From Candidatus Pacearchaeota archaeon (GTDB taxonomy: Archaea > Nanobdellota > Nanobdellia > Pacearchaeales > GW2011-AR1), in NCBI GenBank assembly GCA_023133415.1, contig JAGLWM010000004.1, forward strand, positions 3,574-67,573: DNA of 64,000 nucleotides, given 5' to 3'. Positions within the stretch are counted from its first letter, which is position 1. The number at the start of each line of letters is the position of its first letter. This document shows, one piece after another, positions 1 through 64,000 of this stretch. The notes below the pieces were generated by a model. That model worked only from the letters and a program-made list of their open reading frames with translations, searched no databases and was not told the DNA's origin. The position numbers and the translations under genes were made by a program.

Positions 1-704
1 TCGTAATTACATGAGCCATCTCCGAAACATTTTGATTTTATTTCTAACTCTATTGAGCCGAATGCTGGTGAGGATTCGGTTCCCTCTAGGACGTAGATTA
101 TTGGTGAATTTTTATTTCTGTAGATTAAATTTGCCATAAAGTCTTTGTTACATTCTATTATGAATTTTTTGTCATAACAGTTTTCGTTTACTTGTAGCCA
201 GAAGTTTGACTGGGCTCGAGTTAGGCAGGAGCCGGCGTCTTCATCAATTTTTTTGTCTGTGCCTATATTTATTGTGAAGTCTTTGCCGTCGTATCCGATG
301 TGGCATTCCGTTTCCTCATTGGAGTCTTGCTGAAGATACCATGTTAAATCTGTTGGTGTTTGGTTCTGTTTGATTAGCCATTCTTCTGCTCCCTCGGTAT
401 TTTTGCCCGCGTGTTTTAGTGCTAAGATTGCTAGTGCAGTATCACGAACGTTTCCCCAGTTATCTGAAGATTCTCTGTTTTGTAATTCGTCTACGCAGTC
501 GTCGAAAATGTTGTCTGGAGTTGCTAGGATTGTTAGGGCGACTTCTTGTGTTGTTAATCCAGAGCAGTCTTTGGCTTTTTCTTCTAGGCAATCGAATGCT
601 TGTTCAATTTTGGCTTGGTCTGTTGTTTCGTTGTCGGTAGCTAGAACTAGTGTTGATGCGAATAGTAGAAAGAATAATATTATTATTGTATACCTCTTTT
701 TCAT
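1..704 (-). CDS. secreted protein, partial (3' end beyond window), with prenyltransferase/terpene-cyclase-like alpha/alpha repeat motif
   Basis: Not in the ORF track because it runs off the edge. Reverse translation from ATG (rc of cat at 702-704) gives MKKRYTIIILFFLLFASTLVLATDNETT (signal peptide), then NWGNVRDTALAILALKHAG. The plus-strand ORFs 370..714 and 419..640 are shadows. Confidence 0.55.
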   Translation of the reverse strand, partial: MKKRYTIIILFFLLFASTLVLATDNETTDQAKIEQAFDCLEEKAKDCSGLTTQEVALTILATPDNIFDDCVDELQNRESSDNWGNVRDTALAILALKHAGKNTEGAEEWLIKQNQTPTDLTWYLQQDSNEETECHIGYDGKDFTINIGTDKKIDEDAGSCLTRAQSNFWLQVNENCYDKKFIIECNKDFMANLIYRNKNSPIIYVLEGTESSPAFGSIELEIKSKCFGDGSCNY

Positions 705-789
705 GTTAAGATGAGGAGTGGGATGTTTATAAAAGTTTAGAAAGATTTGGATTTTCTAGTTTACGGTTGGTAGGAGAGATAGGAGTGGG

Positions 790-2430
790 TTAAATTTCGT
801 TTTTGTTCTTTTGTTTTATGTGGAACTTTTCTGATGATTTAGTTTTAATTTGGAATGCTTTTCTTATTGTGTAGTTGATTGGATTTTTGATGCCTGAGGC
901 TGGGGGTGAGGTGATTCCAAATTCTTTGTAGATCGGTTTATCATAATTTGGTGGGAGGCGTTTGTTTTTGATTGACCATGCGATTTGGGATTTGATGTAG
1001 CCTTGTTTTAGTGGGGCGTAGTTTTTGCTGTTCCATATTTCTATTTTTTCTTCTATATAATCTTGGGGAAATTCGAGAGAGGTGAAAAATGCGAGCGATA
1101 GAGATAGGGCTCGTTTCCGGCCGTCGTTTGGGATTCCTTTGAGGAGTTTTTTGATGATTGGTGGGAACATGTCTTCTGTGATTGTTAGGCCTTTCAGATC
1201 AACTCCTTTACCGTCGTATTTTTTTGGGGCTTGCTCTGGTTTGTTTTGCTGGGCTTCTTCTAGTGCTTGGGTTAGAAGTTGGGATGCTTCGCCTTCGATT
1301 GAGTTTGGCATAAATGATTTGATTTTTGTTATTTTGAGTGGGTCTGCATCTGATGGTTTGAAGTCTTGGACTTGGGATTTGTCTAGGGGAATTGAAGCAT
1401 ATGCGGTTTTTTCGTGGAGGGAGTATGGAGCTCGGAATAGGTGACGTGGGGAAACTAGGACTATATCTACTGCATCTTGAGTTGATTTGATTGTGATTTC
1501 TTCTTTGAATTTTTGCTTGGTGTTTTCTTGTTGGATGCCTCCGAATGAACTCGTGGCTTCGAGTTTTGCGGTGTTGATTTTGCAGGTTTTGCAGTATTGG
1601 ATTTCTCTTTGGGAAGCTCTTTGCATTTTGCCGTTGCACGATGGGCAGAGCATTTCTTTTCTGTTTGATTTCATGGATTCTACTTCTGTCTTGCATTTGA
1701 TGTCGGGACAAATGTATTTGCCGATTGTTTTGGTTTTTGTTGGTTGGTTACATTTTGGGCAGAGATGTTCAGAGACTAGTTCACCTTGTTCTTTGAGTTT
1801 TTCTTTGCTTGAGAGTTTTAGGATTTCGTTATTCATTTTGTCTTTGATTTTTTTGAAAAGGTACTCGGCGATTGCTCGGGGCCAATCTGGAAATTGATCT
1901 TTTGTCAATTTGTCGCCAATTTTTTTAGGGAAGGCTTTGAATGGGACGATTATGTGGAATCCCTTTGAGCCTGAGAATTTGATGCCGACATTTTTTATAC
2001 CGTGGCGTTCGAATTGTTCGATGAGGAGTTTTGCTGCGATTTTTCCGTAGTCAAGGAAGGGGGAATCTATGTCGATTAGGAGATCCCAGCCTGTTTTGAT
2101 TTGGTTGTATTGTTCTGGTGTCATGTCTGTATTGATGTCAAGTGGGTTTTGCCAGATTTCTTCGGAGGTGTGGAAGGATGTTGCGCCTTGTTTTGCTTGG
2201 TTTAGGATGTCGGATGGGTAGTCGAATGTGTCAGGACGTTTGGCGAAGAAGCGGTTGTTGAAGTTGGCGACTGTTTCGCGGTCTTTGCAGAAGTCGAACA
2301 TGGCTTGTTGGATGTCGGCGCGAGCGTAATATGAAACTGCTATGTTTTCTGTTCGCGAGGGATTCGTATTTTGTGGGTTGGTGGTAGTTTTTGCGCTCTT
2401 CTTTCGCGCTTGTGGGTTGGCTTTATCCAT
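790..2430 (-). CDS. priS: archaeo-eukaryotic DNA primase catalytic subunit (PriS-like) with Zn-ribbon inserts and a C-terminal helical domain
   Basis: AEP motifs DLLIDIDS, FSGSKGFHIIVPF and RAPYSLHEKT. CxxC pairs CPKC..CPDIKC and CPSC..CKTC. TATA-like tttattaataaaa just upstream on the minus strand. Confidence 0.75.
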   Translation of the reverse strand: MDKANPQARKKSAKTTTNPQNTNPSRTENIAVSYYARADIQQAMFDFCKDRETVANFNNRFFAKRPDTFDYPSDILNQAKQGATSFHTSEEIWQNPLDINTDMTPEQYNQIKTGWDLLIDIDSPFLDYGKIAAKLLIEQFERHGIKNVGIKFSGSKGFHIIVPFKAFPKKIGDKLTKDQFPDWPRAIAEYLFKKIKDKMNNEILKLSSKEKLKEQGELVSEHLCPKCNQPTKTKTIGKYICPDIKCKTEVESMKSNRKEMLCPSCNGKMQRASQREIQYCKTCKINTAKLEATSSFGGIQQENTKQKFKEEITIKSTQDAVDIVLVSPRHLFRAPYSLHEKTAYASIPLDKSQVQDFKPSDADPLKITKIKSFMPNSIEGEASQLLTQALEEAQQNKPEQAPKKYDGKGVDLKGLTITEDMFPPIIKKLLKGIPNDGRKRALSLSLAFFTSLEFPQDYIEEKIEIWNSKNYAPLKQGYIKSQIAWSIKNKRLPPNYDKPIYKEFGITSPPASGIKNPINYTIRKAFQIKTKSSEKFHIKQKNKNEI

Positions 2431-2484
2431 GATGAAAATAGGGGTTTTTTATTAATAAATGATGTGTTACTCTGGTGCAATAAT

Positions 2485-2494
2485 GTTTAAATAA
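2485..2494 (+). promoter_or_regulatory. TATA box for pcn, centre about 26 nt upstream of ATG 2515
   Basis: gtttaaataa. The spacing matches the pattern seen at many other genes in the window. Confidence 0.45.
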
Positions 2495-2514
2495 GAAGTT
2501 GGGGTTTTTTGAAT

Positions 2515-3237
2515 ATGATATTAAAGTTGGATGAGCCGAAGTTATTAGGGGGTGCTATCGATATTATTTCAAATGTTGTTGTGGAGGTTCGGATTAAGTT
2601 GTTGGAAGATGGGTTGAGTATTATTGCGGTCGATCCGGCGAATGTTGCGTTGGTGATTTTTAGGTTGCCGAAGGAGAGTTTTGTTGAGTATGATGCTGGA
2701 AATGAGGTTTGGGGTGTGAATCTTGGGGATTTGAAGAAGATTTTGAAGAGAGCTAGTGGGGCTGCTAGTGTGACATTGGAGGAGGTTGAGGGGAAGCTGA
2801 AGATTAGCGTTTTTGATAAGGTGAAGCGGACTTTTAGTTTGGCGTTAATTGAGATAAGGAGTGAGGATAAGGATATTCCGGAGTTGAATTTTGGGGCGCG
2901 GGTTGAAATGGGATCTAGGGATTTTGCACAGGCTGTTGAGGATGCTAGTATTGTTGCTGACTCTTGCACGTTTGTTTTGAAGGATGATGTTTTTACGATT
3001 GAAGGAAACGGGAGCTTGAATTCGGCTAGGGCTGAGTTTGAAGGTGGAGAGCTTGAAATTTTTGGAAAGGGCAAGAGTAAGTACTCTCTTGATTATTTGA
3101 TGAAGTTTGTGAAGGGTGTGAATATCTCTGCGAATGTTGTTGTGAGTTTTTCTGACGATTATCCGTTGAGGTTGGATTTTCCTGGGGAAAGAATGGGGAT
3201 TGGTTTTGTGTTAGCACCGCGGGTTGAAAACGATTAA
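2515..3237 (+). CDS. pcn: DNA polymerase sliding clamp PCNA
   Basis: MILKLDEPKLLGGAIDIISNVVVEVRIKLLEDGLSIIAVDPANVALV.. has typical archaeal PCNA length and N-terminus. The track start 2509 is TTG; the ATG at 2515 fits the TATA spacing. Confidence 0.85.
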   Translation: MILKLDEPKLLGGAIDIISNVVVEVRIKLLEDGLSIIAVDPANVALVIFRLPKESFVEYDAGNEVWGVNLGDLKKILKRASGAASVTLEEVEGKLKISVFDKVKRTFSLALIEIRSEDKDIPELNFGARVEMGSRDFAQAVEDASIVADSCTFVLKDDVFTIEGNGSLNSARAEFEGGELEIFGKGKSKYSLDYLMKFVKGVNISANVVVSFSDDYPLRLDFPGERMGIGFVLAPRVEND

Positions 3238-3370
3238 TTGCTTGATGATTAGCTTCGTCTGTGGTAAAGTTGTATGTTTCTGCGTATGAGACGCAAAGTT
3301 TAGGTTTTAGCAACTTTTATATATGTGTATTCATAGTTGATTTTGTAGTGATATTAAACATTGTATTGTT

Positions 3371-3580
3371 ATGAATATCACTATTGGTATTGTTATGAAT
3401 ATTCATAGTAAAAAAATAATCGGGTTGATAAAAAAAGAGAAAGTGGTAACGAGTTCTGAGGTTGCGGATGTGCTTGGGTTGTCGTGGAATACGGCAGATA
3501 AATATTTGATGGAACTCCTTATTGAAGGAAAAATCGATAGAATAAAAAAAGCAGGAGTGAATTTATGGGCGCTGAAATGA
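3371..3580 (+). CDS. small winged-helix DNA-binding protein
   Basis: VTSSEVADVLGLSWNTADKYLMELLIEGKIDRIKK is a wHTH-like pattern. It is the first gene of the surface island. Confidence 0.5.
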   Translation: MNITIGIVMNIHSKKIIGLIKKEKVVTSSEVADVLGLSWNTADKYLMELLIEGKIDRIKKAGVNLWALK

Positions 3581-4395
3581 GTGCTTCGCACAGTAATGGG
3601 CAATGGGCAATGGGCAATGGGCATGTTGCGCTCTGTAGAGCGCTTGGAAGAAAGAGAGGACAGGTAACGATTTTTATTATTGTGGGGATTGTGATTGTTG
3701 TGGGGATTATTGCTTTTGCTTTTCTAATGCGGGATGTTGATATTGGACCAAAGCCTGATATTGATCCAAAGAATATTGTTCGAAGTTGTGTTAATGATTT
3801 GGTTAAAGATTCTATTGATAAGATGCTTATGAATGGTGGGGAAATTTTGCCGACGAGGGCTATTTCTTATGAGGGAGCTGAATGGAATTATTTATGTTAT
3901 CAGGCAGATTTTTATCAAGGATGTTATAATATTCATCCTATGTTAGAGATACAGATTGAGAAGGAAATTGAAAAGGATAGTTTGAGTGGAGTGCAGAATT
4001 GTTTTGATGTTATGAGGCAGGATCTTGAAAATCGTGGATTTAGTGTTGGGGGTGGAGCGACTGATTATTCCATTGATTTGCTGCCTGGATATGTTGATGT
4101 CAAGCTAGAAAAAAGGGTTGAAATTTCTAAGGAGGGGAGTTCGCAGGTTTTTGATGATTTTGGGTTTGAGGTGGTTTCGCCGATTTATGATTTGGTTCGG
4201 GTGGCTCGGCTTATTGTGAATGATGAGTCGCAGTTTTGTAATTTTGAGTATAATGGTTATATGCTTTTATATCCGAAATATGATATTAGGAGAATTGATT
4301 ATCGAGATAGTAAGATTTATCGGTTGATTGATCGGAGGAGTGGGGATGAGTTTCGATTTGCTATAAGGAGCTGTGCATTTGCGCCTGGAATATGA
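3565..4395 (+). CDS. pilin-like protein with class III signal peptide (RKRGQ + hydrophobic helix)
   Basis: ..GRKRGQVTIFIIVGIVIVVGIIAFAFL. Paralog of 8687..9430. The real start may be ATG 3610. The 5' end overlaps hairpin and aatgggc x3 repeat modules. Confidence 0.65.
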   Translation: MGAEMSASHSNGQWAMGNGHVALCRALGRKRGQVTIFIIVGIVIVVGIIAFAFLMRDVDIGPKPDIDPKNIVRSCVNDLVKDSIDKMLMNGGEILPTRAISYEGAEWNYLCYQADFYQGCYNIHPMLEIQIEKEIEKDSLSGVQNCFDVMRQDLENRGFSVGGGATDYSIDLLPGYVDVKLEKRVEISKEGSSQVFDDFGFEVVSPIYDLVRVARLIVNDESQFCNFEYNGYMLLYPKYDIRRIDYRDSKIYRLIDRRSGDEFRFAIRSCAFAPGI

Positions 4396-7300
4396 TGAGA
4401 GAAAAAATAGTTGCGAGTTTTGAATTGATTTTGATGGTTATGTCATTGTTTGCGTTTGCACATGGGGTTTATTTGAGTGATGAGGTATTTGAAAAACTTG
4501 ATGAAAAATATAAGGAAGCAAGGGATTCCAGACTTACTGAGATTGTTGAACTGAGTGAAAGAATTCAGCCTGAAAAATCGAAAATTGGACTCATTGGTGC
4601 TATTTTTAGGAGGTTGAGGGAGCCAATGATTCAGGTTGTTTCAGCGGCGGAAACTTCGTCTGGTATTGATGAACTGGGATGTTGTTTCATGGCTAAAGAT
4701 GGGTCGAAGTGTGGAACTTCGGAGCCTGGAAATTGTGTTGCGGATTCGCCTTTTGCTGAAGGAGTTTTGTGCGCTTATGCCTCATTTTGCCAAAAGGGTT
4801 GCTGTTTTGATGAGAAGTTGGGGATTTATGATAAAAATGTTTTGGAGGCGGATTGTTCGGCGAGTTGGGTGGGGGATCCTAATTGCAATATGCCCGAGGC
4901 GAAGCTTGGATGTTGTATTTTGGGAACAAGTTCGATTTTTGAGACATTGGGGCAATGTGAGATTGATACTTTAGCGAGGGCAATGGGAGATAGTCCAATT
5001 GTTGATTGGAGGAGTGATTTGGATGAAGGACAGTGTTTTTTAATGTCGGCGACACAGGATGAAGGGGCTTGCATTCTCGATGGAGGAGTTTGCACGTTTG
5101 GGAGTGGGGTTGATTGTTATGATTATGGGGGACAGTTTAGCGAAGGTTTTCTTTGCACTTCTTCTTTGTTGAATAGTAATTGTGAGATGACTGAACAAAC
5201 AACCTGTGTTGATGGTAAGGATGGTGTTTATTTTGTGGATTCTTGTGGGAATTATGCGAATATTTATGATTCGGCGAGGGTGAATGACCAGAGTTATTGG
5301 GAGAGAGTTATCGATCCGGAAAATGCCTGCGGAAATGACGATATTGAGGGAAATGCAGATTCTAAAGATTGTGGGAATTGTAATAGATTTTTTGGTGGAA
5401 TTTGTGGTTCGGCAACGGAGGATAATTTTGATGTTGATATTGGGAGTTTCTATTGTAAAGGGACGTCGTGCATGTTTGATGGAGTGAGTTATAAAAATGG
5501 AGAATCGTGGTGTGTTTATGATGGGGCGATTGGCAATGGGGATGATGTTGTAGGATCGAGGCATTGGAAATATGTGTGTTCACAAGGAGTGGTGCAAATA
5601 GAGCCTTGCGCGGATTATCGTAATCAGATTTGCATTCAGACGAATACTTTTGATGTTGAAGGGGAAGAGGTTGAGTTTCGAAATGCTGCTTGTATTGCTA
5701 ATAATTGGAGGGAGTGTATTGATTTGAATGGTGAGGAAGATGGGATAGACCAGTGTGTTGATGCTTTGAATTGTCGAGTTGAAAATGTTGATATTGCGGA
5801 CAAATTTAAGTTTGATGTGTGTCTTCCAAGGTATCCGGGGGGATTTAGTTTAATAGATGAGAGATATATGGTGACGGCGGAGAGCATTTGTGGGATGGCT
5901 GACCAGATATGTACGGTTGTGCGAGAACCGAAGACATGGGGAGGGTGTAAATATGTTGCGAATAAGGCGTGTCTGAGCGAGGGTTTTGCGCAAGAGATGA
6001 ATGATTTTTGCAGGGGACTTGGAGATTGTGGGGGGTCGGTTAATATTTTGGGGGAGTATTCTGAAAATTATAAAGTTACAAAATCTCCCATGTTGAGTCA
6101 GAGTTGGATTAATAAACTGAAAGCATTGGCTGAACCTGTGCCAGGGCAGTTTGCAGAGGTTGAGGATTATTCGGAGTATTTGGAAGCAGCTGGAGTCTGG
6201 GCGAATCCAGAAGAGGCGGCTGAGAGTGGGGATGCTAGGGGAATGGCTGACTTTCAGAATATAGGAATGGGACTTGCGGGAATTGGATATACCGCTGGGC
6301 TTTGGGCTACTGGTGGAAAACTTGCTCTTACTGGACTTATGGAAATAGCGGGGGGATCGTGGTCGGCGACTGTAGCAAGTTTCGCAGGTGTTGCGATTGG
6401 TGCGGGAATTGGTATGATTGCTGGAGCATATCTTGCTGAATATCTTGAATTGAGTCCGGGCGGAAGTATGTTGATGGCGGTAGGTGGGGCGATGGTCGGC
6501 GGGGCTGTTGTATATTTTAGTTTAACTCCAGCACTTTTAGCAAGTCCTTTCTTTTGGGTTGGTATTGCTCTTATTGTTGTATCTCTTTTTTTTGGTGGCG
6601 ATGATTGTCCTCCGATAGAAGTTATTTTTGAGTGTAAACCGTGGAAAGCTCCTTTGGGTGGGAGTGATTGTGAAAAGTGTAATGAAGATTTGTTGAAACC
6701 GTGCTCGGAGTATCGTTGCAATAGTTTGGGATCGGCATGCGAGTTGGTGAATAAGGGAACTGTCCAAGAGATGTGCGCGTCCTCAAGTGATGATGGAATT
6801 CCTCCTGTTTTAAGTCCGCAGTTTGGGACTATTTCCGCGGATGAAATTTATGGTGACATTAGTGATAGTAGATTTAGTTTGACATCCATAGATGGGGGAT
6901 GCATTGATGCTTATACCCCTTTAATGTTTGGCATTGTTACAAACGAGTTGGCATATTGTAGATTTGATATGGAGACAAAAGAGTTTGAGGAGATGGATTT
7001 CGATTTTGGGGGGAATTCTTATTTATATAATCATACGACTGTATTTAGTCTGCCAGACCCGAGTCATGGGCAGAGTCAAGGAGCGGATTGGAATGGAGAC
7101 TTGACTTTGTATATTAAGTGTGTTGATGTTCACGGGCATGAAAGTCCAGGTTTTTACACGATTGATATGTGTGTGAATCAGGGACCAGATAAAACAGCTC
7201 CGCGGATTGTTGCGACTGATCCTGTGAATAATGCGATTGTTGGATTTGATGTTTCGGAGAAGAGTGTTAGTATTTTCACGAATGAGCTTTCGACTTGTAG

Positions 7301-8621
7301 GTGGGACTTGTCTGATGTTGATTATTCTTCTATGTCTGATAATATGATTTGTGATGACATTTTTGGATCGCCTTCTTCGTCTCAGGGATATCTATGTGAA
7401 ACTGTTGTTCCTCTGGCGGGTGGAGATAGCGTTTATTATATTAAGTGTATGGATCAACCGTGGCTTGATAACATGTATGACCGGAATGTAGTGAGCATGA
7501 TTTACAAACTGCGGAAGCCGGAGAAGAAGATTGAGATTGACTGGATTGAGCCAAGTCAAGATTTTGAGAGTGTGACTGATATGACGACGATTGAGTTGCA
7601 GGTTCAGACTTCGGGTGGGGGAGGATTGCATTATTGTTCGTTTTCGTTTTCGGGATATGATAAAATGATTAAGATGTTTGAAACTGGAGCGGATAGAATA
7701 CATGTTCAACCATTAGAGCGACCTATCGGGACTAGTAAGATTTATGTTGAGTGTACTGATGAGACTGGAGATAGTGTTCAATCATGGACTGAGTTTGAGA
7801 TTATTAAAAGGGGAATTGAAATGGAAATTGAGCCGATTGAGGATTCCGTGAGTGCATTTGAAGAGGTGATTGTTGATTTATTGGTTCGAACTTCGGGTGG
7901 AGGTAACGAGCATAATTGTTCTTATTCGCTTAGTGAGGATGGTGTGGGTATTGAGTTTGAGAAGCAGGGAAATGTTGGTGTTCATGAGCAGGGGGTTACC
8001 GTGGCTGTTGGTAGTCGAACGATTTATGTCGAATGTTGGGACGAGGCAGGAAATTCGGCAAAGGATGATGTTTCGTTTGAGATTATTAGAAAAGGGATGG
8101 AGATTGAGATTGAGCCGATTGAGGATTTCGTGAGTGGATTCAAAGAGGTGGTTGTTTATTTACTGGTTCGAACTTCGGGTGGAGGTAACGAGCATAATTG
8201 TTCTTATTCGCTTAGTGAGGATGGTGTGGGTATTGAGTTTGAGAAGCAGGGAAATGTCGGTGTTCATGAGCAGGGGGTTACCGTGGCTGTTGGTAGTCGA
8301 ACGATTTATGTCGAATGTTGGGACGAGGCAGGAAATTCGGCAAAGGATGATGTTTCGTTTGAGATTGCTTATGATACTTCGGTGCCACAGGTTGCCAGAG
8401 TTTGGCAATCTGACAAAAGGCTTTATGTTGTTACAATCGGGGAAACTAATTGTGAGTATTCGACAGTAAGCTGTAAGTTTAATTGGGGTGATGGTGAGTC
8501 TGCTGGAAGTGGACAGGAGCATGTCATTAATGTTATTCGTGGTAAGACATATTATATCAAGTGTGAGGATGAATTCGGGAATGTGCCTTCGGGGTGTTCG
8601 ATAATAGCGCATACGTTATAA
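4392..8621 (+). CDS. giant cysteine-rich membrane/surface protein (N-terminal Cys-rich ectodomain, Gly-rich multi-TM segment, Cys knot, Ig-like repeats)
   Basis: 1409-aa ORF whose ATGA overlaps the upstream stop. Signal/TM at the N-terminus, dozens of Cys (CGNC, GESWCV, EPCADYRNQIC). TM block GMGLAGIGYTAGLWATGG..FFWVGIALIVVSLFFGG. C-terminal repeated beta-rich modules begin D-x-T-A-P. Confidence 0.85.
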   Translation: MMREKIVASFELILMVMSLFAFAHGVYLSDEVFEKLDEKYKEARDSRLTEIVELSERIQPEKSKIGLIGAIFRRLREPMIQVVSAAETSSGIDELGCCFMAKDGSKCGTSEPGNCVADSPFAEGVLCAYASFCQKGCCFDEKLGIYDKNVLEADCSASWVGDPNCNMPEAKLGCCILGTSSIFETLGQCEIDTLARAMGDSPIVDWRSDLDEGQCFLMSATQDEGACILDGGVCTFGSGVDCYDYGGQFSEGFLCTSSLLNSNCEMTEQTTCVDGKDGVYFVDSCGNYANIYDSARVNDQSYWERVIDPENACGNDDIEGNADSKDCGNCNRFFGGICGSATEDNFDVDIGSFYCKGTSCMFDGVSYKNGESWCVYDGAIGNGDDVVGSRHWKYVCSQGVVQIEPCADYRNQICIQTNTFDVEGEEVEFRNAACIANNWRECIDLNGEEDGIDQCVDALNCRVENVDIADKFKFDVCLPRYPGGFSLIDERYMVTAESICGMADQICTVVREPKTWGGCKYVANKACLSEGFAQEMNDFCRGLGDCGGSVNILGEYSENYKVTKSPMLSQSWINKLKALAEPVPGQFAEVEDYSEYLEAAGVWANPEEAAESGDARGMADFQNIGMGLAGIGYTAGLWATGGKLALTGLMEIAGGSWSATVASFAGVAIGAGIGMIAGAYLAEYLELSPGGSMLMAVGGAMVGGAVVYFSLTPALLASPFFWVGIALIVVSLFFGGDDCPPIEVIFECKPWKAPLGGSDCEKCNEDLLKPCSEYRCNSLGSACELVNKGTVQEMCASSSDDGIPPVLSPQFGTISADEIYGDISDSRFSLTSIDGGCIDAYTPLMFGIVTNELAYCRFDMETKEFEEMDFDFGGNSYLYNHTTVFSLPDPSHGQSQGADWNGDLTLYIKCVDVHGHESPGFYTIDMCVNQGPDKTAPRIVATDPVNNAIVGFDVSEKSVSIFTNELSTCRWDLSDVDYSSMSDNMICDDIFGSPSSSQGYLCETVVPLAGGDSVYYIKCMDQPWLDNMYDRNVVSMIYKLRKPEKKIEIDWIEPSQDFESVTDMTTIELQVQTSGGGGLHYCSFSFSGYDKMIKMFETGADRIHVQPLERPIGTSKIYVECTDETGDSVQSWTEFEIIKRGIEMEIEPIEDSVSAFEEVIVDLLVRTSGGGNEHNCSYSLSEDGVGIEFEKQGNVGVHEQGVTVAVGSRTIYVECWDEAGNSAKDDVSFEIIRKGMEIEIEPIEDFVSGFKEVVVYLLVRTSGGGNEHNCSYSLSEDGVGIEFEKQGNVGVHEQGVTVAVGSRTIYVECWDEAGNSAKDDVSFEIAYDTSVPQVARVWQSDKRLYVVTIGETNCEYSTVSCKFNWGDGESAGSGQEHVINVIRGKTYYIKCEDEFGNVPSGCSIIAHTL
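7797..8360 (+). repeat. in-frame tandem duplication, 2 x 282 bp (94 aa module) inside the giant protein
   Basis: EII(K/R)..IEPIED..LLVRTSGGGNEHNCSYSLSEDGVGIEFEKQGNVGVHEQGVTVAVGSRTIYVECWDEAGNSAKDDVSF occurs twice. The 3' roughly 195 nt of each copy differ at one position by eye. An older diverged copy lies just upstream. Confidence 0.9.
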
Positions 8622-8686
8622 GTTAAAGATACTATAATTTATAAATAAAAGATGATTAAAATACGCATGAAAAAGGTTGTGAAAAA

Positions 8687-9430
8687 ATGAATAAAAAAAA
8701 AGGGCAGGTAGCGATTTTTATTATTGTTGCGATAGTTGTGGTTTCGGCGATTTTAGTTTTTTTTCTGTGGGCACGACCGATTTATCTTGAAGAGAGAGAT
8801 GTGAGGTTTGGATTCGAGGGTTGTGTTGGAGATGCGTTGGAGCAGGGGATTGGAGAACTTGAGAAAAATGCTGGATTTGTAAACACTGATTTTAGTTACC
8901 CCTATGATGGTGAGGATTTTGTTTATCTTTGTTATACGAATGAATATTATAAGACTTGCACTGTGCAGGTTCCGTTCTTGAAGAATAATTTTGACGAGGA
9001 GTTGGAGATTTTTATGAGGGATAAAATTGATAGTTGTTATGATAATTCTCTTGAGAATTTGAGGGAACAGGGTTATGATGTGATTGCGGGAGAGGTTGAT
9101 TATAATGTTGAGATTGAGCCTGGTGTTGTTAGGATTGAGATTGAGGCGCCAACTAGCATTGGTGCGCAGAGATTTGTGAGGTTTAATGTCGAGGTGAATA
9201 GTCCGGTTTATGAAATGGTTATGATTGCGACTTCGCTTTTGCAGTTTGAGTCTAAGTATGGTGATTCGGATATTTCTGCGATTAATTTGCTTTATCCTGA
9301 TTATTATATTGATAAGATTAAAAGGGGAGATGGAACGACAGTTTATATTCTGGAACACAAGACTATGGGGAATAGATTTCTGTTTGCTAGTCGGAGTTTG
9401 GTCTGGCCGGCTGGATACGTGTTTGAATAG
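8687..9430 (+). CDS. pilin-like protein with class III signal peptide (KKKGQ)
   Basis: MNKKKGQVAIFIIVAIVVVSAILVFF. Alignable along its length with 3565..4395 (LCY..C, YP.Y motifs). Confidence 0.7.
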   Translation: MNKKKGQVAIFIIVAIVVVSAILVFFLWARPIYLEERDVRFGFEGCVGDALEQGIGELEKNAGFVNTDFSYPYDGEDFVYLCYTNEYYKTCTVQVPFLKNNFDEELEIFMRDKIDSCYDNSLENLREQGYDVIAGEVDYNVEIEPGVVRIEIEAPTSIGAQRFVRFNVEVNSPVYEMVMIATSLLQFESKYGDSDISAINLLYPDYYIDKIKRGDGTTVYILEHKTMGNRFLFASRSLVWPAGYVFE

Positions 9431-9621
9431 ATTGGGCGAGCGTAGAGCCTGAGTAGTATTTGCCGTGCCTGTTTTTTGATTGGGATAATTCTGTTGTTGC
9501 TTTGGAATGGTGACAAAGGAAAGTTTTTTAAAGTATTATGTGTGAGATTTTGTATAATATAATATACAAACCTAAATTGAACATTGACTACTCGCGTTTC
9601 TTGCGTGGTGACTACCAGAAA

Positions 9622-9903
9622 TTTGTATTAGAAAGATGATTTAGACATTGTTGTTTGTACCCGGAATATCTGGAAAGATGTTTTGAAGGTGGACGGAATA
9701 TGTTTGAAATTGGATTGTTTATGTAGTGGAATTTGTGTGTTTTTGTTTTTTAACTTTTTTAGAGGAGGAAAACGTTATGAAGATTGTTGTTTGTATTAGA
9801 AAACTGATTTAGACATTGTTGTTTGTGGACGGAATATGTTTGAAATTGGATTGTTTATGTAGTGGTGTGTTTTTGTTTTTTAACTTTTTTAGAGGAGGTT
9901 TTT
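9622..9903 (+). repeat. tandem duplicated non-coding block ending in a T-rich/Shine-Dalgarno leader cassette
   Basis: tttgtattagaaa..tgatttagacattgttgtttgt..ggacggaatatgtttgaaattggattgtttatgtagtgg + gtgtgtttttgttttttaacttttttagaggagg occurs twice. The first copy precedes only an 11-codon remnant (ATG 9777). Confidence 0.7.
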
Positions 9904-10173
9904 ATGTTTGGATTTGGAAATGAAATATTTATTCTTGTAATGGTTTTGGTTTCTGCGGGTTTGATAATTGGAATCGCGGACAATATTCCTAAATTAGGAA
10001 TAATCTTTTTTACCATCCTCGCTTTGGCTGCTTGTCCTATTGTGACCATTCTTGTTGAGATTTATAGTGATCTCAGTATGGCGTTACTCTTTTTGCCATA
10101 TGTTCTTATGGTATCAACAGTGGGAATTGTGAAATGTGCAGGTAACTTGTTGGGCAAGAAGAAAGATTACTAG
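9904..10173 (+). CDS. small integral membrane protein
   Basis: MFGFGNEIFILVMVLVSAGLIIG.. has 3 predicted TM helices. GGAGG lies 6 nt upstream of the ATG. Confidence 0.55.
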   Translation: MFGFGNEIFILVMVLVSAGLIIGIADNIPKLGIIFFTILALAACPIVTILVEIYSDLSMALLFLPYVLMVSTVGIVKCAGNLLGKKKDY

Positions 10174-10228
10174 GAGGAGGGTTTGTGTGTGTTTTTGTTT
10201 TTTTAACTTTTTTAGAGGAGGAAATATT

Positions 10229-11131
10229 ATGAAGAAGATGATTGTTGTTGGGATAGTTATTATGATGTTTGGAATGGCTGAGATTGTTTTTGCTGGAGGG
10301 ATTACTGGAGGTACAACTCGGAATACCACAAATCGGCAGAGGCAGCAGGCACAGCAAAGAATGGATAACCAGCAGTGCAAGGATCCTGGTGTTTCTCAGG
10401 AGACTCTTAACATGGGAAAGAAGATTCTTAATAAGGTTTATCCTGTAACTGAAACTATGGAGAGGTTGATTAGGGGAATGAAGTGGGCGGCTGATAAACA
10501 GAGAGATGGTGGAGGCGTTCCGCCTACTGGTTCTACGGTGAAGGGGAATCCTGAGCTTGTTGGGATAAAAAGCTCGAATTTTTATAACGAAACTAAAAGA
10601 TATGTGGAATCTGGGGCGCTATTTCGGGCCATGTGGAACAACTTAAATAAAGTTATTGGAGTAAAGGACATTTGCCCGGGCGGTTTTCTTGTAGCTGTGG
10701 ATTTTAATAGAGGCGGGAGACAATATTATGAAATCCGCTCTTTTGAATTTCCTCTTCCTGAAGAAGTTATTTCTAAAATTGAAGAAGTTAATAATACATA
10801 TTGGAATGTTAGAACGATTAGGGATAACAATCTTCAATCGCTTGGCTTTATTACCGTTAATCAGCTCCGTAAGCATGGAAGGCGGGGTCGTGACTTCAGG
10901 ACTGGTGCTCTTTATAAATGGGATCTGTGGAAATTTTCTTATAAAAGAAATAGTGGATACTGGTTTCTGGCTATAGATATAGCTAGTAAAATTTATATTC
11001 CATCTGCTGATTTTCAGGAAAAATTTCTTCGAGAAGAAACAATAGAATTTTTAAAGGATACCCAGCGATTTTCTGGATCTGAACATAAAGCTATCATGTA
11101 TAAAAAAATTCCAGATACTTGGAAAAAATAG
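10229..11131 (+). CDS. secreted hypothetical protein
   Basis: MKKMIVVGIVIMMFGMAEIVFAGG signal peptide. A third copy of the leader cassette with GGAGG precedes ATG 10229. The track start 10136 runs through the cassette. Confidence 0.6.
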   Translation: MKKMIVVGIVIMMFGMAEIVFAGGITGGTTRNTTNRQRQQAQQRMDNQQCKDPGVSQETLNMGKKILNKVYPVTETMERLIRGMKWAADKQRDGGGVPPTGSTVKGNPELVGIKSSNFYNETKRYVESGALFRAMWNNLNKVIGVKDICPGGFLVAVDFNRGGRQYYEIRSFEFPLPEEVISKIEEVNNTYWNVRTIRDNNLQSLGFITVNQLRKHGRRGRDFRTGALYKWDLWKFSYKRNSGYWFLAIDIASKIYIPSADFQEKFLREETIEFLKDTQRFSGSEHKAIMYKKIPDTWKK

Positions 11132-11340
11132 TAGCTTGCGTAAAGTTCCTGACATTGTTCTATTGTGAAGATTAAAATCCTTAATTCAAAAATAATCCTA
11201 TAAAATTTATGTGTGGAATATTAATACATTCCACACATAAATTTTTTTTGCTTATGTGGTTACCATTGATTACCACTAAAAGTTTTGCTTTCAGAGAAAC
11301 TAGAAAATAGATAGTGAGGGTGGATGATGGGAATAATAGA

Positions 11341-11350
11341 ATTTATAAAT
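11341..11350 (+). promoter_or_regulatory. TATA box, part of a roughly 40-nt block conserved with 14121-14160
   Basis: atagaatttataaataagggaatgctgtattgtttATG. TATA centre is about 26 nt from ATG 11371. Confidence 0.55.
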
Positions 11351-11370
11351 AAGGGAATGCTGTATTGTTT

Positions 11371-13182
11371 ATGGAGACTATTAGAGGTGTTGGGTTATTG
11401 CGGATTTGGTTGTTGGTTTTTGGAGTGTTTGGGTTTATGTTTGTGCTTACGGGGATGACGTCTGTTGTTGCGCAATCTGCAGTGTCGGAACCAAGTTTTT
11501 GTTGTGAGAAGACGGTAGATGGGGCTTGGTGTGTAAATGAGAAGGAAAGTGTTTGTGATGCTTCTTATAATGCTGCGCCTACCTCGTGTGAGACGACTTC
11601 ATATTGTAGGCTTGGGACTTGTTATGATTCGGTTGAGGGAATTTGTATGGAGAATACGCCGCAGAGAGTTTGTAACGATAATGGTGGGACTTGGGATGCT
11701 CGGGAGATTGAGGAGGTGGCACAGTGTCAGCTTGGATGTTGTGTGATTGCGGATCAGGCAGCATTTGTTTCGCTGGTTCGATGTAAGAGGTTGTCGACTT
11801 TGTATGGGGTTGAAAGTGATTATAGGACGGATGTTTTTAATGAGATTGATTGTATCGCTGAAGCACAGGCGCAAGATATTGGGGCGTGTGTTTATGAAAA
11901 GGAGTTTGAGAGAATTTGTGAGTTCACGACTCGGGGAGAATGTGGAGCTGGAGAGAGGGTTGAGACTTTGGATCAGACGAATATTAGTTTGGGTAGTGAG
12001 AGGACTTTTTATGAGGATTTTCTTTGTTCGGCGGAGGAGTTGAATACGGCTTGTGCGCGGCAGACTGGGACGACTTGTTATCAGGGGGATGTTTATTGGT
12101 TGGATTCTTGTGGGAATCGGGAGAATGTTTATTCGAGTGATAGAGTGAGGAGTTGGAATAATGGTCGAGTTGCGGAGGCGGATAAGGTTTGTAATAGGAA
12201 TGACGGGACGAATATGAATTGTGGGAATTGTGATTATTTGCTTGGGAGTCGGTGTGCGGAGTTTGAGGGCATAATTGGTGGACCTGCTGGGAGTGATCAT
12301 TATTGCCAGAAAACTGAGTGTGTGGATCGGGATGGAAACAAAAGGATGAATGGGGAGTCGTGGTGTGTGAGGGGCGCTTCGTTGATGGGTGACGGGTTGG
12401 ATGCTGTTGGATCAAGATATTTTAAGGAAGTTTGTATTGATGGCAATGTAAGGGTTGAACCATGCGCTGATTTTAGAAATGAGATCTGTTTAGAAGGGAG
12501 TATAGAAACAAGTGATGGTGATTTTGGGACGGCGGCTTGTCGTGTGAATAGATGGCAGGATTGTGTTTTGCAGGAAGAAGAGGAGGATTGTTTAAATATT
12601 GATCAGAGAGATTGTTTGTGGTTGCCTAGTGTTATGGGAATGATTTTGGGAGGTGGGCAGAGTGGAGAGGGGGTTAGTTATAGTAATCCGACAGCCAGTG
12701 AGCCGGCGTTTAGTAATCCTACGGCAACTGGGAGTGTTATTGCTTCGATAACTGGGTATTCGATTTTTGGGGATGATGAGGAAGAAGGGGAAGAGGGGAC
12801 TACGACGAATAGACCGGATGGAGTTTGTGTTGCGAATTTTCCTCCGGGTTTAGAGTTTTGGGAAGAGAGTAGTGCGCGGCAGATTTGTGGGCAGGCGAAT
12901 GCTAGGTGTGTTGTTGTTTATGAGAAAGGTTTGATTGGAGGGAGTAAAATTGTTGAGGGGAGAGAATGTTTGGAGGAGGTTTGGGCTTTGGGTGCGAATC
13001 GGGTTTGTGCTGGACTTGGGGATTGTGGCGGTTATGTGAATTATGGGGGTGTTTATAGCGATGACGGATATAAGTGGGTTGTTGATGGAGAAGATAAGGA
13101 GTTTAGTCCGAATGCAGTGAATATTGTGAGTGGTGGGTTTACGGGTCGGGTTATTAGTTTGGTCAGTGGATGGTTGGAATAG
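11371..13182 (+). CDS. secreted cysteine-rich protein, paralog of the N-terminal half of 4392..8621
   Basis: Shared blocks: Y(F/W)(V/L)DSCGN..N(I/V)Y, CGNC, NGESWCV, VGSR(H/Y)(W/F)K(Y/E)VC, EPCAD(Y/F)RN(Q/E)IC, GLGDCGG(S/Y)VN. Ends before any TM block. Confidence 0.8.
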   Translation: METIRGVGLLRIWLLVFGVFGFMFVLTGMTSVVAQSAVSEPSFCCEKTVDGAWCVNEKESVCDASYNAAPTSCETTSYCRLGTCYDSVEGICMENTPQRVCNDNGGTWDAREIEEVAQCQLGCCVIADQAAFVSLVRCKRLSTLYGVESDYRTDVFNEIDCIAEAQAQDIGACVYEKEFERICEFTTRGECGAGERVETLDQTNISLGSERTFYEDFLCSAEELNTACARQTGTTCYQGDVYWLDSCGNRENVYSSDRVRSWNNGRVAEADKVCNRNDGTNMNCGNCDYLLGSRCAEFEGIIGGPAGSDHYCQKTECVDRDGNKRMNGESWCVRGASLMGDGLDAVGSRYFKEVCIDGNVRVEPCADFRNEICLEGSIETSDGDFGTAACRVNRWQDCVLQEEEEDCLNIDQRDCLWLPSVMGMILGGGQSGEGVSYSNPTASEPAFSNPTATGSVIASITGYSIFGDDEEEGEEGTTTNRPDGVCVANFPPGLEFWEESSARQICGQANARCVVVYEKGLIGGSKIVEGRECLEEVWALGANRVCAGLGDCGGYVNYGGVYSDDGYKWVVDGEDKEFSPNAVNIVSGGFTGRVISLVSGWLE

Positions 13183-13289
13183 GGGATTTTTGTTTCTTTG
13201 GGTTGGGTAGATAATGTGAATGACCTTGTTGTTGCTTTGGAATGACAACTTATGGAAAGATTTATAAAATATTTTATCTTGGATATTGT

Positions 13290-14120
13290 ATGAGTCTTGT
13301 GGATTATGTCTCGAAAACTGGAGAAAAGGTTGGGGAATTTGGTAGTCGAATTTATGATGTTGCTTCTGCTTCAAAGAAGGCGGTGAATACGGGATTGGTT
13401 GGGTTGGCTATGTGTGGACTTGTTGCGACTTCTGGATGCTTGAGCACTTATGGGAAAATGGCTGCCAGGGATTTGGCTTATACTGGAATGCAACAGGCAG
13501 TTGTGAGTGGAGTTCGGAGTGAGCTTGAAGGAAGAAGGGATGGTCAGAGGGTGGTGGAGAGGAGTAGCAATACAAGAAGAAGGGATAACCAGAGGGAAGT
13601 GGGGAATAATCGTGGAGATGTGGCGAATGGGAATAGGGGGGTGCAATATGTGAGAGAGCGAGAATTAGTTGTGCAATATTATAAAGATTTTAATGGAAAT
13701 AGAATATTAGATACTGGGGAAATTTTAGGGGATGTTGAAGAATCAGTTAATTTGGATAGGTATGGATTGTTGGTTGGATTAGGGACGTCGTCTCCTTTAC
13801 CAATAATTTATTTTGTTTTGGATTCTAATGAAAACAAAGTTTCACAGGGAAGGAGTGAAGGAGAGAGAGTTGGGTGGGGATATATTACTTCTTCAAATGT
13901 TTTTGCAGGAGATTGGATAGATAACTTGAATGGAGCAAGTAAAGAAAGGCCTGGGGAATATACTATTTATGTTCAGCAAGATGGATGTTCTAAAATTTTT
14001 AAGAAAAAAATTAATATCACGAGGGATTCGATGGGGTCTTCTTCTGAGCAATCTTTTAATGAGTCTTTTATTAGGGATAATCCTGTTGAATCTTTTATTA
14101 ATGAATCTTCTATTTGGTGA
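13290..14120 (+). CDS. membrane-anchored hypothetical protein
   Basis: TATA gatttataaaat at 13259-13270 lies about 27 nt upstream of ATG 13290. Single hydrophobic segment GLVGLAMCGLVATSGC. Sits between the two halves of the split paralog. Confidence 0.55.
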   Translation: MSLVDYVSKTGEKVGEFGSRIYDVASASKKAVNTGLVGLAMCGLVATSGCLSTYGKMAARDLAYTGMQQAVVSGVRSELEGRRDGQRVVERSSNTRRRDNQREVGNNRGDVANGNRGVQYVRERELVVQYYKDFNGNRILDTGEILGDVEESVNLDRYGLLVGLGTSSPLPIIYFVLDSNENKVSQGRSEGERVGWGYITSSNVFAGDWIDNLNGASKERPGEYTIYVQQDGCSKIFKKKINITRDSMGSSSEQSFNESFIRDNPVESFINESSIW

Positions 14121-14127
14121 TGATAGA

Positions 14128-14137
14128 ATTTATAAAT
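14128..14137 (+). promoter_or_regulatory. TATA box, duplicate of the 11341 promoter block
   Basis: atagaatttataaataagggaatgttgtattgtttATG. Confidence 0.55.
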
Positions 14138-14157
14138 AAGGGAATGTTGTATTGTTT

Positions 14158-16242
14158 ATGAAGATTGGCATTAGAGGTATTGCATTGTTGCAAGTTTGGT
14201 TGTTGGTTTTTGGAGTTGTTGGATTTGTATTTATGATGGGGAGTGTGAGTGGGGTTAAGCATGGTCCATATATTGGGACTGTTGATATTACTCCTTATGA
14301 CATAATTGATTATTCCTCTGACCCTAAACCCTCTTCTCTTAATACCCCTGTTCCAGGGGAGACTGTTGTAAAGGAGACTGTTATAGAGGAGACTGTTGTA
14401 GAGGGGGCTGTTTCTGGTTCTGATTCTTATCTTTCTAAATTATTCGGATTACAAAAAGGTGGTGGACCGAGTGCTCTTGCTACTGGTTTGCAGTGGGCGG
14501 TAGTTGCTTATTTTGCTGGGACGATGATTGGAGATCTTGTCGGGTTGAATGAGGATAACAGTAAGGCTTTGGGTGCGGCGATGGCGGCTGGTGTTGGGAC
14601 TTATGTTTTTTTAGATACTTATACGAGTAGTGCTTTGCTTGGGGAAGGTGGTCAGCTTGCGTTTTTGGGAGCTAATCCTCCTTTGGTTGGCTTGGGTGTT
14701 GGAGTTGTTGTTTTTGCTTTGATGTATAAGGATGTTGATACGGAGGTTGTGACATTTAATTGTATGCCGTGGCAGGCGCCGATTGGTGGGGATGATTGTG
14801 AGATTTGTAATGATGAGGAGTTGCCTTGTAGTGAGTATAGATGTAGATCTTTAGGGCAGAATTGTGAGATTGTGAATGTGGGAACTACCGACGAGAAATG
14901 TGTGAATGTGAATCCTGGGGATGTTAATCCTCCGGTGATTGCGCCTAAGTATGATGCTTTGACTGCTGGATATGAATATCGGAATGTGAAGCTTTCGCCA
15001 CCGGGGCCTGGTTTTGAAATTGTGAATGTTGCATCCGCAGATGGTTGCTTGAAGGCTTTTACTCCGTTGGAATTTGGTTTGACTTTGAATGAGCCGGGAC
15101 AGTGTAAGATTGATTTTAATCATACGGAAAAGTTTGACGATATGGTTGCGTTTGTTGGGGGGAGTAATTTGTTTTCTTATAATCATAGTGAGGCATTTAG
15201 TTTGCCTGGGGCGAAGGATTTGAGTGATAATGGTTTTGTTTTGGAGAATGGGAAGGATTTGACTTTCTTTGTGAGGTGTCGAGATAAGAATGGGAATGAG
15301 AATTCGGCTGAGTATGCTATTAATTTTTGTATTGACCCTAGTCCTGATAATACGGCTCCAAAGATTGAGGCGACTTCGATTGTGAATGGTGGGTGTGTTG
15401 CGGAGGAGCAAGATACCGCGAATGTTGTGTTTTATACTAACGAGCCGGCGAATTGTAGATGGGATTTTCAGGATCAGGATTATGATTTGATGGCTAATGG
15501 CATGGATTGTGAGAATCAGTTTTGGCAGGCTAATGCGGCGCAGTTGTTTGGGTGTTCTGCGGAGTTGACTGGGATTGCGAGAGATGGCACGACTTTTTAT
15601 GTGAGATGTAAGGATCAGCCTGGGAAAGATGAGGCGGATAGGAATGAAAATAGGGAAAGTTTTGAGTTTAATTTGAGAGGAAGTGTGGGCTTGGTTTTGA
15701 GGAACTTGAAGCCGAATGAGACTATTTTTAGTGGGGTGAGTCCTAGTCCGATTGAGCTTTATGCCGAGACATTGTTTGGTTGTAATAATGGGAGAGCTAT
15801 TTGTGCGTGGTCTGATGATGGAACGAATTATATTCAGTTTTTTGATACGGATAATGAGGATGGGATTCATACTCAGAGATTAGATTTGGTGGGTGGTGAG
15901 CATAAATATTTTGTGAGATGTGTTGACGCTGGAGGAAATTTGGTTGAGGATGTTGCAAGTTTTAGGTTGGATATTGATGTGGATGCTCCGGTGATTGCGA
16001 GAGTTTATGAGGAAGGGCAGATGTTGAAGATTGTGACTGTTCGGAATAGTGAGTGTTCTTATAGTCATGATAATTGTGACTTTATGTTTGGTGAGGGGAT
16101 AGAGATGCCTTATGGGAATACGACTGTTCATGTTGCGGAGTGGGATGAGAAGAAGACTTATTATATCAAATGTCGAGATGAGTTTAGGAATGAGGACGCT
16201 GATTGTTCTATAGTGGTGCGGCCTACTAGTGATTTTATTTGA
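14158..16242 (+). CDS. membrane/surface protein, paralog of the C-terminal half of 4392..8621
   Basis: Gly-rich TM block, then F(N/E)C(M/K)PW(Q/K)AP(I/L)GG(D/S)DCE.CN..(L)PCSEYRC.SLG..CE(I/L)VN, and Ig-like modules with the ..CRWD.. motif. The signal peptide is almost identical to that of 11371..13182. Confidence 0.8.
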   Translation: MKIGIRGIALLQVWLLVFGVVGFVFMMGSVSGVKHGPYIGTVDITPYDIIDYSSDPKPSSLNTPVPGETVVKETVIEETVVEGAVSGSDSYLSKLFGLQKGGGPSALATGLQWAVVAYFAGTMIGDLVGLNEDNSKALGAAMAAGVGTYVFLDTYTSSALLGEGGQLAFLGANPPLVGLGVGVVVFALMYKDVDTEVVTFNCMPWQAPIGGDDCEICNDEELPCSEYRCRSLGQNCEIVNVGTTDEKCVNVNPGDVNPPVIAPKYDALTAGYEYRNVKLSPPGPGFEIVNVASADGCLKAFTPLEFGLTLNEPGQCKIDFNHTEKFDDMVAFVGGSNLFSYNHSEAFSLPGAKDLSDNGFVLENGKDLTFFVRCRDKNGNENSAEYAINFCIDPSPDNTAPKIEATSIVNGGCVAEEQDTANVVFYTNEPANCRWDFQDQDYDLMANGMDCENQFWQANAAQLFGCSAELTGIARDGTTFYVRCKDQPGKDEADRNENRESFEFNLRGSVGLVLRNLKPNETIFSGVSPSPIELYAETLFGCNNGRAICAWSDDGTNYIQFFDTDNEDGIHTQRLDLVGGEHKYFVRCVDAGGNLVEDVASFRLDIDVDAPVIARVYEEGQMLKIVTVRNSECSYSHDNCDFMFGEGIEMPYGNTTVHVAEWDEKKTYYIKCRDEFRNEDADCSIVVRPTSDFI

Positions 16243-16246
16243 AAAT

Positions 16247-16346
16247 CACTGGGGGTTCATAAAAGCTTTGCTTTTATGGAGGGGTTCAGCTTTGCTGGAG
16301 GGGTTCAATCACTTCGTGATTGGGGAGTTCATGCTTCGCATGGAGA
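16247..16346 (+). repeat. array of four GGTTCA-[variable stem]-CTT(T/C)G-[stem']-TGGAG hairpin units
   Basis: ttcataaaagctttgcttttatgga, ttcagctttgctgga, ttcaatcacttcgtgattgg, ttcatgcttcgcatgga. Confidence 0.8.
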
Positions 16347-16388
16347 TTTGGCGGAGGGTTTTTAACTTTGTGAGTTTTTTGTTTTCTT

Positions 16389-16751
16389 ATGTGGAATATT
16401 GAGGGGTTAGATGTTTATAGAAAAATTTGTGATTTAATAAAGAAAGTTTATGGGTTAATTGGGATGCTGCCTAGCGAGGAGAAGTTTGCACTTGGTGATC
16501 AGATGCGGCGAGCTGTTACGAGTGTTAAATTGAATATTATTGAGGGGTCGGGGAAGAGGACGAGCAAAGAATTTATTTCTTATTTGAATAATGCAATGGG
16601 GAGTTTGCGTGAGGTTCGTGGGTGCGTTGAAGTTGGGGTTGATTTGGGATATTTTGTAAAGAGTGGGAGAAAAGAGACTAATGAGATTAAACGGATTGAA
16701 AGATTGTTGGCTGGATACATCAAATATGTTGAAAAGAAAAATGTTAAGTGA
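16389..16751 (+). CDS. four-helix-bundle protein (23S rRNA intervening-sequence protein / Avd-like family)
   Basis: DVYRKICDLIKKVYGLIGMLPSEEKFALGDQMRRAVTSVKLNIIEGSGKRTSKEFISYLNNAMGSLREV is the family hallmark pattern. Confidence 0.8.
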   Translation: MWNIEGLDVYRKICDLIKKVYGLIGMLPSEEKFALGDQMRRAVTSVKLNIIEGSGKRTSKEFISYLNNAMGSLREVRGCVEVGVDLGYFVKSGRKETNEIKRIERLLAGYIKYVEKKNVK

Positions 16752-16868
16752 GTTACAAAAGCTTTGCTTTTGTGGAGGGGTTCAATCACTTCGTGATTGG
16801 AGAGGTTCAGCTTTGCTGGAGGGGTTCAATCACTTCGTGATTGGGAAGGTTCATGCTTCGCATGGAGA
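16752..16868 (+). repeat. second array (five units) of the same hairpin family, flanking the four-helix-bundle gene
   Basis: Units as at 16247-16346 in a different order. ORF 16663..16881 is an artefact of it. Confidence 0.8.
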
Positions 16869-16886
16869 CTTGGTGGATTAAGTAGT

Positions 16887-16896
16887 TTTATAAAAT
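16887..16896 (+). promoter_or_regulatory. TATA box about 25 nt upstream of ATG 16916
   Basis: ttttataaaa. Confidence 0.5.
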
Positions 16897-16915
16897 GTGT
16901 GTGCTTTTGTTTTAG

Positions 16916-17413
16916 ATGGAGATGATAAATAAGAGGGGACAGCAGACTATGGGGATGCCGTTTGGGATGATTTTTGCGATTTTTTTGATTGTGGTTTTTG
17001 TTGTTATTGCTTTTGTTGCGGTTGGGTATTTTTTGGATATTGGGAGGAGTGCGAGTGTTGGGTTGTTTTATGATGAGTTGCAGACGGCGGTTGATGATGC
17101 AGTGAGGGGACAATCAAGTGAGAGAAGCTTTGATGTGGATTTGCCTTCGGGAATTGAGAAGGTTTGTTTTGCGAATTTGAGTGGGATGATTACGAATCCC
17201 GGGGCTGATTATGATGCGATTCGGAATTATGATGTTTATGATGCGAATGTTTTTTTGGTGCCGCCGGAGTATGCTCAGAATATGCAGTGGAAAAGGATTG
17301 ACCGGATTAATGTAACGCGGATTACACAGGTTGAGAATCCTTATTGTGTTGAGGTCGAGGATGGGTTGAAGATTAAGAAGGGGTTTTATGATCGATTGGT
17401 TTTTATTGAATAA
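16916..17413 (+). CDS. pilin-like protein with class III signal peptide (NKRGQQ)
   Basis: MEMINKRGQQTMGMPFGMIFAIFLIVVFVVIAFVAVGYF. Confidence 0.7.
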   Translation: MEMINKRGQQTMGMPFGMIFAIFLIVVFVVIAFVAVGYFLDIGRSASVGLFYDELQTAVDDAVRGQSSERSFDVDLPSGIEKVCFANLSGMITNPGADYDAIRNYDVYDANVFLVPPEYAQNMQWKRIDRINVTRITQVENPYCVEVEDGLKIKKGFYDRLVFIE

Positions 17414-17422
17414 AACTAATGT

Positions 17423-17530
17423 TGGCGAGAAGCGAGACTTCTCGGGGATTTGGGATTAGGTATTTGGTATTTGCGGGAAGGGGAATTGTTGCGCTCTGTG
17501 TTCGCGCTTTTGGAGACATTTTGGAAACTG
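17423..17530 (+). repeat. intergenic hairpin/GT-rich modular repeat
   Basis: gcgagaagcgagacttctcg hairpin, gatttgggattaggtatttggtatttg and ttgcgctctgtgttcgcgc modules. The last two are shared with 26590-26650. Confidence 0.65.
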
Positions 17531-17579
17531 GGAAGTAGAAAGATTTAAAATAACTATTATTGTGGTTATTATAACCTTT

Positions 17580-18098
17580 ATGGTGATTATTATGGAATTT
17601 AAGATTTTTATTGAGAAGAGCCCATTGGCTCGAAAAGTTTTTGGGAAACGGGAGATTGTGATTATTCGTAAACAGATTGCTGGGATTAATTTGACGCAGT
17701 CGGAGAAAAATAGGCTTTCCAGGGATATTCGACCGAAGTTAAGATTTATTCTGGAGGCTTCAAAATTTAGAGATGAGTTTGATTTGAAGAAGGGAAGTGA
17801 GAATAGAAAAATTGTTGAGAACGTTTTGGAGGTAATTAGGAAAGATGAGGATTTTGGGAAAATTTTGGAGATTTGGTTGTTTGGCTCGATGGTAGAGAAC
17901 AAGATGACGATTCGTTCTGATGTCGATGTTTGTGTTTTATTTGATAGGATTGGTCAAGTTGGTGCTGATAAGTTTAGATTGAGGATTTTGGGATGGCTTA
18001 GTGATAAGGCTGATGTTCAAGTGTTTAATATTTTGCCTAATAAGATTAAAAAGTCAATATTAAAAAGTCATAGGGTATTGTATAAGAGAAATGGGTGA
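17580..18098 (+). CDS. mntA: nucleotidyltransferase-domain protein (MNT-type antitoxin candidate) with N-terminal extension
   Basis: LFGSMVENKMTIRSDVDVCVLF (GS..SDxD) motif. Start uncertain (17562, 17580 or 17592). Confidence 0.7.
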   Translation: MVIIMEFKIFIEKSPLARKVFGKREIVIIRKQIAGINLTQSEKNRLSRDIRPKLRFILEASKFRDEFDLKKGSENRKIVENVLEVIRKDEDFGKILEIWLFGSMVENKMTIRSDVDVCVLFDRIGQVGADKFRLRILGWLSDKADVQVFNILPNKIKKSILKSHRVLYKRNG

Positions 18099-18492
18099 TA
18101 GAAAAGGTGATAAGATTGTTGAGATAGAAGAGTATTCGGATAAGTTGACTGAATTTTTTCCTTCTGATTTTAAAAATTATACTTCTGACGAGAAAACCAA
18201 AGCGGCATGTGAGAGATATTTTGAGAAGATTGTCGAGAGTGTTGTTGATTTGGCATTCTTTACTATTAAAGAAGAAAATTTTAGGGCGCCAGAATTTGAT
18301 AGGGAGGCATTTGAAATTTTAGCTGGGAAAAATCTAATTTCTGAGAAACTTTCTTTGAATCTTGGCAATGCGAAATCTATGCGAAATTGGTTGGCACACA
18401 GATATGGGAAAGTTGACGATAAAAAGGTGTTTGAGGCTATTCGTGATAAGTTGTTTTATGATGTTAGAGATTTTTTGGAGGCAATAAAATGA
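18091..18492 (+). CDS. hepT: HEPN/DUF86-domain protein (HepT-type toxin candidate)
   Basis: RNWLAHRYG (R-x4-H-x-Y) motif. Overlaps the MNT gene by 8 nt. Confidence 0.75.
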   Translation: MGDRKGDKIVEIEEYSDKLTEFFPSDFKNYTSDEKTKAACERYFEKIVESVVDLAFFTIKEENFRAPEFDREAFEILAGKNLISEKLSLNLGNAKSMRNWLAHRYGKVDDKKVFEAIRDKLFYDVRDFLEAIK

Positions 18493-19424
18493 AAAGGGGG
18501 CAGTTTAGTTTTGTCTGGTTGTTTGCGATTTTGGCGGGTGGGGCGATTTTGGCTTTGGCGATTTGGGGTGCGATGCAAGCTGGAGGCACATTGAGATTTC
18601 AAAGTGAGACCGAGGCTGCCAAGAGTATTTCGATTTTGACTGATCCTTTGCAGACTGGTTTTGCCGAAGGGTCTTTTGGGAAGATTTCTTTTCGGCAGAA
18701 AGCTCGATTAAATAATATTTGTTTGGATTCTGGATTTGGGAAGAATGATATTTCGGTCGCAATACGAAGCAGTGTTGGGAAAGAATGGAATTTGGCTGGA
18801 GGTGCGACATCTGTTCACAATAAATATATCTTTTCTGAAGAGGTGAATGAGGGTTTTGATTTTTTTGTTTTTTCTAAGTCTTTTAATTTTCCGTATGAGG
18901 TTAGTGATTTGATTTTTTTGAGTTCTGGAAATTATTGTTTTTTGAATTCGCCCGAAAGTGTTGAGGAGGATGTTTTGGGATTGGGAATTGATAATGTTGT
19001 TCTTGATAATTGCAGTATTGGGGATATTCGAGTTTGTTTTGGAGGCGGTGTTGATTGTGATATTTTTGTTTATGGGTCGTGTTCGGGAAATTGTGATTCA
19101 ATTTATGATGAGGGGACTGTTGCGAAGGAGGGTGGGGATTCTGATTATGTTGGGAATTTGATGTATGCTGCGATTTTTTCTGATAAGGAAGTTTATGATT
19201 GTAATGTTAGACGGTTGTTGTACCGAGCGAAAAGTATTGCAGATATTTTTGTGGAGAAGAGTGATTTGATGAATGCTCGGAATTGTAATACTAATTTGAA
19301 GGGTGATTTGATTGTTTGGAGTGCGATGCTGGAGGGTGCTGGTTCTGAGGATTTGGTTTTGTTGAAGGGGTTTGCTAAGAATTTAGGAAGGAAGGAAGAC
19401 AGGGAGTTGTGTAGGGTATGGTAA
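18489..19424 (+). CDS. pilin-like protein with class III signal peptide (MKRGQF)
   Basis: MKRGQFSFVWLFAILAGGAILALAIWG. ATGA overlap with hepT. Confidence 0.7.
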   Translation: MKRGQFSFVWLFAILAGGAILALAIWGAMQAGGTLRFQSETEAAKSISILTDPLQTGFAEGSFGKISFRQKARLNNICLDSGFGKNDISVAIRSSVGKEWNLAGGATSVHNKYIFSEEVNEGFDFFVFSKSFNFPYEVSDLIFLSSGNYCFLNSPESVEEDVLGLGIDNVVLDNCSIGDIRVCFGGGVDCDIFVYGSCSGNCDSIYDEGTVAKEGGDSDYVGNLMYAAIFSDKEVYDCNVRRLLYRAKSIADIFVEKSDLMNARNCNTNLKGDLIVWSAMLEGAGSEDLVLLKGFAKNLGRKEDRELCRVW

Positions 19425-19588
19425 AAAAGCTTTGCTTTTTTACCGGTGGTCGGGGGTCGGTGGTCGGTAGTCGGGATGACTTGGGCAACTTGCGGGGGTC
19501 GGGAGTTGGGGGTCGTGAGTCGTGGGTCGTGAGTCGTGGGTTGGGGGTCGTGAGTCGTGGGTTGGGGGTCGGGGGGAAGGGGGGGCAG
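19425..19588 (+). repeat. G-rich GGTCGG-type modular repeat (hairpin aaaaagctttgcttttt, 26-nt core, gacttgggcaacttg module, gtcgtgagtcgtgg subrepeats, G runs)
   Basis: Core ggtcgggggtcggtggtcggtagtcgg at 19448-19473 is identical to 57612-57637. Open in frame with the downstream CDS (track ORF 19418..20074). Confidence 0.85.
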
Positions 19589-20074
19589 ATGAAGATTATG
19601 CAGATGTCGTTTATGATTATTGCTGTGTTTTTCTTTTTTATTTTGGTTGGTTTGTTTTTTTTGGGAATTGCATTTAAAGATATTCGGAGTGGGGCTGAGC
19701 AGCTGCAAAGGGAGCAGGCTATTTCTTCTTTGGAGGTTATTGCTGGGATGAATGAGCTTGCTTATTATTCGGGTGAGTCGATGAGTGTTGATGAGGATAA
19801 GTTGCGGATTATGTCGGGGAGCTTGAGCGTGGATTATGGAGAATTTTGGCCGATTGCTTCGTTGGAATTTCATAAGGTTTATCCGGCTTTTGATGAAGTT
19901 GTGAAATGTCCTGCTGTGGGGTGTAATTATTACGAGATTTTTGATTCTGGGCAGAGGGATGTTGAGAAGTTTTCTTCTTATGTTTCTATTTGTAAAAGGG
20001 TTAGGGAGTTTGATAGTGTTTATAATCGGTGTGAGATTGGGAAAATTGTTGTGGGCATGAGGATTTTAGAATGA
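19589..20074 (+). CDS. membrane-anchored pilin-like protein; possibly translated from 19418 with a repeat-encoded leader ending KGGQ
   Basis: MKIMQMSFMIIAVFFFFILVGLFFLGIAF. The alternative ATG 19418 overlaps the upstream stop by 7 nt. Confidence 0.6.
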   Translation: MKIMQMSFMIIAVFFFFILVGLFFLGIAFKDIRSGAEQLQREQAISSLEVIAGMNELAYYSGESMSVDEDKLRIMSGSLSVDYGEFWPIASLEFHKVYPAFDEVVKCPAVGCNYYEIFDSGQRDVEKFSSYVSICKRVREFDSVYNRCEIGKIVVGMRILE

Positions 20075-20604
20075 AATTGAGAAATGAAATAAATAATATG
20101 AAAAATAAAATAAATAGAAAGGGGCAGCAGGAGATTGTGGGGTTTGTTTTGATTGTGGTCTTGGTGATGGTTGGGCTGATGGTTTTTTTGGTGATTTCGG
20201 TTCGGGATGTTACGGAGACGGAAGATAGTCTTGAGGTTTTGAATATGATTGGTGTTTTGATGAGGACGACTAGTGAGTGCGCGATTGTTTATGAGCCGGA
20301 TTATGATGATTTTGAGGATTTGTTTAAGAGTTGTCATAAAAATGATCGGTGTAGTAATTTGGATAGGTCTGCTTGTGATTATTTGAACGAGAGTTTTGGT
20401 GATGTTGTTGATGCTCTGATGAGAAGTGAGGCGGATGTTGAGGCTTGGGATGTTGAGTTTTTTGTTAAGGATGGAGGTGAGATGCTTGGTTTTTGGGATT
20501 CGGAATCTGGTAATTGCACGGGACGAGTTGAGGGGGCGCAGAGGAGTATAGTTTCTGGAGGAGAGAGTTTGGTTGTTAGAATGAGGGTCTGTCGTGGGAG
20601 TTAG
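20071..20604 (+). CDS. pilin-like protein with class III signal peptide (NRKGQQ)
   Basis: ..KINRKGQQEIVGFVLIVVLVMVGLMVFLVI. ATGA overlap with the upstream gene. Confidence 0.7.
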   Translation: MKLRNEINNMKNKINRKGQQEIVGFVLIVVLVMVGLMVFLVISVRDVTETEDSLEVLNMIGVLMRTTSECAIVYEPDYDDFEDLFKSCHKNDRCSNLDRSACDYLNESFGDVVDALMRSEADVEAWDVEFFVKDGGEMLGFWDSESGNCTGRVEGAQRSIVSGGESLVVRMRVCRGS

Positions 20605-20658
20605 GGGTCGGTAGTTGGGGGTGGGTAGTCGGTAGTCGGTGACTTGTTCGGCTTTGCT
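20604..20658 (+). repeat. G-rich GGTCGG repeat + gacttgttcggctttgct module
   Basis: aggggtcggtagttgggggtgggtagtcggtagtcggtgacttgttcggctttgct. Confidence 0.75.
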
Positions 20659-21013
20659 ATATTTCTATTATGATTTGTAGTTTATCAATTATTAGGACTG
20701 GTTTTAGGGATTCTCGTTTGCCTGTTTTTTCTGCGTGGAATTCTATGAATCCGAATCTTTCCAGTACTTTGATATCTTCTCTAACTGACTTAAAATCTCT
20801 TCCTAGGATTTTGGCTAAGGCGTATATTGACTTGGGGTTTTTGTGTTTTAGGGCGTAGAGGATTCTGGATTTTTCGTTTGTCAGGAGATTACGAAGGAGT
20901 TTGACATCTGAGAAGTCGTGAGGTTTTTTTTCTCCGATTAGTTTTGAGACGAAGTTTTCTTTGCTTACATTCACATCGACATATCGTGTTTTGGTTCGTT
21001 TTTTATTTGCCAT
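20657..21013 (-). CDS. winged-helix transcriptional regulator
   Basis: LLTNEKSRILYALKHKNPKSIYALAKILGRDFKSVREDIKVLERFGFIEF is an ArsR/MarR-like wHTH. Confidence 0.6.
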   Translation of the reverse strand: MANKKRTKTRYVDVNVSKENFVSKLIGEKKPHDFSDVKLLRNLLTNEKSRILYALKHKNPKSIYALAKILGRDFKSVREDIKVLERFGFIEFHAEKTGKRESLKPVLIIDKLQIIIEI

Positions 21014-21160
21014 GGGGGAGGGAGCGAAGCTTATGCTTCGCGTTTTTGGTTTTTGGTTGTTGGTTTTTGGTGGGGGGGAGCGAAGCTTTGCTTCGCGTTT
21101 TTGGTGGTAATTGTTGCGCGCTGTGGCGCGCTGTGGGCAGGGGAGGTCTTGGGATTTGGA
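21014..21160 (+). repeat. hairpin + T/GGT-tract modular repeat (two gcgaagc-ttt-gcttcgc units, ttgcgcgctgtggcgcgc module)
   Basis: Same modules as at 24788, 26514, 27226 and 30801. Plus-strand orientation although it lies upstream of a minus-strand gene. Confidence 0.75.
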
Positions 21161-21373
21161 TATTTCATATGTATGGTAAGTTTACTTAGATATATAAATC
21201 TTATGTTTTATTGATATATGTTATTTTGTGCCATATATATCGGTTTTAGAAAATCTGTTAACAATACTCATCTTGAAAATTTGTTGTGTTTTTTTGTGAT
21301 AACGGAAGCTTTATAAGTAAACTATTAAAAATGGGTTATTTTTGGGAATTATCGCCGTTGGGTGGATGGCAAG

Positions 21374-21383
21374 CTTTATATAG
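21374..21383 (+). promoter_or_regulatory. TATA box of the S-layer gene (second similar box at 21309-21318), implying a roughly 180-nt 5' UTR; GGAGG at 21574-21578
   Basis: aagctttatataga and aagctttataagta duplicated boxes. aaaggaggtttaaaaaataATG. Confidence 0.45.
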
Positions 21384-21589
21384 AGAAAATGGATAGTATG
21401 TTTAGCGTTGTTGTTAATCAATAATGTTGACTAGTCAGTGTTCATATAGGGACCCCTAGTGATGACACTTATAACGCTCCCTAAGTTATAAGACCTGCCA
21501 GACTGTTAGAAACGTTGAACTCGGGTTGATTCTCGAGGCCTTGAATAAGGCGGCTAAACTAATAGTGCTGAAAGGAGGTTTAAAAAATA

Positions 21590-23878
21590 ATGAAAAAAAT
21601 ATTTAGAAAAGCTGTTACAGTTTTGGGAAGCACTGCTTTGATTGGTGCTACAGTTGGTATGGCTGCTGCTGCATCCTACCCTGAGCCTTTCACAAGTAAT
21701 ACTGCTATCGTTGTTGGTGCTAATGCTGCTCCTTCCGATAACATTGCTGCTGCTTCCATTGCTTCTAACCTAGACGCTAGTGCGGTAGGCGTAGGAGTTA
21801 TAACTGTTACAGATGGCGATTCTTACAAGTTTGAGAAGACATCCACTAAGTATCACTTAGGTGATGCTATTACTACGGTTGTTTCTTCAGATTTAGACGA
21901 AGACCAGATGCCTGTTCTTTTGAACGATGGAACTTTTACTGATGATGATAATGATGAATTTGATTACACTCAGAAAATTAACTTATCTTCTGGTTTAACA
22001 TTATCTATGTTTGATGATAATGACTATAGGACAGATGATCCTAGTATTGGTTTTAAGATTAATTCAGGTGCTGATGTTTTAACATATACACTTGAATTTA
22101 GCGATGAGCCTTTATTTACTGATTTGCCTACTGCAGATATGACTATCATGGGTAAGACATACTATGTTCTTGCTTCTACTGCTACCAAGTTAACTTTGCT
22201 TGACTCTGCTGCTGACGCAATTGTTGCGGAAGGAGAGACTGCAACTATTACTGCCGGCGGAAAGACATATACTGTTAGTATTGAATTTGTAGATTCTGAT
22301 TCGGCTAAATTGAATGTTAATGGTGAAATTACTAATGACATTGCATCTACTGAAACATACAAGCTTGATGACGGATCTTATTTGGGTATGAAAGAAATTT
22401 TATATTCGGCTAAGGATACTGGAATCAGTAAGGTTGAATTTAGTATTGGTAGTGGAAAGTTGGTTTTGGAGAATGGAAATGAGATCAAGATGAATGAAGA
22501 TTCTATTGATGGAATGACATCTACTATTACTAACACAACTGATGCTACACATCTAACTAGTGTAATTATCGATTGGGCTGCTGACGATGAACTTTTCATC
22601 GCAGAAGATTCTGTTGTTACTATGCCTGGATTTGAGGCTGTTTCTTTAGTTTTCGGAGGATTAGATTATCCTGCTGAAGAGGCTATTGAAGTTGGTTACG
22701 ATGGATCCGATAGTGCTGTTTTAAACAACTTCCCATTAAAAGATTCTGTAGAAGATATTAATCTTCTATATAGCGACGGAACTAGCTTTACGCTTCTTGG
22801 AAAAGATAGTGATGAGAGATTAGTTACGCATGCTACAAATCTTACTTTCGATGGTGATACAGATAGTTACTTTGTAGCTTCTTGGACTGACGGAAGAGAT
22901 GCTGAATCTTACTTAATGAGAGCGACTAACTTTAAGGTTGATAATAATGTTAACAAGACTACTTTCCAATATAGGAAAGATGGTTCTTGGACTGACGCTA
23001 AAGTAGACCGAAAAGATACAGATACATTCTCTGTTGGAAATGTTGAATTAGATATTGGCTATATTGATAAGTTAGGAAAGTCCGTTGTTGTTCAAAACAA
23101 TAGCGCACAGACTAGCTTCAATACTCTTTACTCTAATGAGGGCATGAAGGTGTTTCTGCCTGTTGTTAGTGCTACTGAAACCGGTAATGGTTATATCAAT
23201 TCAACTGATGGTACACCATCCAGTTGGAACTTAACTATGGTTGAGGAAGACAAAGATGGCGATATTGCACAAGGTGATACTATCTATACAACTCTTGGAT
23301 TAAATAGTCAAACTCCTGCGGAGGTTACTGTTACGACTATTACAACTTCGAATGCAGATGCAACTAGCTCTGAAATCGGAGATACTGATGTATACAGAGA
23401 TTTCACATATTCTGCTCTTGCTACTGAGATCTTATTCGATCAAGGTGGAGATCAGGACTTTGTGACTTTAGTTTATCATGGTGATGAAGTTGCTGCTGAT
23501 GTGTATATCACATCCGCTGAAGCTGTTATTACAACTACAGACGCTGGTGTTATGACAGTTATGGACGATGCTGTGTCGACTGTTGCTGGAAAGAACTTGA
23601 TTGTTGTTGGTGGTTCTGCTATCAACTCTGTTGCTGCTGATTTACTAGGTGGTGCTTTCAGTGAAGGTGCATTTACATCCGCTACGGGTGTTGGCGCTGG
23701 TGAGTTTTTGATCCAATCCTTTGATAGGGCTGGAAAGACTGCTCTATTGGTTGCTGGTTACAATGCTGCTGATACTGAAAAGGCTGCTACTTACTTGTTG
23801 AATTACGATGTTGATACAACTATCGGAAATAAGTACAAGGGTACATCTGCCAGTGAAGCTAGTTTAGTTGTTGCTTAA
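21590..23878 (+). CDS. S-layer protein (Methanococcales-type N- and C-terminal signatures)
   Basis: Signal peptide MKKIFRKAVTVLGSTALIGATVGMAAAASYPEPF. Also IVVGANAAPSDNIAAASIASNL and C-terminal GKNLIVVGGSAINSVAADLLGG..LLVAGYNAADTEKAA. Codon usage is distinct from its neighbours. Confidence 0.7.
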   Translation: MKKIFRKAVTVLGSTALIGATVGMAAAASYPEPFTSNTAIVVGANAAPSDNIAAASIASNLDASAVGVGVITVTDGDSYKFEKTSTKYHLGDAITTVVSSDLDEDQMPVLLNDGTFTDDDNDEFDYTQKINLSSGLTLSMFDDNDYRTDDPSIGFKINSGADVLTYTLEFSDEPLFTDLPTADMTIMGKTYYVLASTATKLTLLDSAADAIVAEGETATITAGGKTYTVSIEFVDSDSAKLNVNGEITNDIASTETYKLDDGSYLGMKEILYSAKDTGISKVEFSIGSGKLVLENGNEIKMNEDSIDGMTSTITNTTDATHLTSVIIDWAADDELFIAEDSVVTMPGFEAVSLVFGGLDYPAEEAIEVGYDGSDSAVLNNFPLKDSVEDINLLYSDGTSFTLLGKDSDERLVTHATNLTFDGDTDSYFVASWTDGRDAESYLMRATNFKVDNNVNKTTFQYRKDGSWTDAKVDRKDTDTFSVGNVELDIGYIDKLGKSVVVQNNSAQTSFNTLYSNEGMKVFLPVVSATETGNGYINSTDGTPSSWNLTMVEEDKDGDIAQGDTIYTTLGLNSQTPAEVTVTTITTSNADATSSEIGDTDVYRDFTYSALATEILFDQGGDQDFVTLVYHGDEVAADVYITSAEAVITTTDAGVMTVMDDAVSTVAGKNLIVVGGSAINSVAADLLGGAFSEGAFTSATGVGAGEFLIQSFDRAGKTALLVAGYNAADTEKAATYLLNYDVDTTIGNKYKGTSASEASLVVA

Positions 23879-23998
23879 GATACAAAAATTATGGGGATTT
23901 TCCCCTTTTTTCTTTTTTTCTTTTTTTCTTTTCTTAAAATGGAACGAGAGTTTCGAATTTTTAGAAATGTTTTTTAATTGGTCTGTTTTGTTGTAATT

Positions 23999-24787
23999 AT
24001 GACTATTAAGAAAAGCCCTAAGGTACTCGTCGCTGGTCCTACATTCGATGGGATGGAATACTGTCATGAGAAATTTATTAATAGGCTAAAAAATTTATCT
24101 TATGATAATTACGATGTTCTCTTGGTTGATAATTCGGAAAGTAATGAATTTTTTAAGAAGTTGAAGAAGGAGTCTGGGATTAAGGCTATTAGATTGCAGT
24201 TGGAAAATATTTCGAATATTAATAGAATTGTTAGAAGTCGGAATAGGATTTTGAATTATGCTATTATGAATTTTTATGATTATGTTTTAATGATGGATGT
24301 TGATGTTATTCCTCCTGTGGATGTTGTCGAGAGGCTTTTGGCTCATAAAAAAGATATTGTGAGTGGGATTTATTACAACGTTTTTATGGTTGACCGAAAA
24401 AAGAAAATTTGTCCGGTGGCATGGAAGGGTTTTAGTGATGAGGAGTTTGAGGAGATTCGGTCTCAGGTGTCTTCGGAGTTTGTGACTTCGCCTGATCATC
24501 TTAGGCGTCATTTAAGTCCTGAGGAGGCTAATGGAGGAGAGTTGCAAGAAGTCCTTATCCCTTCGTGTGGGTGCATGTTGCTTAATCGGGATGTTTTCAA
24601 GAAAATTCAGTATGGTGTGTTGGATGTACCTGATGGGTTTAGTACGACGGATGATATTTATTTTTGCAGGAAGGCTCGTGAGGCTGGGTTTAAACTGTAT
24701 TGTGATACTGGTTTACAGTGTGAGCATTTGTTGAATGGTAAGTTTCAGAGGAATGGTGATGAGTGGGTGCATCCGTTGCATCGGTAG
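23999..24787 (+). CDS. family 2 glycosyltransferase (GT-A fold)
   Basis: VLVAGPTFDGMEYC..YDVLLVDNSESNEF..MMDVDVIPP (DxD). TATA gttttttaattgg lies about 24 nt upstream of ATG 23999. Confidence 0.7.
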   Translation: MTIKKSPKVLVAGPTFDGMEYCHEKFINRLKNLSYDNYDVLLVDNSESNEFFKKLKKESGIKAIRLQLENISNINRIVRSRNRILNYAIMNFYDYVLMMDVDVIPPVDVVERLLAHKKDIVSGIYYNVFMVDRKKKICPVAWKGFSDEEFEEIRSQVSSEFVTSPDHLRRHLSPEEANGGELQEVLIPSCGCMLLNRDVFKKIQYGVLDVPDGFSTTDDIYFCRKAREAGFKLYCDTGLQCEHLLNGKFQRNGDEWVHPLHR

Positions 24788-24790
24788 GGA

Positions 24791-24830
24791 GTGAAGCTTT
24801 GCTTCGCGTTTTTGGTTTTTGGTTTTTGGT
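24791..24830 (+). terminator. hairpin + T-tract terminator-like module
   Basis: gtgaagc-ttt-gcttcgc followed by gtttttggtttttggtttttgg, directly after the GT2 stop. Confidence 0.45.
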
Positions 24831-25075
24831 TAAGGCATCAAAGATGCCCAACTTGTTCGGCTTTGTTATTTTGTGACTTGTAAAAATATTATGTTTATGG
24901 AAATTGTTTTAAAATTTGATTTTGGGAATTGGGTAATTTTTAGCCATGGATTTCACGGACGAGCACGGATTTTTTGTGGGACATGCGACTTTTATTAATA
25001 AATCTATTAGACTATTTTCGCTTAGGCATTTTAATTTGAATCCGTCAGTTATGGTCTTTTTGTTTTAGGGTAAGG

Positions 25076-25083
25076 TTTATATT
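25076..25083 (+). promoter_or_regulatory. TATA box 26 nt upstream of the first (ancestral) ATG copy at 25106
   Basis: tttatatt. Confidence 0.45.
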
Positions 25084-25098
25084 CAGTGGATTGTTTTT

Positions 25099-25189
25099 TT
25101 TTAGGATGAGAAGGATAGAATCGGGGGTCGGTGCTCGGTAGTCGGAGGTCGGGAGACTTGGGCAACTAATTTTTAGGATGAGAAGGATA
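25099..25189 (+). mobile_element. 53-bp G-rich GGTCGG element flanked by a 19-bp direct duplication that contains the start codon
   Basis: ttttaggatgagaaggata at 25099-25117 and 25171-25189. Between them: gaatcgggggtcggtgctcggtagtcggaggtcgggagacttgggcaactaat. Confidence 0.7.
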
Positions 25190-25807
25190 AAGAGTGTTGT
25201 GGATAAGGAAAGCGTTCAGCGGCGGAATAGTATGATTATGGGAGTTGTGATGGTTGGTATTTTGGTTTTTGCGAGTTTGGGATATTCTTTGATGAGTGCG
25301 GATGGGGAGGATGAGAATGTTGTTAGGGAGTTGGGTTTTGATTTTGTTCGGGATGGTGGACTTTGGAAGGTTGAGATTGCTGGGGGAATTTTTGGTTTTC
25401 AGTATTTGCCTTCGGAGGTTGATGATATTGATGTTAATTTGACGAAAGAGTTGGGTGAATATTCTGGGGAAGTTTTGTATTTTGTGAATCCGAATGAGGG
25501 CGTGGGTGAGGTTTTGAACAATCTTGGACGCTATATTTTGAGGTACCAGGAATCTTGCTTGCAGCAAGATTCTGGGGAGTCGAGGGTCGGGGGTCGGGGG
25601 TCGGATGACTTGGGCAACTTGACTAGTAAGGGGAGTGAATATGTTTGTGAGGGGGATTTGCCGGTGAAAGATTGTAGTAGTAATTTGATTATTTTTGAAA
25701 GTGGGAATGAGACGAGGGTTTATGGAGATGGGGGTTGTGTTCATATTGTTGGGGATAGTATTCGGGGCGTCGATGCTTTTTTATATGAGGTTTTGAATGT
25801 AAAGTGA
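25178..25807 (+). CDS. membrane-anchored hypothetical protein carrying an in-frame G-rich repeat insertion
   Basis: N-terminal TM MIMGVVMVGILVFASLGY. Nucleotides 25575-25625 (ESRVGGRGSDDLGNLT) are a copy of the GGTCGG/gacttgggcaacttg element. Confidence 0.6.
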   Translation: MRRIKSVVDKESVQRRNSMIMGVVMVGILVFASLGYSLMSADGEDENVVRELGFDFVRDGGLWKVEIAGGIFGFQYLPSEVDDIDVNLTKELGEYSGEVLYFVNPNEGVGEVLNNLGRYILRYQESCLQQDSGESRVGGRGSDDLGNLTSKGSEYVCEGDLPVKDCSSNLIIFESGNETRVYGDGGCVHIVGDSIRGVDAFLYEVLNVK

Positions 25808-25811
25808 GAAG

Positions 25812-26513
25812 ATGGCTAAGAGAAAAAATAAAATAGAAAAGAATAAAATAGTGAAGGAAAAAGAGGGGGAGGTTGAGAAAGAAGTTGGGGTTGGGAAGGT
25901 GACGATTGAGAGAGAGAATCGACAGATGGGTTGGTTTATTTTTACTGTCATTGCTGTCTTTGCTTTGGTTTTGATTCCGTATTTTTGGGTTGAGAGCTCT
26001 AAGAGTTTTGAATTTGGTAATATTGATTGGGTGATCGAGGATTATGAGAATCTGAGAATTTTTCATGGAAGGTTCTTGTCTTTTACTAATTCGAACTTGT
26101 ATTACAATGTTTTTTTAAGAGGGGATCCGAGGAAGAATGATATTTATACGGAGGGGAATTTTGATAGTTTTAAGTATGGTGGGATTATCTCGGTAAGTCC
26201 TGAGGTTGATTCTTGTCGTGGAGAATTATCGAGAGTTATGCTTGATTTGGGAGCTTTCTTGAAACGAGGGGCTGGGGTTGGTGTTTTGGAAAGTGGTTCG
26301 ACTGACGAGGGTGTTGCTAATGAGAGTGGTCGGAGATTTGTGACTTGTGGGAATGTTTTTGATAGGACTGTTGTTATTGTTGAGATTGGAGAGGCTAGAG
26401 TTTTGCAGGACGATGATAATTCTTTTTGTTATACTGTTTATGCTGAAGATTGTAATGATGTTCGTGGTGTTGAGAGGTTTATGGTGAAGGCTGTTGAGGA
26501 TTTCAGGGATTAG
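25812..26513 (+). CDS. membrane-anchored hypothetical protein
   Basis: Lys/Glu-rich N-terminus, then TM GWFIFTVIAVFALVLIPYFWV. Confidence 0.6.
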   Translation: MAKRKNKIEKNKIVKEKEGEVEKEVGVGKVTIERENRQMGWFIFTVIAVFALVLIPYFWVESSKSFEFGNIDWVIEDYENLRIFHGRFLSFTNSNLYYNVFLRGDPRKNDIYTEGNFDSFKYGGIISVSPEVDSCRGELSRVMLDLGAFLKRGAGVGVLESGSTDEGVANESGRRFVTCGNVFDRTVVIVEIGEARVLQDDDNSFCYTVYAEDCNDVRGVERFMVKAVEDFRD

Positions 26514-26655
26514 GGGGAGAGCGAGGTTTTGCTTCGCGTTGTTGGTTTTTAGTTTTTGGTTTTTGGTAGAATGTTGCGCTCTTGGTTCGTGCTTGGTATT
26601 TGGTATTTGTGGGAATAGAATTGCTACGCTCTGTGTTCGCGTTTGGGATTAGAAA
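26514..26655 (+). repeat. hairpin + T-tract + ttgcgctc..gttcg(t/c)gc + tatttggtatttg modular repeat
   Basis: Sits in the convergent intergenic spacer. Modules are shared with 17423-17530 and 27226-27375. Confidence 0.7.
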
Positions 26656-26675
26656 ATGTTGTACTGTCTGTGTTT

Positions 26676-27194
26676 TTATTTGGTTAGAGATCTGAGATAT
26701 TTTAGGTCTGAATGTATTGGGATTGATTTTATTTTGTGAATTTTCATTGTTGCGAACCAGGTTGCTAGGACGAATATTGTTGATACTAGGTGCCAGAATA
26801 TCCAGTGTACTGTGGTGAAATAGGGTGTTGTAGCGATGGGAATTAGGATTAGAATTCTTGTTATGTTTAAGACGAAGAATATTGCGACGGCTGTGAGTGT
26901 TGCGTTGAGTCTGGTTTTGGGTTTTATGTTTGAAGTTGAAAAGATGAGGAAGAGGAGGAGGTAGAATGCTGATGTGGCGACGCAAGATGGGACGATTTGA
27001 ATTGTGAGGAAACTTGTGTAGATTGTGTCTATTACTAGGATTGTGTTTGTGAAGATTTTGAGGATTATGTTTGTCGTATGAATTGTTAATGGGTTTAAGA
27101 TTTTTTGTAGAATGTAAAAGTTTCCTAAGCCTAGTATTAGAATTGATAGATATCTTATACCAAGTCCTATGAGTCTTTTGTGCTGTTTGTTCAT
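26676..27194 (-). CDS. exosortase/archaeosortase-family protein, short form
   Basis: Polytopic 172-aa protein with IVPSCVATSAF (Cys), NITRILILI (Arg) and VHWIFWH (His) in the order expected for the family. Confidence 0.55.
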   Translation of the reverse strand: MNKQHKRLIGLGIRYLSILILGLGNFYILQKILNPLTIHTTNIILKIFTNTILVIDTIYTSFLTIQIVPSCVATSAFYLLLFLIFSTSNIKPKTRLNATLTAVAIFFVLNITRILILIPIATTPYFTTVHWIFWHLVSTIFVLATWFATMKIHKIKSIPIHSDLKYLRSLTK

Positions 27195-27225
27195 ATTGTA
27201 TTGTGATTTCTGAATTTAAAAAGCT

Positions 27226-27375
27226 TGGGGGAGCGAAGCTTTGTGTTGTTGGTTTTTGGTTAGGGGGAGCGAAGCTTTGCTTCGCGTTTTTGGTTGTTGG
27301 TTGTTGGTTTTTGGTTTTTGGTTTTTGGTAGTGTGTTGCGCTCTTAGTTCGCGCGATTTGTTCGGCTTTGCTATT
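27226..27375 (+). repeat. hairpin + (tggtt)n + gttgcgctcttagttcgcgc + gatttgttcggctttgct modular repeat
   Basis: Plus-strand orientation between two minus-strand genes. Nearly identical 3' modules at 30850-30891. Confidence 0.75.
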
Positions 27376-27416
27376 TTTTATTATTATTTGATTATTGGGA
27401 CTGAATGATTTTAGAA

Positions 27417-29072
27417 TTATGCGGATGGCGTTCTTTTGGAAATTTTTACTATTAACACCAGGAAGATTAAAACCAGAAGTGCCACTATTCCGATGACTGT
27501 GTAGAATATCACATTGTTCATTTCTGAGGCAAATCCGAAGATTCCTGGTTTCTCTGTGATGTTTACGGAGATTGTTTGCTCATGCGAGGAGCCGTCTACT
27601 ATTGTGTTAATTTTGAATGATTGTGATCCTGCTTCCATAGGAGATAGTGTGATTAAGACTTCTTGAAATTCTCCTTTTTCAATCGAAGTAGTTTGCGGGT
27701 TGATGCTTACCATGCTTGCCCATGAGTCGAAATCAGAAGCCGATATTATGAAGTCATTGGTTTTTCCGTTGTTCGTTATCTTGGCTTTTACTACTAAGTC
27801 TTGACCTACTTGAGCCGAGGATTCTAAGTTTGCTGTAATTGTCGGGGTTGGAGCTTTGCATCCTAATATATTTAGTCTGATTGATGTGTCGGAAGTTTCT
27901 TCGTCGTATGACAATGGGTCTTCGTCGTCTTCGTCGTCATCCCAGTCAAAACTTACTATTACATCTAGAGTGTATTTTTCTTTGCTTAGTTCTGATGGAA
28001 TATTTATGAAGAATGTTATCACTTCTCTGTCGCCGTTATCTAGGTCGTCGATTATTATGTATTCATCAATTCCCATTTCTGAATCATAAAGATTTACTAG
28101 GATTTTTTCTTCGTCATCTTCTCCTAGATTGTAGACTGGTATTACAATTTCTAGGTTTTGTTGACCGCAGTATGTGTTGATTATGTTTTCGAATTCCGAG
28201 CCTCTTACTACTATTGATTCTTCGTAATCTACTGATTCAACTGTGAACTCAAAGTAGTAGTCTCCGCTGTCTATTTCAGATGCGCATTGGTTTGCTTCAT
28301 TACCATCTTCATAGGCCATTATGTACATATAGTATGTTCCGTCGTCTAGGTCTGAAGGTAATTCATCAATTATGAATGTTACTGTTTCTTGATCTCCGTC
28401 TTTTAATTTTCCTATGTCATCTAGCACTTCGTCGTCTATATCGAAGTCATTTGTTATATCGTTTCCGTCGTCTTCTATTTTATTGTCTAGTATCATTATC
28501 ATCACTTCTACATCTTCGATGTCGTCATCATTGTCTGTATTTTCTACTTCTACTTGGATTTCGATTTGGTCTAGGTATTGCCATTCGTCGTCTTTGCCTT
28601 CTCCGTTATTGTTTACATCGAAGTCTGTGATTTCTAGTTTGCCTTTTTCAGTATAGCCTTCTAGTTCGCAGAGGGTGTCGGATGTTGGAGTTACCTGAAA
28701 GTTAACCTGTTCTGATATGACATACAGTTCAGTTAAAGTTGAGGCATCATATACATGTGCTTTTATTGTGACAGAAGTCCCACTTGTGGGAATTGTAAGG
28801 TTGAATCCTGAAACTGTATGACTATTCCCTGCGGTATAATTATTCGCCTCGGCAAGACTTGTGATTCTTTCGGGATTTGTAGTAGTCCAGTTAACATAAA
28901 CTTCATTAGTTTCGTTAGATGTAAGATTAACTGTAAATGGAATAATGTCTCCAGCTTCACCAATTAATGTTCCTCCAATAATATCGAGTTGGAACTCTGT
29001 TGCACTTGTAATTCCAAAGCTTAATAATAAAACTACAAGAATTCCTAAGGATGCAAACATCTTTTTTGCCAT
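27417..29072 (-). CDS. acidic cell-surface protein with signal peptide and C-terminal TM + basic tail (candidate archaeosortase substrate)
   Basis: MAKKMFASLGILVVLLLSFGITSA. D/E-rich beta-rich modules and many N-x-T/S sites. C-terminus KPGIFGFASEMNNVIFYTVIGIVALLVLIFLVLIVKISKR. Confidence 0.7.
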   Translation of the reverse strand: MAKKMFASLGILVVLLLSFGITSATEFQLDIIGGTLIGEAGDIIPFTVNLTSNETNEVYVNWTTTNPERITSLAEANNYTAGNSHTVSGFNLTIPTSGTSVTIKAHVYDASTLTELYVISEQVNFQVTPTSDTLCELEGYTEKGKLEITDFDVNNNGEGKDDEWQYLDQIEIQVEVENTDNDDDIEDVEVMIMILDNKIEDDGNDITNDFDIDDEVLDDIGKLKDGDQETVTFIIDELPSDLDDGTYYMYIMAYEDGNEANQCASEIDSGDYYFEFTVESVDYEESIVVRGSEFENIINTYCGQQNLEIVIPVYNLGEDDEEKILVNLYDSEMGIDEYIIIDDLDNGDREVITFFINIPSELSKEKYTLDVIVSFDWDDDEDDEDPLSYDEETSDTSIRLNILGCKAPTPTITANLESSAQVGQDLVVKAKITNNGKTNDFIISASDFDSWASMVSINPQTTSIEKGEFQEVLITLSPMEAGSQSFKINTIVDGSSHEQTISVNITEKPGIFGFASEMNNVIFYTVIGIVALLVLIFLVLIVKISKRTPSA

Positions 29073-29140
29073 GTTGTAATTTTAGGATTACTACACTTTA
29101 TAAAGATTTCTATGATTGTTAGATAATTGGGCTTTTGTAA

Positions 29141-29786
29141 TTAAAGAGTTGCATTCCTGTTTCCCAATAAGACTTGGCCAGAATAGTTGTTCCAAAGAAT
29201 TTCTGCAATTGCTTGAGAATCTTTGTCTCCTCGAATTAATGCCTTTTTGATGCCTTTTAATATAGCTCTTTTGGAATTATCGTTTGCTTGCTTGGCGGTA
29301 TGACCTTTTATTATTCCTATGGGTAGCTGATTTGAAGTCTTAAAGAAAATTTCTGCGATTTTATCTTTTATTGGATTCGTCGCTCTTGTTGTGTCCATTA
29401 AGAACATGAATGGAATATTGTATCCTATGAAGCAACTTTTTTCGTCTTCATTATAGCAATTTCCCAGTCCTGCAGCAGCCCAGCAAGACCTTGCATAAGT
29501 TATTCTATTATTTAAGATACTGTCATTTTCTCCTTTTTTTTATTATTGTTTTATTTTGATGTCCTGTAACACGATTTTCTTCGCCATGTCCATTGAGGAT
29601 AATAAAATTATAATCATAACTTTTTATCGAGGATTCAAATTCTGTTTTATTAGCTTTTTCTTTTTTTAGTTCGTGAAAATTTATAGACCTTTTCTTGCAT
29701 TCATTGATTATAGGTTTGGAAAAAACTGCAAGATATTCTGTGACATCATCAGATTGTGGGAGAGTTATGATTAGACCTTTTTTCAT
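29141..29786 (-). pseudogene. clan CD (caspase/gingipain-like) cysteine peptidase-like gene interrupted by a frameshift at an A8 run
   Basis: ORF 29523..29786 ends ..ILNGHGEENRVTGHQNKTIIKKRRK*. The next frame continues KKGENDSILNNRITYARSCWAAAGLG.. into ORF 29141..29407. Deleting one A in the run at 29534-29541 joins them. Confidence 0.5.
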
Positions 29787-30040
29787 TATACTGTATTTAG
29801 GGCGGTTGTTAATTGACCTGTTGCTTGGGCTCTCATGAAATTAAGATGAGTTTGGATAATCCTTTTACCTATATTATCTCCTCCCATAACGTGTTCTATC
29901 ATTTGATTCTTGGTTAGGCTTCCATCTGAACCGATAGAGAGTTTTAGTGTTGATGACATACTTGCCTCAATTCTAGCAACAACTAATTTTTTCAATGTTT
30001 CATTTAGCTCTTTTTCTTTAGAAATAATATTTTTGTTCAT
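29786..30040 (-). CDS. hypothetical small protein
   Basis: 84-aa ORF overlapping both neighbours by 1-4 nt. AT-rich cassette. Confidence 0.45.
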   Translation of the reverse strand: MNKNIISKEKELNETLKKLVVARIEASMSSTLKLSIGSDGSLTKNQMIEHVMGGDNIGKRIIQTHLNFMRAQATGQLTTALNTV

Positions 30041-30222
30041 ATTATTTTTAGTTCTGAAAGAGTATTTAAAAGTTTTTCTGAGAGTTTGGTATTATTTTTA
30101 ACTTCAAAATAGGTTGAGTCCCATGTGTAAGTCTTTTCGTCTGCAATAATAATGATTTCTTTTCGCAATGAGTTTGGAATATCTGCGTAGGCACTAAGAA
30201 ATTTTTCCCTTAATTGTTCCAT
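30037..30222 (-). CDS. hypothetical small protein
   Basis: 61-aa ORF, first gene of the 3-gene cassette. Confidence 0.4.
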   Translation of the reverse strand: MEQLREKFLSAYADIPNSLRKEIIIIADEKTYTWDSTYFEVKNNTKLSEKLLNTLSELKII

Positions 30223-30345
30223 GTAATACGGATGCTATCAATCTTTAAAACTCTTCGCATATTTGTTTTTTTAGATTTTATGAAGATTTAATAATTGGGC
30301 TTTTGTTATCGTTAAGTTTAAATATTATATTCTCGTCGGAAAATT

Positions 30346-30432
30346 ATGGTAAATAAAATTTTGGAGGCAGGTTTTTTAGATTATGCAATGACATCCATTC
30401 TTGCGGATCAAAAAACTAAAGTTTTTTGCTAA
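30346..30432 (+). CDS. 28-codon leaderless small ORF/uORF ending in TAATG overlap with the next gene
   Basis: TATA gtttaaatatta at 30316-30327 lies about 25 nt upstream of ATG 30346. MVNKILEAGFLDYAMTSILADQKTKVFC*. Confidence 0.35.
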   Translation: MVNKILEAGFLDYAMTSILADQKTKVFC

Positions 30433-30800
30433 TGGTAAGGTCGAAGGAGAATCTGGTTGGGGCGTATGCGTTTTTGATTGGTGTGGTTTTGGCTGTTATA
30501 TTTGGGTTGTTCAATGAGTCATTGGAGCAAGCTGGAGGGTTATTTTATTCGGCACTTGTTTTGATTGGTTTGGTTGTTGGTTTTATGAATACTAGTGATC
30601 GTGACTCGGGGACTTTTTTGTTGGCAAGTGTTTCTTTGGTAATTGTTGCTGCACTTGGGATGGAGCCTTTGAAATATATTGCTTTGAATAATCTTGTTGT
30701 TGATTCGTTGCGGAATGTTTTGGGTAGTCTATTGTTGTTGTTTGTTCCGGCGACGATTATTGTTGCATTGAAAAGTGTTTTTGCTATGGCGAAGATTTAG
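30432..30800 (+). CDS. small integral membrane protein
   Basis: MVRSKENLVGAYAFLIGVVLAVIFGLF.. has 4 hydrophobic helices. Confidence 0.65.
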   Translation: MVRSKENLVGAYAFLIGVVLAVIFGLFNESLEQAGGLFYSALVLIGLVVGFMNTSDRDSGTFLLASVSLVIVAALGMEPLKYIALNNLVVDSLRNVLGSLLLLFVPATIIVALKSVFAMAKI

Positions 30801-30804
30801 GGGA

Positions 30805-30835
30805 GCGAAGCAAAGCTTCGCGTTGTCGGTTTTTA
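30805..30835 (+). terminator. hairpin + T-tract terminator-like module
   Basis: gcgaagc-aaa-gcttcgc, then gttgtcggttttt. The loop differs from other copies but the stem is kept. Confidence 0.45.
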
Positions 30836-30846
30836 GTAGTTGGTTT

Positions 30847-31095
30847 TTAGTAGTGTGTTGCACTCTTAGTTCGCGCGATTTGTTCGGCTTTTTGAGTTAT
30901 TGAGAATGAGGATGTTTCTAAGGAGGATGTTTCTAAAAGATGGAGGGAAGTTTTGAGAGGATCTGGTATAAATCTTATTGATGTCCATTCTCCTCTTTGG
31001 TTTTGGAGTCGTAATGGATTCTTGTTTGAGTTATAAAAATAGAGCATACTGATTCCATAATAGACCGTAGTTTTTTCAATACCACATCTTCTCAT
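30847..31095 (-). CDS. doubtful small ORF
   Basis: 82-aa ORF whose C-terminal third is encoded by repeat modules. Confidence 0.2.
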   Translation of the reverse strand: MRRCGIEKTTVYYGISMLYFYNSNKNPLRLQNQRGEWTSIRFIPDPLKTSLHLLETSSLETSSFSITQKAEQIARTKSATHY

Positions 31096-31125
31096 GGATG
31101 TTTAGATTAATTATAGGTGTTATAT

Positions 31126-31779
31126 TTATTTTAGAAATTGTTGGATGTCTGCCAAATTTATGATTCGCATATCATCCCTTGCTAGGCCGAAACAGGCCGT
31201 ATTCACCCAGATTTGGATTTGTGGGAAGTTTTCAAATTCTGATATGTTGATATTATTGGATTCGAAGACGTAGACCTTTTTATTTAGTGCTTCGATTTTC
31301 TTTTTTATTTTGTGAGCTTGTTTATAGTGTTGGCCGTATTTTGTTGAGAGGATGATTCCTACGGTGTCTGCCATGAGAAATTTTTTTTGTTTGGTGAGGG
31401 TTTTTTTATTGTGGATGTCGATTTCTTTTTGAGTGATTTTGCCTAGGGTTTTGCCCGAGAAGATGTAGATTGGTTTTTGGATTTGGATTGCGTTGTTGAT
31501 TGCGTGGAATTTTCCATCGGTTATTATTAGGATGGTGTCTGCTGTTTTGTCTAGGGCGGAGGAGTTGCAGCCTAGGATGTGGGCTTTGTAATAAGCGCCT
31601 TGTTTGATGATGACTTTTTTATTTTTGGATTCTAGATAAGATTTGATTTTTGGGATGAGGTCGATGTATTGGATTGTTGCGGCAAGGGAGACTGTTCTGC
31701 CTGAAAGAGAATTTAAGAGGGAAAGGTCTATATCGGAATTTTTGAATTTGCGTTTTGCTTCTATAAATAGTCTTTTCAT
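31126..31779 (-). CDS. dph2: diphthamide synthesis protein Dph2-like (short form)
   Basis: AATIQYIDL.., HILGCNS, ITDGKFHA and IWVNTACFGLA resemble Dph2 motifs. At 217 aa it is shorter than typical archaeal Dph2. Confidence 0.5.
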   Translation of the reverse strand: MKRLFIEAKRKFKNSDIDLSLLNSLSGRTVSLAATIQYIDLIPKIKSYLESKNKKVIIKQGAYYKAHILGCNSSALDKTADTILIITDGKFHAINNAIQIQKPIYIFSGKTLGKITQKEIDIHNKKTLTKQKKFLMADTVGIILSTKYGQHYKQAHKIKKKIEALNKKVYVFESNNINISEFENFPQIQIWVNTACFGLARDDMRIINLADIQQFLK

Positions 31780-31822
31780 AAAATAATATAGGGGAAGTGG
31801 TTTTTAAGTTTTTAAGAATTTG

Positions 31823-32062
31823 GAATCGTTCGATTTCGTCAGGCTCTTTCTTTTTTAGAAAAAAAGAAATTCCCTGGAAGTAGAAAAAACTATAATTCCA
31901 ATGCTTCGCATTGGTTTTGACGAAATCTTTTTAGAATCGTTCGATTTCGTCAGGCTTTTTCTTTTTTAGAAAAAAAGAAATTCCCTGGAAGTAGAAAAAA
32001 CTATAATTCCAATGCTTCGCATTGGTTTTGACGAAATCTTTTTAGAATCGTTCGATTTCGTC
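31823..32062 (-). repeat. 111-bp tandem repeat (2 full copies + partial) that includes the last about 20 nt and stop codon of sepF
   Basis: gaatcgttcgatttcgtc recurs at 31823, 31934 and 32045. The unit contains tttctttttt-aga-aaaaaagaaa and ccaatgc-ttc-gcattgg hairpins, closed by tttcgtca/tgacgaaa. Confidence 0.9.
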
Positions 32063-32434
32063 GGATCTGGGTTTTGGGACTTCTGTTACGCCTTTTTGGA
32101 TGTCGAAAACCTTTGATGGTGTAGCGATGATGGTATTCTCTCCGAAGCCTGCGATTTTTCCTTCTAACGCTTCGACTGTTTTCTTGATTTTGGAGATTGC
32201 TCTTTTTAATTCGATTACGTCTTTAGATTTTAGGGTTCTGATGTCTATTACTGCGATTGTGTAGCCTTCTCGCAAAGAGTTTAAGATTGGGTTGATGTCT
32301 TCGTAAACTTTTAGGGTGAATGTTTTGATTAGGATTTTGGAATCGGATTTTTCTTGCTCTAAGTCAATTTCGATGAAATCTGGGGAGATTTCTTCGTTGT
32401 TTCCCATCATTTTTTTGAATATGTCGAAAGCCAT
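32042..32434 (-). CDS. sepF: cell division protein SepF
   Basis: ..LIKTFTLKVYEDINPILNSLREGYTIAVIDIRTLKSKDVIELKRAISKIKKTVEALEGKIAGFGENTIIATP is a DUF552/SepF pattern. Confidence 0.75.
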   Translation of the reverse strand: MAFDIFKKMMGNNEEISPDFIEIDLEQEKSDSKILIKTFTLKVYEDINPILNSLREGYTIAVIDIRTLKSKDVIELKRAISKIKKTVEALEGKIAGFGENTIIATPSKVFDIQKGVTEVPKPRSDEIERF

Positions 32435-32529
32435 AATGTAGTTTCATAATTTCAGTATTTAAATATTTATGTGACGGAGTATATTCTGAGATAAATATTG
32501 AATATTTTTTATCATATTTATAATGGAAA

Positions 32530-33084
32530 CTATTTCCAAACTTCGTAGATTTTACCCTGATATATTTTATGAATCGCTTTGTCTAATCTTTCTGAGCTAA
32601 TATCTGAAATTAAAATTTTGTCTTGTGATAATTTGTCTGATTGAAATGGACCGGCCCAAAATGGATTATAATTCTTTGTGAGATGTTCTATTATAGCATC
32701 TTTTTCTGCCCCATTTCCTTGGTGGGACATTTCTAAGGTGTATAGTGTTTCTTTATTAGAAAGAATGGATATTGGTTCATTATAATTAAATCTGGCAAAC
32801 CATTGACTCTTCAGCAGTAAATCATTAAAAGGATCAGGAAAGTTATTGAATCTTAATCCCTTATGAAATTTTCCTTGTTGTATTATTCTGCACATATTCT
32901 CAAGAGATAAATTGTAAGATAATTCTCTGCCGGTTATGTCTTTATTACAAACAATAAGAAAAGACTTATTATGATTTTCAATTTTTCCTCGAAGGAGATA
33001 GTTCTCCATCATTGTTTCGGGAACAAAGGTTTGTTCTTTAAAATCAAAAAGATATTCTTTCTGATTATTTTCTTTTCTAGCCAT
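32530..33084 (-). CDS. hypothetical protein
   Basis: 184-aa ORF, AT-rich, no recognisable motif. Confidence 0.5.
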   Translation of the reverse strand: MARKENNQKEYLFDFKEQTFVPETMMENYLLRGKIENHNKSFLIVCNKDITGRELSYNLSLENMCRIIQQGKFHKGLRFNNFPDPFNDLLLKSQWFARFNYNEPISILSNKETLYTLEMSHQGNGAEKDAIIEHLTKNYNPFWAGPFQSDKLSQDKILISDISSERLDKAIHKIYQGKIYEVWK

Positions 33085-33143
33085 TAGATAAAAAATAATA
33101 GAATATTTATAAATTTATATAATAAATAAATTTCAACTCAAAT

Positions 33144-33509
33144 TTATCCCTGAATCTTCTTCATTACTTCTTCTCGGATGGATTCTATTTTTGTGGAGAA
33201 TTCTTTTTCTTGTTCATCGATTGTCTTCATTCTCGTATCGATTAATTTCTTTTTCTTTTCCATGTCTTCAAGAATTGCTTCTTTTGTCGTTTTGATTACG
33301 ACTTGGTTTCCGATGATTCTGGAGACTTCGCCTGAAGTTTTTTCGACTTCTTTGATTATGAGGCTTGTTTCATTGGCTTCCATTGAAAAGGCATTTTTTT
33401 GCATTAGGAGTTGCTGAAAACTCTGCTCCATCATTTGAAGTTCCTGGATTTTCCTCTGAGTTTCTTCGTCCAAATTCGCTAGTGGGTTTAGTGGTGCTTC
33501 TTCTGTCAT
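33144..33509 (-). CDS. pfdB: prefoldin beta subunit
   Basis: Coiled coil - beta hairpin - coiled coil: QELQMMEQSFQQLLMQKN..IIGNQVVIKTTKEAILEDMEKKKKLIDTRMKTIDEQEK. Confidence 0.75.
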   Translation of the reverse strand: MTEEAPLNPLANLDEETQRKIQELQMMEQSFQQLLMQKNAFSMEANETSLIIKEVEKTSGEVSRIIGNQVVIKTTKEAILEDMEKKKKLIDTRMKTIDEQEKEFSTKIESIREEVMKKIQG

Positions 33510-33510
33510 T

Positions 33511-33648
33511 TTAATCTGAGCTTACGGTTTTCATTTTAGTTCGTGGTTTGTAAAAAATTCTTGAGCCACATTCTGGACAGACAAATCGTTTTTTTAAGTC
33601 TTTCGACTTTAGTTTATTCCCACAGTGAAAACATTTGTATTCTGCCAT
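33511..33648 (-). CDS. rpoP: DNA-directed RNA polymerase subunit P (Rpo12)
   Basis: Below the track cut-off. MAEYKCFHCGNKLKSKDLKKRFVCPECGSRIFYKPRTKMKTVSSD with CxxC..CxxC..IFYK. Confidence 0.7.
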   Translation of the reverse strand: MAEYKCFHCGNKLKSKDLKKRFVCPECGSRIFYKPRTKMKTVSSD

Positions 33649-33649
33649 T

Positions 33650-33880
33650 TTATTTCTTAGTTTTTTGGTTTTTTAAATGATACGCTCCGGATGCGAATTC
33701 TCTTTTGCATTTTACGCAGTTCCAGATGGATTTGACTTTTCGTTTTACATGACCTTTGCAGAATGGACATTCCTGTTTGACTCGCTGCTTTCTTTCTACG
33801 GCTATGAGTTTTTGCTTTATCTTACCATAACCTGCGCCTAATCTTCCTGCGCTTCCGATTTTTTTTCTTTTTACTGCCAT
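33650..33880 (-). CDS. rpl37ae: 50S ribosomal protein L37Ae (eL43)
   Basis: KKIGSAGRLGAGYG..CPFCKG..WNCVKCKREFASGAY. Confidence 0.85.
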   Translation of the reverse strand: MAVKRKKIGSAGRLGAGYGKIKQKLIAVERKQRVKQECPFCKGHVKRKVKSIWNCVKCKREFASGAYHLKNQKTKK

Positions 33881-33892
33881 TTTATTTTTGTT

Positions 33893-34014
33893 TTTGAATG
33901 GGGCTTATCTCATAATTTGCATCTCGAAACGGTATTTAACCTTTTGTGTTTCTCGAAGCGAATTACTCGCCACAGACTTGAACTCCGTTCAAATCTCCGT
34001 GTCCTTTTGAATTT
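33893..34014 (-). repeat. 110-bp element downstream of tRNA-Pro, bounded by a 12-bp direct repeat of the tRNA 3' end
   Basis: tttgaatggggc at 33893-33904 and 34003-34014. The interior has a tRNA 3'-half-like segment (ACGGAGTTCAAGTCTGTGGCGAGTA) and aattcgcttcgag..gcaaatt motifs shared with the tRNA-Ser elements. Confidence 0.6.
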
Positions 34015-34081
34015 GAATGGGGCCACGCAGATTTGAACTGCGGTCGCGAAGTCCCAAACCTCGAATCATACCAGGCTAGAC
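34009..34081 (-). tRNA. tRNA-Pro (anticodon UGG)
   Basis: GGGGCCA/TGGCCCC acceptor stem, CGAGG-TTTGGGA-CTTCG anticodon arm, CGCAG-TTCAAAT-CTGCG T arm. 73 nt, no encoded CCA. Confidence 0.85.
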
Positions 34082-34122
34082 CATGGCCCCATGAGTTTGA
34101 GGTGATTTGTTGATTAATAAAG

Positions 34123-34755
34123 TTATTTCTTTTCTGTTTCTACTTCGGCTTCGACTTTCTTTTCTTCTTCGGCTGCCTTTTCTGCGTCTTCAGCCTTCTT
34201 GATTTCTTCTTGTTTTGCGGTAATCGTTGCAAAGTAATCGTCTAATATTTTTCGTTTTTCTGGATCAATTTCTGTTTTTTTGGCTGAAATTTCTTCTGCA
34301 AATTTTCCTTCGTTAATCTCTTGCATAATTTCTCTTGTTTCCTTGTTCTCGATTAATATGCCTAAAGCTTGACATGTTCCAATTACGGATTTTAGCGTTG
34401 CCATAAAATCGTTTGAAAGCATTGAATCGTGTTTCGCTTTTGCTACTGCAATTACTTGTTCAATTGCAAAGTTTCCGACTCGTTGTTTTAATCTTGCGCT
34501 GGATGCTTTTTCTATTCCGAGTTCTTTTTTGATTAATTCTGAAGTTGGTGGGGACAATACCTTGATTGAAACTTCTTTTGTGTCAGGGTCAATTGTTAGA
34601 TGAACCGGAAGTGTTACGCCTTTGAATTCTTGTGTTGCCGCATTTATGTCGGAGATTACCTGTCCTATGTTGATTCCCATTGGTCCGAGTTGTTGTGCCA
34701 CGGCTGGACCTGGTGTCATGTTTCCGCCTTCGACTAATAATTTAATAATTGCCAT
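34123..34755 (-). CDS. rpl11: 50S ribosomal protein L11 (uL11) with Lys/Glu/Ala-rich C-terminal extension
   Basis: KLLVEGGNMTPGPAVAQQLGPMGINIGQVISDINAAT..; tail ..KKAEDAEKAAEEEKKVEAEVETEKK. Confidence 0.85.
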   Translation of the reverse strand: MAIIKLLVEGGNMTPGPAVAQQLGPMGINIGQVISDINAATQEFKGVTLPVHLTIDPDTKEVSIKVLSPPTSELIKKELGIEKASSARLKQRVGNFAIEQVIAVAKAKHDSMLSNDFMATLKSVIGTCQALGILIENKETREIMQEINEGKFAEEISAKKTEIDPEKRKILDDYFATITAKQEEIKKAEDAEKAAEEEKKVEAEVETEKK

Positions 34756-34756
34756 G

Positions 34757-34838
34757 ATTTCTTTCTTTTTAGAAAAAATAAATTTCTCGCAAGTAGAAAA
34801 ACTTTTCTTCCAAAACTTCGTTTTGATTTAATTCCATG
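34757..34838 (-). mobile_element. 82-bp hairpin element between duplicated CATG sites at the rpl11 start; encodes a 22-codon uORF
   Basis: CATG at 34753-34756 and 34835-34838. TATA (rc of gtttaaaaga, 34858-34867) lies about 25 nt upstream of the distal ATG. uORF MELNQNEVLEEKFFYLREIYFF*, with its stop 13 nt before the rpl11 ATG. Confidence 0.7.
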
Positions 34839-34871
34839 CTAAATTTTTGAGGAGTTAGTTTAAAAGATTAA

Positions 34872-35546
34872 CTACTCTTCGTCTTCGAGTTCCTCCCTTC
34901 TGATTACTCTGATGTTATCTAATTTTACTGTAACTGGAATTGGTACTGCTGCTCCCAAAAGAGATACAACACATTCGTTCTTTGGCTTGTCGACTCGAAC
35001 GACCTTTGCCTTTTCGTTTTTGAATGGTTCGGAAATAATTTCTATGATGTCATTCTTTTCAATTTTGATATCGGCTGCCACTGGCTCTAGCATTTGTTTG
35101 ACTTTGTCATATGTTACAGTTTCGCCGATGATTCCTTTAACATATGGTAGATTGAATACTGCGTCTTCTGCACATTTGTGATCTGGGGATTCTAGGAAAA
35201 TGTAGCCTCGTAGTCCGTGAGGTCGTGCGATTGCGTAGATTTCGATATTCTTTTTCTTAACTTTGTCTGCAATCATTTCTATGGCCTTGTCTTCTTTATT
35301 TGTTGTAACTTTTACGATGTAGATTTGTGAGTCGAATTTTCTTTTTGGTTTTTCTTCTATTCCAGCTTCTTTTTCAATCTCTTTTTCTTCTTCTTCTAGT
35401 TCTACTGCTGGTTCTGTATCGACTTTTTCTTCAGGGATTAGAGATGGTGAAATTGCTCCTTTGATTTTTGGAGCGAAGGTTTCTTCGGTTGCGAGGCTAT
35501 CGTCCTCTTCGAGGTAGTCGAATTCATCGTCATATCCAATTGCCAT
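34872..35546 (-). CDS. spt5: transcription elongation factor Spt5 (NusG) with acidic N-terminal extension
   Basis: NGN + KOW: IYIVKVTTNKEDKAIEMIADK..LRGYIFLES..KNDIIEIISEPFKNEKAKVVRVD. The first roughly 70 aa are D/E-rich. Confidence 0.8.
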   Translation of the reverse strand: MAIGYDDEFDYLEEDDSLATEETFAPKIKGAISPSLIPEEKVDTEPAVELEEEEKEIEKEAGIEEKPKRKFDSQIYIVKVTTNKEDKAIEMIADKVKKKNIEIYAIARPHGLRGYIFLESPDHKCAEDAVFNLPYVKGIIGETVTYDKVKQMLEPVAADIKIEKNDIIEIISEPFKNEKAKVVRVDKPKNECVVSLLGAAVPIPVTVKLDNIRVIRREELEDEE

Positions 35547-35547
35547 G

Positions 35548-35629
35548 ATTTCTTTCTTTTTAGAAAAAAGAAATTTCTCGCAAGTAGAAAAACTTTTCTT
35601 CCAAAACTTCGTTTTGATTTAATTCCATG
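35548..35629 (-). mobile_element. second copy of the start-codon element (spt5)
   Basis: CATG at 35544-35547 and 35626-35629. TATA-like tcataaaaat at 35646-35655. uORF MELNQNEVLEEKFFYLREISFF*. Confidence 0.7.
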
Positions 35630-35716
35630 ATTTGTTTGCACTAGTTCATAAAAATCTAAGAACTAGATATAATTTATTGAAAGTTTGGGTTTAAAAAAGT
35701 TTTGGTGTTCGAAATT

Positions 35717-35899
35717 TTAGAAGGCTAGTTTCATTACAATGGAAATTGCGAAGCCGACTGCGCCTATCACGAGGAGTCCGATAGCAGAGACTTTTGAGAT
35801 TGTTTTGAATTCTTCCATTGTCGGTTTTTTTAGAAGACGCCAGACTCGGAGATACTTGTGATATTGGGACGAGATTTTTCGGGATAGTTTTTTTATCAT
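35717..35899 (-). CDS. secE: protein translocase subunit SecE (Sec61 gamma)
   Basis: 60 aa, LKKPTMEEFKTISKVSAIGLLVIGAVGFAISIVMKL. Conserved ftsZ-secE-spt5-rpl11 order. Confidence 0.75.
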   Translation of the reverse strand: MIKKLSRKISSQYHKYLRVWRLLKKPTMEEFKTISKVSAIGLLVIGAVGFAISIVMKLAF

Positions 35900-35928
35900 A
35901 TAATTAGATAAATTGTTGGTTTTTAAAA

Positions 35929-37041
35929 TTATTCCTCGAAGAATTCGATTCCGAGTTCTCCTTCTATGTCTTTTCTTCGGGCTTCTTCGATTGGGAGTCT
36001 CTCGCCTGAAATTTGCGGGGATTTTACTCCTGTTATTATAACCATTACTTTTAGAGATTTTTCTAGATCTTTTGAAATTTGTGCTCCTGAGATTAGCTTT
36101 GCGTCTGGGGAAAGTTGTTCGCCTATTTTTTGGATGACCTGTTTGTATTCGTCGAGAGCCAGGTCTGTTCCGCCGATTACGTTTACTAGAGCGCCTTGAG
36201 CATTTTTTATATCGACGTCTAAAAGTGGGTTGTTTAGCGCCTTGTCGACTGCTTCTGCGGCTCGGTCGTTTGAATCGGATTCGCCCATGCCGATTAGTGA
36301 GACTCCACCATTTGCCATGATTGCTTTGATGTCTGCAAAGTCTAGGTTGACTAGTCCCGAGGATGTTACTAATTCGGTGATTCCTTTGACTGCATTTGTT
36401 AGGATTTCGTCAGCGACTTTGAATGCTGTTGGTAGAGGTAGATCTGGTGCGAGGTCTAGGAGTTTGTCGTTTGGGATTACGATTAGTGTGTCGACGATTC
36501 CTTCCATTCTTTCGAGTCCTTCCATCGCGTTTTCAATTCGTTTTGCGCCTTCAACGGTGAAGGGTAGGGTTACGACTCCGATTACTAGGGATCCTTGTTT
36601 TTTTGCCATTTCGGCTACTACTGGGGCTGCTCCTGTTCCGGTTCCGCCTCCGAGTCCACATGTTACAAAGATTAAATCTGAATTGGAAAGTTTTTTCTTG
36701 ATGTCTTGTGCCTGTTCTTTTGCGGCTTCGGCTCCGATTCGTGGATTTGATCCAGCACCTAGACCTTTTGAGATTTCTCGTCCGATTAGAATTTTTTGGT
36801 CAGCATTTGCATATAGAAGATCTTGTGCGTCGGTGTTTATTGCGATTATTTCTCCTCCCTTAATTCCAATTTCGCGCATTCGGGATGTTGTGTTTCCGCC
36901 TCCTCCGCCGACTCCGATGACTTTGATTCTTGCGGATTGTTTTTTGAGAATTTGCTCCAGTTCTTTGTCTATCTCGGCGTTTGTATTGGGCTGTGAGATT
37001 GATTGCATCTCTGGGATATCATCTCTTAGTATGTCTTCCAT
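35929..37041 (-). CDS. ftsZ: cell division GTPase FtsZ
   Basis: VIGVGGGGGNTTSRM and GLGGGTGTGAAPVVA tubulin signature. Confidence 0.95.
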   Translation of the reverse strand: MEDILRDDIPEMQSISQPNTNAEIDKELEQILKKQSARIKVIGVGGGGGNTTSRMREIGIKGGEIIAINTDAQDLLYANADQKILIGREISKGLGAGSNPRIGAEAAKEQAQDIKKKLSNSDLIFVTCGLGGGTGTGAAPVVAEMAKKQGSLVIGVVTLPFTVEGAKRIENAMEGLERMEGIVDTLIVIPNDKLLDLAPDLPLPTAFKVADEILTNAVKGITELVTSSGLVNLDFADIKAIMANGGVSLIGMGESDSNDRAAEAVDKALNNPLLDVDIKNAQGALVNVIGGTDLALDEYKQVIQKIGEQLSPDAKLISGAQISKDLEKSLKVMVIITGVKSPQISGERLPIEEARRKDIEGELGIEFFEE

Positions 37042-37042
37042 G

Positions 37043-37125
37043 GATTTCTTTCTCTTTAGAAAAGAGAAATTTCTCGCAAGTAGAGAAACTTAAATTCCAA
37101 AACTGCGTTTTGATTTAATTCCATG
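37043..37125 (-). mobile_element. third copy of the start-codon element (ftsZ), with compensatory change in the TAGA-loop hairpin
   Basis: CATG at 37039-37042 and 37122-37125. TATA tttataatta at 37146-37155 lies 26 nt upstream of the distal ATG. uORF MELNQNAVLEFKFLYLREISLF*. Confidence 0.7.
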
Positions 37126-37175
37126 AGATAAAAGGTGGATTTGGGTTTATAATTATTTGTGGGATTGGGTGGATA

Positions 37176-38096
37176 TTAAAGGTGTTTTGCAATGTCCTCT
37201 AATATTTCATGACCAGCCCTAACTCTTGCCTCTGACGTTTTTTGCCCTGTAATTGTTCTTCCTATAACTTCTATATCCGAACCATCTTGGGCAGCATTTC
37301 CTGGAGTAAAGACTCTTTTTTGATCTTCTCCTGCGGGGGTATTCGGTCCTTTTATTCCTGGAGTTACAAACATAAAATTACTAGGCATTTTGTCTTTTAC
37401 TGCGTATAAATCTGCTGCAGAACAAACAATCCCATCGAGACCTGCGTTGTGAGCCATTTTTGCATAATTTAAAACGGAGTCAGGAACTATATCGTCTAAA
37501 TTCAATCTCTTTAGCAGGGAGTCGAACGGGTTTCCATATACTTCCAAAAAAAGTTTTTGAAGTTTAAGTTTTTCATATTCATTTTTTTCTTCTCTAATTC
37601 TTATATCGGCATTAATCGCTTGTGAAAATGGGAAATTGCATAATTCCGTTCTTGTCTTTTCATATAGTGACCCTACCGGCAATTTTTCTATTATTGGAAG
37701 TGTATTTTGTATGTATCTTAGATTATCAAGACTAGTAAGAATAGTAACTGCTGTTATTTTTGGAGTCACTGTTCCATATTGTTTTGTTCCTTCCATTGCA
37801 CCTTTAACTGCTGCCTGCATCATCTCTTGACCTCCCGAGGCATGAACATTAAACATATAGACTCCTAATTGAGCTGCGGCATTTGCAGCCCCCCTTACAG
37901 TATTTGGGATATCGTGATATTTTAAGTCCAAAAAAACATCCGCCCCATATTCTTGAACCATTTTTATTGCATCTGGTCCAAATCTAGTATAAGTTTCTTT
38001 GCCAACTTTAAATAATCCAACTACCGGACTTAATTCCTTAACTCTATTTTCTGCGGCATTCATAGTTGACAAACCATCAAGTGGCATGCAAACCAT
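37176..38096 (-). CDS. pyrF: orotidine 5'-phosphate decarboxylase
   Basis: FLDLKYHDIPNT, FNVHASGG. Start uncertain (38096, 38132 or 38159). Confidence 0.8.
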   Translation of the reverse strand: MVCMPLDGLSTMNAAENRVKELSPVVGLFKVGKETYTRFGPDAIKMVQEYGADVFLDLKYHDIPNTVRGAANAAAQLGVYMFNVHASGGQEMMQAAVKGAMEGTKQYGTVTPKITAVTILTSLDNLRYIQNTLPIIEKLPVGSLYEKTRTELCNFPFSQAINADIRIREEKNEYEKLKLQKLFLEVYGNPFDSLLKRLNLDDIVPDSVLNYAKMAHNAGLDGIVCSAADLYAVKDKMPSNFMFVTPGIKGPNTPAGEDQKRVFTPGNAAQDGSDIEVIGRTITGQKTSEARVRAGHEILEDIAKHL

Positions 38097-38100
38097 TTTT

Positions 38101-38949
38101 CTAGCTTGTTGTTGTTTTGCTGTTAATTTCATTTTGAGATAGAAGCTCTTTGGGTACATTTAATTTTTGTAATCTATCCGTAAGCTCTTCTTTTAAATAG
38201 GGATAGCCTACTCTTAAAATCTTTTGACCCTTTCTTAAAGTTTTTTTATCCATTAATATTTTTTTTAGTTTTTGGACTCCCGCGTCACTTCTTAACATTT
38301 TTTCTGCCCAAGAATCTTTATCTTCCATTCTCGCTTTAAGATTCCAATAACAATCATTATTAACCGCACCCTTGGCGTATAAGTAATCCCATGCATGTCC
38401 ATCCAATTTGACAACTGCATGACCTTTGAGACCAAGATTTTCTACCACTTGAACTCCATTTTCCATTCTTTCTACATAAAAGAAAACATCTGATATTTCG
38501 CCTCCAGCTTTTTTTATTATTGGTATCCAATAATCTCTAACGGATGACCCTTCATTATTTAAATCTGCAACATGCAAAATTCTTTTTCCAGCCATAGAAG
38601 CCCCTACAGTCTTTTCGTTTTTATATAACATAACATGAGCTTTTGAAATGTCGTGGTCTCTTACAAGATTATTGACCACTAAATTTGAAAATATCCAATC
38701 CCTCGTTTCGCCTCCAGATATAATATCTATTTTATCCAAGGAAACTGTATCATGAATTAAGTCTGTCATATCTCTTGCAGCTGATGCATAATTTCTTCCG
38801 TTATTCATAACCGCTCCACTTTGAACAAAATATGGACCTATTTTCCCGGAAGTGTATGGAAAAAAAGTATCCGTAAAGTCGAATCCGTCATTCGTTACGA
38901 GAATATTAAGATTTTTCTCTTGTAATTTTTTTTTATTGGCCATAGGCAA
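38101..38949 (-). CDS. phosphoribosyltransferase-fold protein, PyrE-like paralog
   Basis: FPYTSGKIGPYFVQSG.., ISGGETRDW, RILHVADLNNEGSS (PRPP-loop-like). Confidence 0.55.
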   Translation of the reverse strand: MPMANKKKLQEKNLNILVTNDGFDFTDTFFPYTSGKIGPYFVQSGAVMNNGRNYASAARDMTDLIHDTVSLDKIDIISGGETRDWIFSNLVVNNLVRDHDISKAHVMLYKNEKTVGASMAGKRILHVADLNNEGSSVRDYWIPIIKKAGGEISDVFFYVERMENGVQVVENLGLKGHAVVKLDGHAWDYLYAKGAVNNDCYWNLKARMEDKDSWAEKMLRSDAGVQKLKKILMDKKTLRKGQKILRVGYPYLKEELTDRLQKLNVPKELLSQNEINSKTTTS

Positions 38950-39004
38950 ATTTTAGGAAATCAAGTTTTTAAGAATTTATATATTAAATTAATAGAGTTA
39001 TTTT

Positions 39005-39251
39005 TTCTTTTCTTCAACAACTTCGCTCTCTACTTTCAATCCTAATATTTCCTCGAATTTTGGTGAGAACATTTTTATGAATTGCTCGGCTTCTTTTGGT
39101 ACTTTGAATGTGATTGTTTTTTCTTTGACTTCGTAGTCAAATATCTGTTGGAATAAAAAATCTTGAAGTGCGTTGATTTTTTCTTTTTGGTCGGTTATGA
39201 TTTTATTGATTTTGAATGAACATGCATATGGAGATAATCTTTGTGACCACT
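39005..39251 (-). pseudogene. chimeric gene fragment: FKBP C-terminal tail fused to a pyrF N-terminal scrap
   Basis: 39005-39214 is identical by eye to 43805-44014 (3' end of the FKBP gene). 39215-39251 matches 42755-42791. Confidence 0.8.
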
Positions 39252-39413
39252 AAGCTAAAACTTTGTTTGAAAGGTGTGCAAGTTTACGCAAGAATTATTC
39301 TTCACAATAATTAAGTTATTTTGAGAGACTAAAGAATTAATTTATGCACAATGTCTATCACATAACAATCTTTATAAACTATTGACGATATAAACCATTA
39401 TTAAAATTAAAAA

Positions 39414-42362
39414 ATGGTGAGTAAAAAAAGATTTTTTGTTTTAGGCATAATGTTTTTGTTTGCTTTGAGTTTTATTTCTTCTTCATCAACAGGTCTTAAA
39501 ATCCTCCCGCCTGATAATGGTATTTATTTAGGGTCTTATGATTTTGATAATGGTCTTGATGTATTTGAACAGGCAATTGGAAAAAAAGTGGCGATTGCTC
39601 CAAATGTCTGTTTTAATGCAGAAGCTACTATTCCTAAATTTGATATCAATTGCTATGAAAAATTATATCAGAAGGGCTATGTAAGTGTCTTTGGTTTTGA
39701 GGGTACTCCAGATCCTAAAAATCCAAATCCAAACAAGGGAGACTTTACTTCTCAACAAATAATTGATGGGGATGCAGATTATATTTTTCAAGATATGGCA
39801 AAAGATATTAAACAATTTGGCAAACCAATTTTTTGGGATTATCCAAGGGAGCCAAGGGTTCAACCAGGTTTTGGTTATGATGGTGGGGGTTATGGACATA
39901 AAGCTGATGAAACTTATAGTGAAGTTTTAGAAAGAGGGGGCAATCCTAAAGCAGAATACGGTAATACTAATGCACTTGATGGACCAGAACGCTACAGAGA
40001 TATGTGTAGGCATATTCATGATGTGGTTGAAGCAGAATGTTCTGGCTGTGTAACTTGGATTATGGGAGCCATAATAAACGACGTGCAGGTATTTGGAGTA
40101 AATAGCAAGTCTCAACTTCCTCCTCCACTTAATGAATTGACTTATATTGATTTTTATCCTGGTGATAATTATGTAGACTGGCATGCTATTGATATCTACA
40201 GTTCGAGTCTGGAAACAGGTGTTAATATGGATTTTGATTCATCTGCTGGTGAATCATTTCAGGAAATTATTGCTGTAAGTTCCAATAAGCCAATTATGAT
40301 ACTGGAGTTTGGAGTATTTGATTCAGTTAATGATAGATCAAATTGGTTTAAAGATTTTTTTAATCATGTGAAAAATGATCCTAAAAAGAAAGGTTATGAC
40401 AAAATAGGTGCATTTAATTATTGGCAAATGGGTGTAAATGTATTTGATGATATGATATTCAATATGTATACTAGAATTAATTCAACATACCCCTCCGCCC
40501 AAGCATGGCAAACGGAAATTCAGGCAAATTCTAATTTTTGGATTTCAAATGTGAATACTGGAACGCCACCAACAAAAACCTGCTCCCAACAAAACGGCTA
40601 CATCTGTTCGGCTTCTGAAACTTGTTCCGGAAATTGGCTGACAGCTTCGGATACAAGTAGGTGTTGTGATGTGGAGTGCAGTTCTTCGTCGAGCATAACC
40701 AAAACTTCAGGAACATACACCTGTCTCACTTGCGCCAAAGCGCATCACTGGGAGATTGATGAAAATCATATGCTTTGGTGGGACAACCAGCCATATATCC
40801 CTTATGGAGGATTTGGAGTGCAGAGCATTAATAATCAATTTGGTATCACTGATTTCAACAATTGGATTGATAGGGAGAATAACAATGATCCAGCATATAT
40901 CCAGCAACATATTAAAGATTTTGATAAATGGACTACAGAGATTTCTGATGGTGGTGGGACTTATATTATTCAGTGGTCTATAAATAGCCCTCCAAATAAT
41001 GATGCTTCAAAACTTGCAGACCCAAGTGTTAAGCAGCAGATAGTTGATGAATGGAAACTTTATGTTCCAGCAGTGGCAAAAGAGGGGCTTAGAGGAATGG
41101 TAATCTGGAACGAAATTGATGTTGATTTTAGCTGGCCAAATACTTTTACTAATGATGAATATGGAAACATTTTGGGGGAATACGCCAAAGAATTAAAAAA
41201 TATGGTTGGTGATGTGCCAATTTCGCTTAAGGCGACAGGGAGTTTTATTTACGGATACGGGAAAGTGAATCCGGTTGTTGCAGGAGCAACAAATGAATAT
41301 GCCGGAGGGTTGGGATTTGATATATTCCCAACAACATGTAGTAGTTCAAATTTTGATTCAGTAAGTCAAATCAAAACAAAAATAGAACAAAATCAGAAAA
41401 AAACAACATGGTTTTGGATTGCTGAATTTGGAGTTGGAAGAGAGGAAGGTGAAATAGAGGGAGAATTAGGGTGTTATTGGGATAGTTTCCCACCGTTTCA
41501 GTCTAAACAGGATATGAAGTGTTATTTGGAAAATTTAGTTAATGCTGGTGCCAAAGGATTTATTTACAATGGTCCAAATAGTGTTCAAAACCCTGCTGGT
41601 TGCGAGCAAAGTTATTATCAAAGTTATGTCTGGTATTCAGAATTAAAGAATGAGATTATTCAAAAAACGATCTCAACGAATAATAAAGAGACCTGCAACA
41701 ACAACGGAATTTGCGAAGCTCATCTGGGAGAAACTCAACAGAATTGCCAGAGTGATTGCGAAGAAATAAATGAACACGAAGGAGAAACGGGAGAGATAAC
41801 AAGTTCTCAATGCTACACTGATTGTATGGCAGAAGCAGGAAATACAGATGCTGGTTGCAAGAGTTGGTGTAGTGGTCAAGGCACAGAAGAACAAGAAGGA
41901 GAAGTTAGCAATAGTGAAAGTGAGAATGGAGAAAAAGATAAAAGTTTTTTTGGAAAAATTATTGATTGGATAAAAAGAATTTTATTTGGAGAAAGTAATA
42001 AAGATGTTGAGAAAATAGAATACGAAATTCAAGAAAACGAAGATCAAACAGGTGAGAATGAAGATCAGCTTAATGGAATAAGAGAAAGTGATGAGTTAGT
42101 TTCTGAAAGCGGTAGAGTAATTTCTAATCAATGCTACACTGATTGTATGGCAGAAGCAGGAAATACAGCAGATTCATGTCGTGCTTGGTGTGATAGAGAA
42201 GAAGTTAGTGAAGAAGGCGAAGAAGAACCTGGCAAGGAAGAAGATATTACTCAAACACAATGCTACACTGGTTGTATGGCAGAAGTAGGAAATACCGATG
42301 CTGGATGCAGAAACTGGTGCAATAGTCAAAGTGATGAAGATTTTGCTGAAGAGATAGGATAA
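39414..42362 (+). CDS. secreted two-domain glycoside-hydrolase-like (TIM-barrel) protein with three C-terminal 4-Cys repeats
   Basis: Signal peptide MVSKKRFFVLGIMFLFALSFISSSS. PIMILEFGV and WFWIAEFGV nucleophile-like motifs. (S/N/T)QCYT(D/G)CMAE(A/V)GNT..(G/S)C(K/R).WC occurs three times. Base composition differs from the flanks. Confidence 0.6.
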   Translation: MVSKKRFFVLGIMFLFALSFISSSSTGLKILPPDNGIYLGSYDFDNGLDVFEQAIGKKVAIAPNVCFNAEATIPKFDINCYEKLYQKGYVSVFGFEGTPDPKNPNPNKGDFTSQQIIDGDADYIFQDMAKDIKQFGKPIFWDYPREPRVQPGFGYDGGGYGHKADETYSEVLERGGNPKAEYGNTNALDGPERYRDMCRHIHDVVEAECSGCVTWIMGAIINDVQVFGVNSKSQLPPPLNELTYIDFYPGDNYVDWHAIDIYSSSLETGVNMDFDSSAGESFQEIIAVSSNKPIMILEFGVFDSVNDRSNWFKDFFNHVKNDPKKKGYDKIGAFNYWQMGVNVFDDMIFNMYTRINSTYPSAQAWQTEIQANSNFWISNVNTGTPPTKTCSQQNGYICSASETCSGNWLTASDTSRCCDVECSSSSSITKTSGTYTCLTCAKAHHWEIDENHMLWWDNQPYIPYGGFGVQSINNQFGITDFNNWIDRENNNDPAYIQQHIKDFDKWTTEISDGGGTYIIQWSINSPPNNDASKLADPSVKQQIVDEWKLYVPAVAKEGLRGMVIWNEIDVDFSWPNTFTNDEYGNILGEYAKELKNMVGDVPISLKATGSFIYGYGKVNPVVAGATNEYAGGLGFDIFPTTCSSSNFDSVSQIKTKIEQNQKKTTWFWIAEFGVGREEGEIEGELGCYWDSFPPFQSKQDMKCYLENLVNAGAKGFIYNGPNSVQNPAGCEQSYYQSYVWYSELKNEIIQKTISTNNKETCNNNGICEAHLGETQQNCQSDCEEINEHEGETGEITSSQCYTDCMAEAGNTDAGCKSWCSGQGTEEQEGEVSNSESENGEKDKSFFGKIIDWIKRILFGESNKDVEKIEYEIQENEDQTGENEDQLNGIRESDELVSESGRVISNQCYTDCMAEAGNTADSCRAWCDREEVSEEGEEEPGKEEDITQTQCYTGCMAEVGNTDAGCRNWCNSQSDEDFAEEIG

Positions 42363-42514
42363 AAATAAAAAATAATTTTTTTAGAGAAATAACAACTAAC
42401 AAAAAACTTGACAAGGAGTTTTTAAGAGAAACATCGAGAAGGCAATTTGAACATATGAATAAAAATTTAAAACAAAATAAAAAAATTTAATTTCTGAAAC
42501 TTGCCAAAAAACAT

Positions 42515-42883
42515 TTGATTTTGCGATATTACTTTTTTGGCTTTTTCTTTTATTCGACTGCTTTTGTTTCGATTTTTAGATTAAGTATTTCTTCGAATTT
42601 TGGCGAGAACATTTTTATGAATTGCTCGGCTTCTTTTGGTACTTTGAATGTGATTGTCTTTTTTTCTATCTCGAAATTGAAAACTTGTTGGAATAAGAAA
42701 TCTTGGAGTGCGTTAATTTTTTCTTTTTGGTCGGTTACGATTTTATTAATTTTGAATGAACCTGTATATGGAGATAATCTTTGTGACCACTCTAGTGCTT
42801 GTTCTACACTATCGGTATCTAATGCTATACAGACCCTTTCTCTTGCTAGTTTTTCTTGTGGTGTTAGTCATCTTAGGTTAAAA
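42515..42883 (-). pseudogene. frameshifted pyrF-N-terminus / FKBP-C-terminus chimeric remnant
   Basis: ATG at 42883 gives MTNTTRKTSKRKGLYSIRYR*. The +1 frame reads ..VCIALDTDSVEQALEWSQRLSPYTGSFKINKIVTDQKEKINALQDFLFQQVF..FIKMFSPKFEEIL... The plus-strand track ORF 42515..42973 is a shadow. Confidence 0.7.
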
Positions 42884-42929
42884 GTGCAATTTTTTTCAAT
42901 TACTTCTAATGATTTATTTCTGAAATCCC

Positions 42930-43727
42930 TTATTTACTTTTCTCTCTTCCGTATAATTTCATATACTTATTAAATTCATTATATATTTTAGAGTTTAGTG
43001 GTTGTTTTTTATCATTAATCATTAAAGGATGTTTTAAATTAAAAAGATAGTCAATCACTTCTCTTATCCCTACTATTGAATCAACCGGGATTCCTGTTTT
43101 TTTAACAAAGTTGCCAATTGCATCTTCTCCCTTTACCCCGTGAATAACTCTTTCCTTATTTGATAATTCTTTTGACTTGGATTCATCATAGACGGGACCC
43201 ACTTGTTCTCTATCAACAGCTATTCCTACTTCTACTACTTTGGTTTTTATACCTAAGGATTTACTTTCATGTGCTATTTTTTCAAGACCTTCAAATTTTG
43301 TAGCCATTGATGTGCCAACATCATCAATTAGATAGATGTTGCAGCCGTCATAGAATTTTGCTCCTACAAACATACTATCCTTTAGAGAAGACTCTCCATG
43401 TGTTTTTGCCTCTTTCCTATCATAACAACATCCAATATCAATATTGTAATTTTTTAAAAGAGCGAGTGTTGTATCTCCTGCAATTAAACTTGCTTTATAT
43501 GATGGACCAAAAATAATATCTATCTTCATGCCATTATCCATTTTCTGTTTAATCATTCCTGCATAAGCATTTGCAAGCTCCCATCTAAGACTAGCTTTAT
43601 CCGCAAAATTGCCTATATTCACAAAGTAAGGTGTATTTCTTCCGTCTTTCAGAAAAAGGTTGTCTTTCAGAAAAAGCGCGCCTGAATCTGCTAAAATTTT
43701 TGAGAAATTTTCTTTATATTTTTCCAT
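42930..43727 (-). CDS. pyrE: orotate phosphoribosyltransferase
   Basis: FLKDGRNTPYFVNIGNF, IIFGPSYKASLIA, IYLIDDVGTSMATK. Confidence 0.75.
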   Translation of the reverse strand: MEKYKENFSKILADSGALFLKDNLFLKDGRNTPYFVNIGNFADKASLRWELANAYAGMIKQKMDNGMKIDIIFGPSYKASLIAGDTTLALLKNYNIDIGCCYDRKEAKTHGESSLKDSMFVGAKFYDGCNIYLIDDVGTSMATKFEGLEKIAHESKSLGIKTKVVEVGIAVDREQVGPVYDESKSKELSNKERVIHGVKGEDAIGNFVKKTGIPVDSIVGIREVIDYLFNLKHPLMINDKKQPLNSKIYNEFNKYMKLYGREKSK

Positions 43728-43788
43728 ATTCTATTAGTTTATCAGAAAAATTGGGTTTATAATAATTATTGGGATTGAGTTTGCGATA

Positions 43789-44442
43789 TCATTCTTCCGG
43801 CTTCTTCTTTTCTTCAACAACTTCGCTCTCTACTTTCAATCCTAATATTTCCTCGAATTTTGGTGAGAACATTTTTATGAATTGCTCGGCTTCTTTTGGT
43901 ACTTTGAATGTGATTGTTTTTTCTTTGACTTCGTAGTCAAATATCTGTTGGAATAAAAAATCTTGAAGTGCGTTGATTTTTTCTTTTTGGTCGGTTATGA
44001 TTTTATTGATTTTGTAGGTGTAGGTTATGGGTTTTCCGGCTAGTGGGTTATTGAAGTCGACAAGTGTTCGGCCTCTGTCTGATGATAGGATTTTTACGAT
44101 TTGCCCGTCGAGGTTTAGCTGCATGCCTCTAACTGGGTTGATTTTTTGTTCGTGGAAATGTTTTGTTGGGATCATTCTGACTAATTGGGGGTTTCTTTTT
44201 CCGAAGGCTTCTTCTGATTTTAGATTGACCTCATAATCTTTTCCGACTTCTTTTCCAGTTAGATTGTTGTCGAAACCTTTTGGGAGCATTTTGTGTCCGA
44301 CTGATAGAATGAGTGGTTTGATTCCTTCTGTTTTGAAGTTGGCGGATTTTGCGTCGGCTTTTATATTTGTGTCAAAGATTTCATTTGTATCTGTGATTTT
44401 TCCGGTGAATTCAATTTCTATGAAATCGTTTTTGTTTATCAT
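43789..44442 (-). CDS. FKBP-type peptidyl-prolyl cis-trans isomerase (long archaeal/SlyD-like type)
   Basis: DFIEIEFTGKITDTNEIFDTN.., LPKGFDNNLTGKEVGKDYEVNL..AFGKRNPQLV. Confidence 0.8.
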   Translation of the reverse strand: MINKNDFIEIEFTGKITDTNEIFDTNIKADAKSANFKTEGIKPLILSVGHKMLPKGFDNNLTGKEVGKDYEVNLKSEEAFGKRNPQLVRMIPTKHFHEQKINPVRGMQLNLDGQIVKILSSDRGRTLVDFNNPLAGKPITYTYKINKIITDQKEKINALQDFLFQQIFDYEVKEKTITFKVPKEAEQFIKMFSPKFEEILGLKVESEVVEEKKKPEE

Positions 44443-44501
44443 AGTTTAGGAAAATTGTTTGGGTTTTTAAAATTGGTGGTTTGGCTGAAATAGTAGCAAA
44501 G

Positions 44502-44511
44502 TTTTATAAAA
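44502..44511 (+). promoter_or_regulatory. TATA box about 25 nt upstream of the aIF5A ATG
   Basis: ttttataaaa. Confidence 0.5.
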
Positions 44512-44531
44512 GGATTGAATTTTAGTTGAAT

Positions 44532-44918
44532 ATGGTCGCTAGAGTTATTGACGCTACGGAGATGAGGGTTGGAACATTTTTATTGCTTGATGGTGTTGCG
44601 CATCAGGTGAAAAAGATGGATATTTCTAAGACAGGGAAGCATGGGCATGCGAAAGTTCGGTTTGAAGCGATTAATGTTTTTAGTGGAAAGAAAAAAGTTT
44701 CGGTTATTCCTGGACATGATAAGTTTGAGGTTCCTATGATTGATAAGAGGACTGCACAGGTTTTGTCGGTTTCTGGGAATACAGCAAGTTTGATGGATAG
44801 TGAGAATTTTGAGAATTTTGATTTGGAGATTGGAGAGGGAGTTGAAGGGGTTGTTGAGGGTGGAAATGTTGAGTATTGGGATATTGAGGGAGAGAAATTA
44901 TTAAAGCGTTCGCTTTAG
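44532..44918 (+). CDS. eif5a: translation initiation factor 5A
   Basis: ISKTGKHGHAKVRFEA hypusination loop. Confidence 0.9.
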   Translation: MVARVIDATEMRVGTFLLLDGVAHQVKKMDISKTGKHGHAKVRFEAINVFSGKKKVSVIPGHDKFEVPMIDKRTAQVLSVSGNTASLMDSENFENFDLEIGEGVEGVVEGGNVEYWDIEGEKLLKRSL

Positions 44919-44958
44919 TTATCGGTAACTTTTTAAAGTAAATTTTTTATGGTTGATT

Positions 44959-45123
44959 ATGGCGACTAAAATTCCGGCTGCACAGAATCGGTTATATAAG
45001 AATGCGTTTGTTTGCAAGGTTTGTAAACATAAGATGAAAGTTGAACCGTTGAAGATTGCGGACGGGAAGGTTAGATGTCGGAAATGTAAGGGGCAGGATT
45101 TTCGACCGGTTAGGAAGAAGTAG
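44959..45123 (+). CDS. rpl40e: 50S ribosomal protein L40e
   Basis: Below the track cut-off. MATKIPAAQNRLYKNAFVCKVCKHKMKVEPLKIADGKVRCRKCKGQDFRPVRKK. The minus-strand ORF 44919..45146 is a shadow. Confidence 0.75.
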   Translation: MATKIPAAQNRLYKNAFVCKVCKHKMKVEPLKIADGKVRCRKCKGQDFRPVRKK

Positions 45124-45206
45124 ATATTTTTGTAATAATTAGACATAAGTAGAATTTTGTTGAAAGGAGTGAATAGTTTTTTAAAGAGAATTTGTATTAT
45201 GTTTAG

Positions 45207-46589
45207 ATGGTGAGCTTTTGGGTTTATGACGTCGCGTTTTTGATTTTATTTAGCTTAGGTGTGTTTTGGTTTTTGCGGAATCGTCGGGAGGAGTTGTCGA
45301 GGGAAGGGATTATTTTTATGTGGCGGACGCGATTTGGAATAAATGCCATTAAATGGTTTGCTAAAAAATTTGCTAGGATTCTGAGGAAAATGAAGTGGGT
45401 TGTTATTGGGATTGGAGGTATCTTGATGGTGGGTATGATTTGGATGTTAGGGCAGACTGTTGCGATTTATTTGTTGCATCCTGAGATTACAAAAATAATA
45501 AAGGCGCCACCGATTGCTCCGTTGATTCCGTATTTTCCGAAGCTGTTTGGGATGGAGAGTTTTTTTCCGCCGTTTTATTTTACGTATTTTATTGTGGCGT
45601 TGGCGATTGTTGCAATTGTTCATGAGTTTTCGCACGGGATTTTTATGAGATTGTTTCGGATAAAAATTAAGTCGACGGGACTTGTTTTTTTGGGGCCGAT
45701 TTTGGGAGCGTTTGTTGAGGAGAAGAAGAGCACGTTTCATAAGAAGAAAAAGTCGGAGCAGATGACGGTTTTAGGAGCTGGTGTTTTCGCGAATATTTTG
45801 ATGGCGTTATTATTTTATGGGCTTTATGTTGGATTCTTTTTTAGTTCGTTTACGGCGTCAGGATATGAGTTTAATTCGTATGGAATTGCAGTAATTCCGT
45901 TAGAAAATATAACTGGGTTTTCTAATAATACTCAAGGATTGGTGAAGGTGACGACGACGAATGGAAATTATTATTTGGATGAGGTACTGGCTGTTCAGCA
46001 AACTCAAAATAATGGTGAGTATTTGATTGCCTATTCTGAGGCACCGGCGGTTTTGGCTGGGATGCGTGGGGCGATTATTCAGGCTGATGATGTGAAGATT
46101 ACTGGGCAAGATAGTTTGAGGGAATTTATGGAGAGTAAGGATCCTGGAGATGAGGCTAGGTTTGTTACTGAAGATAGTGAGGGGATAAATGAATACGATA
46201 TTGTTTTGGGTGAGCATCCTGAGATTGCGGGTCGCGCATATTTAGGAGTTGGGCATAATGTTATGGAACCAAGAGGTTTGATTCAGAAATTTTTGACGAA
46301 GTTTATGGGATTCAAAGAATCGTCGAGTTATTATAAACCGACGTGGGATGGGGATTTTGTTTATTTTGTTTATCATTTGCTCTGGTGGATTATGGTTATT
46401 AATTTGCTTGTGGCGTTGTTTAATATGATGCCGCTTGGTATGCTCGACGGTGGGAGGTTTTTTTACTTGGCTGTTTTAGGAATTTTTGGTTCGGAAAAAG
46501 TTGCGAAGGGTGCATATAAGGTCGCGACTTATTTGATTTTGTTAATGTTTGCTTTGATGATGTTTTTTTGGTTTGTTCGAATTATGTAA
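45207..46589 (+). CDS. site-2 protease family (M50) membrane metalloprotease with PDZ-like insert
   Basis: HEFSHG and NLLVALFNMMPLGMLDGG motifs. TATA ttttttaaag lies 26 nt upstream. Confidence 0.85.
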   Translation: MVSFWVYDVAFLILFSLGVFWFLRNRREELSREGIIFMWRTRFGINAIKWFAKKFARILRKMKWVVIGIGGILMVGMIWMLGQTVAIYLLHPEITKIIKAPPIAPLIPYFPKLFGMESFFPPFYFTYFIVALAIVAIVHEFSHGIFMRLFRIKIKSTGLVFLGPILGAFVEEKKSTFHKKKKSEQMTVLGAGVFANILMALLFYGLYVGFFFSSFTASGYEFNSYGIAVIPLENITGFSNNTQGLVKVTTTNGNYYLDEVLAVQQTQNNGEYLIAYSEAPAVLAGMRGAIIQADDVKITGQDSLREFMESKDPGDEARFVTEDSEGINEYDIVLGEHPEIAGRAYLGVGHNVMEPRGLIQKFLTKFMGFKESSSYYKPTWDGDFVYFVYHLLWWIMVINLLVALFNMMPLGMLDGGRFFYLAVLGIFGSEKVAKGAYKVATYLILLMFALMMFFWFVRIM

Positions 46590-46656
46590 TAAGATATTTA
46601 AAGGAAAGTGTCGTTATATTTTTGAGTTTCGGCTCTAACTAAATGAGGTGTATAAT

Positions 46657-46812
46657 ATGGTTTTACCAAAAACTCCAAAGCAATGTGACATTAAGATTAA
46701 GTCTCTTAAGAAGCAAGTAATTGTAATGGAACAAAGGAAAAAGAAACTTACTGAGGCAGCTAAGAAGAAGACAGTTGTTAAGAAGAAAGTTTCTCGAAAA
46801 AAGAAGAGATAA
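46657..46812 (+). CDS. small lysine-rich protein
   Basis: GAGGTG lies 8 nt upstream. MVLPKTPKQCDIKIKSLKKQVIVMEQRKKKLTEAAKKKTVVKKKVSRKKKR. Confidence 0.4.
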   Translation: MVLPKTPKQCDIKIKSLKKQVIVMEQRKKKLTEAAKKKTVVKKKVSRKKKR

Positions 46813-46907
46813 TCTTCTGAATTTTTATTTTATTTTTTGATTAATTAATTAAATCTACTGATGAGATTATTGGTTAATTTTATAAGTGACTGTTTGATTT
46901 CGTTTTT

Positions 46908-47936
46908 ATGGATAAGTGTAATTTAGAAAAGGTTCGTGAGAAACTGACGAAGATGAATTATGGGCTTGTTGGGGAAACGAGTGCGGTGCAGATTTGTCGG
47001 TGGACGAAGAATTCTTTACGTGGGGATAGTGGATGTTGGAAGGAGAAGTTTTATGGGATTTCGAGTGCAGGATGTTGTCAAATGACGCCGAGTGTGATGT
47101 GGTGTGAGAACAAATGTATTCATTGCTGGAGGCCAATTGAAATGAATCTTGGGACGGATTTACCGATGGTGGATGATCCGGTTGAGATTTTGGATGGGAT
47201 TATTGAGAAGAGGAAGGATATGCTGATGGGGATGAAAGGGAATAAGAAAGTTGATTTGGAGAAATTTGAGGAAGCGTTGACGCCGAAGCTTTTTACGATG
47301 AGCCTTAGTGGGGAGCCGACGCTTTATCCTCGGATTGGTGAGATGTTTAAAGAGATTCGTCGACGGGGAGCTGTAAGTTTTTTGGTGACGAATGGATTGA
47401 ATCCGGAGGTTTTGAGAAATTTGGATAAGAATGGCGGTGAGTTTCCGACGCAACTTGTTATTTCTACTAATGCTCCGAATGAGGAATTGTTTTTGAAGTG
47501 GCATCGGTCGAGTAGGAAGAATGCTTGGAAAACTTTTTTGGAGAGTTTGGATGTGATGCGGGAGTTGAGAGATCGAACTAGGAGGGTGGTACGTTTGACG
47601 GTTGCGAAGAGCGGTGAGGAGGGTGAGTTTGCGGCGATGACGAATATGAATGATGAAAATGTCGGGGAGTATTGTAATTTGATTAAGAGGGCTGAGCCTG
47701 ATTTTGTTCATGTTAAAGGGTATAAGGCTGTTGGATATGCGAAGGATAGGATGGGTTATGATAATCAGGTTTGGCATGATGAAGTTAGGAGTTATGCGGA
47801 GAGGATTTGTGAGGGGTTGTCCTCGAAGGATGACTCTGGTGACCCCGATGGGTATTCGATTAAGGCTGAAGATGAGAGGAGTTGTGTTGTGATGATTGCG
47901 AGAGATGGGGTTGAGATGAAGATTAAGAAAGTTTGA
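46908..47936 (+). CDS. taw1: tRNA 4-demethylwyosine synthase Taw1 (radical SAM)
   Basis: CQMTPSVMWCENKCIHCWR, SGEPTLYP. TATA attttataag lies 26 nt upstream. Confidence 0.8.
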   Translation: MDKCNLEKVREKLTKMNYGLVGETSAVQICRWTKNSLRGDSGCWKEKFYGISSAGCCQMTPSVMWCENKCIHCWRPIEMNLGTDLPMVDDPVEILDGIIEKRKDMLMGMKGNKKVDLEKFEEALTPKLFTMSLSGEPTLYPRIGEMFKEIRRRGAVSFLVTNGLNPEVLRNLDKNGGEFPTQLVISTNAPNEELFLKWHRSSRKNAWKTFLESLDVMRELRDRTRRVVRLTVAKSGEEGEFAAMTNMNDENVGEYCNLIKRAEPDFVHVKGYKAVGYAKDRMGYDNQVWHDEVRSYAERICEGLSSKDDSGDPDGYSIKAEDERSCVVMIARDGVEMKIKKV

Positions 47937-48213
47937 ACTCGAGACCATTTATCTTGCACAATGTTTCCTTGCACAATGTTAAATATTCAAAAGCATTTTC
48001 AAGTTCCCTCTTATTGTTACTATTATGATATCTCACCTTAATCTGGGTTTCGTATAAATGTTCTCCTGAAGGAATTTCTACAGAATGTCCCCAAATTGGA
48101 TGCCAGTGGAGTTTGTATCCCTCCTTTCTTAGTTCCTTTCCTCTGCTATTAATTTCGGCATCATTTGCGAATTTAATCATTACTTTTGATTTTAATATAG
48201 GGTGATTTGTCAT
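47923..48213 (-). CDS. hypothetical protein
   Basis: 96-aa ORF, AT-rich. Confidence 0.4.
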   Translation of the reverse strand: MTNHPILKSKVMIKFANDAEINSRGKELRKEGYKLHWHPIWGHSVEIPSGEHLYETQIKVRYHNSNNKRELENAFEYLTLCKETLCKINGLEFKLS

Positions 48214-48214
48214 C

Positions 48215-48568
48215 TTATAAAAATATTATTCCGTCTTTTGTCAAGGCGGTGAATCTGACTCCGACTGGGAGGTTTAGTAGTGCGGATTGGAGCGCCATAT
48301 GTTCTTTGCCGTTGCCTGATGCGATTGATAGTGCGACTTCTAGCCCATCGAATTTGCCTTTAAGTTTTGTTGAAAATTCTTTTTTGAGTTGAACTAGGGA
48401 TTTGTTGGGATCGAATTCTATGAAGTCGAAGGGTTCGTCGTGGACTGTGAATTCTTTTGCGAAGGGTGGACCGACTACGATGACTTTTTCCCATTCGCCT
48501 TTTTGGATTAGGCCGGAGATTTGTCCCCATGTTCCTTTGCCGGTCGATAGGAGTGCGATTAGTTCCAT
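48215..48568 (-). CDS. conserved hypothetical protein
   Basis: 117-aa ORF, MELIALLSTGKGTWGQISGL... TATA-like atttaataatt lies about 27 nt upstream. Confidence 0.55.
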   Translation of the reverse strand: MELIALLSTGKGTWGQISGLIQKGEWEKVIVVGPPFAKEFTVHDEPFDFIEFDPNKSLVQLKKEFSTKLKGKFDGLEVALSIASGNGKEHMALQSALLNLPVGVRFTALTKDGIIFL

Positions 48569-48680
48569 TATGGAAAATGATGAAGTGGGTATTTAATAAT
48601 TTGTGTGATAGGCTTGAATTTTTGAAGTAGTAAGTTTTATAAAGTAAAATTTTGATTGGTTAGTACTACTGTTAGTAGAA

Positions 48681-48768
48681 GGCAGGCTCCCTTTCTTTAG
48701 AAAAGAAAGGTTCCCTGGAATCAAAGAAACTAAGTTTCTGGAACTCCGTTCCAACATTGGAGCGCCGA
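48681..48768 (+). repeat. divergent copy of the TAGA-loop hairpin element (candidate small structured RNA)
   Basis: cctttcttt-aga-aaagaaagg, agaaac-taa-gtttct and ggaac-tcc-gttcc hairpins between complementary ggctcc / ggagc(g)cc. TATA gttttataaag lies at 48634-48644. Confidence 0.4.
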
Positions 48769-48794
48769 AAAATAATTCTAACAGTTTGATATAT

Positions 48795-49412
48795 ATGGAA
48801 ACGATAAAGGCTATACAAGAGTTAAGGAAAGAGAGGAAGCGGAAGTTTGACCAATCGGTGGACTTGATTGTGAATCTGAAGAATTTTGATGTTCGTCGTG
48901 AGGCTTTGAATACTTTTATTTTTGTTCCACATAAGTTGGAGAAGAAGTTTGCTGCGTTTTTTGCGAAGAGGAGTAAGTTTGTTGATACGATTACTCAGGA
49001 GGATTTTGTGAAGTATAAGGATTTGAAGGATTTTAAGAAGTTAGCGAAGAAATATGATGCGTTTTTGGCTGCTGCGCCGATGATGGGTAAGGTTGCGACT
49101 AAGTTTGGTCGAGTCTTCGGTCCGATGAATAAGATGCCGTCGCCTTTGGCTGGGATTGTTCCGAAGGAGGATGATGAAGTTGTTGAGGCTATGCTTGAGA
49201 AGATGGGCAAGGCTATTAGGGTGAAGAATAAGGAGATGTCGATTAAGATTTCGGTTGGGAAGGAGAACATGGATGATGATAGGTTGGTTGCGAATGTTGA
49301 GGCTGCAATTAAAGAGATTGAGAAGAAGTTGCCGAAGGGTCGGGATAATGTGAAGGATGTTTTGGTTAAATTTACGATGACCAAGCCGGTCGTTGTTGTG
49401 GAGAGAAAGTAA
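48795..49412 (+). CDS. rpl1: 50S ribosomal protein L1 (uL1)
   Basis: FDQSVDLIVNLKNFD.., VATKFGRVFGPMNKMPSP. Confidence 0.9.
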   Translation: METIKAIQELRKERKRKFDQSVDLIVNLKNFDVRREALNTFIFVPHKLEKKFAAFFAKRSKFVDTITQEDFVKYKDLKDFKKLAKKYDAFLAAAPMMGKVATKFGRVFGPMNKMPSPLAGIVPKEDDEVVEAMLEKMGKAIRVKNKEMSIKISVGKENMDDDRLVANVEAAIKEIEKKLPKGRDNVKDVLVKFTMTKPVVVVERK

Positions 49413-49413
49413 A

Positions 49414-50301
49414 ATGGTCGGTGGACAAAAGGTCGAAGCGCATGTCAGTGAAGTGAAGAAGTCGAAGGTTAAAGAGTTGGTGGAGTTAATGAAGAGGAAG
49501 ACTGTTATGGTTATTTCGATTAAGGGTTTGCCGTCTGCGCAGTTTCAGGACATTAAGAAAAAACTGAGGGATAAGGCTGGGGTTCAGGTTACGAAGAAGA
49601 ACTTGGTGAATCTTGCTTTTGAGGAATCTGGGATTGGCGGGTTGAAAGAGTTGGGATCTTATGTTGATGATTCGACTGCTATGTTATTTAGTGATGAGGA
49701 TGCTTTTGTTATTTCTGGAATTCTGGCTGATGAGAAGAGTCCGGCGAAGGCGAAGGCTGGGCAAATTGCTCCGTTTGATATTGAAGTTAAGGCTGGTCCA
49801 ACTGAGCTATTACCGGGTCCTGATATTTCGGCTTTGAGTGCCGTCGGTTTGGCGCCTAAGGTTGAGAGTGGGAAAATTGCAATTATGAAGGATAAAGTTA
49901 TTTTGGGAGGGGGAAAGGAAGTTACAGAAGCGATTGCTTCAATTATGGCTAAGTTGGATATCATTCCGTTTGAAGTTGGCGTTGAGCCTGTTGCTGCTTA
50001 TATGGATGGGAAGGTTTATGTTGATATTAAGATTGATAGGGAAAAGGCTATTTCGGATTTGGAGTATGATTTTGGGAGAGCTTTTGCTTTTGCTGTTGAT
50101 TTGGGGATTGTCAATTCAGAGACACTTAATTCTATATTAGGGAAGGCTTCTGTGCATGAAGGTGTGGTTAGCAGGATTATAAGCGGGGAGCCAGAGCCGG
50201 TAGTGGAAGTTGTTCAGCAAAAAAAGGTTGAAGTTAAGGAAGAAACTAAAAAGGAGAAGCCAGTAGAGGCCGCAGCGGGTCTTGCTAGTTTGTTTGGATA
50301 A
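49414..50301 (+). CDS. rpl10: 50S ribosomal protein L10 (uL10/P0)
   Basis: KSKVKELVELMKRKTVMVISIKGLPSAQFQDIKKKLR.. with C-terminal GLASLFG. Confidence 0.9.
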   Translation: MVGGQKVEAHVSEVKKSKVKELVELMKRKTVMVISIKGLPSAQFQDIKKKLRDKAGVQVTKKNLVNLAFEESGIGGLKELGSYVDDSTAMLFSDEDAFVISGILADEKSPAKAKAGQIAPFDIEVKAGPTELLPGPDISALSAVGLAPKVESGKIAIMKDKVILGGGKEVTEAIASIMAKLDIIPFEVGVEPVAAYMDGKVYVDIKIDREKAISDLEYDFGRAFAFAVDLGIVNSETLNSILGKASVHEGVVSRIISGEPEPVVEVVQQKKVEVKEETKKEKPVEAAAGLASLFG

Positions 50302-50352
50302 TGAAAATGTTTAATGCTGAAGGAATAAATACTTCGGAGGAAATGGAATAAA

Positions 50353-50643
50353 ATGGAATACACATATGCGGCTCTTTTGTTGCACAAGGTTGGCAAGGAT
50401 ATCAACGAAGATAACTTGAAGGCTGTTATTTCCGCGACTGGCGCTGAGGTTGACGAGGCGAAGGTTAAGGTTATGGTTGCGTCTTTGAGTGGTGTTGATA
50501 TCGCTGATAAGTTGGCGAATGCGTCTGTTGCTGCGGCTCCGGCTGCTGGAAGCACACCTGCTGAGGAAGCACCAAAAGAAGAGAAGAAGAAAGAAGAACC
50601 AAAAGCTGAAGCGGCTGAAGGTTTGGCTTCGTTGTTCGGATAA
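50353..50643 (+). CDS. rpl12: 50S ribosomal stalk protein P1 (L12)
   Basis: [26 protein letters not shown].. with C-terminal EGLASLFG. Confidence 0.9.
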
Positions 50644-50795
50644 AGTCTTAACTGATTTTTGAGGAGTGGTGGAGTCGGATGGCTTGGCTACTCTGTTAGG
50701 AAGGCGAGGTCGGTTTGGCTTGGCTTTTTGGGATGATGGGGTTAGTTTGGTTTGGAGTAGGAAATTTTATAAAAAGGATTTTATTAGTGAATTCA

Positions 50796-51299
50796 ATGAA
50801 AGGAAAAATTATTTTAGTTATTTCCATTATTGTCTTGGCAGTTTTGGCTACATTTGTTGTTTTGTATAAAGACACATTGGAAGAAACCCGTAGTGAAGAG
50901 TATTACAACACCCTTTCAGAAATTCAAAAAGGTAATAATTATATTTTAGAAAAGGGACTTTCTGATAATTGTTTTCCTTATCGCTACTTTCATAGGGGAT
51001 GTTATTATGGGGGAAAAGTACATTATGAGGGACTGGTAATTAGTCATCTTTTAGATAGAAACCTTACTCATGAGGAAAGAATTAATCTGTGTTATGAGTT
51101 TGCTTTTAATGGCTCTGTTGCTTATTGTTTGCAACAGAATAAGGAGATTGGGAAGTGTAATGAGTTTGCAAAAGATGATGAATATCTTGAAAGAATTTGC
51201 GGACTAAAAGAAAATGAAACAATTCCTACTGAAGGATTCTATAGTTCGGAATATAAAGACAATCCCATTCCTATAAAGACGGTTGCACCTCAACTTTAA
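50796..51299 (+). CDS. membrane-anchored Cys-containing hypothetical protein
   Basis: TATA ttttataaaa at 50765-50774 lies 26 nt upstream of ATG 50796. MKGKIILVISIIVLAVLATFVVLY. Confidence 0.55.
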   Translation: MKGKIILVISIIVLAVLATFVVLYKDTLEETRSEEYYNTLSEIQKGNNYILEKGLSDNCFPYRYFHRGCYYGGKVHYEGLVISHLLDRNLTHEERINLCYEFAFNGSVAYCLQQNKEIGKCNEFAKDDEYLERICGLKENETIPTEGFYSSEYKDNPIPIKTVAPQL

Positions 51300-51304
51300 T
51301 ATTA

Positions 51305-51581
51305 CGCTCACACCCTATTCGCACTTTGCATTTCGCAAAAATATTTATCTGAATTTTTATTTTTATTTTACTCAAAGCGAAGATCCTCAGAATCGAATTT
51401 CTGTCCCATTATTGATGAAAAATAAATGGTGTCTATGACACCATGAACGTTCACACCTTGCTCACACTTCACTCTAAAATTTTGTCAATTTTATTTTTTC
51501 TTTAGGCAAAATTCGAGCAAAGATGTTCGGAATCGAATTTCGGTTCTAATAAGAATTTATGGGATTTATAATCCCATTAAA
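51305..51581 (-). repeat. two tandem 134-143 bp elements downstream of tRNA-Ser(UGA), each ending in a copy of the tRNA 3' end
   Basis: cgctcacacc at 51582, cgttcacacc at 51448 and cgctcacacc at 51305. Internal ggaatcgaatttc(g/t)g and ttgcatttcgcaaa motifs. Confidence 0.6.
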
Positions 51582-51662
51582 CGCTCACACCAGGAATCGA
51601 ACCTGGAAGCCCCGAAGGGCCTGGTTTTCAAGACCAGTGCACTACCATTATGCGATGTGAGC
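51582..51662 (-). tRNA. tRNA-Ser (anticodon UGA)
   Basis: GCTCACA/TGTGAGC acceptor, CTGGT-CTTGAAA-ACCAG anticodon arm, long variable arm GCCCTTCGGGGCTT, CCAGG-TTCGATT-CCTGG T arm. Confidence 0.9.
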
Positions 51663-51784
51663 ATATCCTAATAATAGGACGCCCATACCCTAGCTCGCAA
51701 TTTGCATTTCGCAAACTATTTTTAATTTTCGTTTGCTCGAAGCGAATTGTTCGGAATCGAAACTTCGATTAGTGGTCTAGGCTA
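51663..51784 (-). repeat. 105-bp element downstream of tRNA-Ser(CGA), ending in an 11-bp copy of that tRNA's 3' end
   Basis: cgcccataccc at 51785-51795 and 51680-51690. The interior aligns with the tRNA-Pro element (aattcgcttcgag..aaa..gtttgcgaaatgcaaattgcgag). Confidence 0.6.
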
Positions 51785-51865
51785 CGCCCATACCCCGAAT
51801 CGAACGGGGATGCCCCGGGGGGCCGCGGGTTCGAGCCGCGTGCAATACCATTATGCGATATGGGC
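51785..51865 (-). tRNA. tRNA-Ser (anticodon CGA)
   Basis: GCCCATA/TATGGGC acceptor, CGCGG-CTCGAAC-CCGCG anticodon arm, variable arm GCCCCCCGGGGCAT, CCCCG-TTCGATT-CGGGG T arm. Confidence 0.9.
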
Positions 51866-51888
51866 TTGGTATTTTTGAGCAGGGAAGG

Positions 51889-51898
51889 TTTTTAAATT
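51889..51898. promoter_or_regulatory. shared A/T box about 25 nt from both the tRNA-Ser(CGA) 5' end and ATG 51918
   Basis: gtttttaaat. Confidence 0.35.
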
Positions 51899-51917
51899 TT
51901 GACAGTGTTGTGTTTTG

Positions 51918-52487
51918 ATGAATAAAGAGTTGATTCCTTCGGTGATTGTTGGTCTTGTGTCTTTAATGTCTTTGATTCGTTTCGCTTTAACAAAAAATTG
52001 GGAATTTATTTTTTATGTCCTTGCTGTTATGATTTTCTTTTATTCAGTAATTCGTAGCGATAAAATCTTTAATTATCCTAGAATTGCAATTTGGGGATTG
52101 GCTGCTTGGGTTGTTATGCATATGGCTGGTGGAGTTGTTTATATCAAGGGAATAAGGCTTTATGATTTTATACTAATTTCGTTAGTTGGAGAGCCTTATA
52201 ATATTTTGAAATATGATCAACTTGTTCACTTCTTTTGTTATATTGTGATTGGGTTGTTGGTTTGTTCGATAACTAAAAAATATTTTGGGAAAATGGATGG
52301 GGTGAAAATAATTATATTAATATTGATAGTTTTGGGAACTGGTACTTTTTACGAATTGCTTGAATTTGGTACGGTTGTGATGCTCGCGTCGACTGGCGTT
52401 GGCGGATATTATAATCTGATTTTGGATCTCTTTTTTGATTTAATAGGTGCAACTATTGGGGTGTTGATTGGGAAGAGGATTTCTTAG
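51918..52487 (+). CDS. integral membrane protein (5-6 TM)
   Basis: Hydrophobic 189-aa ORF. Confidence 0.6.
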   Translation: MNKELIPSVIVGLVSLMSLIRFALTKNWEFIFYVLAVMIFFYSVIRSDKIFNYPRIAIWGLAAWVVMHMAGGVVYIKGIRLYDFILISLVGEPYNILKYDQLVHFFCYIVIGLLVCSITKKYFGKMDGVKIIILILIVLGTGTFYELLEFGTVVMLASTGVGGYYNLILDLFFDLIGATIGVLIGKRIS

Positions 52488-52561
52488 AGATGTAATATTC
52501 GTGAGTTCTGTATTGTGGGAGGTTGGAATAATTTTATAAAGTTCCTGTGGTTTTGTTTCGG

Positions 52562-53149
52562 ATGAAGAGGAGAAGTATTTTGAAGAATAAGGTTGTCGCA
52601 ATCTTTTTAATAGTGGTTTTGTTGGTTTTGTTTACGCTGTTTGTGATGAAGATGGTTGATAATATTGATGGAAAGACGAGGGTGAAGTTGGAGACGAATC
52701 ATGGGGATATTGTGATTGAGTTGTATCGGGATATGCCGGTGACTGCTGGGAATTTTGAGAGGTTGGTTCGTGAGGGTATTTATGATGGTGTGATTTTTCA
52801 TCGGGTGATTTCTGGTTTTATGATTCAGGGTGGGGATCCGACTGGAACTGGGATGGGAGATCCAAAGATCCCTAAGATTAAGGATGAGTTTGTTGCTGGA
52901 CATTCTAATGTTCGTGGGACGATTTCGATGGCTAATGCTGGACCGAATACCGGGTCGAGTCAGTTTTTTATTAATTTGGCTGATAATAGTTTTTTGGATT
53001 ACGATAAGCAGCCTTTGGGCAGTAAGCATCCGGTGTTTGGTGAGGTTGTTAAGGGGATGGATGTTGTGGATGTGATTGCTGGTGTTGCAACGGGGGCTGG
53101 GGATCGGCCGATTGAGGATGTTGTGATTTTAAAGGCTGTAATTATTTAA
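52562..53149 (+). CDS. ppiB: cyclophilin-type peptidyl-prolyl isomerase with N-terminal membrane anchor
   Basis: TNHGDIVIELYRDMPVTAGNFERLVREGIYDGVIFHRVISGFMIQGGDP. TATA attttataaa lies 26 nt upstream of ATG 52562. Confidence 0.85.
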   Translation: MKRRSILKNKVVAIFLIVVLLVLFTLFVMKMVDNIDGKTRVKLETNHGDIVIELYRDMPVTAGNFERLVREGIYDGVIFHRVISGFMIQGGDPTGTGMGDPKIPKIKDEFVAGHSNVRGTISMANAGPNTGSSQFFINLADNSFLDYDKQPLGSKHPVFGEVVKGMDVVDVIAGVATGAGDRPIEDVVILKAVII

Positions 53150-54614
53150 TTTCAATCGGCTTGAATTCTTCTAGAAATCTTAGGGCGTCTTTCATTTTTG
53201 TTTTGGATTCTGTATAAAGCGTTAGGAGCGGTTCGCCTTTTTTGACTTTGCTAAGGTGTCTATGCAGATAAACTCCAGCGGAAATTGTTTCTGGAGTTCC
53301 GAGGATTCGACAAAGTGAATTGATTCCTTTATTGCTTATGTAAATTATCTCTCCTGATTTTTTTGCGGGAATGATTTTTTCGAATTTTGCTAGTTTCAAT
53401 TTTGATACTTTTTTGTCGAAGTTCTTTTTCCCGTTTTGCGCATTGATTATTTCTTTGAATTTTTCGTATGCTTTTCCTGAAAAAAAAGCATCCTCAACTT
53501 TTTTCTTTGCGTTTTTTATTCCGCAAAGTTTTGTTAGTTCTGTTGCAAGATAGAGTGATTTTTGTTTTAAGTCTTCGGGACCGTTTCCCTGTAAGACTGC
53601 TAAGACATCTAGCATTTCTAGAACTGGGCCGATTCCGTTTCCGACGGGTTGGTCTCCAGAGGTGTAAACAACTTTCATTTTAAGTTTGAAGCGTTTTGCT
53701 ATTTTGTAGAATTTTCTTCCTAATCGTTGCGCGCGCGCCAGATCTCTTACTTTTGCGCCATGTCCATATGGGATGTCGATTAAGATATGCTTTGCGCCAG
53801 TTGCTATTTTTTTGGACATAATTGAGGCTAGAAGTTGTGGTTCAATGTCGAGATTTAGGAGTCGTTCGACTTGGATAATCTTGTCGTCTGAGGGAGCCAG
53901 TCCTAGAGAGCCACCCCATGCTAAACAGGCGTTTTGTTTTTCAACCATTTTGGTTATTTTTTTTAGGGAGAGTTTTACGTCTGCAATTGTTTCTATTACG
54001 TCGGCTGTTCCGGAGGCTGAGGTTATTGCTCTCGAAGAGGTTTTTGGAAGTTTGATTCCGATACTTGCGCATATCGCTATTATGATTGGAGTGGTTCTGT
54101 TTCCGGCGACACCTCCAATACAATGTTTGTTTGCCACATATTTTCCTTTGAATTTTAGCTTCGATCCTGTTTTGACCATTGCTTTTGTTAGATTGATTGT
54201 TTCTTCGAATTCCATCCCGTTTAGTTTTTGTGCCGCTGTGAAGAATGCGATTTCGGCTTCAGTTAAATTATTGTGGACGATTTCCGAGATGAGGAAGTTT
54301 AGATCTTTTTGAGAGAGCGTCTTGCCATTTAGTTTTTTCTTGATTAGAAAGGATGCATCAGATATCTCGGAAGATGAGACTTCAACTAATGATCCACTTT
54401 TTAGTTTTATAATTCGGTTCAATTCGTGAGAAACCCCGATTTCGTTTTGTTTTACCATTTTTGAAAATATATCAACGATTGCATAGATTTTTTTACTATT
54501 TGTTATAGCTACTCTGTCGTCCACAAAAACATTCATCTTTATTGCAGTTTTTTCGTTTAGAAAGACTACAGGTTTGCCTGCATGCCAGTTAAAGTTTTTT
54601 ATTTTTAGTTTCAT
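53142..54614 (-). CDS. deoA: AMP phosphorylase / thymidine phosphorylase family (archaeal long form)
   Basis: N-terminal extra domain MKLKIKNFNWHAGKPVVFLNEKTA.., HCIGGVAGNRTTPII, GGSLGLAPSDD. Confidence 0.8.
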   Translation of the reverse strand: MKLKIKNFNWHAGKPVVFLNEKTAIKMNVFVDDRVAITNSKKIYAIVDIFSKMVKQNEIGVSHELNRIIKLKSGSLVEVSSSEISDASFLIKKKLNGKTLSQKDLNFLISEIVHNNLTEAEIAFFTAAQKLNGMEFEETINLTKAMVKTGSKLKFKGKYVANKHCIGGVAGNRTTPIIIAICASIGIKLPKTSSRAITSASGTADVIETIADVKLSLKKITKMVEKQNACLAWGGSLGLAPSDDKIIQVERLLNLDIEPQLLASIMSKKIATGAKHILIDIPYGHGAKVRDLARAQRLGRKFYKIAKRFKLKMKVVYTSGDQPVGNGIGPVLEMLDVLAVLQGNGPEDLKQKSLYLATELTKLCGIKNAKKKVEDAFFSGKAYEKFKEIINAQNGKKNFDKKVSKLKLAKFEKIIPAKKSGEIIYISNKGINSLCRILGTPETISAGVYLHRHLSKVKKGEPLLTLYTESKTKMKDALRFLEEFKPIEIK

Positions 54615-54615
54615 T

Positions 54616-54834
54616 GATTTCTTTCTTTTTTAGGCAGTTCTGCACACCTCAAATTGTTTGGCAGTTCTGCACACCTCAAATTGCGGAATGCTGGGGCGAG
54701 TATTGGGGCGAATTTTGGGGCGAATTTTGGGGCCAAAAAAGAAATTTCTCGCCGCCGCTCGACACACCCCTCTTGCTGGGGCGAGTAGAAAAAACTTCTT
54801 TTCCAAAACTATGTTTTGATTTAATTCTATCATT
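54616..54834 (-). mobile_element. expanded copy of the start-codon element with nested insertions (27-nt direct repeat x2, T4G4-like 12-mer repeats); flanked by CATT duplication
   Basis: CATT at 54612-54615 and 54831-54834. Element ends gatttctttcttttttag.. and ..ccaaaactatgttttgatttaattc. Track ORF 54630..54845 (MKKRMIELNQNIVLEKKFF..) stays open through the inserts and stops 15 nt before the deoA ATG. Confidence 0.65.
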
Positions 54835-54841
54835 CTTTTTT

Positions 54842-55861
54842 TCACTGTCTATTGAATAGATCTTTTAGTTTACCGTGTCGATAAAATTCTATTATGATTA
54901 ATGTATATGCAATAACAAGTGGACCTAGGACTATACCTGCGATTCCGAAGAAAAAGAGTCCTCCTATTGTTCCGATTAGACTTAGAGCGATTGGGAGAGT
55001 GGATTTTTTCGAGAGAATGTATGGTCGTAAAAGATTATCAATTGACGAAACGAATAGCATCCCGTAAAGTAAAAGAAATATCCCTGCGAATATTTGGTTT
55101 GTAATTAAGAGAAAGATGCTTATTGGAAGCCAGATGAGCCACGAGCCTAGAACTGGAATTATTGATATGATTGCTGCTATAAATGTTAGGACTAGTGCAT
55201 TTGGTATGCCTAGTAAAAATAGTCCTAGCCCTAAGGCTAAACCTTGGATTATTCCAATGAGGACTTGTCCAATGACGATTGCATCTGTTATTCTTCGGAA
55301 CTCTTGTAGAAATCTTGTTTCTGTTGCTTTGGAGAATGGTGAGAGGGATCTTATATAGGATGCTAGATCGTTGGCGTCCCGTGTCGCAAAATAGAATGTA
55401 AAGAGAAATACTACGAACTGGAAGGCTAGGGATGGGATATCTAGTAGAAGTTTTTTGAATTGATTTAGGAATATTAAAAAAGATTGTCCGATGATGTTAT
55501 CTATGTTTATTGCTAGGGTTGAAGCTATGTCAGTTTTGATGAAGTTGTTGATTATTTCTGTGAGATTTAGATTTTGAATTATGACGTAAATTTTGAATGC
55601 TTGATTGACTATGATTGGGACGAAATATATTATTGGAATTGCGACTATTAAGATAAGACCTAAGACTAGGATGAAGACTGCGAGATTTTTATTTTTGACG
55701 ATTTTTTGAATTGATTTGTAGACTGGAATGAAAACGTAGGCAAAAAGAAGACCTAAGATGATTGGCATAATAATCGGTTTTAGGATGAAGAATGTTAGAG
55801 TGAATATTCCAAGGATTAGAAATATTACTATCACTCTCTTTATGTCTTTTGACTCTATCAT
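54842..55861 (-). CDS. AI-2E family transporter (PerM/UPF0118)
   Basis: 339-aa polytopic protein with a typical AI-2E pattern: ..FLQEFRRITDAIVIGQVLIGIIQGLALGLGL.. Confidence 0.7.
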   Translation of the reverse strand: MIESKDIKRVIVIFLILGIFTLTFFILKPIIMPIILGLLFAYVFIPVYKSIQKIVKNKNLAVFILVLGLILIVAIPIIYFVPIIVNQAFKIYVIIQNLNLTEIINNFIKTDIASTLAINIDNIIGQSFLIFLNQFKKLLLDIPSLAFQFVVFLFTFYFATRDANDLASYIRSLSPFSKATETRFLQEFRRITDAIVIGQVLIGIIQGLALGLGLFLLGIPNALVLTFIAAIISIIPVLGSWLIWLPISIFLLITNQIFAGIFLLLYGMLFVSSIDNLLRPYILSKKSTLPIALSLIGTIGGLFFFGIAGIVLGPLVIAYTLIIIEFYRHGKLKDLFNRQ

Positions 55862-55931
55862 GGTATTATATGTTTAACTAGCTTATAAATTTAGTGGGAA
55901 ATTTTATAAAGAGAATTTGTTTAGCAAGGGA

Positions 55932-56636
55932 ATGATTATAAAAAAGATTTTTAATGGGGTGTTTGATGAGGAGGTGCATATTGCCTTTTTGAAGTTTGGT
56001 CGAGGGAGTTATAAGAACAAGTATTTAATTGAAGGGAAGAGGCAGGCTAAGAATTGGGCAGTGAAGACTGGGGCTGAGTACGCGAATTCTTTGGTGAGAT
56101 GGTGTTTAGGCACTTCGGAAAAGAGAGTGAAGATGAGTGGAGTGATTGTTTCGACATTGGATTTGAGGGATGATATTAATTTTGAATTGAAGAAAGTTGG
56201 TAATTTTCAGGGAGTTAGGAAGCATGTCGTTGATTGTGAAGTTGAAGGAAAGGAGATATTTAGGTTGATGGATAAATATCCGAAGGCTTTTTTTGCTCTT
56301 TCGTTTAAGGGGAATGATTTTGTTTTGAAGATTAAGCCCAAGACGCCGACGAGCGGGAAACCAGGAAAAGAGAAAGGTGCTGGACCTCTCGCTGATTTTT
56401 GTTCTTTGAAAACTTCAGATAAGACGATTATTGATGAATTGTTTTTTGATATTTCGAGTTTTGAGAGAGTGAGAGTTTCGCATGAGATTGAGATTAGTGA
56501 TATTGTTTATCCTTCTGATATGGAGAATTTGAAACCGGCGAAGATTCGGGAGTTGGCGAAGAGAAGAGGTGTTTTGAAGAGGGTGGCGGATGTTGACGGA
56601 GAAGAAAGGGCGAGTCAGGCAGAGTTTGTGGCGTGA
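55932..56636 (+). CDS. hypothetical protein
   Basis: TATA attttataaa at 55901-55910 lies 26 nt upstream of ATG 55932. Confidence 0.6.
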   Translation: MIIKKIFNGVFDEEVHIAFLKFGRGSYKNKYLIEGKRQAKNWAVKTGAEYANSLVRWCLGTSEKRVKMSGVIVSTLDLRDDINFELKKVGNFQGVRKHVVDCEVEGKEIFRLMDKYPKAFFALSFKGNDFVLKIKPKTPTSGKPGKEKGAGPLADFCSLKTSDKTIIDELFFDISSFERVRVSHEIEISDIVYPSDMENLKPAKIRELAKRRGVLKRVADVDGEERASQAEFVA

Positions 56637-56671
56637 ATAAGATTTATATAGTTTAGATATTTGGGTTTATT

Positions 56672-57043
56672 ATGAGAGTTGATTGGCTGGTTGTTCTTGG
56701 AATTTTTGTTGCGTTGCTTTTGCTTGGCGGTATTCTTTGGGCGATTCCGAATTATAAGGTTTATACTCGAGAGATGAATGGAAAGGCGCAGTTGAGGGAG
56801 GCTGAATGGAATAGGCAGATTGCGGTTGAGGAAGCTGCGGCAATGAAGGAGTCAGCGAAGTTGAAGGCGGATGCTGAGATTTTGAGAGCTGAGGGGATTG
56901 CTAAAGCGAATGAGATTATTGCGGGAAGTATTACGGATGAGTATATTAGATATAAGTTTGTCGAGGGATTGAATGATGGGAATACTGAAGTGATTTATGT
57001 GCCGACCGAGGCGAATTTGCCGATTTTAGAGGCTCGGGGATAA
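56672..57043 (+). CDS. membrane-anchored coiled-coil protein (band-7/SPFH-associated-like tail)
   Basis: N-terminal TM, then AEILRAEGIAKANEIIAGSIT... TATA gatttatata lies 26 nt upstream. Confidence 0.5.
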   Translation: MRVDWLVVLGIFVALLLLGGILWAIPNYKVYTREMNGKAQLREAEWNRQIAVEEAAAMKESAKLKADAEILRAEGIAKANEIIAGSITDEYIRYKFVEGLNDGNTEVIYVPTEANLPILEARG

Positions 57044-57253
57044 AGAGTAAAAACTTAATTCTAATTTATTGGTACTAACCTGAGAAAGTACTTCTTCTGA
57101 TTTTTTTTGACTGCAATATGGCACACACTGATTTCTCATTTTGTACGCATTCTCAATAACGGATTCTGGGTTTATTTCATTTAAGGAATCGTCTTTCCAT
57201 GATGGTCCAGAAAATACACATAAACCCATGTTATTATTTATATTAGAAACTAA

Positions 57254-57706
57254 TTAAAGTTTTGCTTTAGAATTAAACCAGTTTAATTTATCCCATTTGT
57301 ATAATGTTTTGATATGGCATTCTGCTTTTTGTGCGTCGGATTTTGATTCGCATTGTTTTGTTCGGAGTAGTTTTTTGAATTTTTTGTTTCGGACATATTT
57401 ACTACCTTTACCTTCGGCGTGTATTTTCATTCGTCTGTCTAGGTCGTTTGTGACGCCGGTATAGAAAGAGCCGTCTTGGCATTCAAGGATGTAGACGAAC
57501 CAAGGAGTTGGTGCTTGGTGGTTGGGAATTGGGACCGCTCGGCACACCCCAAATACTCTTGGTAGTTCTGCACACCCCAAATTGCAGGGTATTGGGGCGA
57601 GTTCTGGGGCGGGTCGGGGGTCGGTGGTCGGTAGTCGGTGATTTGTTCGGCACTTGTTAGTTTTAAAAATCATTAATTTCCTTTCTGATGTTGGAACTTC
57701 TACCAT
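57254..57706 (-). CDS. GIY-YIG nuclease-family protein whose N-terminal roughly 65 aa are encoded by repeat modules
   Basis: WFVYILECQDGSFYTGVTNDLDRRMKIHAEGKGSKYV. There is no ATG/GTG/TTG between the repeats and the domain. ATG 57706 overlaps the upstream stop (TAATG). Confidence 0.65.
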   Translation of the reverse strand: MVEVPTSERKLMIFKTNKCRTNHRLPTTDPRPAPELAPIPCNLGCAELPRVFGVCRAVPIPNHQAPTPWFVYILECQDGSFYTGVTNDLDRRMKIHAEGKGSKYVRNKKFKKLLRTKQCESKSDAQKAECHIKTLYKWDKLNWFNSKAKL

Positions 57707-58344
57707 TAGAGATTTAGATTTTTTTGTTTAGCGCAGGCGGCGCAGAGGAGGGCGGTGTCTTTTAGGGACATATAATATCGGTTGCCTTCTTCGAGGATGT
57801 TGTTGAATTTTTCCCATCCTTTTTCTATTGTTAGTTTTCCTGCAATGACTTCTTCTGGGACTTTTGCTGCTTTTTCTAGAAGATCTGTTCTGAATTTGAA
57901 CATGTTATAGTGATAGAGATTTGGTTTTGCGGATTTGGAAATTTTTTTTAAACAGAGGTAACATTGTTTTTGAGTCATTAGGAGCTCTTGTTCACGGATT
58001 GCCCATTGTAGTTGGAAATCGGCATCTTGGATTAAATGTTTAAAGTTTCCGATTCCTCCAAGACGTTTAAATGTAAGTGTGATTTTGTTTTCTGGAGTTA
58101 TTATGATTTCTCCTATTCTTTTTGAATATCTCCAGATTGGGTATTTTTGTTCTTTTCGTGGAGTTAGTGTTAATTTGCCTATTCGATAGCCTTTTGCGCC
58201 TGTTTTAATTTTGCCGATTATTTTGTCTTTTTTTCTTTGAATAGCTTTTTCTTTTTTTTCAGACTTTTTTTTGAGTGCGGTTTTTTCTTTTTTTGAGACA
58301 TAGCCTTTTTCGCCAGGGAGGAGTTGGGGAGTTTTTATGGTCAT
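57706..58344 (-). CDS. hypothetical basic protein with CxxC..CxxC (possible Zn-binding/HNH-like) C-terminal region
   Basis: CYLC..NLYHYN..CAAC. Confidence 0.5.
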   Translation of the reverse strand: MTIKTPQLLPGEKGYVSKKEKTALKKKSEKKEKAIQRKKDKIIGKIKTGAKGYRIGKLTLTPRKEQKYPIWRYSKRIGEIIITPENKITLTFKRLGGIGNFKHLIQDADFQLQWAIREQELLMTQKQCYLCLKKISKSAKPNLYHYNMFKFRTDLLEKAAKVPEEVIAGKLTIEKGWEKFNNILEEGNRYYMSLKDTALLCAACAKQKNLNL

Positions 58345-58509
58345 TATGTTATTGGAACGGAAAGAGGGTTTTTAAAATTTAGTGAAGATTTTTATAGATA
58401 GATATCGTCGATGTTGTATGGAAAAGAAAGTGTGGTTGCGTGAGATGGCTAGGGATATTGTTTCGTTGGGAGGCTTTCCGTTTTTTTTTTGGTTTTGGTT
58501 AGGGTTTGG

Positions 58510-58818
58510 ATGCTTGATAACCTTGTATATTTTTCGCAGTTTGTTGTTGCTGGGATTGTTGTTGGTTTGGTGTTTTTGATTTTGCGACAAAATATTTATT
58601 CTGGTTTGGGTTTGATTGTTTTGGTTTTTACTTCGCTTTATTATGATGATTTTAATTTTACCATATTTGGAATAGTTGCCTATGTCTTGCTTTTGGTGTC
58701 TCTTTTTTATTTAAAAGAAGATAAAAAGAAAATCTTGCTTGGAGTTGTTCTGGGAGCTCTTGGAGTTGCTGTTAGTTATGTGATTTTGGGCATAAGCTTT
58801 AAATACCCTAATTTCTGA
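58510..58818 (+). CDS. small membrane protein; possibly the 3' part of a gene split at a T10 run
   Basis: ORF 58418.. (MEKKVWLREMARDIVSLGGFPFFF) would join this frame if the T10 run at 58481-58490 were T11. Confidence 0.45.
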   Translation: MLDNLVYFSQFVVAGIVVGLVFLILRQNIYSGLGLIVLVFTSLYYDDFNFTIFGIVAYVLLLVSLFYLKEDKKKILLGVVLGALGVAVSYVILGISFKYPNF

Positions 58819-58950
58819 TAATTTCTAATGGTTCCATCCAAAACTTGACTGTTTGGATGAGGAGAATTTTGTGATTGGTTGGTCACGATAACGAACTCGA
58901 GTGCTATCGAGAAAATTATCAGATAGTTAGAGCTATCAGGAAAAACAAGC

Positions 58951-59895
58951 ATGACAGATAACAACGGAATACACAGTGGAAGTTTGCAGTTTTACCCGAG
59001 GGTTCGTGCAAAGAAGGTTGTGCCTAGTGTGAATTGGAAACCAGTAGATAAAGATGGCGTTGGATTTTTGGGTTTTGTTGGATATAAGGTTGGGATGGTT
59101 TCCGTTTGGACTAAGGATAATAGCGAGCATTCAATGACTAAGGGAAAGAGAATTGTGGTTCCTGCGACTTTGATTGAATGTCCTGCTATGAAGATTTATT
59201 CGGTTAGATTTTACAAGAATGGGAAGGCTTCTAAGGATGTTGTTGTTTCGAATGATAAGATTTTGAAGAAGTCTGTTGGGATTTCTAAAAAGATTGGTGA
59301 ACTGGGAGAGGATATTGATTTTGATGATGTAAGAGTGATTATGTATTCGGGTGTTGGGAAAACTGGTGTTGGGAAGAAGAAATGTGATTTGATTGAGATT
59401 GGTGTTTCGGGGGACAAGGATGAAAAGTTAGCTTTTATTAGGGATAATTTGGGTAAGGAGATTTCGGTTACAGATGTTTTTAGTGATGGGCTGGTTGATG
59501 TTCGTGGTGTGACTAAAGGATTTGGTACGCAGGGTCCTGTGAAGCGATTTGGGATTGCATTGAAGGATCATAAGAGTGAGAAGGGGCAGAGAAGGCCTGG
59601 TTCGTTGGCTCCATGGCATCCGGCGAGGGTAACTTTTAGGGCTCCGCAGGCTGGGCAGACTGGTTATCATAATAGGATTGGTTATAATAATTTGATTTTG
59701 GAAGTTGGGAAGGTGGCTGATAAGGATATTAATAGGAAGGGTGGATTTAAGCATTATGGAGTTGTGAAGACGGATTATTTGATTTTGAAGGGTTCGGTTC
59801 CTGGTCCTGCGAAGAGGGGTATTGTTGTTACATATGCCTTGAGACCGACTAAATATACTGCGAAGAAGAAGTTTGAGGTGCTTGAGTTGAGATGA
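58951..59895 (+). CDS. rpl3: 50S ribosomal protein L3 (uL3)
   Basis: GSLQFYPRVRAKK.., GVTKGFGTQGPVKRFG. Confidence 0.95.
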   Translation: MTDNNGIHSGSLQFYPRVRAKKVVPSVNWKPVDKDGVGFLGFVGYKVGMVSVWTKDNSEHSMTKGKRIVVPATLIECPAMKIYSVRFYKNGKASKDVVVSNDKILKKSVGISKKIGELGEDIDFDDVRVIMYSGVGKTGVGKKKCDLIEIGVSGDKDEKLAFIRDNLGKEISVTDVFSDGLVDVRGVTKGFGTQGPVKRFGIALKDHKSEKGQRRPGSLAPWHPARVTFRAPQAGQTGYHNRIGYNNLILEVGKVADKDINRKGGFKHYGVVKTDYLILKGSVPGPAKRGIVVTYALRPTKYTAKKKFEVLELR

Positions 59896-60677
59896 AGGTT
59901 AAATTTTATGATAAAAATGGGAAAGTGAAGGGGGACGTTAATTTGCCTAAGTGTTTTTCTGCTAAGATTCGAGCGGATATTCTGTTGAAGGTTTTTGAAG
60001 CACAAAAGAGTGTTTTTGCTCAGCCTTATGGTTCGATGGATGGAGCTGGTGCACAGTATTCGGCTTCGGGTATTTCGAAGAAGAAAAGGCATGATTGGAA
60101 GGGAACTTATGGGAAGGGAATTTCTAGGGTTCCTAGGAAGATTATGTCGAGGCATGGTGCGAGTTTTAATTGGATTGGTGCGACTGTTGCGTCGACTAGG
60201 GGCGGTAGAAGACCGCATGCTCCGAGAAGTGAGAAGAATTTATTTAAGAAAATTAATAAGAAGGAATTGTTGATTGCTTTGAAGTCGGCTTTGATTGGGA
60301 CGCTTGATGCTAATAGTTTGGAGAAGAAATTTGAAAGGAAGATGAATGTGGGCGGGGTTTTTGATTCTGGTATTTTGAATGTTAAGACGAAAGATTTTGT
60401 TTTGGCAATGAAGGCTATTTTTGGAGATTCGTTTGAGAGCGTTTTGAAGAAAAAATCAATTCGAGCCGGGATTGGGAAGATGAGGGGTCGAAAGTATAAG
60501 TCGAATGCTGGGTTATTGTTTGTTGTTGGGAGCGATGAGGAGATGAAGAGAAAGGGTGTTGAGATTGTGAAGGTTTCGGATTTGGCTATTAAGGATTTGG
60601 CGCCGAATGGGGTTGTGGGTCGATTGACTTGTTATAGTGAGAAAGCTATTGAGGAAATTGGAGGAAGGTTCGCATGA
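59892..60677 (+). CDS. rpl4: 50S ribosomal protein L4 (uL4)
   Basis: Operon position; ..QPYGSMDGAGAQYSASGISKKKRH.. Confidence 0.9.
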   Translation: MKVKFYDKNGKVKGDVNLPKCFSAKIRADILLKVFEAQKSVFAQPYGSMDGAGAQYSASGISKKKRHDWKGTYGKGISRVPRKIMSRHGASFNWIGATVASTRGGRRPHAPRSEKNLFKKINKKELLIALKSALIGTLDANSLEKKFERKMNVGGVFDSGILNVKTKDFVLAMKAIFGDSFESVLKKKSIRAGIGKMRGRKYKSNAGLLFVVGSDEEMKRKGVEIVKVSDLAIKDLAPNGVVGRLTCYSEKAIEEIGGRFA

Positions 60678-60928
60678 AGACGATAATTTTGGAGAAGGTG
60701 AAGTCGACGGAGAAGGTTGTTCGGCAGATTGAAATTGAGAATATTTTGGTTTTTGTTGTTGATAGGGCTGTGAACAAGTTTGAGATAAAGGCTGAGGTTG
60801 AGGACTTATTTGATGTTAAGGTTGAAAAGGTGAGGACACATACATTGAAGAATAAGAAGTTGGCTTATGTTAAATTGAAGTCGGAGTTTCCAGCTATGGA
60901 TCTTGCGACTAAGTTGGGGATGATGTAA
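60674..60928 (+). CDS. rpl23: 50S ribosomal protein L23 (uL23)
   Basis: Operon position; ILVFVVDRAVNKFEIKAEVEDLFDVKVEKV. Confidence 0.9.
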   Translation: MKTIILEKVKSTEKVVRQIEIENILVFVVDRAVNKFEIKAEVEDLFDVKVEKVRTHTLKNKKLAYVKLKSEFPAMDLATKLGMM

Positions 60929-61626
60929 TGGGAAAGAGAATTATTCAGCAGCGACGTGGAAGAGGCGGACATACTTACAAGGTTAGAGAGAAGGCGAGTG
61001 AGGTTCGACCTGGGTATTTGGTTGATTTGAGTGGGGATTTTGAATGTGTGAAATTGGTTTCGAGTATTGGGCATTCGGTTCCGATTGCAAAGTTTGTAAA
61101 CAATGAAGGGAAGGTTTTTTCTAATTTTGCGGTTGACTTGCTTTATGTTGGACAGAAGATTTCGGTTGGTGGTAATAGTAATGGGGATATTTCGAAACTT
61201 GGGGATTTGAAAAATGGGACGGAAATTTTTAACATTGAACATAATCCTGGGGACGGTGGGAAGTTTGTTCGGAGTGGTGGGAATGCTGCGACTATTATGG
61301 CGAAAGAGGGCGATATTGTTAAGGTTATGATGCCGTCGAAGAGGATCAAGAAGTTTAAGGTAAATTGTAGGGCAACAATTGGTAGGGCTGCTGGGGATGG
61401 TCGTGTTAGTAAGCCGATTTTGAAGGCAGGTAAGAAGTTTTATATAATGAAGATGAAATCTAAATTGTGGCCGAGAACTTCTGCTGTTAAGATGAATGCC
61501 ATTGACCATCCGTTTGGATCTGGACGAGGGAAGCGTATTAAGAGTAAGATTGCTAAGCGAAATGCTTCGCCTGGTAAGAAGGTTGGATTGTTGAGGCCGA
61601 GTCGGACTGGGAGGAAGAAAAGATAA
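60928..61626 (+). CDS. rpl2: 50S ribosomal protein L2 (uL2)
   Basis: MGKRIIQQRRGRGGHTYK.., DHPFGSGRGKRI. Confidence 0.95.
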   Translation: MGKRIIQQRRGRGGHTYKVREKASEVRPGYLVDLSGDFECVKLVSSIGHSVPIAKFVNNEGKVFSNFAVDLLYVGQKISVGGNSNGDISKLGDLKNGTEIFNIEHNPGDGGKFVRSGGNAATIMAKEGDIVKVMMPSKRIKKFKVNCRATIGRAAGDGRVSKPILKAGKKFYIMKMKSKLWPRTSAVKMNAIDHPFGSGRGKRIKSKIAKRNASPGKKVGLLRPSRTGRKKR

Positions 61627-61627
61627 G

Positions 61628-62014
61628 ATGGCAGAAGAATTAGTTAAGAAAAGTAAGGAAAAGTTTTTTCGAGGAAAGAATGTTGAGGACTTGAAAGCTG
61701 TTAATACGAGGGAGTTTGCCAAGTTGGTTAAATCTCGGGCTCGTAGGACGATTTTGAGGAATTATGATGTAATTGAAGCATTTGTTAGAAAGCTTGAGGA
61801 GAGGACTGCGAATGGGAAGATGGCGAAGACGCATGATAGGTCGCTTGTGATTGTTCCACGAATGGTCGGGAAAATAGTTGGAGTTCATAATGGGAAGGAA
61901 TTTGTGAAGGTTGCGATTACACACGATATGCTTGGTCATAGATTAGGAGAGTTTTCGATGACGAGGAAAATAGCTAAACATACATCTTTAGGGAAGAAGA
62001 AAGAAGTAAAATAA
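61628..62014 (+). CDS. rps19: 30S ribosomal protein S19 (uS19)
   Basis: VGVHNGKEFVKVAITHDMLGHRLGEFSMTRK. Confidence 0.95.
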   Translation: MAEELVKKSKEKFFRGKNVEDLKAVNTREFAKLVKSRARRTILRNYDVIEAFVRKLEERTANGKMAKTHDRSLVIVPRMVGKIVGVHNGKEFVKVAITHDMLGHRLGEFSMTRKIAKHTSLGKKKEVK

Positions 62015-62530
62015 ATGGTAGAGGAAAAGAAAATGGAAACTGAGAAAAAAATGAAGACTGAAGAGAAAGTGGAAGAGAAAGTGGAGAAGAAAGTTAAGAC
62101 TAAGAAGAAGGAAGTTGTCAAGAAAGATGTAGCGGTTGCTAATGGATTTAGTTTGAAGATTTCGCCGAGGCAGTCCAAATATACTTGTAGGGTAATTCGA
62201 GGAAAGAGTCCTGAGGGTGCAGTTGCGAGATTGCAGGCTGTGATTGATGAGAAGAGGCCGGTGCCTATGGCTGCGATGGAAGTTGGGCACAGGAAAGGAA
62301 AAGGTTTGGCTGGGGGTAGGTTTCCGAAAAATGCATGTATGGCGATTATGGAGATTGTAAAGCAGGCTGGTGCGAATGCAGTTGTTGCTGGAATTGAGAA
62401 TCCGGTGATTTCGATTGCTAGGAGCGATAGGGCTTCTGCTCCGTATAGAAAGGCAGGACGGAAAGCGAAGAGAGCGCACATTCATATTGAGATTCGAGAT
62501 AAAACTAAATTAATTGGGAAGGTAAAATAA
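62015..62530 (+). CDS. rpl22: 50S ribosomal protein L22 (uL22) with Lys/Glu-rich N-terminal extension
   Basis: ISPRQSKYTCRVIRGKSPEGAVARLQAVI..GHRKGKGLAGGRFPKNA. Confidence 0.9.
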   Translation: MVEEKKMETEKKMKTEEKVEEKVEKKVKTKKKEVVKKDVAVANGFSLKISPRQSKYTCRVIRGKSPEGAVARLQAVIDEKRPVPMAAMEVGHRKGKGLAGGRFPKNACMAIMEIVKQAGANAVVAGIENPVISIARSDRASAPYRKAGRKAKRAHIHIEIRDKTKLIGKVK

Positions 62531-63255
62531 TGGAAGAGAAGCAGTTTGTTGGTGTTAGGAAGGATGAGTATAATGTGAAGCAGTTTGTAAAGGGAATGTT
62601 CGGGAAAGGGAAGGTTTCGAGTGTGACGATTGAATATACGCCCGTTGGAGAGCGAATTGTTGTTGCGACACATAGACCTGGTTGGATTATTGGGCGGAAG
62701 GGTGAAAAGATTGCTGAGTTAACTGAGATTTTGAAGAGACGGTTTAAGATGGAGAATCCGCATGTTGATATTGAAGAGATTAGCCGACCTGAGTTTGATG
62801 CACAATTGGTTGCTGATGATATTGCTTTGACTCTTGAAAGGTTCGGTTCGCAGAAGTATAAGGCTTCAAGTTATCGGGCACTTGGAAGGATTAAGAATGG
62901 TGGAGCTTTGGGAGCTGAGATTAGGGTTGCTGGGAAGTTGCCTAGTGATAGGGCTCGTGTTTGGAGATTTGCATTTGGTTATTTGAAGAAGACTGGAGAT
63001 GCGGCGAAGCTGGTTGATAGGGCGGAGACTGTTGCTCAGACGAAACAGGGTATTGTTGGAATCAAGGTTGCGATTTTGGCGCCTGGTGTTAAAATGTGTG
63101 ATCAGATTAGTGTGGATGAAGAGTTGCTTGAGGCTGTTAGAAAGAATGCGACTTTTGAGAAAGTTGAGGAGACTGTGAAGAAGGTTAAGAAGAAGCGCAA
63201 GTCGGGAGTCAAGGCTAAACCAACTAAGAAGAAGGCTAAGGAGGAAGGGAAGTAA
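62530..63255 (+). CDS. rps3: 30S ribosomal protein S3 (uS3)
   Basis: KH domain PGWIIGRKGEKIAELTEILKRRF. Confidence 0.95.
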   Translation: MEEKQFVGVRKDEYNVKQFVKGMFGKGKVSSVTIEYTPVGERIVVATHRPGWIIGRKGEKIAELTEILKRRFKMENPHVDIEEISRPEFDAQLVADDIALTLERFGSQKYKASSYRALGRIKNGGALGAEIRVAGKLPSDRARVWRFAFGYLKKTGDAAKLVDRAETVAQTKQGIVGIKVAILAPGVKMCDQISVDEELLEAVRKNATFEKVEETVKKVKKKRKSGVKAKPTKKKAKEEGK

Positions 63256-63449
63256 TGGCAGAGAAAAAATTAACAGAGAAGGAAGTTAAGAAGAAGATTC
63301 GAGATTTGAAGATTGAGTTGTTGAGGAGTCCAACGAAGAAGGGAAGGGTTAAAAAGGAAATTGCGCGACTTTTAACTGTGAGAAATGAAGAGTCAAGAGT
63401 CAGTGGAAAAAAGCAAACTGAGACTAAATTAGCGGAGGATAAGGAGTAA
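63255..63449 (+). CDS. rpl29: 50S ribosomal protein L29 (uL29)
   Basis: LTEKEVKKKIRDLKIELLR; operon position. Confidence 0.85.
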   Translation: MAEKKLTEKEVKKKIRDLKIELLRSPTKKGRVKKEIARLLTVRNEESRVSGKKQTETKLAEDKE

Positions 63450-63749
63450 GTGGAAATTTGTCCAAAGTGTGGTTTACCCGAGGCTGCTTGTGTTTGTGGC
63501 GAGATTGCTAAGACGCAGCAGAATATCGAGGTTAAAACTGAGAAAAGGCGCTTTGGAAAAGTTAACACGATAATTTCGGGATTTGACGACGGAGTTGACA
63601 TCAAGGCTATCGCGAAGAAGCTCAAAGCAAAACGGGCTTGTGGTGGTACGATTAAAAACAAAGTAGTTGAATTGCAAGGAAATCATAAGGGCTTCATTAA
63701 ACCAATCTTGGTGAGCGAGGGTTTTAGCGAGGATCAAATTAAAGATTAA
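63450..63749 (+). CDS. sui1: translation initiation factor SUI1 (aIF1)
   Basis: GTG start; KRRFGKVNTIISGFDD..IKAIAKKLKAKRACGGTIKNKVVELQGNH. Confidence 0.85.
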   Translation: MEICPKCGLPEAACVCGEIAKTQQNIEVKTEKRRFGKVNTIISGFDDGVDIKAIAKKLKAKRACGGTIKNKVVELQGNHKGFIKPILVSEGFSEDQIKD

Positions 63750-63750
63750 A

Positions 63751-64000
63751 ATGGAAGAAAAGAAAAAAATGGAAAATAGTATTGAATGTAAGGACAGGTT
63801 TTGCCCTGTGCATGGAGATAAGAAATTAAAGATGCGTGGGCGGACATTTCAAGGAAAGGTTATAAAGAAGTTGGCTGGACGTGTGACGATTCAGTTTGAT
63901 CGGATGTTGAAGCTACCTAAATATGAGCGGTACGAGAAAAGGCGGACGAAGATTCATGCGAGATTACCTGATTGTATGAGTGGGGATGTCAGTGTTGGGG
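63751..64000 (+). CDS. rps17: 30S ribosomal protein S17 (uS17), partial (runs off window)
   Basis: CKDRFCPVHGDKKLKMRGRTFQGKVIKKLAGRVTIQFDRMLKLPKYERYEKRRTKIHA. Confidence 0.85.
   Translation, partial: MEEKKKMENSIECKDRFCPVHGDKKLKMRGRTFQGKVIKKLAGRVTIQFDRMLKLPKYERYEKRRTKIHARLPDCMSGDVSVG

What the first reader, a model, noticed from the sequence alone, without database searches (positions are those of the whole stretch)
19425..19588. GGTCGG-type repeat read through in frame: possible repeat-encoded pre-pilin leader, an in-CDS copy and a nuclease N-terminus
An identical 26-nt core (ggtcgggggtcggtggtcggtagtcgg) occurs at 19448-19473 and 57612-57637. Variants occur at 20604-20640, 25121-25150 and 25585-25606. 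At 19418-19588 the repeat is open in frame from an ATG that overlaps the previous gene's stop. The frame runs into a hydrophobic pilin-like N-terminus and ends ..GGKGGQ just before it. The clear pilins here carry (K/R)GQ at the same position, so the repeat-encoded peptide could be a removable leader. At 25575-25625 the element sits in frame inside a CDS and reads GRGSDDLGNL, the same frame as GSRDDLGNL at 19.4 kb. At 57.6 kb the reverse complement encodes part of the N-terminal extension of a GIY-YIG protein. Repeated elements that stay translatable in several hosts are unusual.
Basis: partly seen in the sequence, partly recalled or inferred. Interest (0 to 1): 0.65.

Follow-up and report, generated by a model that had tools for sequence, protein, structure and literature searches.

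The report
Repeat modules translated inside archaeal genes
In this tiny-genome (DPANN) archaeon, short "hairpin plus 7-base tandem repeat" DNA modules that normally sit just after stop codons have also landed inside the first codons or a loop of several genes, and they are kept in frame, so one pilin-like surface protein carries a 56-residue repeat-encoded leader instead of the usual 4-10 residues.

Summary
The 27-nt core is identical at 19448-19474 and 57612-57638, with 0 matches expected by chance, and all listed variants exist.

The repeats belong to a family of modules: a hairpin, then 4-12 units of 7 nt, then a tail. These modules sit at gene junctions in this Pacearchaeota-like genome.

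Orthologous loci show that ATG 19418 is the ancestral start codon of the pilin-like gene. It lies in the stop/start overlap ATGGTAA. The normal leader reads M-V-[KR]-x-G|Q-MKIMQM. About 150 nt of module DNA lies between that ATG and the conserved K-G-G|Q site, in frame. The other two frames carry 3 stops each.

Across 23 related genomes with long inserts at this junction, 15 stay open from the ancestral start. The other 8 each have a new ATG next to the cleavage site.

- The copy at 25.5 kb lies in a variable loop between two invariant cysteines of a conserved protein, so it must be translated.
- The GIY-YIG extension also starts at the ancestral ATG.
- I found a fourth case at 3577-3663.
- Five inserts are flanked by 20-27-nt direct duplications.

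The closest precedents are Rickettsia palindromic elements and REP-like elements. Which start codon is actually used remains untested.

The parts
19418..19420 (+). Ancestral start codon ATG of the pilin-like gene. It overlaps the upstream gene's TGG-TAA (19419-19424).
   Evidence: The same [AG]TGGTRA overlap start is present in about 45 orthologous loci. The empty site L081 reads ATGGTAACAGGAAAGGGTCAAATG = MVTGKG|QMK.
19420..19444 (+). Hairpin GGTAAAAAAGC-TTT-GCTTTTTTACC: an 11-bp stem, a TTT loop and a T6 run. Its 5' arm is the host stop/start overlap plus Lys codons.
   Evidence: Fold gives -15 kcal/mol, z = -3.6. Equivalent A-run/T-run hairpins occur in L083, L028, L009, L017, L003 and L004, and the flanking stem bases co-vary.
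19445..19475 (+). Heptad array 1, (GGTCGGN)x4. It contains the 27-nt core 19448-19474, identical to 57612-57638.
19475..19492 (+). Module tail GATGACTTGGGCAACTTG, read as D-D-L-G-N-L.
   Evidence: The same tail follows heptads at 25152-25166 and 25604-25621, and in L083, L010, L168, L196 and L178.
19493..19576 (+). Heptad array 2: about 12 units with a 21-nt super-period, GTCGTGGGTTGGGGGTCGTGA.
   Evidence: period 21 x 2.9; period 7 x 11.9.
19577..19588 (+). AAG GGG GGG CAG = K-G-G|Q, the predicted class III signal-peptide cleavage motif. Q at 19586 is the +1 residue.
   Evidence: G-Q-M-K-I-[MQ]-Q-M is invariant or nearly so in 22 aligned homologs. Leaders in homologs end KGQ/RGQ/KAQ/GGQ.
19589..20074 (+). 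Body of the pilin-like protein: a hydrophobic N-terminal helix followed by a Cys-containing domain.
   Evidence: 271 homologs, mostly 162-175 aa. The AF2 model shows helix 3-56 plus beta strands but has low confidence.
20596..20658 (+). Module overlapping the end of ORF 20071-20604. The stop TAG 20602-20604 lies in the heptad array. Tail: TGACTTGTTCGGCTTTGCT.
   Evidence: Ortholog L081 ends ...KICTLV* with no array.
25098..25189 (+). A 52-nt module (25118-25169: heptads plus tail GAGACTTGGGCAACTAA). It is flanked by a 20-nt direct duplication, TTTTTAGGATGAGAAGGATA, at 25098-25117 and 25170-25189. The duplication copies the start codon of ORF 25178. The left copy opens an 11-codon decoy ORF.
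   Evidence: The empty site in L081 is ...TTTATATTTGATAAATTATTTTTTATTATTATGAGAAAAATAAAG.
25549..25621 (+). In-CDS module: hairpin 25549-25573 (5' arm = codons E-S-C), heptads 25574-25604, tail 25604-25621. It is translated as LQQDSGESRVGGRGSDDLGNL inside ORF 25178-25807.
   Evidence: 143 homologs cover 100% of the ORF. The module fills a variable loop between the invariant cysteines C127 and C157, and the minimal loop is 5 aa. Homologous DNA is present in L009, L010, L168 and L196, and in degenerate form in L028 and L081. Hairpin fold: -17.3 kcal/mol.
57504..57706 (-). N-terminal extension of the GIY-YIG ORF (ATG 57704-57706 overlaps the upstream stop as TAATG). It contains two heptad arrays in reverse orientation (57504-57534 and 57612-57640, including core 57612-57638) and the tail 57640-57653.
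   Evidence: Orthologs are 82-90 aa and start MEEKPWFVY 1-2 nt after the same upstream gene. L208 and L207 carry in-frame inserts from the same ATG.
3577..3663 (+). A second prepilin-like leader that carries a module, not in the original finding. ATG 3577 overlaps the upstream TGA as ATGA. It holds hairpin 3581-3591, (AATGGGC)x4 at 3595-3622 and the box ATGTTGCGCTCTGTAGAGCGC at 3623-3643. R-K-R-G|Q follows at 3649-3663.
   Evidence: Homologs align from query residue ~25 to their own residue 2-11, so their leaders are 4-12 aa against 28 aa here.

Best explanation
The GGTCGG repeats are copies of a family of short composite modules. Each has a small hairpin with a T-rich loop. Then come 4-12 tandem 7-nt units (GGTCGGN here; GTTTTTG, AATGGGC and GGGATTT elsewhere in the window; other units in other species). 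Last comes a semi-conserved tail (GAYTTGGGCAAC, or AYTTGTTCGGCTTTGC, or a TGTTGCGCTCT box).

The modules populate gene junctions of this compact DPANN (Pacearchaeota/Nanoarchaeia-type) genome, usually starting within a few bases of a stop codon. They are inserted DNA: relatives show empty sites, and some copies are flanked by 20-27-nt direct duplications of the target.

Start codons here often overlap the preceding stop (ATGGTAA, ATGA, TAATG). A module entering such a junction therefore lands in the first codons of the downstream gene. Only three kinds of insertion survive: those that keep the frame open from the ancestral ATG, those whose target duplication regenerates the gene's 5' end, and those that bring a new ATG.

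- At 19418-19588, two modules extend the leader of a class III (prepilin-type) signal peptide from about 4-10 to 56 residues. The leader is cut off at K-G-G|Q by the prepilin peptidase (inferred), so its sequence is nearly unconstrained and the insertion is tolerated.
- At 25549-25621, an older copy is tolerated in a surface loop between two conserved cysteines.
- At 57504-57700, reverse-oriented copies form a dispensable N-terminal extension of a GIY-YIG nuclease.

Shown: the anatomy, the orthologous start codon, the frame statistics and the necessity of translation for the in-CDS copy. Inferred: use of ATG 19418, leader cleavage, and the mode of insertion.
For: **Anatomy and family.**. Period-7 arrays are the dominant tandem class: 25 in 1.2 Mb of window plus relatives, 10 of them in the window, against 0-8 for periods 4-12.

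**Ancestral start and cleavage motif.**

**Frame test at the pilin junction.**
- 16 of 23 long inserts are in frame (binomial P = 4e-4 against 1/3), and 15 of 23 are open from the ancestral start.
- For the 20 inserts tabulated, the two alternative frames are open in only 2 of 40 cases.
- All 8 exceptions have a new ATG giving a short leader next to [KR]-[GA]-Q.

**No promoter possible in 19445-19588.** The longest A/T run is 2 nt.

**In-CDS copy.**

**GIY-YIG.**
- The ancestral ATG is retained.
- In L208, reverse heptads are in frame with no alternative start codon.
- The window and L207 extensions differ by indels that are multiples of 3.

**Second prepilin leader with a module.**

**Direct duplications of 20-27 nt.** They flank the inserts in the window (25098/25170), L009, L010, L083 and L084. 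In 400 random controls the maximum was 12 nt, with one case of 16.

**Class III signal peptides.** An RGQ-type site and the role of the +1 Gln in archaeal pilins are described in PMC4187195.
Against: - There are no transcript, ribosome or protein data. In-frame GTG/TTG codons at -42 to -8 lie in G-rich, Shine-Dalgarno-like sequence and could serve as starts, which would shorten the leader to as few as 8 residues.
- The T6 hairpin at 19420-19444 looks like an archaeal terminator and could reduce read-through.
- The pilin-like proteins match no Pfam or NCBIfam model, and the AF2 model has low confidence. "Prepilin" therefore rests on the motif and on the hydrophobic N-terminus.
- A 56-residue class III leader is far longer than characterised ones, which are around 12 aa (PMC4187195).
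- Most module copies show no flanking duplication, and no transposase or integrase candidate was seen in the window.
- The loci in the frame test are different species, but some inserts may share ancestry (for example L009/L017, and window/L083).
Confidence: 0.72

Rival explanations
1. The repeat is mainly a transcribed but untranslated spacer. The pilin-like gene initiates at an internal near-cognate codon inside array 2, for example TTG 19562, which gives MGVGGKGG|Q. Only the last ~8-19 leader residues would then be repeat-encoded, and the long ORF from ATG 19418 would be incidental.
For: In-frame TTG/GTG codons lie at -8, -12, -15 and -19, preceded by G-rich SD-like runs. An 8-residue leader matches the family norm. 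The hairpin buries the ATG region.
Against: Inserts at this junction keep the frame from the ancestral ATG far more often than chance allows. Several in-frame relatives have no nearby ATG (L001, L027, L080). In the parallel GIY-YIG case, L208 has no alternative start of any kind. The stop/start overlap needed for termination-reinitiation coupling is intact (PMC10666635).
Confidence: 0.2
2. The open frame is a compositional artefact of an A-poor repeat, and the gene really starts at ATG 19589.
For: Heptad arrays alone are stop-free in about 78% of frames. The plus strand is strongly G/T-rich.
Against: The G|Q that precedes MKIMQM is invariant in 22 aligned homologs and is always preceded by a leader. 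The two alternative frames of this 168-nt stretch each carry 3 stops. No ortholog starts at the MKIMQM methionine.
Confidence: 0.03
3. The heptad arrays in leader-coding regions act as contingency loci. Slipped-strand gain or loss of one 7-nt unit shifts the frame and switches the surface protein on or off, as the CTCTT repeats do in the signal-peptide region of Neisseria opa genes (own knowledge).
For: The unit length is not a multiple of 3. Near-perfect arrays of 4 or more units lie in the translated leaders of two prepilin-like genes in one window. Unit sequence and number differ between species.
Against: The same modules are mostly intergenic and also occur next to non-surface genes. The arrays are short (4-5 units). 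No copy-number variants of one locus were observed. Frame retention is explained more simply by purifying selection.
Confidence: 0.08
4. The modules are functional cis-elements kept for a nucleic-acid-level role, and their translation is a side effect. Candidate roles are bidirectional oligo-T terminators or mRNA 3'-end protectors, like REPs, or G-quadruplex-forming (GGN5)n tracts.
For: The modules begin right after stop codons at 3581, 16243, 16752, 17414, 19425, 24788, 26514 and 30801. The hairpins are stable. The hairpin is retained inside the CDS across species, with one compensatory pair in L028. Some tails run into TATA-like A/T-rich sequence (L028, L178).
Against: All window copies are G/T-rich on the plus strand whatever the orientation of the neighbouring genes (27281 and 57608 lie next to minus-strand genes). 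This argues against an RNA-level role tied to the upstream gene. Heptads in L004 and L026 are not G-rich, so a G-quadruplex is not a general property. Whole modules fold no better than shuffles (z = -0.4 and +0.6).
Confidence: 0.3

Closest known systems
Rickettsia palindromic elements (RPEs)
   Same: Both are short palindrome-containing repeats inserted in frame into several unrelated protein-coding genes. Both are retained and translated, often at positions that the protein fold tolerates (PMC10969869).
   Different: RPEs are ~100-150 bp bacterial elements with a family-specific conserved peptide. The modules here are archaeal composites of a hairpin plus a species-specific 7-nt tandem array. 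They are mostly intergenic, and their coding insertions cluster at stop/start overlaps and signal-peptide leaders. No sequence similarity to RPEs was tested or is claimed.
REP/BIME elements and mobile terminator-like elements (e.g. pneumococcal SPRITE)
   Same: Both are multi-copy short hairpins placed close to gene ends (PMC12306157, PMC10969869).
   Different: REPs seldom overlap coding regions and are linked to RAYT transposases. No such gene was seen in the window. The modules also carry heptad arrays, tails and, in some copies, 20-27-nt flanking duplications.
MITEs of archaea (Sulfolobus, Halobacterium, Haloquadratum)
   Same: Both are small, non-coding, multi-copy insertions, sometimes flanked by direct target duplications, and occasionally fused in frame to host ORFs (PMC10969869).
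   Different: The modules have no terminal inverted repeats. The duplications of 20-27 nt are far longer than the 2-10 bp typical of IS-derived MITEs (own knowledge). No parent IS was identified.
Archaeal class III (type IV prepilin-like) signal peptides cleaved by PibD/FlaK/EppA
   Same: Both have a basic leader, a small residue at -1, Gln at +1 as in EppA substrates (RGQI in EpdA), and then a ~20-residue hydrophobic helix that stays on the mature protein (PMC4187195).
   Different: The window leaders are 56 aa and 28 aa, against about 4-12 aa in relatives and in characterised pilins. The extra residues are encoded by repeat DNA. Cleavage was not shown, and there was no profile-HMM match.
Neisseria opa-type phase variation (pentamer repeats in the signal-peptide coding region; own knowledge)
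   Same: Both have tandem repeats whose unit is not a multiple of 3, lying in the leader-coding region of a surface protein.
   Different: No copy-number polymorphism was observed here. The arrays are short, and the same modules are mainly intergenic.

Membership tests
Archaeal class III (prepilin-type) signal peptide | Cleavage motif: a small residue (G/A) at -1, usually K/R at -2, and Q at +1 in the EppA-type subclass | tested here: met
   K-G-G|Q at 19577-19588 and R-K-R-G|Q at 3649-3663. Homologs show KGQ/RGQ/KAQ.
Archaeal class III (prepilin-type) signal peptide | About 20 hydrophobic residues directly after the cleavage site | tested here: met
   QMKIMQMSFMIIAVFFFFILVGLFFLGIAF. AF2 predicts a helix at residues 3-56 (this part has pLDDT 89-92).
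Archaeal class III (prepilin-type) signal peptide | Short leader, typically 3-15 residues | tested here: not met
   56 residues from ATG 19418, and at least 8 from any alternative start. Orthologs have 4-10.
Archaeal class III (prepilin-type) signal peptide | Match to a curated pilin or class III signal model, or a pilin fold | tested here: inconclusive
   No Pfam or NCBIfam hit even at E<=10. The AF2 mean pLDDT of 58 is too low for a fold search.
Archaeal class III (prepilin-type) signal peptide | Processing by a prepilin peptidase | not testable with these tools
   Needs N-terminal sequencing or a peptidase assay.
MITE | Terminal inverted repeats | tested here: not met
   The alignments of copies show a 5' hairpin, an array and a tail. 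The two ends are not inverted copies of each other.
MITE | Target-site duplication | tested here: inconclusive
   20-27-nt direct duplications flank 5 inserts. Most copies have none, and the length is atypical.
REP-like extragenic palindrome | A short palindromic stem-loop, many copies, near gene ends, rarely coding | tested here: inconclusive
   The hairpins and the post-stop position fit. However, 5 of about 13 window arrays lie in translated sequence, and the arrays and tails are extra features.
REP-like extragenic palindrome | An associated RAYT (Y1 HUH) transposase | not tested
   None was found among the window ORFs scanned. The rest of the genome was not available.
RPE-like in-frame coding repeat | The same repeat family inserted in frame in several unrelated ORFs and retained in orthologs | tested here: met
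   Four ORFs in the window (3577, 19418, 25178 and 57706 on the minus strand). The in-CDS copy is shared by at least 6 species.
Phase-variable contingency locus | Copy-number polymorphism of the repeat within a population | not testable with these tools
   No reads or near-identical strains were available. The closest ortholog is 81% identical.

The most novel reading that the evidence does not exclude
The hairpin-heptad modules may be a previously undescribed class of non-autonomous insertion element of DPANN archaea. On this reading they integrate with unusually long (20-27 bp) target duplications, keep one orientation relative to the replication strand, and carry species-specific 7-nt arrays. 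They repeatedly remodel the 5' ends of genes. Cleavable prepilin leaders would act as safe landing sites, and the non-triplet arrays could make those surface proteins phase-variable.
Probability: 0.3. Interest if true: 0.75.

Novelty: new variant of a known kind. Interest (0 to 1): 0.6.

Why it matters
If the reading holds, four things follow.

- **Gene structure.** It shows how very compact archaeal genomes with overlapping stop and start codons absorb selfish or structural repeats. Only frame-preserving insertions survive, or ones whose target duplication restores the start. Removable signal-peptide leaders, surface loops and N-terminal tails become the tolerated sites.
- **Annotation.** It gives a concrete rule for DPANN genomes: long G/S/R/V-rich N-terminal "extensions" can be real.
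- **Biochemistry.** It provides a natural test of how long a class III leader a prepilin peptidase can accept.
- **Mobile elements.** It flags a widespread, undescribed module family with 20-27-nt flanking duplications whose insertion mechanism is unknown.

Tried and rejected
- **Metagenome DNA scan.** I scanned with GTCGGN{1,3}GAYTTGGGCAAC. The pattern was too permissive: 117 of 120 hits were chance matches in unrelated high-GC contigs. Only L168, L178 and L196 were true family members. A genome-wide census of copies was therefore not achieved.
- **Rfam.** At gathering thresholds it found only tRNAs.
- **Protein profiles.** Pfam and NCBIfam gave nothing for any pilin-like protein, even at E<=10.
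- **Structure.** The AF2 model of the mature protein was too uncertain (pLDDT 58) to justify a fold search.
- **G-quadruplex idea.** I considered (GGN5)n quadruplexes as the common denominator. I dropped this as a general explanation because L004 and L026 carry non-G-rich heptads in the same architecture.
- **Host-derived hairpin arm.** I considered that the hairpin's 5' arm is always host sequence. That holds at 19420 and 25549, but the GCGAAGC-TTT-GCTTCGC hairpins recur unchanged at six sites and so belong to the element.
- **Local tblastn.** I searched the 85 related loci for the GIY-YIG gene and for orthologs of ORF 3577. The loci do not reach those genes.
- **Literature.** Searches for DPANN or Pacearchaeota intergenic repeats and for heptanucleotide repeats found no description of these modules.
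- **L11 and Spt5 extensions.** I checked whether they were further cases. They are acidic low-complexity tails, not modules.

Full report

Yes. The core GGTCGGGGGTCGGTGGTCGGTAGTCGG occurs identically at 19448-19474 and 57612-57638, which is 27 nt. A 3-mismatch copy lies at 25119-25145. No match appeared in 100 dinucleotide-preserving shuffles.

Tandem Repeats Finder and the repeat finder show that these are period-7 arrays. They lie at 19444-19474, 19493-19575 (with a 21-nt super-period), 20599-20640, 25121-25152, 25575-25604 and 57612-57640.

ORF 19418-20074 (218 aa) opens at an ATG that overlaps the upstream gene's TGG-TAA. It reads MVKKLCFFTGGRGSVVGSRDDLGNLRGSGVGGRESWVVSRGLGVVSRGLGVGGKGG|QMKIMQMSFMIIAVFFFF....

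**2. What organism and what context?**

Homologs of the window proteins come from MAGs labelled Pacearchaeota, Woesearchaeota, Nanoarchaeota or simply "archaeon". The window is therefore from a DPANN archaeon.

The plus strand is strongly G- and T-rich, with a GC skew of about 0.5. The bias is present at third codon positions of genes on both strands: +0.66 for plus-strand genes and -0.52 on the coding strand of minus-strand genes. It is thus a replication-strand mutational bias.

The window holds several proteins with a short basic N-terminus, [KR]-G-Q and a hydrophobic stretch. They start at 3577, 8687, 18489, 19418 and 20071. These are class III (prepilin-type) signal peptides by motif. None matches a Pfam or NCBIfam model.

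**3. The repeat is one member of a module family.**

Aligning copies gives a common plan with three parts:
- a small hairpin with a T-rich loop (GCGAAGC-TTT-GCTTCGC, AAAAAGC-TTT-GCTTTTT, GTGC-TTC-GCAC, and others);
- 4-12 tandem heptads (GGTCGGN, GTTTTTG, AATGGGC, GGGATTT);
- a tail (GAYTTGGGCAAC, or a TGTTGCGCTCT..GTTCGCGCG box followed by ATTTGTTCGGCTTTGC).

Period 7 is the dominant tandem period. There are 25 arrays of at least 4 units in 1.2 Mb of window plus 85 related loci, and 10 of them are in the 64-kb window. Periods 4-12 give 0-8.

Modules usually begin within a few bases of a stop codon: 3581, 16243, 16752, 17414, 19425, 24788, 26514 and 30801.

All window copies are G/T-rich on the plus strand, even next to minus-strand genes (27281, 57608).

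Relatives carry the same architecture with other heptads: GGTTGTC, TTGGTCG, GGAGTTT, GGTGACA, GGGGTTT, AGGTCGC and CAGAACT. The non-G-rich units in L004 and L026 argue against G-quadruplex formation as the common property.

**4. The pilin-like leader.**

The family has 271 homologs, mostly 162-175 aa. Their N-termini read M-x(1-6)-[KR/x]-[GA]-Q-M-K-I-[MQ]-Q-M. G, Q, M, I, Q and M are invariant in a 22-sequence alignment.

In about 45 orthologous loci the start codon is the [AG]TG of an [AG]TGGTRA overlap with the upstream gene's C-x-x-W-stop. An example is ATGGTGAGGGGGCAGATGAAA = MVRG|QMK. The closest relative, L081 at 81% identity, has ATGGTAACAGGAAAGGGTCAAATG = MVTGKG|QMK.

ATG 19418 is therefore the ancestral start. 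About 150 nt of module DNA now lies between it and K-G-G|Q: the 3' arm of the hairpin, array 1, the tail and array 2. A start at 19589 would delete the invariant G|Q and is excluded.

All in-frame start candidates lie upstream of or inside the repeat: ATG at -56, and GTG/TTG from -42 to -8. The leader is therefore repeat-encoded whichever one is used.

The stretch 19445-19588 has no A/T run longer than 2 nt. That is the minimum for the window, where the median is 8. It cannot hold a TATA box, so the repeat is part of an mRNA that starts upstream.

**5. Is frame openness more than chance?**

At the level of arrays, no. About 78% of the six frames of the arrays are stop-free by composition.

At the level of whole inserts, yes.
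- In the window, frame 0 has 0 stops and the other two frames have 3 each.
- Of 23 loci with a long distance (at least 45 nt) between the ancestral start and the Q codon, 16 are in frame (binomial P = 4e-4 against 1/3).
- 15 of the 23 are open from the ancestral start.
- For the 20 inserts tabulated, the two alternative frames are open in only 2 of 40 cases. One of those two frames always carries the upstream gene's stop.
- Every one of the 8 exceptions has a new ATG giving a short leader right before [KR]-[GA]-Q.

The inserts belong to several unrelated sequence families, so most are independent events. This is the signature of selection for translation from the ancestral ATG unless a new start is supplied.

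**6. The in-CDS copy.**

ORF 25178-25807 is one conserved gene, with 143 homologs at 100% coverage.

The module lies between two invariant cysteines, C127 in RYQE[AS]C and C157 in CxGDLPVKDC. The minimal loop there is 5 residues (LVNSS), and the length varies from 5 to more than 40.

The DNA is hairpin GGAATCTTGC-TTGCA-GCAAGATTCT, whose 5' arm is the E-S-C codons, followed by four heptads and the tail GGATGACTTGGGCAACTTG. The same arrangement is present in L009, L010, L168 and L196, and is degenerate in L028 and L081.

Translation through it is unavoidable, and the insertion is old. The shared DDLGNL reading with the 19.4-kb copy is weak evidence, because that tail is open in 2 of 3 frames.

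**7. The GIY-YIG N-terminus.**

Orthologs are 82-90 aa and start M-x(2-4)-[KR]-P-W-F-V-Y-I-L-E-C, 1-2 nt after the same ~212-aa upstream gene.

In the window, the ATG at 57706 overlaps that gene's stop (TAATG) and corresponds to the ancestral ATG. About 190 nt then follow in frame up to P-W-F-V-Y. They contain two reverse-oriented heptad arrays and a tail.

L208 has five reverse heptads in frame from the same ATG and no alternative start codon of any kind. The extension in L207 is homologous to the window's and differs by indels of whole codons.

The database gene call for the window protein starts at M12 (139 aa). The exact start here remains open.

**8. A fourth case and the duplications.**

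ORF 3577-4395 is another prepilin-like gene. Its ATG overlaps the upstream TGA as ATGA. Its 28-residue leader contains a hairpin, (AATGGGC)x4 and the TGTTGCGCTCT box, all in frame before R-K-R-G|Q. Its homologs have leaders of 4-12 residues.

Five inserts are flanked by long direct duplications of the target:

| Locus | Duplication | Call |
|---|---|---|
| Window 25098-25117 / 25170-25189 | 20 nt, copying the start codon of ORF 25178 | 10 (empty site in L081) |
| L010 | 26 nt | 21 |
| L083 | 21-24 nt | 41 |
| L084 | 27 nt | 42 |
| L009 | 20 nt, in a different prepilin-like gene | 76, 77 |

In 400 random controls the longest flanking repeat was 12 nt, with one case of 16.

In the prepilin cases the duplication spans G|Q plus the next ~7 codons. 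The downstream copy therefore regenerates an intact cleavage site, and the upstream copy plus the insert becomes leader.

This pattern fits insertion followed by survivorship. It also shows that the modules are inserted DNA rather than local slippage products. The enzyme and the mechanism are unknown. No transposase-like gene was seen in the window.

**9. Comparison with known systems.**

- Rickettsia palindromic elements are the closest precedent for repeats retained in frame in unrelated genes (PMC10969869).
- REP and terminator-like elements are the closest for post-stop hairpins (PMC12306157).
- Archaeal class III signal peptides with an RGQ-type site and +1 Gln are the relevant processing system (PMC4187195).
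- Overlap-dependent termination-reinitiation is documented in archaea (PMC10666635).

The modules differ from all of these in four ways: the heptad arrays, the single strand orientation, the long duplications, and the concentration of coding insertions at stop/start overlaps and cleavable leaders. I found no paper describing them.

**10. Verdict.**

Start-codon usage and leader cleavage remain untested.

The finding is a new variant of a known kind, namely in-frame repeat insertions. It also carries a moderately likely, more novel component: the module family itself and its mode of insertion.

Noticed in passing
window 1-64000 (whole window): Extreme strand asymmetry. GC skew is about 0.4-0.6 over most of the window, and third-codon GC skew is +0.66 in plus-strand genes and -0.52 on the coding strand of minus-strand genes. 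This points to a very strong replication-strand mutational bias (G/T-rich on the plus strand) rather than a coding effect.
   Followed up: partly
window 3577-3663: A second prepilin-like gene with a hairpin plus (AATGGGC)x4 plus TGTTGCGCTCT-box module in frame in its 28-residue leader. Homologs have 4-12-residue leaders.
   Followed up: yes
window 25098-25189: A 20-nt direct duplication, TTTTTAGGATGAGAAGGATA, flanks a 52-nt module and duplicates the start codon. The left copy sits at the conserved TATA-proximal position and opens an 11-codon decoy ORF (MRRIESGVGAR*) ahead of the real start at 25178.
   Followed up: partly
window 16261-16345 and 16757-16872 (around ORF 16389-16751): A gene for a 23S rRNA intervening-sequence protein (PF05635, bAvd-like) is bracketed by near-identical ~90-nt arrays of small hairpins separated by TGGAGGGGTTCA. 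The same gene family sits directly next to the pilin-like gene in L083 and L084, which suggests it moves together with these junction repeats.
   Followed up: no
window 34747-34838, 35538-35629, 37034-37125, 31819-32040; L013 9867-10004: A different repeat family (TTTCTTTCTTTTTAGAAAAAAGAAATTTCTCGCAAGTAGAAAAA...) lies upstream of the L11, Spt5 and FtsZ genes here. In other genomes (L013, P0043, P0097, P0104) it is read in frame as LSFLEKKKF..SRKNYNSLAS inside the same pilin-like leader.
   Followed up: partly
window 20602, 24785, 26511, 30798: The stop codon TAG of four plus-strand genes is the first triplet of the module's 5' end (TAGGGGAGCGAAGC / TAGGGGTCGG). Modules may therefore donate stop codons and trim C-termini.
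   Followed up: no
window 17562-18492: A nucleotidyltransferase/HepT-like toxin-antitoxin pair (PF18765/PF01909 plus PF01934) lies immediately upstream of the three-gene pilin-like cluster. Its stop overlaps the first pilin-like start (ATGA).
   Followed up: no
window 7793-8356: A 282-nt tandem duplication (94% identity) lies inside the 1409-aa cysteine-rich ORF 4392-8621 and duplicates a ~94-residue domain. ORFs 11365-13182 and 14152-16242 share an N-terminal segment with each other (repeat D12).
   Followed up: no
window 39002-39214, 42542-42754, 43802-44014: Three copies of a 213-nt repeat, two of them identical, flank the 982-aa ORF 39414-42362 and neighbouring genes in the low-skew region. 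Their nature is unknown.
   Followed up: no
window 34123-34755 and 34872-35546 (minus strand): Ribosomal protein L11 carries a ~75-residue acidic/lysine-rich C-terminal tail, and Spt5/NusG carries a ~70-residue acidic N-terminal extension. These are not module-derived.
   Followed up: partly

Follow-up and report, generated by a model that had tools for sequence, protein, structure and literature searches.

The window (the whole 64,000-nucleotide stretch of DNA analysed here) is part of one contig, C16, of an archaeal genome bin of 836 kb, which is made of 21 contigs, has a G+C content of 37% and is 85.6% complete. An intact tRNA-Pro(UGG) gene is displaced from the downstream gene rpl37ae by an insert, and the insert is bracketed by two identical 12-nt direct repeats, each consisting of the last six nucleotides of the tRNA and six nucleotides of trailer (Table 1). 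The preliminary description of this DNA had reported the repeat and had allowed that it might lie within chance expectation; when the 380 nt downstream were shuffled 200 times, the longest recurrence was 10 nt and 12 nt was never reached. The ATG of rpl37ae (33878–33880) lies 12 nt past the right repeat. The sequence between the repeats is, as described, tiny and non-coding: it measures 107 nt and contains no open reading frame, and its core is a hairpin of the type called H2 here.

The inverted and the forward copy of the tRNA that precede the hairpin are separated by a turn of 3 nt. What had been noted as a piece resembling a tRNA 3' half is the forward copy of tRNA-Pro positions 53–68, and an inverted copy of positions 53–70 precedes it. 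The segment GGCGAGTA, also taken as tRNA-like, is tRNA only in its TGGC part; CGAGT is already the 5' end of the hairpin. The inverted copy extends beyond the point at which the hairpin interrupts the forward copy. The hairpin has 16–17 base pairs with two tandem G.A/A.G motifs and conserved C.A and U.U mismatches, and its loop is A/T-rich with a TATA-like TTAAATA.

Table 1. Features of the tRNA-Pro locus and of the tRNA-Ser array, in positions of the window.
Feature	Position	Strand	Support
tRNA-Pro(UGG), intact target gene	34018..34090	-	ARAGORN; Rfam tRNA 53.1 bits
Left direct repeat gccccattcaaa, tRNA-Pro 68–73 plus 6 nt of trailer	34012..34023	-	
Filler ttcaaaa, 7 nt, from repeat to inverted stub	34005..34011	-	
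Inverted copy of tRNA-Pro 53–70, ggacacggagatttgaac, 16/18 nt matching	33987..34004	-	palindrome scan
Turn gga, 3 nt, between inverted and forward copies	33984..33986	-	
Forward copy of tRNA-Pro 53–68, gttcaagtctgtgg	33970..33983	-	palindrome scan
H2 hairpin, 63 nt, 5' CGAGT-AATTCGCTTCGAG ... CGAGATGCAAATT-ATGAG 3'	33907..33969	-	covariance model R2, 79 bits, E 8e-20
Separation of hairpin and second repeat, 2 nt	33905..33906	-	
Right direct repeat gccccattcaaa, orphan copy of tRNA-Pro 68–73 plus 6 nt of trailer	33893..33904	-	
rpl37ae, displaced from tRNA-Pro by the insert	33650..33880	-	ORF list; Pfam Ribosomal_L37ae E 7e-16
tRNA-Ser(CGA)	51785–51865		
H2 copy between tRNA-Ser(CGA) and tRNA-Ser(UGA)	51692..51754	-	R2 74.6 bits
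Repeats gggtatgggcgt flanking the tRNA-Ser(CGA) H2 copy	51784–51795 and 51679–51690		
tRNA-Ser(UGA)	51582–51662		
H1 copy downstream of tRNA-Ser(UGA)	51458..51528	-	R1 73.7 bits
Distal H2 copy of the tRNA-Ser(UGA) array	51316..51390	-	R2 63.9 bits
Orphan 3' end ggtgtgagcgt after the distal H2 copy	51304–51314		

The covariance model R2 matched the window at 33907–33970 (79 bits), 51692–51754 (74.6 bits) and 51316–51390 (63.9 bits), and nothing else was significant. The stretch of about 65 nt that had been aligned with the tRNA-Ser(CGA) element is thus the H2 hairpin itself. The same architecture is present at both tRNA-Ser genes, as had been stated, with an H2 copy, repeats and an orphan 3' end (Table 1). 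The inserts do form a family attached to tRNA 3' ends. What separates a gene from its repeat is one of a small number of conserved sequences, and every insert closes with a copy of its own tRNA's terminus.

The element is a single imperfect hairpin of 60–75 nt that occurs in two main subfamilies. H1 has the form CGAAC-AATTTGCTCGAATTTT...AAAATTTTAGAGTGAATT-GTGAG. H2, to which the tRNA-Pro copy belongs, has the form CGARY-AATTCGCTTCGAG...GCGAAATGCAAATT-RYGAG and is found in this genome at Pro, both Ser genes and Arg-UCU. A third, shorter hairpin type occurs at Ile-UAU and Cys. The element has defined ends (5' YGAR..., 3' ...GAR-YA), and these stay constant whichever target position is hit; for one H1 subtype, the junction is 53|57 in Lys-UUU and 62|64 in Ser-UGA. 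For 38 of 52 H1 copies, the nearest neighbour is in another genome at another tRNA.

Compensatory changes keep the hairpin pairing. In H2, 13 of the 17 pairs show double changes (both sides), and the non-Watson–Crick positions are also kept: two tandem G.A/A.G motifs (Y-GA-R context, spacing 12 nt), a C.A and a U.U. At the Pro locus, compared across nine genomes, 97.9% of the cells are paired and 6 of 16 pairs have double changes. None of 500 shuffles reached this score, and slid registers fall to 23–48% paired. H1 has 18 predicted pairs with conserved U.G/G.U and exchanges of AU to CG and UA to GU in both directions, and each of the 14 copies compared folds better as the sense than as the antisense strand. 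The H1 apex is mostly C-GAA-G and in some copies GCGAAGC, a mini-hairpin that is extraordinarily stable in DNA (PMC13037366). There is no TATA-like motif in the H1 loops. A search of Rfam 15 matched only tRNAs, with the best other hit below 20 bits. We considered whether the G.A motifs mark a K-turn, a C/D-box or an H/ACA RNA; the box sequences and the 3-nt bulge were absent on inspection by eye, in addition to the lack of an Rfam match, and this reading was rejected. The conservation of the hairpin sequence across species and loci may point to a cellular function rather than to pure selfishness.

The arrangement at tRNA-Pro is one case of a general unit. The anatomy was derived from 96 hairpins from this genome and 80 loci of relatives; 51 units were canonical, with the tRNA upstream on the same strand, and span 22 tRNA species. 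The units are 90–140 nt long. The order is intact gene, inverted copy of 8–18 nt of the target, forward copy (typically 8 nt), hairpin, and a copy of the rest of the gene with its flank. Of the 51, 31 have a copy behind the hairpin that begins with tRNA position 57, 12 have one that begins at 63–65, and four have one that begins at 68–69. The last is the rarer Pro class, to which the given Pro unit belongs with its start at 68; starts for Pro span 65–69. The repeat length ranges from 7 to 44 nt overall and from 9 to 42 nt in the canonical units (median 19), and in approximately half of these the repeat ends 1–2 nt past the discriminator. In an independent set of 72 H2 loci, 64 of 92 hairpins lay within 150 nt of a tRNA, and the copy started at position 57 in 22 of 43.

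In the position-57 class, the forward stub stops at 53, and positions 54–56 are lost. The inverted stub usually begins at 59–60 and covers bases that are absent from the interrupted copy, so its template must have been a target without the interruption. In 75 of 124 units, the hairpin starts 8 ± 1 nt past the centre of the palindrome that the two stubs form. In eleven units the arrangement is mirrored: the hairpin lies antisense to the tRNA and is followed, directly at its 3' end, by a copy of the 5' part of the tRNA. This copy ends at approximately 12, 24–30, 40, 55 or 63–68 and includes up to 17 nt of upstream flank. The intact tRNA is then on the 5' side of the hairpin. The polarity is strict, and the mirror units obey it too: on both strands, the intact target comes first, then the stubs, the hairpin in its 5'-to-3' direction and the duplicated piece. 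Whole interrupted tRNA copies stand beside intact ones for Arg (genome G025), Pro (G026) and Met (this genome). Many copies are decayed or truncated. Arrays usually have H1 beside the tRNA and a more decayed H2 farther out, an order that fits the addition of new units at the gene.

Units are also present at protein genes. Two H2 units of this genome lie at the 3' ends of the aRF1 gene (contig C20, 39914–41008) and the AlaRS gene (contig C2, 5289–7058). They have the architecture of the tRNA units, and both open reading frames are intact. The junctions resemble the T-loop/T-stem block (GAGT|TCG|AAGGATT and GTTGC|AGGATT), and apparently the same gene ends carry units in other bins.

At least 20 of the 37 tRNA genes of this genome carry a unit, with antisense and partial copies counted. 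The survey of tRNA genes that had been proposed found that 15 of 34 testable genes repeat at least 10 nt of their 3' end within 400 nt. The genome has 16 H1 matches, the highest count among the sampled genomes of the genus, plus the H2 copies. H1 is present in 24 of 36 sampled genomes of the genus, with 1–9 copies each outside this one, and gave one weak match in 24 genomes of other genera of the order. The first 12 loci examined, from 11 other genomes, all adjoin tRNAs, and the tRNA species differ between genomes. The exact H2 pattern was found in 72 stretches of DPANN bins; the records of relatives with the element bear the labels Pacearchaeota, Woesearchaeota or Nanoarchaeota archaeon, so the organism of the window is itself a member of DPANN. 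One additional match to the H2 pattern, on a 1.7-kb contig in a Desulfobacterales bin, is most likely mis-binned. The hairpins had no match among IMG/VR viral contigs. An insert of approximately 370 nt after tRNA-Ile(GAU) was considered as a cargo-bearing element and rejected as such, because a broken H2 unit accounts for it. Six of the contig ends lie within units, so units break the assembly.

The spacer between tRNA-Pro and rpl37ae was recovered from approximately 30 genus-mates. It is empty, with 12–37 nt of A-rich sequence, in seven (G004, G018, G032, G007, G030, G035 and G015) and holds an H2 unit in nine (G000, G003, G061, G016, G024, G027, G063, G066 and G026). As the orthologous spacer is empty in some genus-mates and filled in others, the element is mobile. 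The filled sites minus the insert and one repeat give the sequence of the empty site, and the repeats at this locus consist of 6–12 nt of tRNA end and 1–12 nt of trailer. The spacer of G069 retains both repeats and the last bases of the hairpin (GGCCCCAttcaaattca-gagaaaa-GCCCCAttcac); it is a deletion derivative and not a clean excision.

We searched the genome for an enzyme that could move the hairpin. It encodes three Xer-like tyrosine recombinases (270–300 amino acids), two integrases of approximately 400 amino acids, and one topoisomerase-IB-like open reading frame. A single reverse transcriptase gene (contig C12, 4916–6031) is of the DGR type, with an IGNLTSQ motif. None of the recombinase, integrase, topoisomerase-like or reverse transcriptase genes of the genome adjoins a unit. 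The search for an integrase elsewhere in the genome that had been proposed thus yields five tyrosine recombinases, none of them next to a unit, and across 49 genomes the recombinase counts do not track the presence of H1; a link to these enzymes was rejected on both grounds. The DGR-type reverse transcriptase was rejected as the mobilizer as well, because the alignments show no adenine-biased variation. PF01797 (Y1) and PF07282 (TnpB) had no match in the 85.6%-complete genome, which led us to reject an IS200/IS605-type or REP/RAYT system with a Y1 (HUH) transposase or TnpB. A six-frame motif pre-screen of the genome, which is a weak one, found no Cas1-like open reading frame. No free form and no autonomous form, in which an open reading frame lies between two hairpins, was seen in the 72 loci or matched in IMG/VR.

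On balance, we favor the view that the segment at tRNA-Pro is probably one insertion of a non-autonomous family of hairpins that moves at the DNA level, targets the 3' third of tRNA genes and duplicates the target in a way that restores the gene. Integration would be one-ended and would occur at the T-arm palindrome, where the 3' end of the folded hairpin would be joined to the target. The interrupted stretch would then be copied again, and a complete gene would be regenerated upstream. The inverted stub could be a by-product of repair synthesis, made through a template switch onto the displaced, uninterrupted strand; this origin of the stub and of the 8-nt rule is what we propose. Because the targets are single-copy essential genes, presumably only the gene-restoring outcomes survive. 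The enzyme would act in trans, and candidates are the host Xer-like tyrosine recombinases and an unrecognized Cas1-like or other integrase. Joining the 3' end of one folded hairpin to a palindromic target, the T-arm, and then re-copying that target may amount to an undescribed mode of transposition, in which the gene that is hit would be rebuilt each time; we make this suggestion only tentatively. Such a mode would resemble that of Cas1 and the casposase in its leader-like palindrome, its duplicated segment and the addition of units beside the gene, with the difference that there is no recognizable Cas1 here. If it is real, an unrecognized integrase or the host replication and repair machinery drives an element that is able to live inside the single-copy essential genes of the smallest archaeal genomes.

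Several other explanations have to be weighed against this one. A tyrosine recombinase might act site-specifically on the folded hairpin, with the T-arm (two 5-bp arms around a 7-nt loop) as the double-stranded core and with a single strand exchange resolved by replication; the hairpin would then be a single-stranded mimic of a site, like the integron attC or the CTX-phi attP hairpin used by XerCD. The three Xer-like recombinases of this genome and the one or two in most genus-mates are in keeping with such a reaction, as are the conserved mismatches and strand asymmetry of the hairpin. The end of the forward stub (53) and the usual start of the inverted one (59–60) mark the two borders of the T-loop, where the enzyme would cut. 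However, sites beyond the T-loop are used too (63–69, and approximately 12–40 in mirror units), the hairpin ends CGAAC and GTGAG are not R''/R' boxes of the attC type, and the model alone yields no target duplication that reaches the tRNA end. Genome G007 has the hairpin with no recombinase detected, and genomes that lack H1 have two or three. We regard this explanation as unlikely. Spread through RNA, in the manner of a SINE, seems somewhat less likely still. The hairpin would be transcribed in the 3' trailer of a tRNA and linked to tRNA fragments or copied along with them; reverse transcription and target-primed insertion would follow and yield repeats of variable length and inverted pieces. 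Repeat length does vary. Duplicated pieces frequently span the stretch between T-loop position 57 and the end of the tRNA, and since both ends of this commonest piece are tRNA landmarks, an RNA-mediated step is possible. The G.U pairs of H1 favor the tRNA-sense strand, and one reverse transcriptase gene is present. Against these points, that enzyme is of the DGR type and the copies carry no adenine-specific variation, the orphan copies have the genomic trailer and never CCA, the mirror units take in up to 17 nt upstream of the tRNA 5' end, and the hairpin occurs in both orientations relative to the tRNA.

A role for the host, as a module of transcription or processing after tRNAs (a small trailer RNA, a terminator or insulator, or a portable promoter), would explain why the structure is kept in place at the Pro locus and why the sequence is strongly conserved between species. 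It would also give a meaning to the TATA-like, A/T-rich loop of H2, which lies approximately 25–30 nt before the orphan 3' end and ahead of rpl37ae or tRNA-Ser(UGA). Yet H1 loops have no such motif, antisense units occur, and decayed or truncated copies are common; the unit is patchy at the Pro locus among close relatives, seven genomes are without it, and the occupied tRNAs differ between genomes. We consider this explanation about as improbable as spread through RNA. The preliminary description had read the repeats as the classical scar of site-specific integration, which would make the units remnants of larger integrase-bearing elements in tRNA genes that were almost wholly deleted. Direct repeats of a tRNA 3' end beside an intact tRNA do recall such scars, and one of the two ~400-amino-acid integrases of the genome lies 1.2 kb from tRNA-Glu(UUC). 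No repeat of tRNA-Glu(UUC) was found around that integrase, however, and neither an integrase nor any other gene lies between the repeats of the units. Intermediate sizes were not seen; units of 90–140 nt at more than 20 tRNAs share one conserved hairpin, and this one family is at 22 or more tRNA species. Each repeat begins at a fixed position of the tRNA and extends for a variable distance into the flank, and each unit has an inverted target copy. There are also arrays, mirror-image units at tRNA 5' parts, and units at the 3' ends of two protein genes, while known scars flank 9–23 kb with repeats of approximately 44 bp (PMC9897764). This reading is very improbable and close to refuted. Finally, the units might be pieces of split or intron-containing tRNAs spliced at a bulge–helix–bulge (BHB). 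T-loop introns and split tRNAs are known in archaea (PMC3218864), and whole tRNA copies are interrupted in the T-loop by the hairpin (Arg at locus L012, Pro at L028 and the Met copy on contig C4). An intact gene always stands beside the interrupted copy, however, and the hairpin occurs in both orientations. The junction folds as a T-stem, a one-sided bulge of 6–7 nt and then a helix, with no BHB; as T-loop positions 54–56 are missing, no canonical tRNA can result. This explanation was rejected and is, in our judgment, hardly credible.

Returning to the mobile hairpin that restores its target gene, the closest described geometry is that of casposon integration at tRNA-Pro. In Aciduliprofundum boonei, the 15-bp segment duplicated by the casposase overlaps tRNA-Pro by 5 bp, and the adjacent palindrome of the T-psi-C loop is required in the way of a CRISPR leader (PMC5137440). 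Both systems target a tRNA gene at its 3' end and leave it intact, and in both, insertions in tandem beside the tRNA are expected (PMC5137440). The duplication overlaps the end of tRNA-Pro by 5 nt there and by 6–7 nt at the Pro locus, and a T-arm palindrome adjoins it. In contrast to the casposon, the insert is a single hairpin of 60–75 nt and not an element bounded by terminal inverted repeats (TIRs), the main class of units duplicates positions 57–74 within the gene, there is an inverted stub, repeats vary in length, and the weak motif pre-screen found no Cas1-like gene.

Other known systems share some of the features. The att repeats of SSV1/pNOB8-type elements and genomic islands also leave an intact tRNA and a partial 3' copy downstream (PMC9897764, PMC3293823), but such integrase scars flank 9–23 kb of foreign DNA (PMC9897764) with an integrase, and each element uses one tRNA; here, the tRNA 3' direct repeat flanks a non-coding hairpin of approximately 100 nt, there is no integrase or remnant of one and no foreign DNA, and 22 tRNA species in place of one are occupied. 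Apart from the repeat itself, classical integrase scars are thus unlike the units throughout. The short repeats of the MITE, REP/REPIN, Correia and RPE types are likewise non-coding, multi-copy, palindromic, polymorphic between strains and restricted to certain taxa. Long imperfect palindromes, many copies, and empty and filled sites are all found here as in MITEs. The target duplication in those families is short and of fixed length or absent, it never restores a gene, there is no specificity for the T-loop, and a recognizable transposase relative usually exists; the repeats here vary in length and come with an inverted stub.

Integron attC and CTX-phi attP sites are imperfect folded hairpins with conserved unpaired positions and a strand bias, and they form arrays by a fixed site. 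The hairpin described here has conserved mismatches, a strand bias and arrays beside one fixed site as well. It differs in that there is no IntI-type integrase, there are no R''/R' boxes and no cassettes, and the repeats are derived from the target. The attC core boxes (RYYYAAC / GTTRRRY) are absent, the ends CGAAC and GTGAG are paired via tandem G.A, and the recombinases of the genome are short and Xer-like. Transposed BHB introns and split tRNAs of Thermoproteales, Nanoarchaeum and Caldiarchaeum resemble the units in that one short sequence is present in many tRNA genes, often in the T-loop. In contrast to them, the units have no BHB motif, and every interrupted copy is dead and has an intact one beside it. 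A MITE census contains a MITE-rich Woesearchaeal genome without a link to tRNAs. The papers we searched contain no description of the hairpin family, and a small family of mobile hairpins in or beside tRNA genes of tiny DPANN archaea is apparently undescribed.

tRNA genes are classical landing sites of mobile DNA. To our knowledge, the elements that land there have until now been large ones, which bring an integrase and a copy of the tRNA end with them. A hairpin of 60–75 nt does likewise in genomes below 1 Mb, at more than half of the tRNA genes and at two essential protein genes, and the gene is always left whole. The family is therefore a natural system for the question of how essential single-copy genes tolerate insertion, and it offers a testable link between palindromic targets, hairpin DNA and an integration geometry of the Cas1-like or Xer-like kind. 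Position 57, the 8-nt stub and the polarity are strong constraints for finding the enzyme. The units also account for many of the "partial tRNA" calls, and of the contig breaks, seen in DPANN genome bins.

The insertion has a consequence for the gene downstream of tRNA-Pro. In the genomes with an empty site, rpl37ae starts 12–37 nt past the tRNA; in the filled ones, transcription must therefore either pass through the unit or begin within it, at the A/T-rich loop. The promoter-like sequence in the H2 loop was noticed on inspection by eye.

At loci L025, L026, L027, L033, L034 and L039 of relatives without the insert, only 12-31 nt separate tRNA-Pro from the start of rpl37ae. This leaves no space for a promoter before rpl37ae, and thus, in the insert-free genomes, its mRNA is probably co-transcribed with tRNA-Pro and freed by 3' processing.

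In the source genome, tRNA-Met is duplicated in tandem together with its promoter. An antisense H1 (one of the two main subfamilies of mobile hairpin, H1 and H2) splits the upstream copy of the gene after position 65, ahead of position 66; the downstream copy has its acceptor 3' strand in place of the initial ~10 nt of the antisense H1. A third, shorter insert type has the core ...TAC..GTATGACTCTA..GTGAGCCTC and the same stub and repeat architecture as the hairpin units. Behind tRNA-Ile(UAU) there are 2.5 copies of it in a 77-nt tandem array, and behind tRNA-Cys there is a single unit. The same site of tRNA-Lys(UUU) holds yet another filler. At L110, L136 and L152, loci from other bins, H2 units lie within a conserved non-tRNA context (...ggaagctacct, H2, tacgggaac...ttccgtcgga), which is possibly another structured RNA gene serving as an H2 target.

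All tRNA-Ala genes and several for Gly, Val, Pro, Leu and Arg are missing from the source genome. Since six of its contig ends lie inside hairpin units, the missing genes probably fell into gaps that the hairpin repeats left in the assembly. Most of its tRNA genes have a T immediately 5' of position 1 and immediately 3' of the discriminator; where T flanks both sides, the ARAGORN calls therefore make the acceptor stem one pair too long.

Coordinates of features in the source genome (G000; C numbers are contigs) and in the window
Feature	Location	Remark
Third insert type	C1:42246-42440	outside window
Third insert type	C17:2428-2540	outside window
tRNA-Met with promoter, tandem duplication	C4:23209-23476	outside window
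tRNA-Pro/rpl37ae spacer with insert, including the rpl37ae start codon	window 33878-34017	
Contig end inside hairpin unit	C3:1-65	
Contig end inside hairpin unit	C4:1-118	
Contig end inside hairpin unit	C5:22400-22505	
Contig end inside hairpin unit	C11:8589-8613	
Contig end inside hairpin unit	C13:1-23	
Contig end inside hairpin unit	C17:69915-69985	
tRNA-Glu(UUC)	C1:54121-54195	
Tyrosine integrase, ~400 aa	C1:51583-52875	one side of tRNA-Glu(UUC)
Topoisomerase-IB-like ORF	C1:54225-55298	other side of tRNA-Glu(UUC)
Paralogue of the ~400-aa tyrosine integrase	C17:29493-30683	
Reverse transcriptase	C12:4916-6031	sole one of the genome

No distal repeat of tRNA-Glu(UUC) was found on contig C1. 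The reverse transcriptase carries an IGNLTSQ motif, which is typical of diversity-generating retroelements.

Follow-up and report, generated by a model that had tools for sequence, protein, structure and literature searches.

A putative mobile cassette at the start codons of DPANN archaeal genes

Cassette copies in the window

The genes rpl11, spt5, and ftsZ each have a short repeat on the minus strand directly 5' of their ATG in the window, which is the 64,000-nt stretch of Pacearchaeota DNA that was analyzed (Table 1). Measured from the A of their own ATG to the last base before the gene ATG, the three repeats are 82–83 nt long and 94–99% identical. The first-pass annotation had described them as lying between two CATG tetranucleotides, and this arrangement was confirmed for all three. 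Over an enclosing 92-nt repeat, the rpl11 and spt5 copies have 99% identity; they differ at one position in the 85-nt model alignment and have a common linker, GAAGAAAAG, that was seen in no further copy. A search with the two halves of the consensus (28 and 41 nt, up to three mismatches) recovered all three copies, with none expected from 100 dinucleotide shuffles. The trio is far beyond chance.

Table 1. Cassette copies, promoter elements, and an empty site in the window
Feature	Position	Strand	Description
Empty site	33646–33652	−	rpl37ae stop/rpoP start, TAA-A-ATG
Copy 1	34756–34837	−	rpl11 start; 82 nt, T-type; covariance model 102.5 bits
Copy 1 parts		−	own ATG 34835–34837; 22-codon ORF with stop 34769–34837; gene ATG 34753–34755
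TATA-like octamer CTTTTAAA	34859–34866	−	centre 25.5 nt upstream of cassette ATG, rpl11 copy
Copy 2	35547–35628	−	spt5 start; 82 nt, T-type; covariance model 110.5 bits
Copy 2 parts		−	ORF 35560–35628; gene ATG 35544–35546
Weaker TATA-like stretch ATTTTTAT	35648–35655	−	centre about 23.5 nt upstream of cassette ATG, spt5 copy
Copy 3	37042–37124	−	ftsZ start; 83 nt, C-type, hairpin 3 compensated; 107.7 bits
Copy 3 parts		−	ORF 37056–37124; gene ATG 37039–37041
TATA-like octamer ATTATAAA	37146–37153	−	centre 25.5 nt upstream of cassette ATG, ftsZ copy
Expanded copy	54615–54833	−	219 nt; G+C-rich inserts in hairpins 2 and 3; covariance model 42.4 bits
Expanded copy parts		−	67-codon ORF 54630–54833; adjoins ATG 54612–54614 of gene 53142–54614
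Relic copy	48688–48753	−	about 70% identical; hairpins kept via compensatory changes; 52.8 bits
Relic pair	31838–31925, 31949–32036	−	diverged; repeat family D13; away from any start codon; 55.2 and 53.0 bits

The covariance model has seven matches in the window, and four of them are start-associated copies. Four minus-strand copies, one expanded and three diverged relics, had been overlooked in the first pass. In the expanded copy, 15 nt separate the stop of the reading frame from the ATG of a gene whose product reads as AMP/thymidine-phosphorylase-like, judged from its sequence and not from a family search; the ortholog of this gene in L060 is likewise occupied. The single relic lies about 105 nt upstream of gene 48215–48568, today served by a TATA box of its own at −26.5, and orthologs of this gene in L003, L023, and L076 have a cassette right at the ATG. 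A 111-nt tandem duplication encloses the relic pair and takes in the final 21 nt of a SepF-like gene as well; hairpin 1 of the pair is compensated (CAAUGC/GCAUUG).

Distribution, ends, and hairpins of the family

The cassette is found across DPANN archaea and is almost always joined to a gene start. A scan with a pattern for the 5' half, in which no 3' context was presupposed, found copies in nine species-representative DPANN genomes and 63 true metagenome loci, in records labelled Nanoarchaeota, Pacearchaeota, or Woesearchaeota. The covariance model has 90 matches in the fetched loci besides those in the window. Among 72 distinct copies 70 are evaluable, and 66 of these adjoin a gene ATG in the sense orientation; three adjoin another copy, and one is an exception. 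Orientation relative to the flanking ATG is uniform in all copies. Genes with roles in translation, transcription, and cell division are strongly favored downstream of the cassette, a bias not predicted by neutral tolerance of the insertions and a point against the mobile-relay explanation given below. Some genes are occupied in several genomes (spt5 in six, S3Ae and aIF2-alpha in five each), and L041 has cassettes at three consecutive junctions of rpoE'-spt4-S24e-S27ae.

The ends of the cassette share an ATG and little else. Nearly every copy has an ATG at both ends, a few (in L029, L044, and L060) lacking the 5' one, and the adjoining bases differ between the ends. The 4-bp CATG target duplication is not supported as proposed: the base before the 5' ATG is unconserved, the fourth base is unmatched between the ends, and no duplication beyond the ATG was found across the family. 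The shared ATG fits a 3-bp duplication and an element-borne ATG alike. Terminal inverted repeats are absent from the consensus: only 6 of 11 positions agree when the 5' end GAATTAAATCA is compared with the reverse complement of the 3' end GATTTCTTTCT. The inverted repeats that the consensus contains are internal hairpins. In the genome and metagenome scans, no match to the 5' motif lay more than 222 nt from its 3' end.

Three hairpins are supported by covariation. Their positions are paired in 98.4% of cells, and 13 of the 21 pairs change on both sides; none of 500 shuffles reached these values, and slid controls paired at 48–73%. Hairpin 2 contains U-G pairs (41 UG and 28 CG) that are compatible with pairing on the sense strand only, which places the hairpins on the mRNA strand. 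Hairpin 1 starts 9 nt past the 5' ATG and hairpin 3 ends 6–8 nt ahead of the 3' ATG. The stems are near-invariant in sequence, with few subfamily haplotypes, and variable expansions are limited to loops. The compensatory pair noted earlier in the ftsZ copy is present (UUUCUCUUU/AAAGAGAAA versus UUUCUUUUU/AAAAAGAAA), and the TAGA-loop hairpin described with it covaries across the family. Searching the whole window against Rfam at the gathering score gave no match except two tRNAs, and a search of 34700–37200 with E up to 10 gave sub-threshold chance matches only.

Promoters, empty sites, and turnover

The spacing of promoter elements suggests that the cassette ATG has taken the place of the gene ATG. 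A TATA-like box 23–26 nt upstream of the distal ATG had been claimed for the window trio and was found for all three copies, in weaker form for spt5, where ATTTTTAT sits within a conserved inverted repeat, CTAGTTC...GAACTAG. Across the family, 60 distinct upstream regions were compared, and 23 of them have a TATA octamer, with at least seven of eight matches, centred at −25.5 or −26.5 from the cassette ATG; at a looser threshold this class includes 28 of 65 contexts. A location of the cassette ATG where transcription should start is supported by these sequences. The first-pass restriction to leaderless starts is not supported, since 21 copies, about a third, are operon-internal and their ATG adjoins or overlaps the upstream stop codon. 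The junctions are ATGA (nine cases, one of them GTGA), TAATG, or a cassette ATG 3–5 nt past the stop. In L041 the 5' ATG has become GTG precisely where it overlaps a TGA stop.

Comparison with relatives reveals precise insertion polymorphism. Four close relatives (L079–L082), with the same synteny and FtsZ 88–94% identical, have clean empty sites at rpl11, spt5, and ftsZ, and the spt5 site is empty in L002 too; the ftsZ ortholog in L035 is occupied. When the 52 kb of syntenic DNA of the four relatives (a 13-kb syntenic stretch) were scanned with the covariance model, no copy was detected. At the empty sites the distance from TATA box to gene ATG equals the distance from TATA box to cassette ATG in the window, and at ftsZ the empty site of L079 has the same promoter. 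Such empty orthologs had been suggested as a check on insertion at an ancestral leaderless start, and they support it. The reverse case is also found, as the rpl37ae-rpoP junction is empty in the window and has a cassette in L002 and L026. In all, empty and occupied orthologs with exact boundaries were paired at five sites, namely rpoP, spt5, rpl11, ftsZ, and the gap between SepF and dph2, where the pair rests on intergenic lengths (32–35 nt in L002 and L080) and not on an alignment.

Occupancy is patchy among sister lineages in the Spt5 and Rpl11 trees, with differences within four or more sister pairs at spt5 alone. A fixed leader of ancient origin, passed on by vertical descent and lost in some relatives with no mobility, would account for the same genes being occupied in distant genomes. 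Those sister pairs speak against it, and so do variants private to one genome, such as the near-identity and unique linker of the rpl11 and spt5 copies. Head-to-tail arrays of two or three copies that share a junction ATG (L017, L024) are also contrary to it. L022 and L056 have nearly identical flanks but about 17 differences in the 3' half of their cassettes, and near-identical strains hold different subfamilies at one site. Copy identity is also far above the neutral expectation. Vertical descent is a very improbable explanation.

The high identity of the copies has a bearing on function. Copies in different genomes are 85–99% identical, while fourfold synonymous sites of those genomes are only 30–76% identical, so that a purely selfish element must have spread recently or else the sequence is itself functional. 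The latter would be expected of a host regulatory leader, a structured 5' RNA bound by protein, small RNA, or ligand that co-regulates growth genes (ribosomal proteins, Spt4/5, FtsZ, aIF2-alpha, EF-1-beta, FttA, and ABCE1). Mobility would then merely assemble the regulon, and this could be compatible with a ribosome relay. Near-saturated synonymous sites beside conserved copies, three covarying hairpins expanded in loops only, occupation of the same gene families in many genomes with a bias to information processing, and low copy number (four start-associated copies in 64 kb, and four strict matches in the MAG SMBSF31 of about 0.8 Mb) are all in its favor. However, the nearest relatives lack the cassette at essential genes with nothing else changed, sister lineages differ, and tandem arrays occur. 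In addition the stems are near-invariant, unlike those of old riboswitches, which covary freely around a conserved core. The covarying structure of a 5' leader is present, but a match to a curated Rfam family and stable presence in orthologs are absent. Overall we regard a host regulatory leader as unlikely.

The short reading frame and a possible ribosome relay

The short reading frame is placed alike in most copies, and its peptide is not conserved. The 22-codon frame described earlier is present in all three window copies, with its stop 13–14 nt ahead of the gene ATG. The conserved peptide claimed for it is not supported, as other copies translate the same DNA in other frames (KSKRSFG... 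and ...LLARNFFFSKKERNQ), have 11–67 codons, or stop early. No conserved leader peptide or regulatory codons were found across the family copies, whose frames and lengths differ, making classical amino-acid-sensing attenuation unlikely. Counted from the gene ATG, the stop in most copies is at −16/−17, −2, +1, or +7 to +14. The gap between stop and start is usually 13–14 nt; in the other copies the stop overlaps the ATG (AUGA, UAAUG) or comes no later than +14. The tail AAAGAAAGAAAUC contains no GGAGG-like run. The earlier claim that the frame ends beside the gene ATG with no Shine-Dalgarno-like sequence ahead of it is supported, and the layout is that of termination-reinitiation.

Several features suggest that the frame is maintained. 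Inserts of 24, 27, 30, 54, and 69 nt preserve it, +1 and −1 changes offset one another in L006, L071, and L025, and no copy has the short frame fused in frame to the gene. Stops are missing from two of the three frames in each half of the cassette and from every frame in the G+C-rich inserts. Since this absence of stops is partly compositional, frame conservation is weaker evidence than it appears. Only three of about 20 length classes are multiples of three, against about 6.7 expected (P roughly 0.06, an estimate).

The cassette might instead be a tolerated selfish insert with an irrelevant short frame, the gene being expressed from an internal transcription start or by processing to a leaderless mRNA that begins at the proximal ATG. 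In five cases (L010, L069, L024, L038, and L054) the frame stops 44–94 nt before the gene ATG and the gene is still intact, which favors this explanation. Hairpin 3, close to the gene ATG, could mark a processing site, and the scarcity of stops is partly compositional. On the other hand, what lies 26 nt ahead of the proximal ATG is AAATTTCT and not a TATA box, and the external TATA box is positioned for the distal ATG in about 28 contexts. The retention of the 5' ATG nearly everywhere, its change to GTG exactly at the TGA overlap, insert lengths in multiples of three, and compensated frameshifts also argue against it. Tolerance of an insert with an irrelevant frame seems quite unlikely. The early-stop copies in L010 and L069 belong to one gene in two lineages.

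The explanation that we consider probable is that the cassette is a non-autonomous mobile element of DPANN archaea, about 85 nt long, that inserts at start codons, relays ribosomes, and is repeatedly gained and lost. A copy would enter exactly at a gene ATG in the orientation of the gene, and its own ATG would replace that of the gene. At leaderless genes the cassette ATG would lie at the expected 5' end of the mRNA, about 26 nt downstream of the TATA centre, and in operons it would lie against or overlap the stop of the upstream gene. We infer that transcription begins at the cassette ATG and that ribosomes initiate there and translate the short frame through the three mRNA hairpins. They would terminate 13–14 nt ahead of the real ATG, in an overlap with it (AUGA or UAAUG), or a few codons beyond it. 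The gene ATG, which has no Shine-Dalgarno sequence, would then be translated by termination-reinitiation, and gene translation would depend on the short frame. With such a relay the insertion would hardly impair expression, and its persistence before essential, highly expressed genes would be explained. Individual start codons would gain and lose copies again and again, and gene conversion would swap segments among copies.

The cassette resembles several known systems. Like MITEs (Correia/NEMIS of Neisseria, ERIC, RUP, BOX, archaeal SM, and halophile MITEs), it is short, multi-copy, protein-free, and hairpinned, is insertion-polymorphic between relatives, has subfamilies, and is putatively co-transcribed with neighboring genes. 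Unlike MITEs, it lacks an autonomous relative in the DNA scanned, terminal inverted repeats, and a target duplication beyond the shared ATG; it is strictly in gene sense and on start codons, not scattered between genes, and it brings a start codon and a frame placed to pass ribosomes to the gene. Small dispersed repeats and MITEs have been reviewed (PMC2229807, PMC3184786). The cassette has subterminal hairpins near both ends and no inverted terminal repeats, as do IS200/IS605-derived PATEs and RAYT-mobilized REPs. As with these elements, insertion is strand-specific and seamless beside a very short conserved flank (the ATG), and the empty sites look like precise excision. However, neither PATEs nor REPs are reported on start codons or with a relay frame, and no pairing between guide and cleavage site could be demonstrated.

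Other parallels concern translation and targeting. Rickettsia palindromic elements, reportedly described by Ogata et al. in 2000, are likewise selfish palindromes in reduced genomes and are translation-compatible within expressed units, but they lie in frame inside proteins, while the cassette stays a separate mini-frame ahead of the protein. Coupled gene pairs, reportedly studied in Haloferax by Huber et al. in 2019, and leaderless uORFs have the same layout, with a stop near or overlapping the next start, no Shine-Dalgarno sequence, and a leaderless first cistron; those are fixed and locus-specific, whereas the cassette arrangement is mobile. Ty3 of yeast targets transcription starts. Ty3 and TRE5-A of Dictyostelium direct their integration to a set distance from the initiation complex bound at a promoter and so avoid gene disruption in a dense genome, as the cassette would, but both are autonomous retroelements of eukaryotes that integrate at RNA polymerase III genes, and the cassette is also found at operon-internal start codons with no recognizable TATA box. 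Rickettsia palindromic elements are a topic of two papers (PMC2635572, PMC1779305), and translational coupling (PMC12548453), mycobacterial leaderless short ORFs (PMC4633059; preprint 10.1101/834739), and TRE5-A targeting (PMC3159450) are covered elsewhere.

A candidate for the mobilizing enzyme is a Y1 tyrosine transposase of the IS200/REP type, which would act on hairpinned DNA in single-stranded form. In a 2026 preprint, the REP-associated tyrosine transposase (K07491) is reported to be the sole transposase KO with strict matches in 256 Nanobdellota proteomes. No autonomous partner with the same ends and no transposase was found in the contig fragments scanned. A phmmer search with IS200 and IS608 TnpA queries found no Y1 transposase in 2620 six-frame ORFs of these fragments, which is a weak negative.

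The first-pass annotation knew of no described element with such targeting, and our literature search likewise found no earlier description of a start-codon cassette of this kind. Tentatively, this may be the first known mobile element that homes to translation starts, translationally transparent through its own start codon and relay frame, and perhaps mobilized by a RAYT/IS200-type enzyme that works on DNA made single-stranded at promoters. If so, the cassette could recolonize the essential, highly expressed genes of a minimal genome over and over.

Cassette insertion at start codons

The cassette is a small mobile repeat of the non-autonomous kind, an approximately 85-nt structured sequence with its own ATG and a short reading frame, and its target is unusual and of biological interest. 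One sequence is present in three copies, immediately 5' of the start codons of rpl11, spt5, and ftsZ, as the first-pass annotation had reported. Their consensus is ATGGAATTAAATCAAAAC-GNA-GTTTTGGAA..AAGTTTYTCTACTTGCGAGAAATTTCTYTTTTCTAAARAGAAAGAAATC(C) followed by the gene ATG, and two halves of it (up to three mismatches) retrieve all three copies, with zero expected in shuffled sequence. The rpl11 and spt5 copies, which belong to the T-type subfamily, are 99% identical over the 92-nt repeat that contains them. Other features recorded at that stage are also present: the compensated hairpin in the ftsZ copy (C-type), a CATG on either side of each of the three copies, and in each an ORF of 22 codons that begins at the cassette ATG and ends 13-14 nt short of the gene ATG. 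Four further copies on the same strand had been missed.

Genes of the cassette stretch and additional cassette copies in the window
Feature	Position	Strand	Remark
rpl11	34123-34755	minus	gene in cassette stretch
spt5	34872-35546	minus	gene in cassette stretch
secE	35717-35899	minus	gene in cassette stretch
ftsZ	35929-37041	minus	gene in cassette stretch
expanded cassette copy, 219 nt	54615-54833	minus	adjoins ATG of gene 53142-54614
diverged relic	48688-48753	minus	away from start codon
diverged relic	31838-31925	minus	away from start codon
diverged relic	31949-32036	minus	away from start codon

Comparison with close relatives upholds the earlier proposal that the cassette was inserted at an ancestral leaderless start. 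The ftsZ neighborhoods of four relatives (loci L079-L082), whose FtsZ proteins are 88-94% identical to that of the window, share with it the gene order FKBP-ftsZ-secE-spt5-rpl11...rpl37ae-rpoP-prefoldin-SepF-dph2. A covariance model run without filters on 52 kb of these relatives found no copy, the best score being 19 bits versus 102-110 bits for the window copies. The search for empty orthologous sites that had been suggested for the ftsZ-secE-spt5-rpl11 loci was successful in all four: aligned at the rpl11, spt5, and ftsZ junctions, the relatives show clean gaps of exactly the ATG plus 82 or 83 nt. In the empty sites the spacing between the TATA-like box and the gene ATG equals that between the box and the cassette ATG in the window, and at ftsZ this places the start 20 nt after AATTATAAAC in both the empty and the occupied site. 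Among the other fetched genome and metagenome loci, the spt5 junction is occupied in L005 and L012, as in the window, and empty in L002. L002 and L026 have a cassette at the rpoP junction, which is empty in the window (GAAATAA-A-ATGGCAG).

The flanks of more than 70 copies refute the CATG target duplication that had been proposed. Any base can precede the 5' ATG in the family as a whole, and the fourth base of the cassette (G or A) does not match the fourth base of the gene. Judging from these flanks, the CATG sequences in the window are a coincidence of three sites. The cassette has no terminal inverted repeats, and ATG is the sole sequence common to both of its ends. A 3-bp duplication and a cassette bringing its own ATG would account equally well for this, and the ends cannot tell the two apart.

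In 23 of 60 distinct regions upstream of the cassette, a TTTAWAWA octamer (at least 7 of 8 matches) has its center 25.5-26.5 nt ahead of the A of the cassette ATG; under a less strict threshold, the TATA class comprises 28 of 65 contexts. Archaeal TATA boxes are generally centered about 26-27 nt upstream of the transcription start. Because of this spacing the mRNA is predicted to start at or next to the A of the cassette ATG, and the short frame would therefore be leaderless. Within the cassette, the sequence 26 nt upstream of the gene ATG is AAATTTCT, which is not TATA-like. In the 21 operon-internal contexts, the cassette ATG overlaps the upstream stop codon (ATGA, nine cases, one GTGA; or TAATG) or lies 3-5 nt downstream of it. 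In locus L041 a cassette is found at each of three successive junctions of rpoE'-spt4-S24e-S27ae.

Several other features were found near start codons in the window. Just upstream of the spt5 start is an inverted repeat, CTAGTTC-N12-GAACTAG (35641-35668, minus strand), that overlaps a TATA-like stretch. It is almost invariant in the ten genomes compared (including L002, L005, L012, and L079-L082), with or without a cassette, and may act as an operator or form a hairpin in the RNA. A 53-nt pattern around CACAAATAATTATAAACCCA, approximately 70% identical among its occurrences, recurs in the promoter regions of ftsZ (37118-37170), gene 42930-43727 (43728-43780), and gene 48215-48568 (48562-48614), which suggests a common strong-promoter architecture. 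A 50-nt upstream region repeated at 9734-9783, 9864-9913, and 10186-10235 ends in TTTTTTAGAGGAGG, 5-8 nt before an ATG; some genes of this organism therefore do have starts led by a Shine-Dalgarno sequence, unlike the cassette-bearing genes.

The window also contains other repeats and insertions. A 111-nt tandem duplication (31819-32040, 98% identical) comprises the last 21 nt of a SepF-like gene and a diverged cassette copy; in L002 and L080 the SepF-dph2 gap measures just 32-35 nt. The FKBP gene (43789-44442, minus strand) has its final 70 codons present three times in the window (39002-39214, 42542-42754, and 43802-44014; 100% and 83% identical). In the four relatives 51-72 nt separate FKBP from ftsZ downstream of it; in the window the distance is approximately 6.7 kb, and the interval accommodates, among other ORFs, a gene of the OMP-decarboxylase family (37176-38159) and one for a 982-aa secreted repeat protein (39414-42362). 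The arrangement looks like the outcome of serial integration at the FKBP 3' end with target duplication. Between prefoldin and SepF lies a 184-aa ORF (32530-33084) for which Pfam gave no convincing match. It is missing there in L080 and is apparently a lineage-specific insertion of a gene. Many G+C-rich hairpin repeats, a family separate from the cassette, lie between genes for secreted and membrane proteins at 16250-31000 (e.g., 21075-21105, 24786-24874, 27264-27369, and 30800-30891); they consist of GGGGAGCGAAGCTTTGCTTCGCG followed by TTTTTGG runs, and of TTGCGCTCTTAGTTCGCGC. A nucleotidyltransferase/HepT-like toxin-antitoxin pair and a homolog of the 23S rRNA intervening-sequence protein are encoded at 17580-18492 and 16389-16751.

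Family distribution and turnover

The cassette family was scanned for with patterns from the 5' half only, so that nothing was assumed about the 3' side. A scan of one genome per species gave 12 loci in nine DPANN MAGs (labeled archaeon, Nanoarchaeota, Pacearchaeota, and Woesearchaeota), and a metagenome scan gave 66 loci, three of which are chance matches in coding sequence. Many copies come from the sample series Ga0307928, Ga0075115-Ga0075125, and Ga0180007/Ga0180009. The viral contigs scanned had no match to the pattern, and a phage or virus origin was dropped. There are 72 distinct copies. Among the 70 that could be evaluated, all oriented in the sense of the gene, 66 adjoin the ATG of an ORF, three adjoin a head-to-tail neighbor copy, and one does neither. 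This sole exception to the start-codon position (L047, 1948-2302) comes after a tRNA-Ala gene and before three tRNA 3'-end fragments (cccgacaagtccat), repeats like those at mobile-element integration sites.

The cassette-bearing genes are mostly informational. Pfam identified FttA/aCPSF1, a DRG-type GTPase, aIF2-alpha, a ThrRS editing domain, L10e, S24e, S6e, EF-1-beta, Spt4, and ABCE1 downstream of cassettes, while rpl11, spt5, ftsZ, rpoP, S3Ae, and Nop10-like and thioredoxin-like proteins were recognized by reading the sequences. Other downstream genes encode a signal-peptide peptidase, an arginase-family protein, an RNase T-like exonuclease, and several unknowns. In L035 (155-2407) the ORF from the ftsZ ATG has 750 codons, about twice the usual FtsZ length, which could be a fusion or a missed stop.

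Occupied and empty states switch between sister lineages in neighbor-joining trees of Spt5 (L002-/L052+, L080-/L034+, L081-/L005+, and L079-/window+, where minus is empty and plus is occupied) and of Rpl11 (L081-/L025+ and L079-/window+); cassettes have thus been repeatedly gained or lost at the same start codons. Active targeting, for example of DNA opened at strong promoters, could explain this repeated use, as could selection that purges every other insertion.

Copies also exchange sequence. The linker GAAGAAAAG is common to the rpl11 and spt5 copies of the window and is seen in no other copy, which points to copying or conversion inside this genome. L022 and L056 have nearly identical flanks and identical cassette 5' halves. 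About 17 positions are different in the 3' 45 nt, which come from different subfamilies, indicating a conversion tract. Head-to-tail arrays with a common junction ATG (...GAAATCA|ATG|AAATT...) are found in L017 (three copies) and L024, and partial upstream copies in L010, L038, L050, and L053. In genome pairs whose orthologous proteins are 64-90% identical, identity is 30-76% at fourfold synonymous sites and 85-99% in the cassettes. This fits an active exchanging family, strong sequence constraint, or both. Identity of the upstream 60 nt was not used as a neutral control, since gap-tolerant alignment of A+T-rich DNA inflates the values.

Hairpins and the short reading frame

A covariance model trained on 40 copies gave 90 matches in the loci and has three hairpins: H1 (CAAAAC/GUUUUG), H2 (UUUYUC/GAGAAA, with the loop UACUUGC), and H3 (UUUCUYUUU/AAARAGAAA). 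In the alignment of these matches, which was fitted to the model and so favors the structure somewhat, 98.4% of cells are paired and 13 of 21 pairs have changes on both sides; none of 500 shuffles reached this, and slid controls were 48-73% paired. The relics in the window, which were outside the training set, retain hairpins by compensatory changes (H1 CAAUGC/GCAUUG and H3 CCUUUCUUU/AAAGAAAGG). In H2, 41 copies have U-G and 28 have C-G. Since U-G pairs on the sense strand only, the hairpins are those of the mRNA or of the DNA strand with the same sense.

Other structures were considered and rejected. For pairing of the H2 5' arm with the H3 3' arm, the three-way T/C/A-G correlation misfits the register and is better explained by two subfamily haplotypes. 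The ftsZ copy folds into a shape like that of a four-way junction, but ARAGORN calls no tRNA there, and the closing stem of such a cloverleaf depends on an upstream C that is not conserved in the family. Rfam had no match at the gathering score or at E values up to 10.

In many copies the H2 loop or H3 is interrupted by G+C-rich modules of 24-69 nt, each made of two hairpins (L001, L006, L009, L018, L020, L023, L034, L035, L048, L049, L054, L063, and window 54615-54833). Examples are UGCCUCAACAGAGGUAC-GCCAUUUUGGGCGGAA and UUGCCCGAAGGGUAC-UCGUGUAACGAG. GGUAC often lies between the two hairpins, and CGCC/GGCG covaries to CACC/GGUG. The modules may be a nested second small element or may bind protein.

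A functional conserved peptide was rejected because the reading frame varies among copies, and the 22-codon peptide first described is not general. In the T-type and C-type copies the peptide is MELNQN.VLE.KF.YLREIS.F. A subfamily with an additional T encodes ...FFLLARNFFFSKKERNQ and terminates at the UGA of AUGA, and other copies begin one base out of frame (MIIKSKRSFG...). The frames have 11-67 codons; counted from the gene ATG, their recurrent ends are at -16/-17, -2, +1, or +7 to +14. Early stops are found in L010 and L069 (the same gene), L024, L038, and L054.

Continuity of the open frame was first adopted as strong evidence of translation and then downgraded. Stops are absent from two of the three frames in both cassette halves and from all three in the G+C-rich inserts; continuity says little by itself because composition alone leaves two of three frames open. 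Other observations are suggestive of a translated short frame, though not conclusive. Insert lengths of 24, 27, 30, 54, and 69 nt are all multiples of three, except for one 41-nt module that contains a stop. In L006, L071, and L025, +1 and -1 changes offset each other. No copy fuses the cassette to the gene in frame, and the three length classes that are multiples of three each contain a stop.

Proposed mechanism, mobilization, and significance

The cassette position, promoter spacing, hairpins, and stop placement observed here are the starting point for a proposed mechanism. The cassette ATG would take over the position at which ribosomes start, which is the mRNA 5' end at leaderless genes and the upstream gene's stop codon within operons. 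Ribosomes would then translate through the hairpins, terminate beside the gene ATG, and reinitiate at that ATG with no Shine-Dalgarno sequence to guide them. From sequence we infer the transcription start, the translation of the short frame, and the reinitiation.

No transposase gene was found in the window or in the fetched loci, which are contig fragments. The cassette resembles the substrates of Y1 transposases (IS200/IS605-type or REP-associated) in its subterminal hairpins, lack of inverted ends, single orientation, seamless empty sites, and very short conserved flank. In a 2026 preprint, K07491 (RAYT/IS200-like) is reported as the only transposase KO with strict matches in 256 Nanobdellota proteomes. 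A Y1-type transposase is a lead for the mobilizer.

The closest known kinds of element are small dispersed repeats (MITEs and REP/PATE elements), Rickettsia palindromic elements, which survive through in-frame translation, and coupled gene pairs and leaderless upstream ORFs. Mobility, an exclusive start-codon position, and a relay frame are not united in any of them, and a literature search that included literal sequence strings found no description of such an element.

The cassette is a natural, portable test object for initiation on leaderless mRNA and for reinitiation after a short upstream frame, both of which are poorly understood. Dozens of different genes have the same 85 nt ahead of them, and relatives provide matched alleles that lack the cassette. 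In DPANN genomes, cassette sites may lead gene callers to annotate wrong starts or spurious small proteins. The cassette may also explain how leadered mRNAs and upstream ORFs originate from leaderless genes. If the proposed mechanism is true, mobile DNA can persist in a genome with hardly any room to spare by occupying start codons with the gene still translated, and not by avoiding genes.
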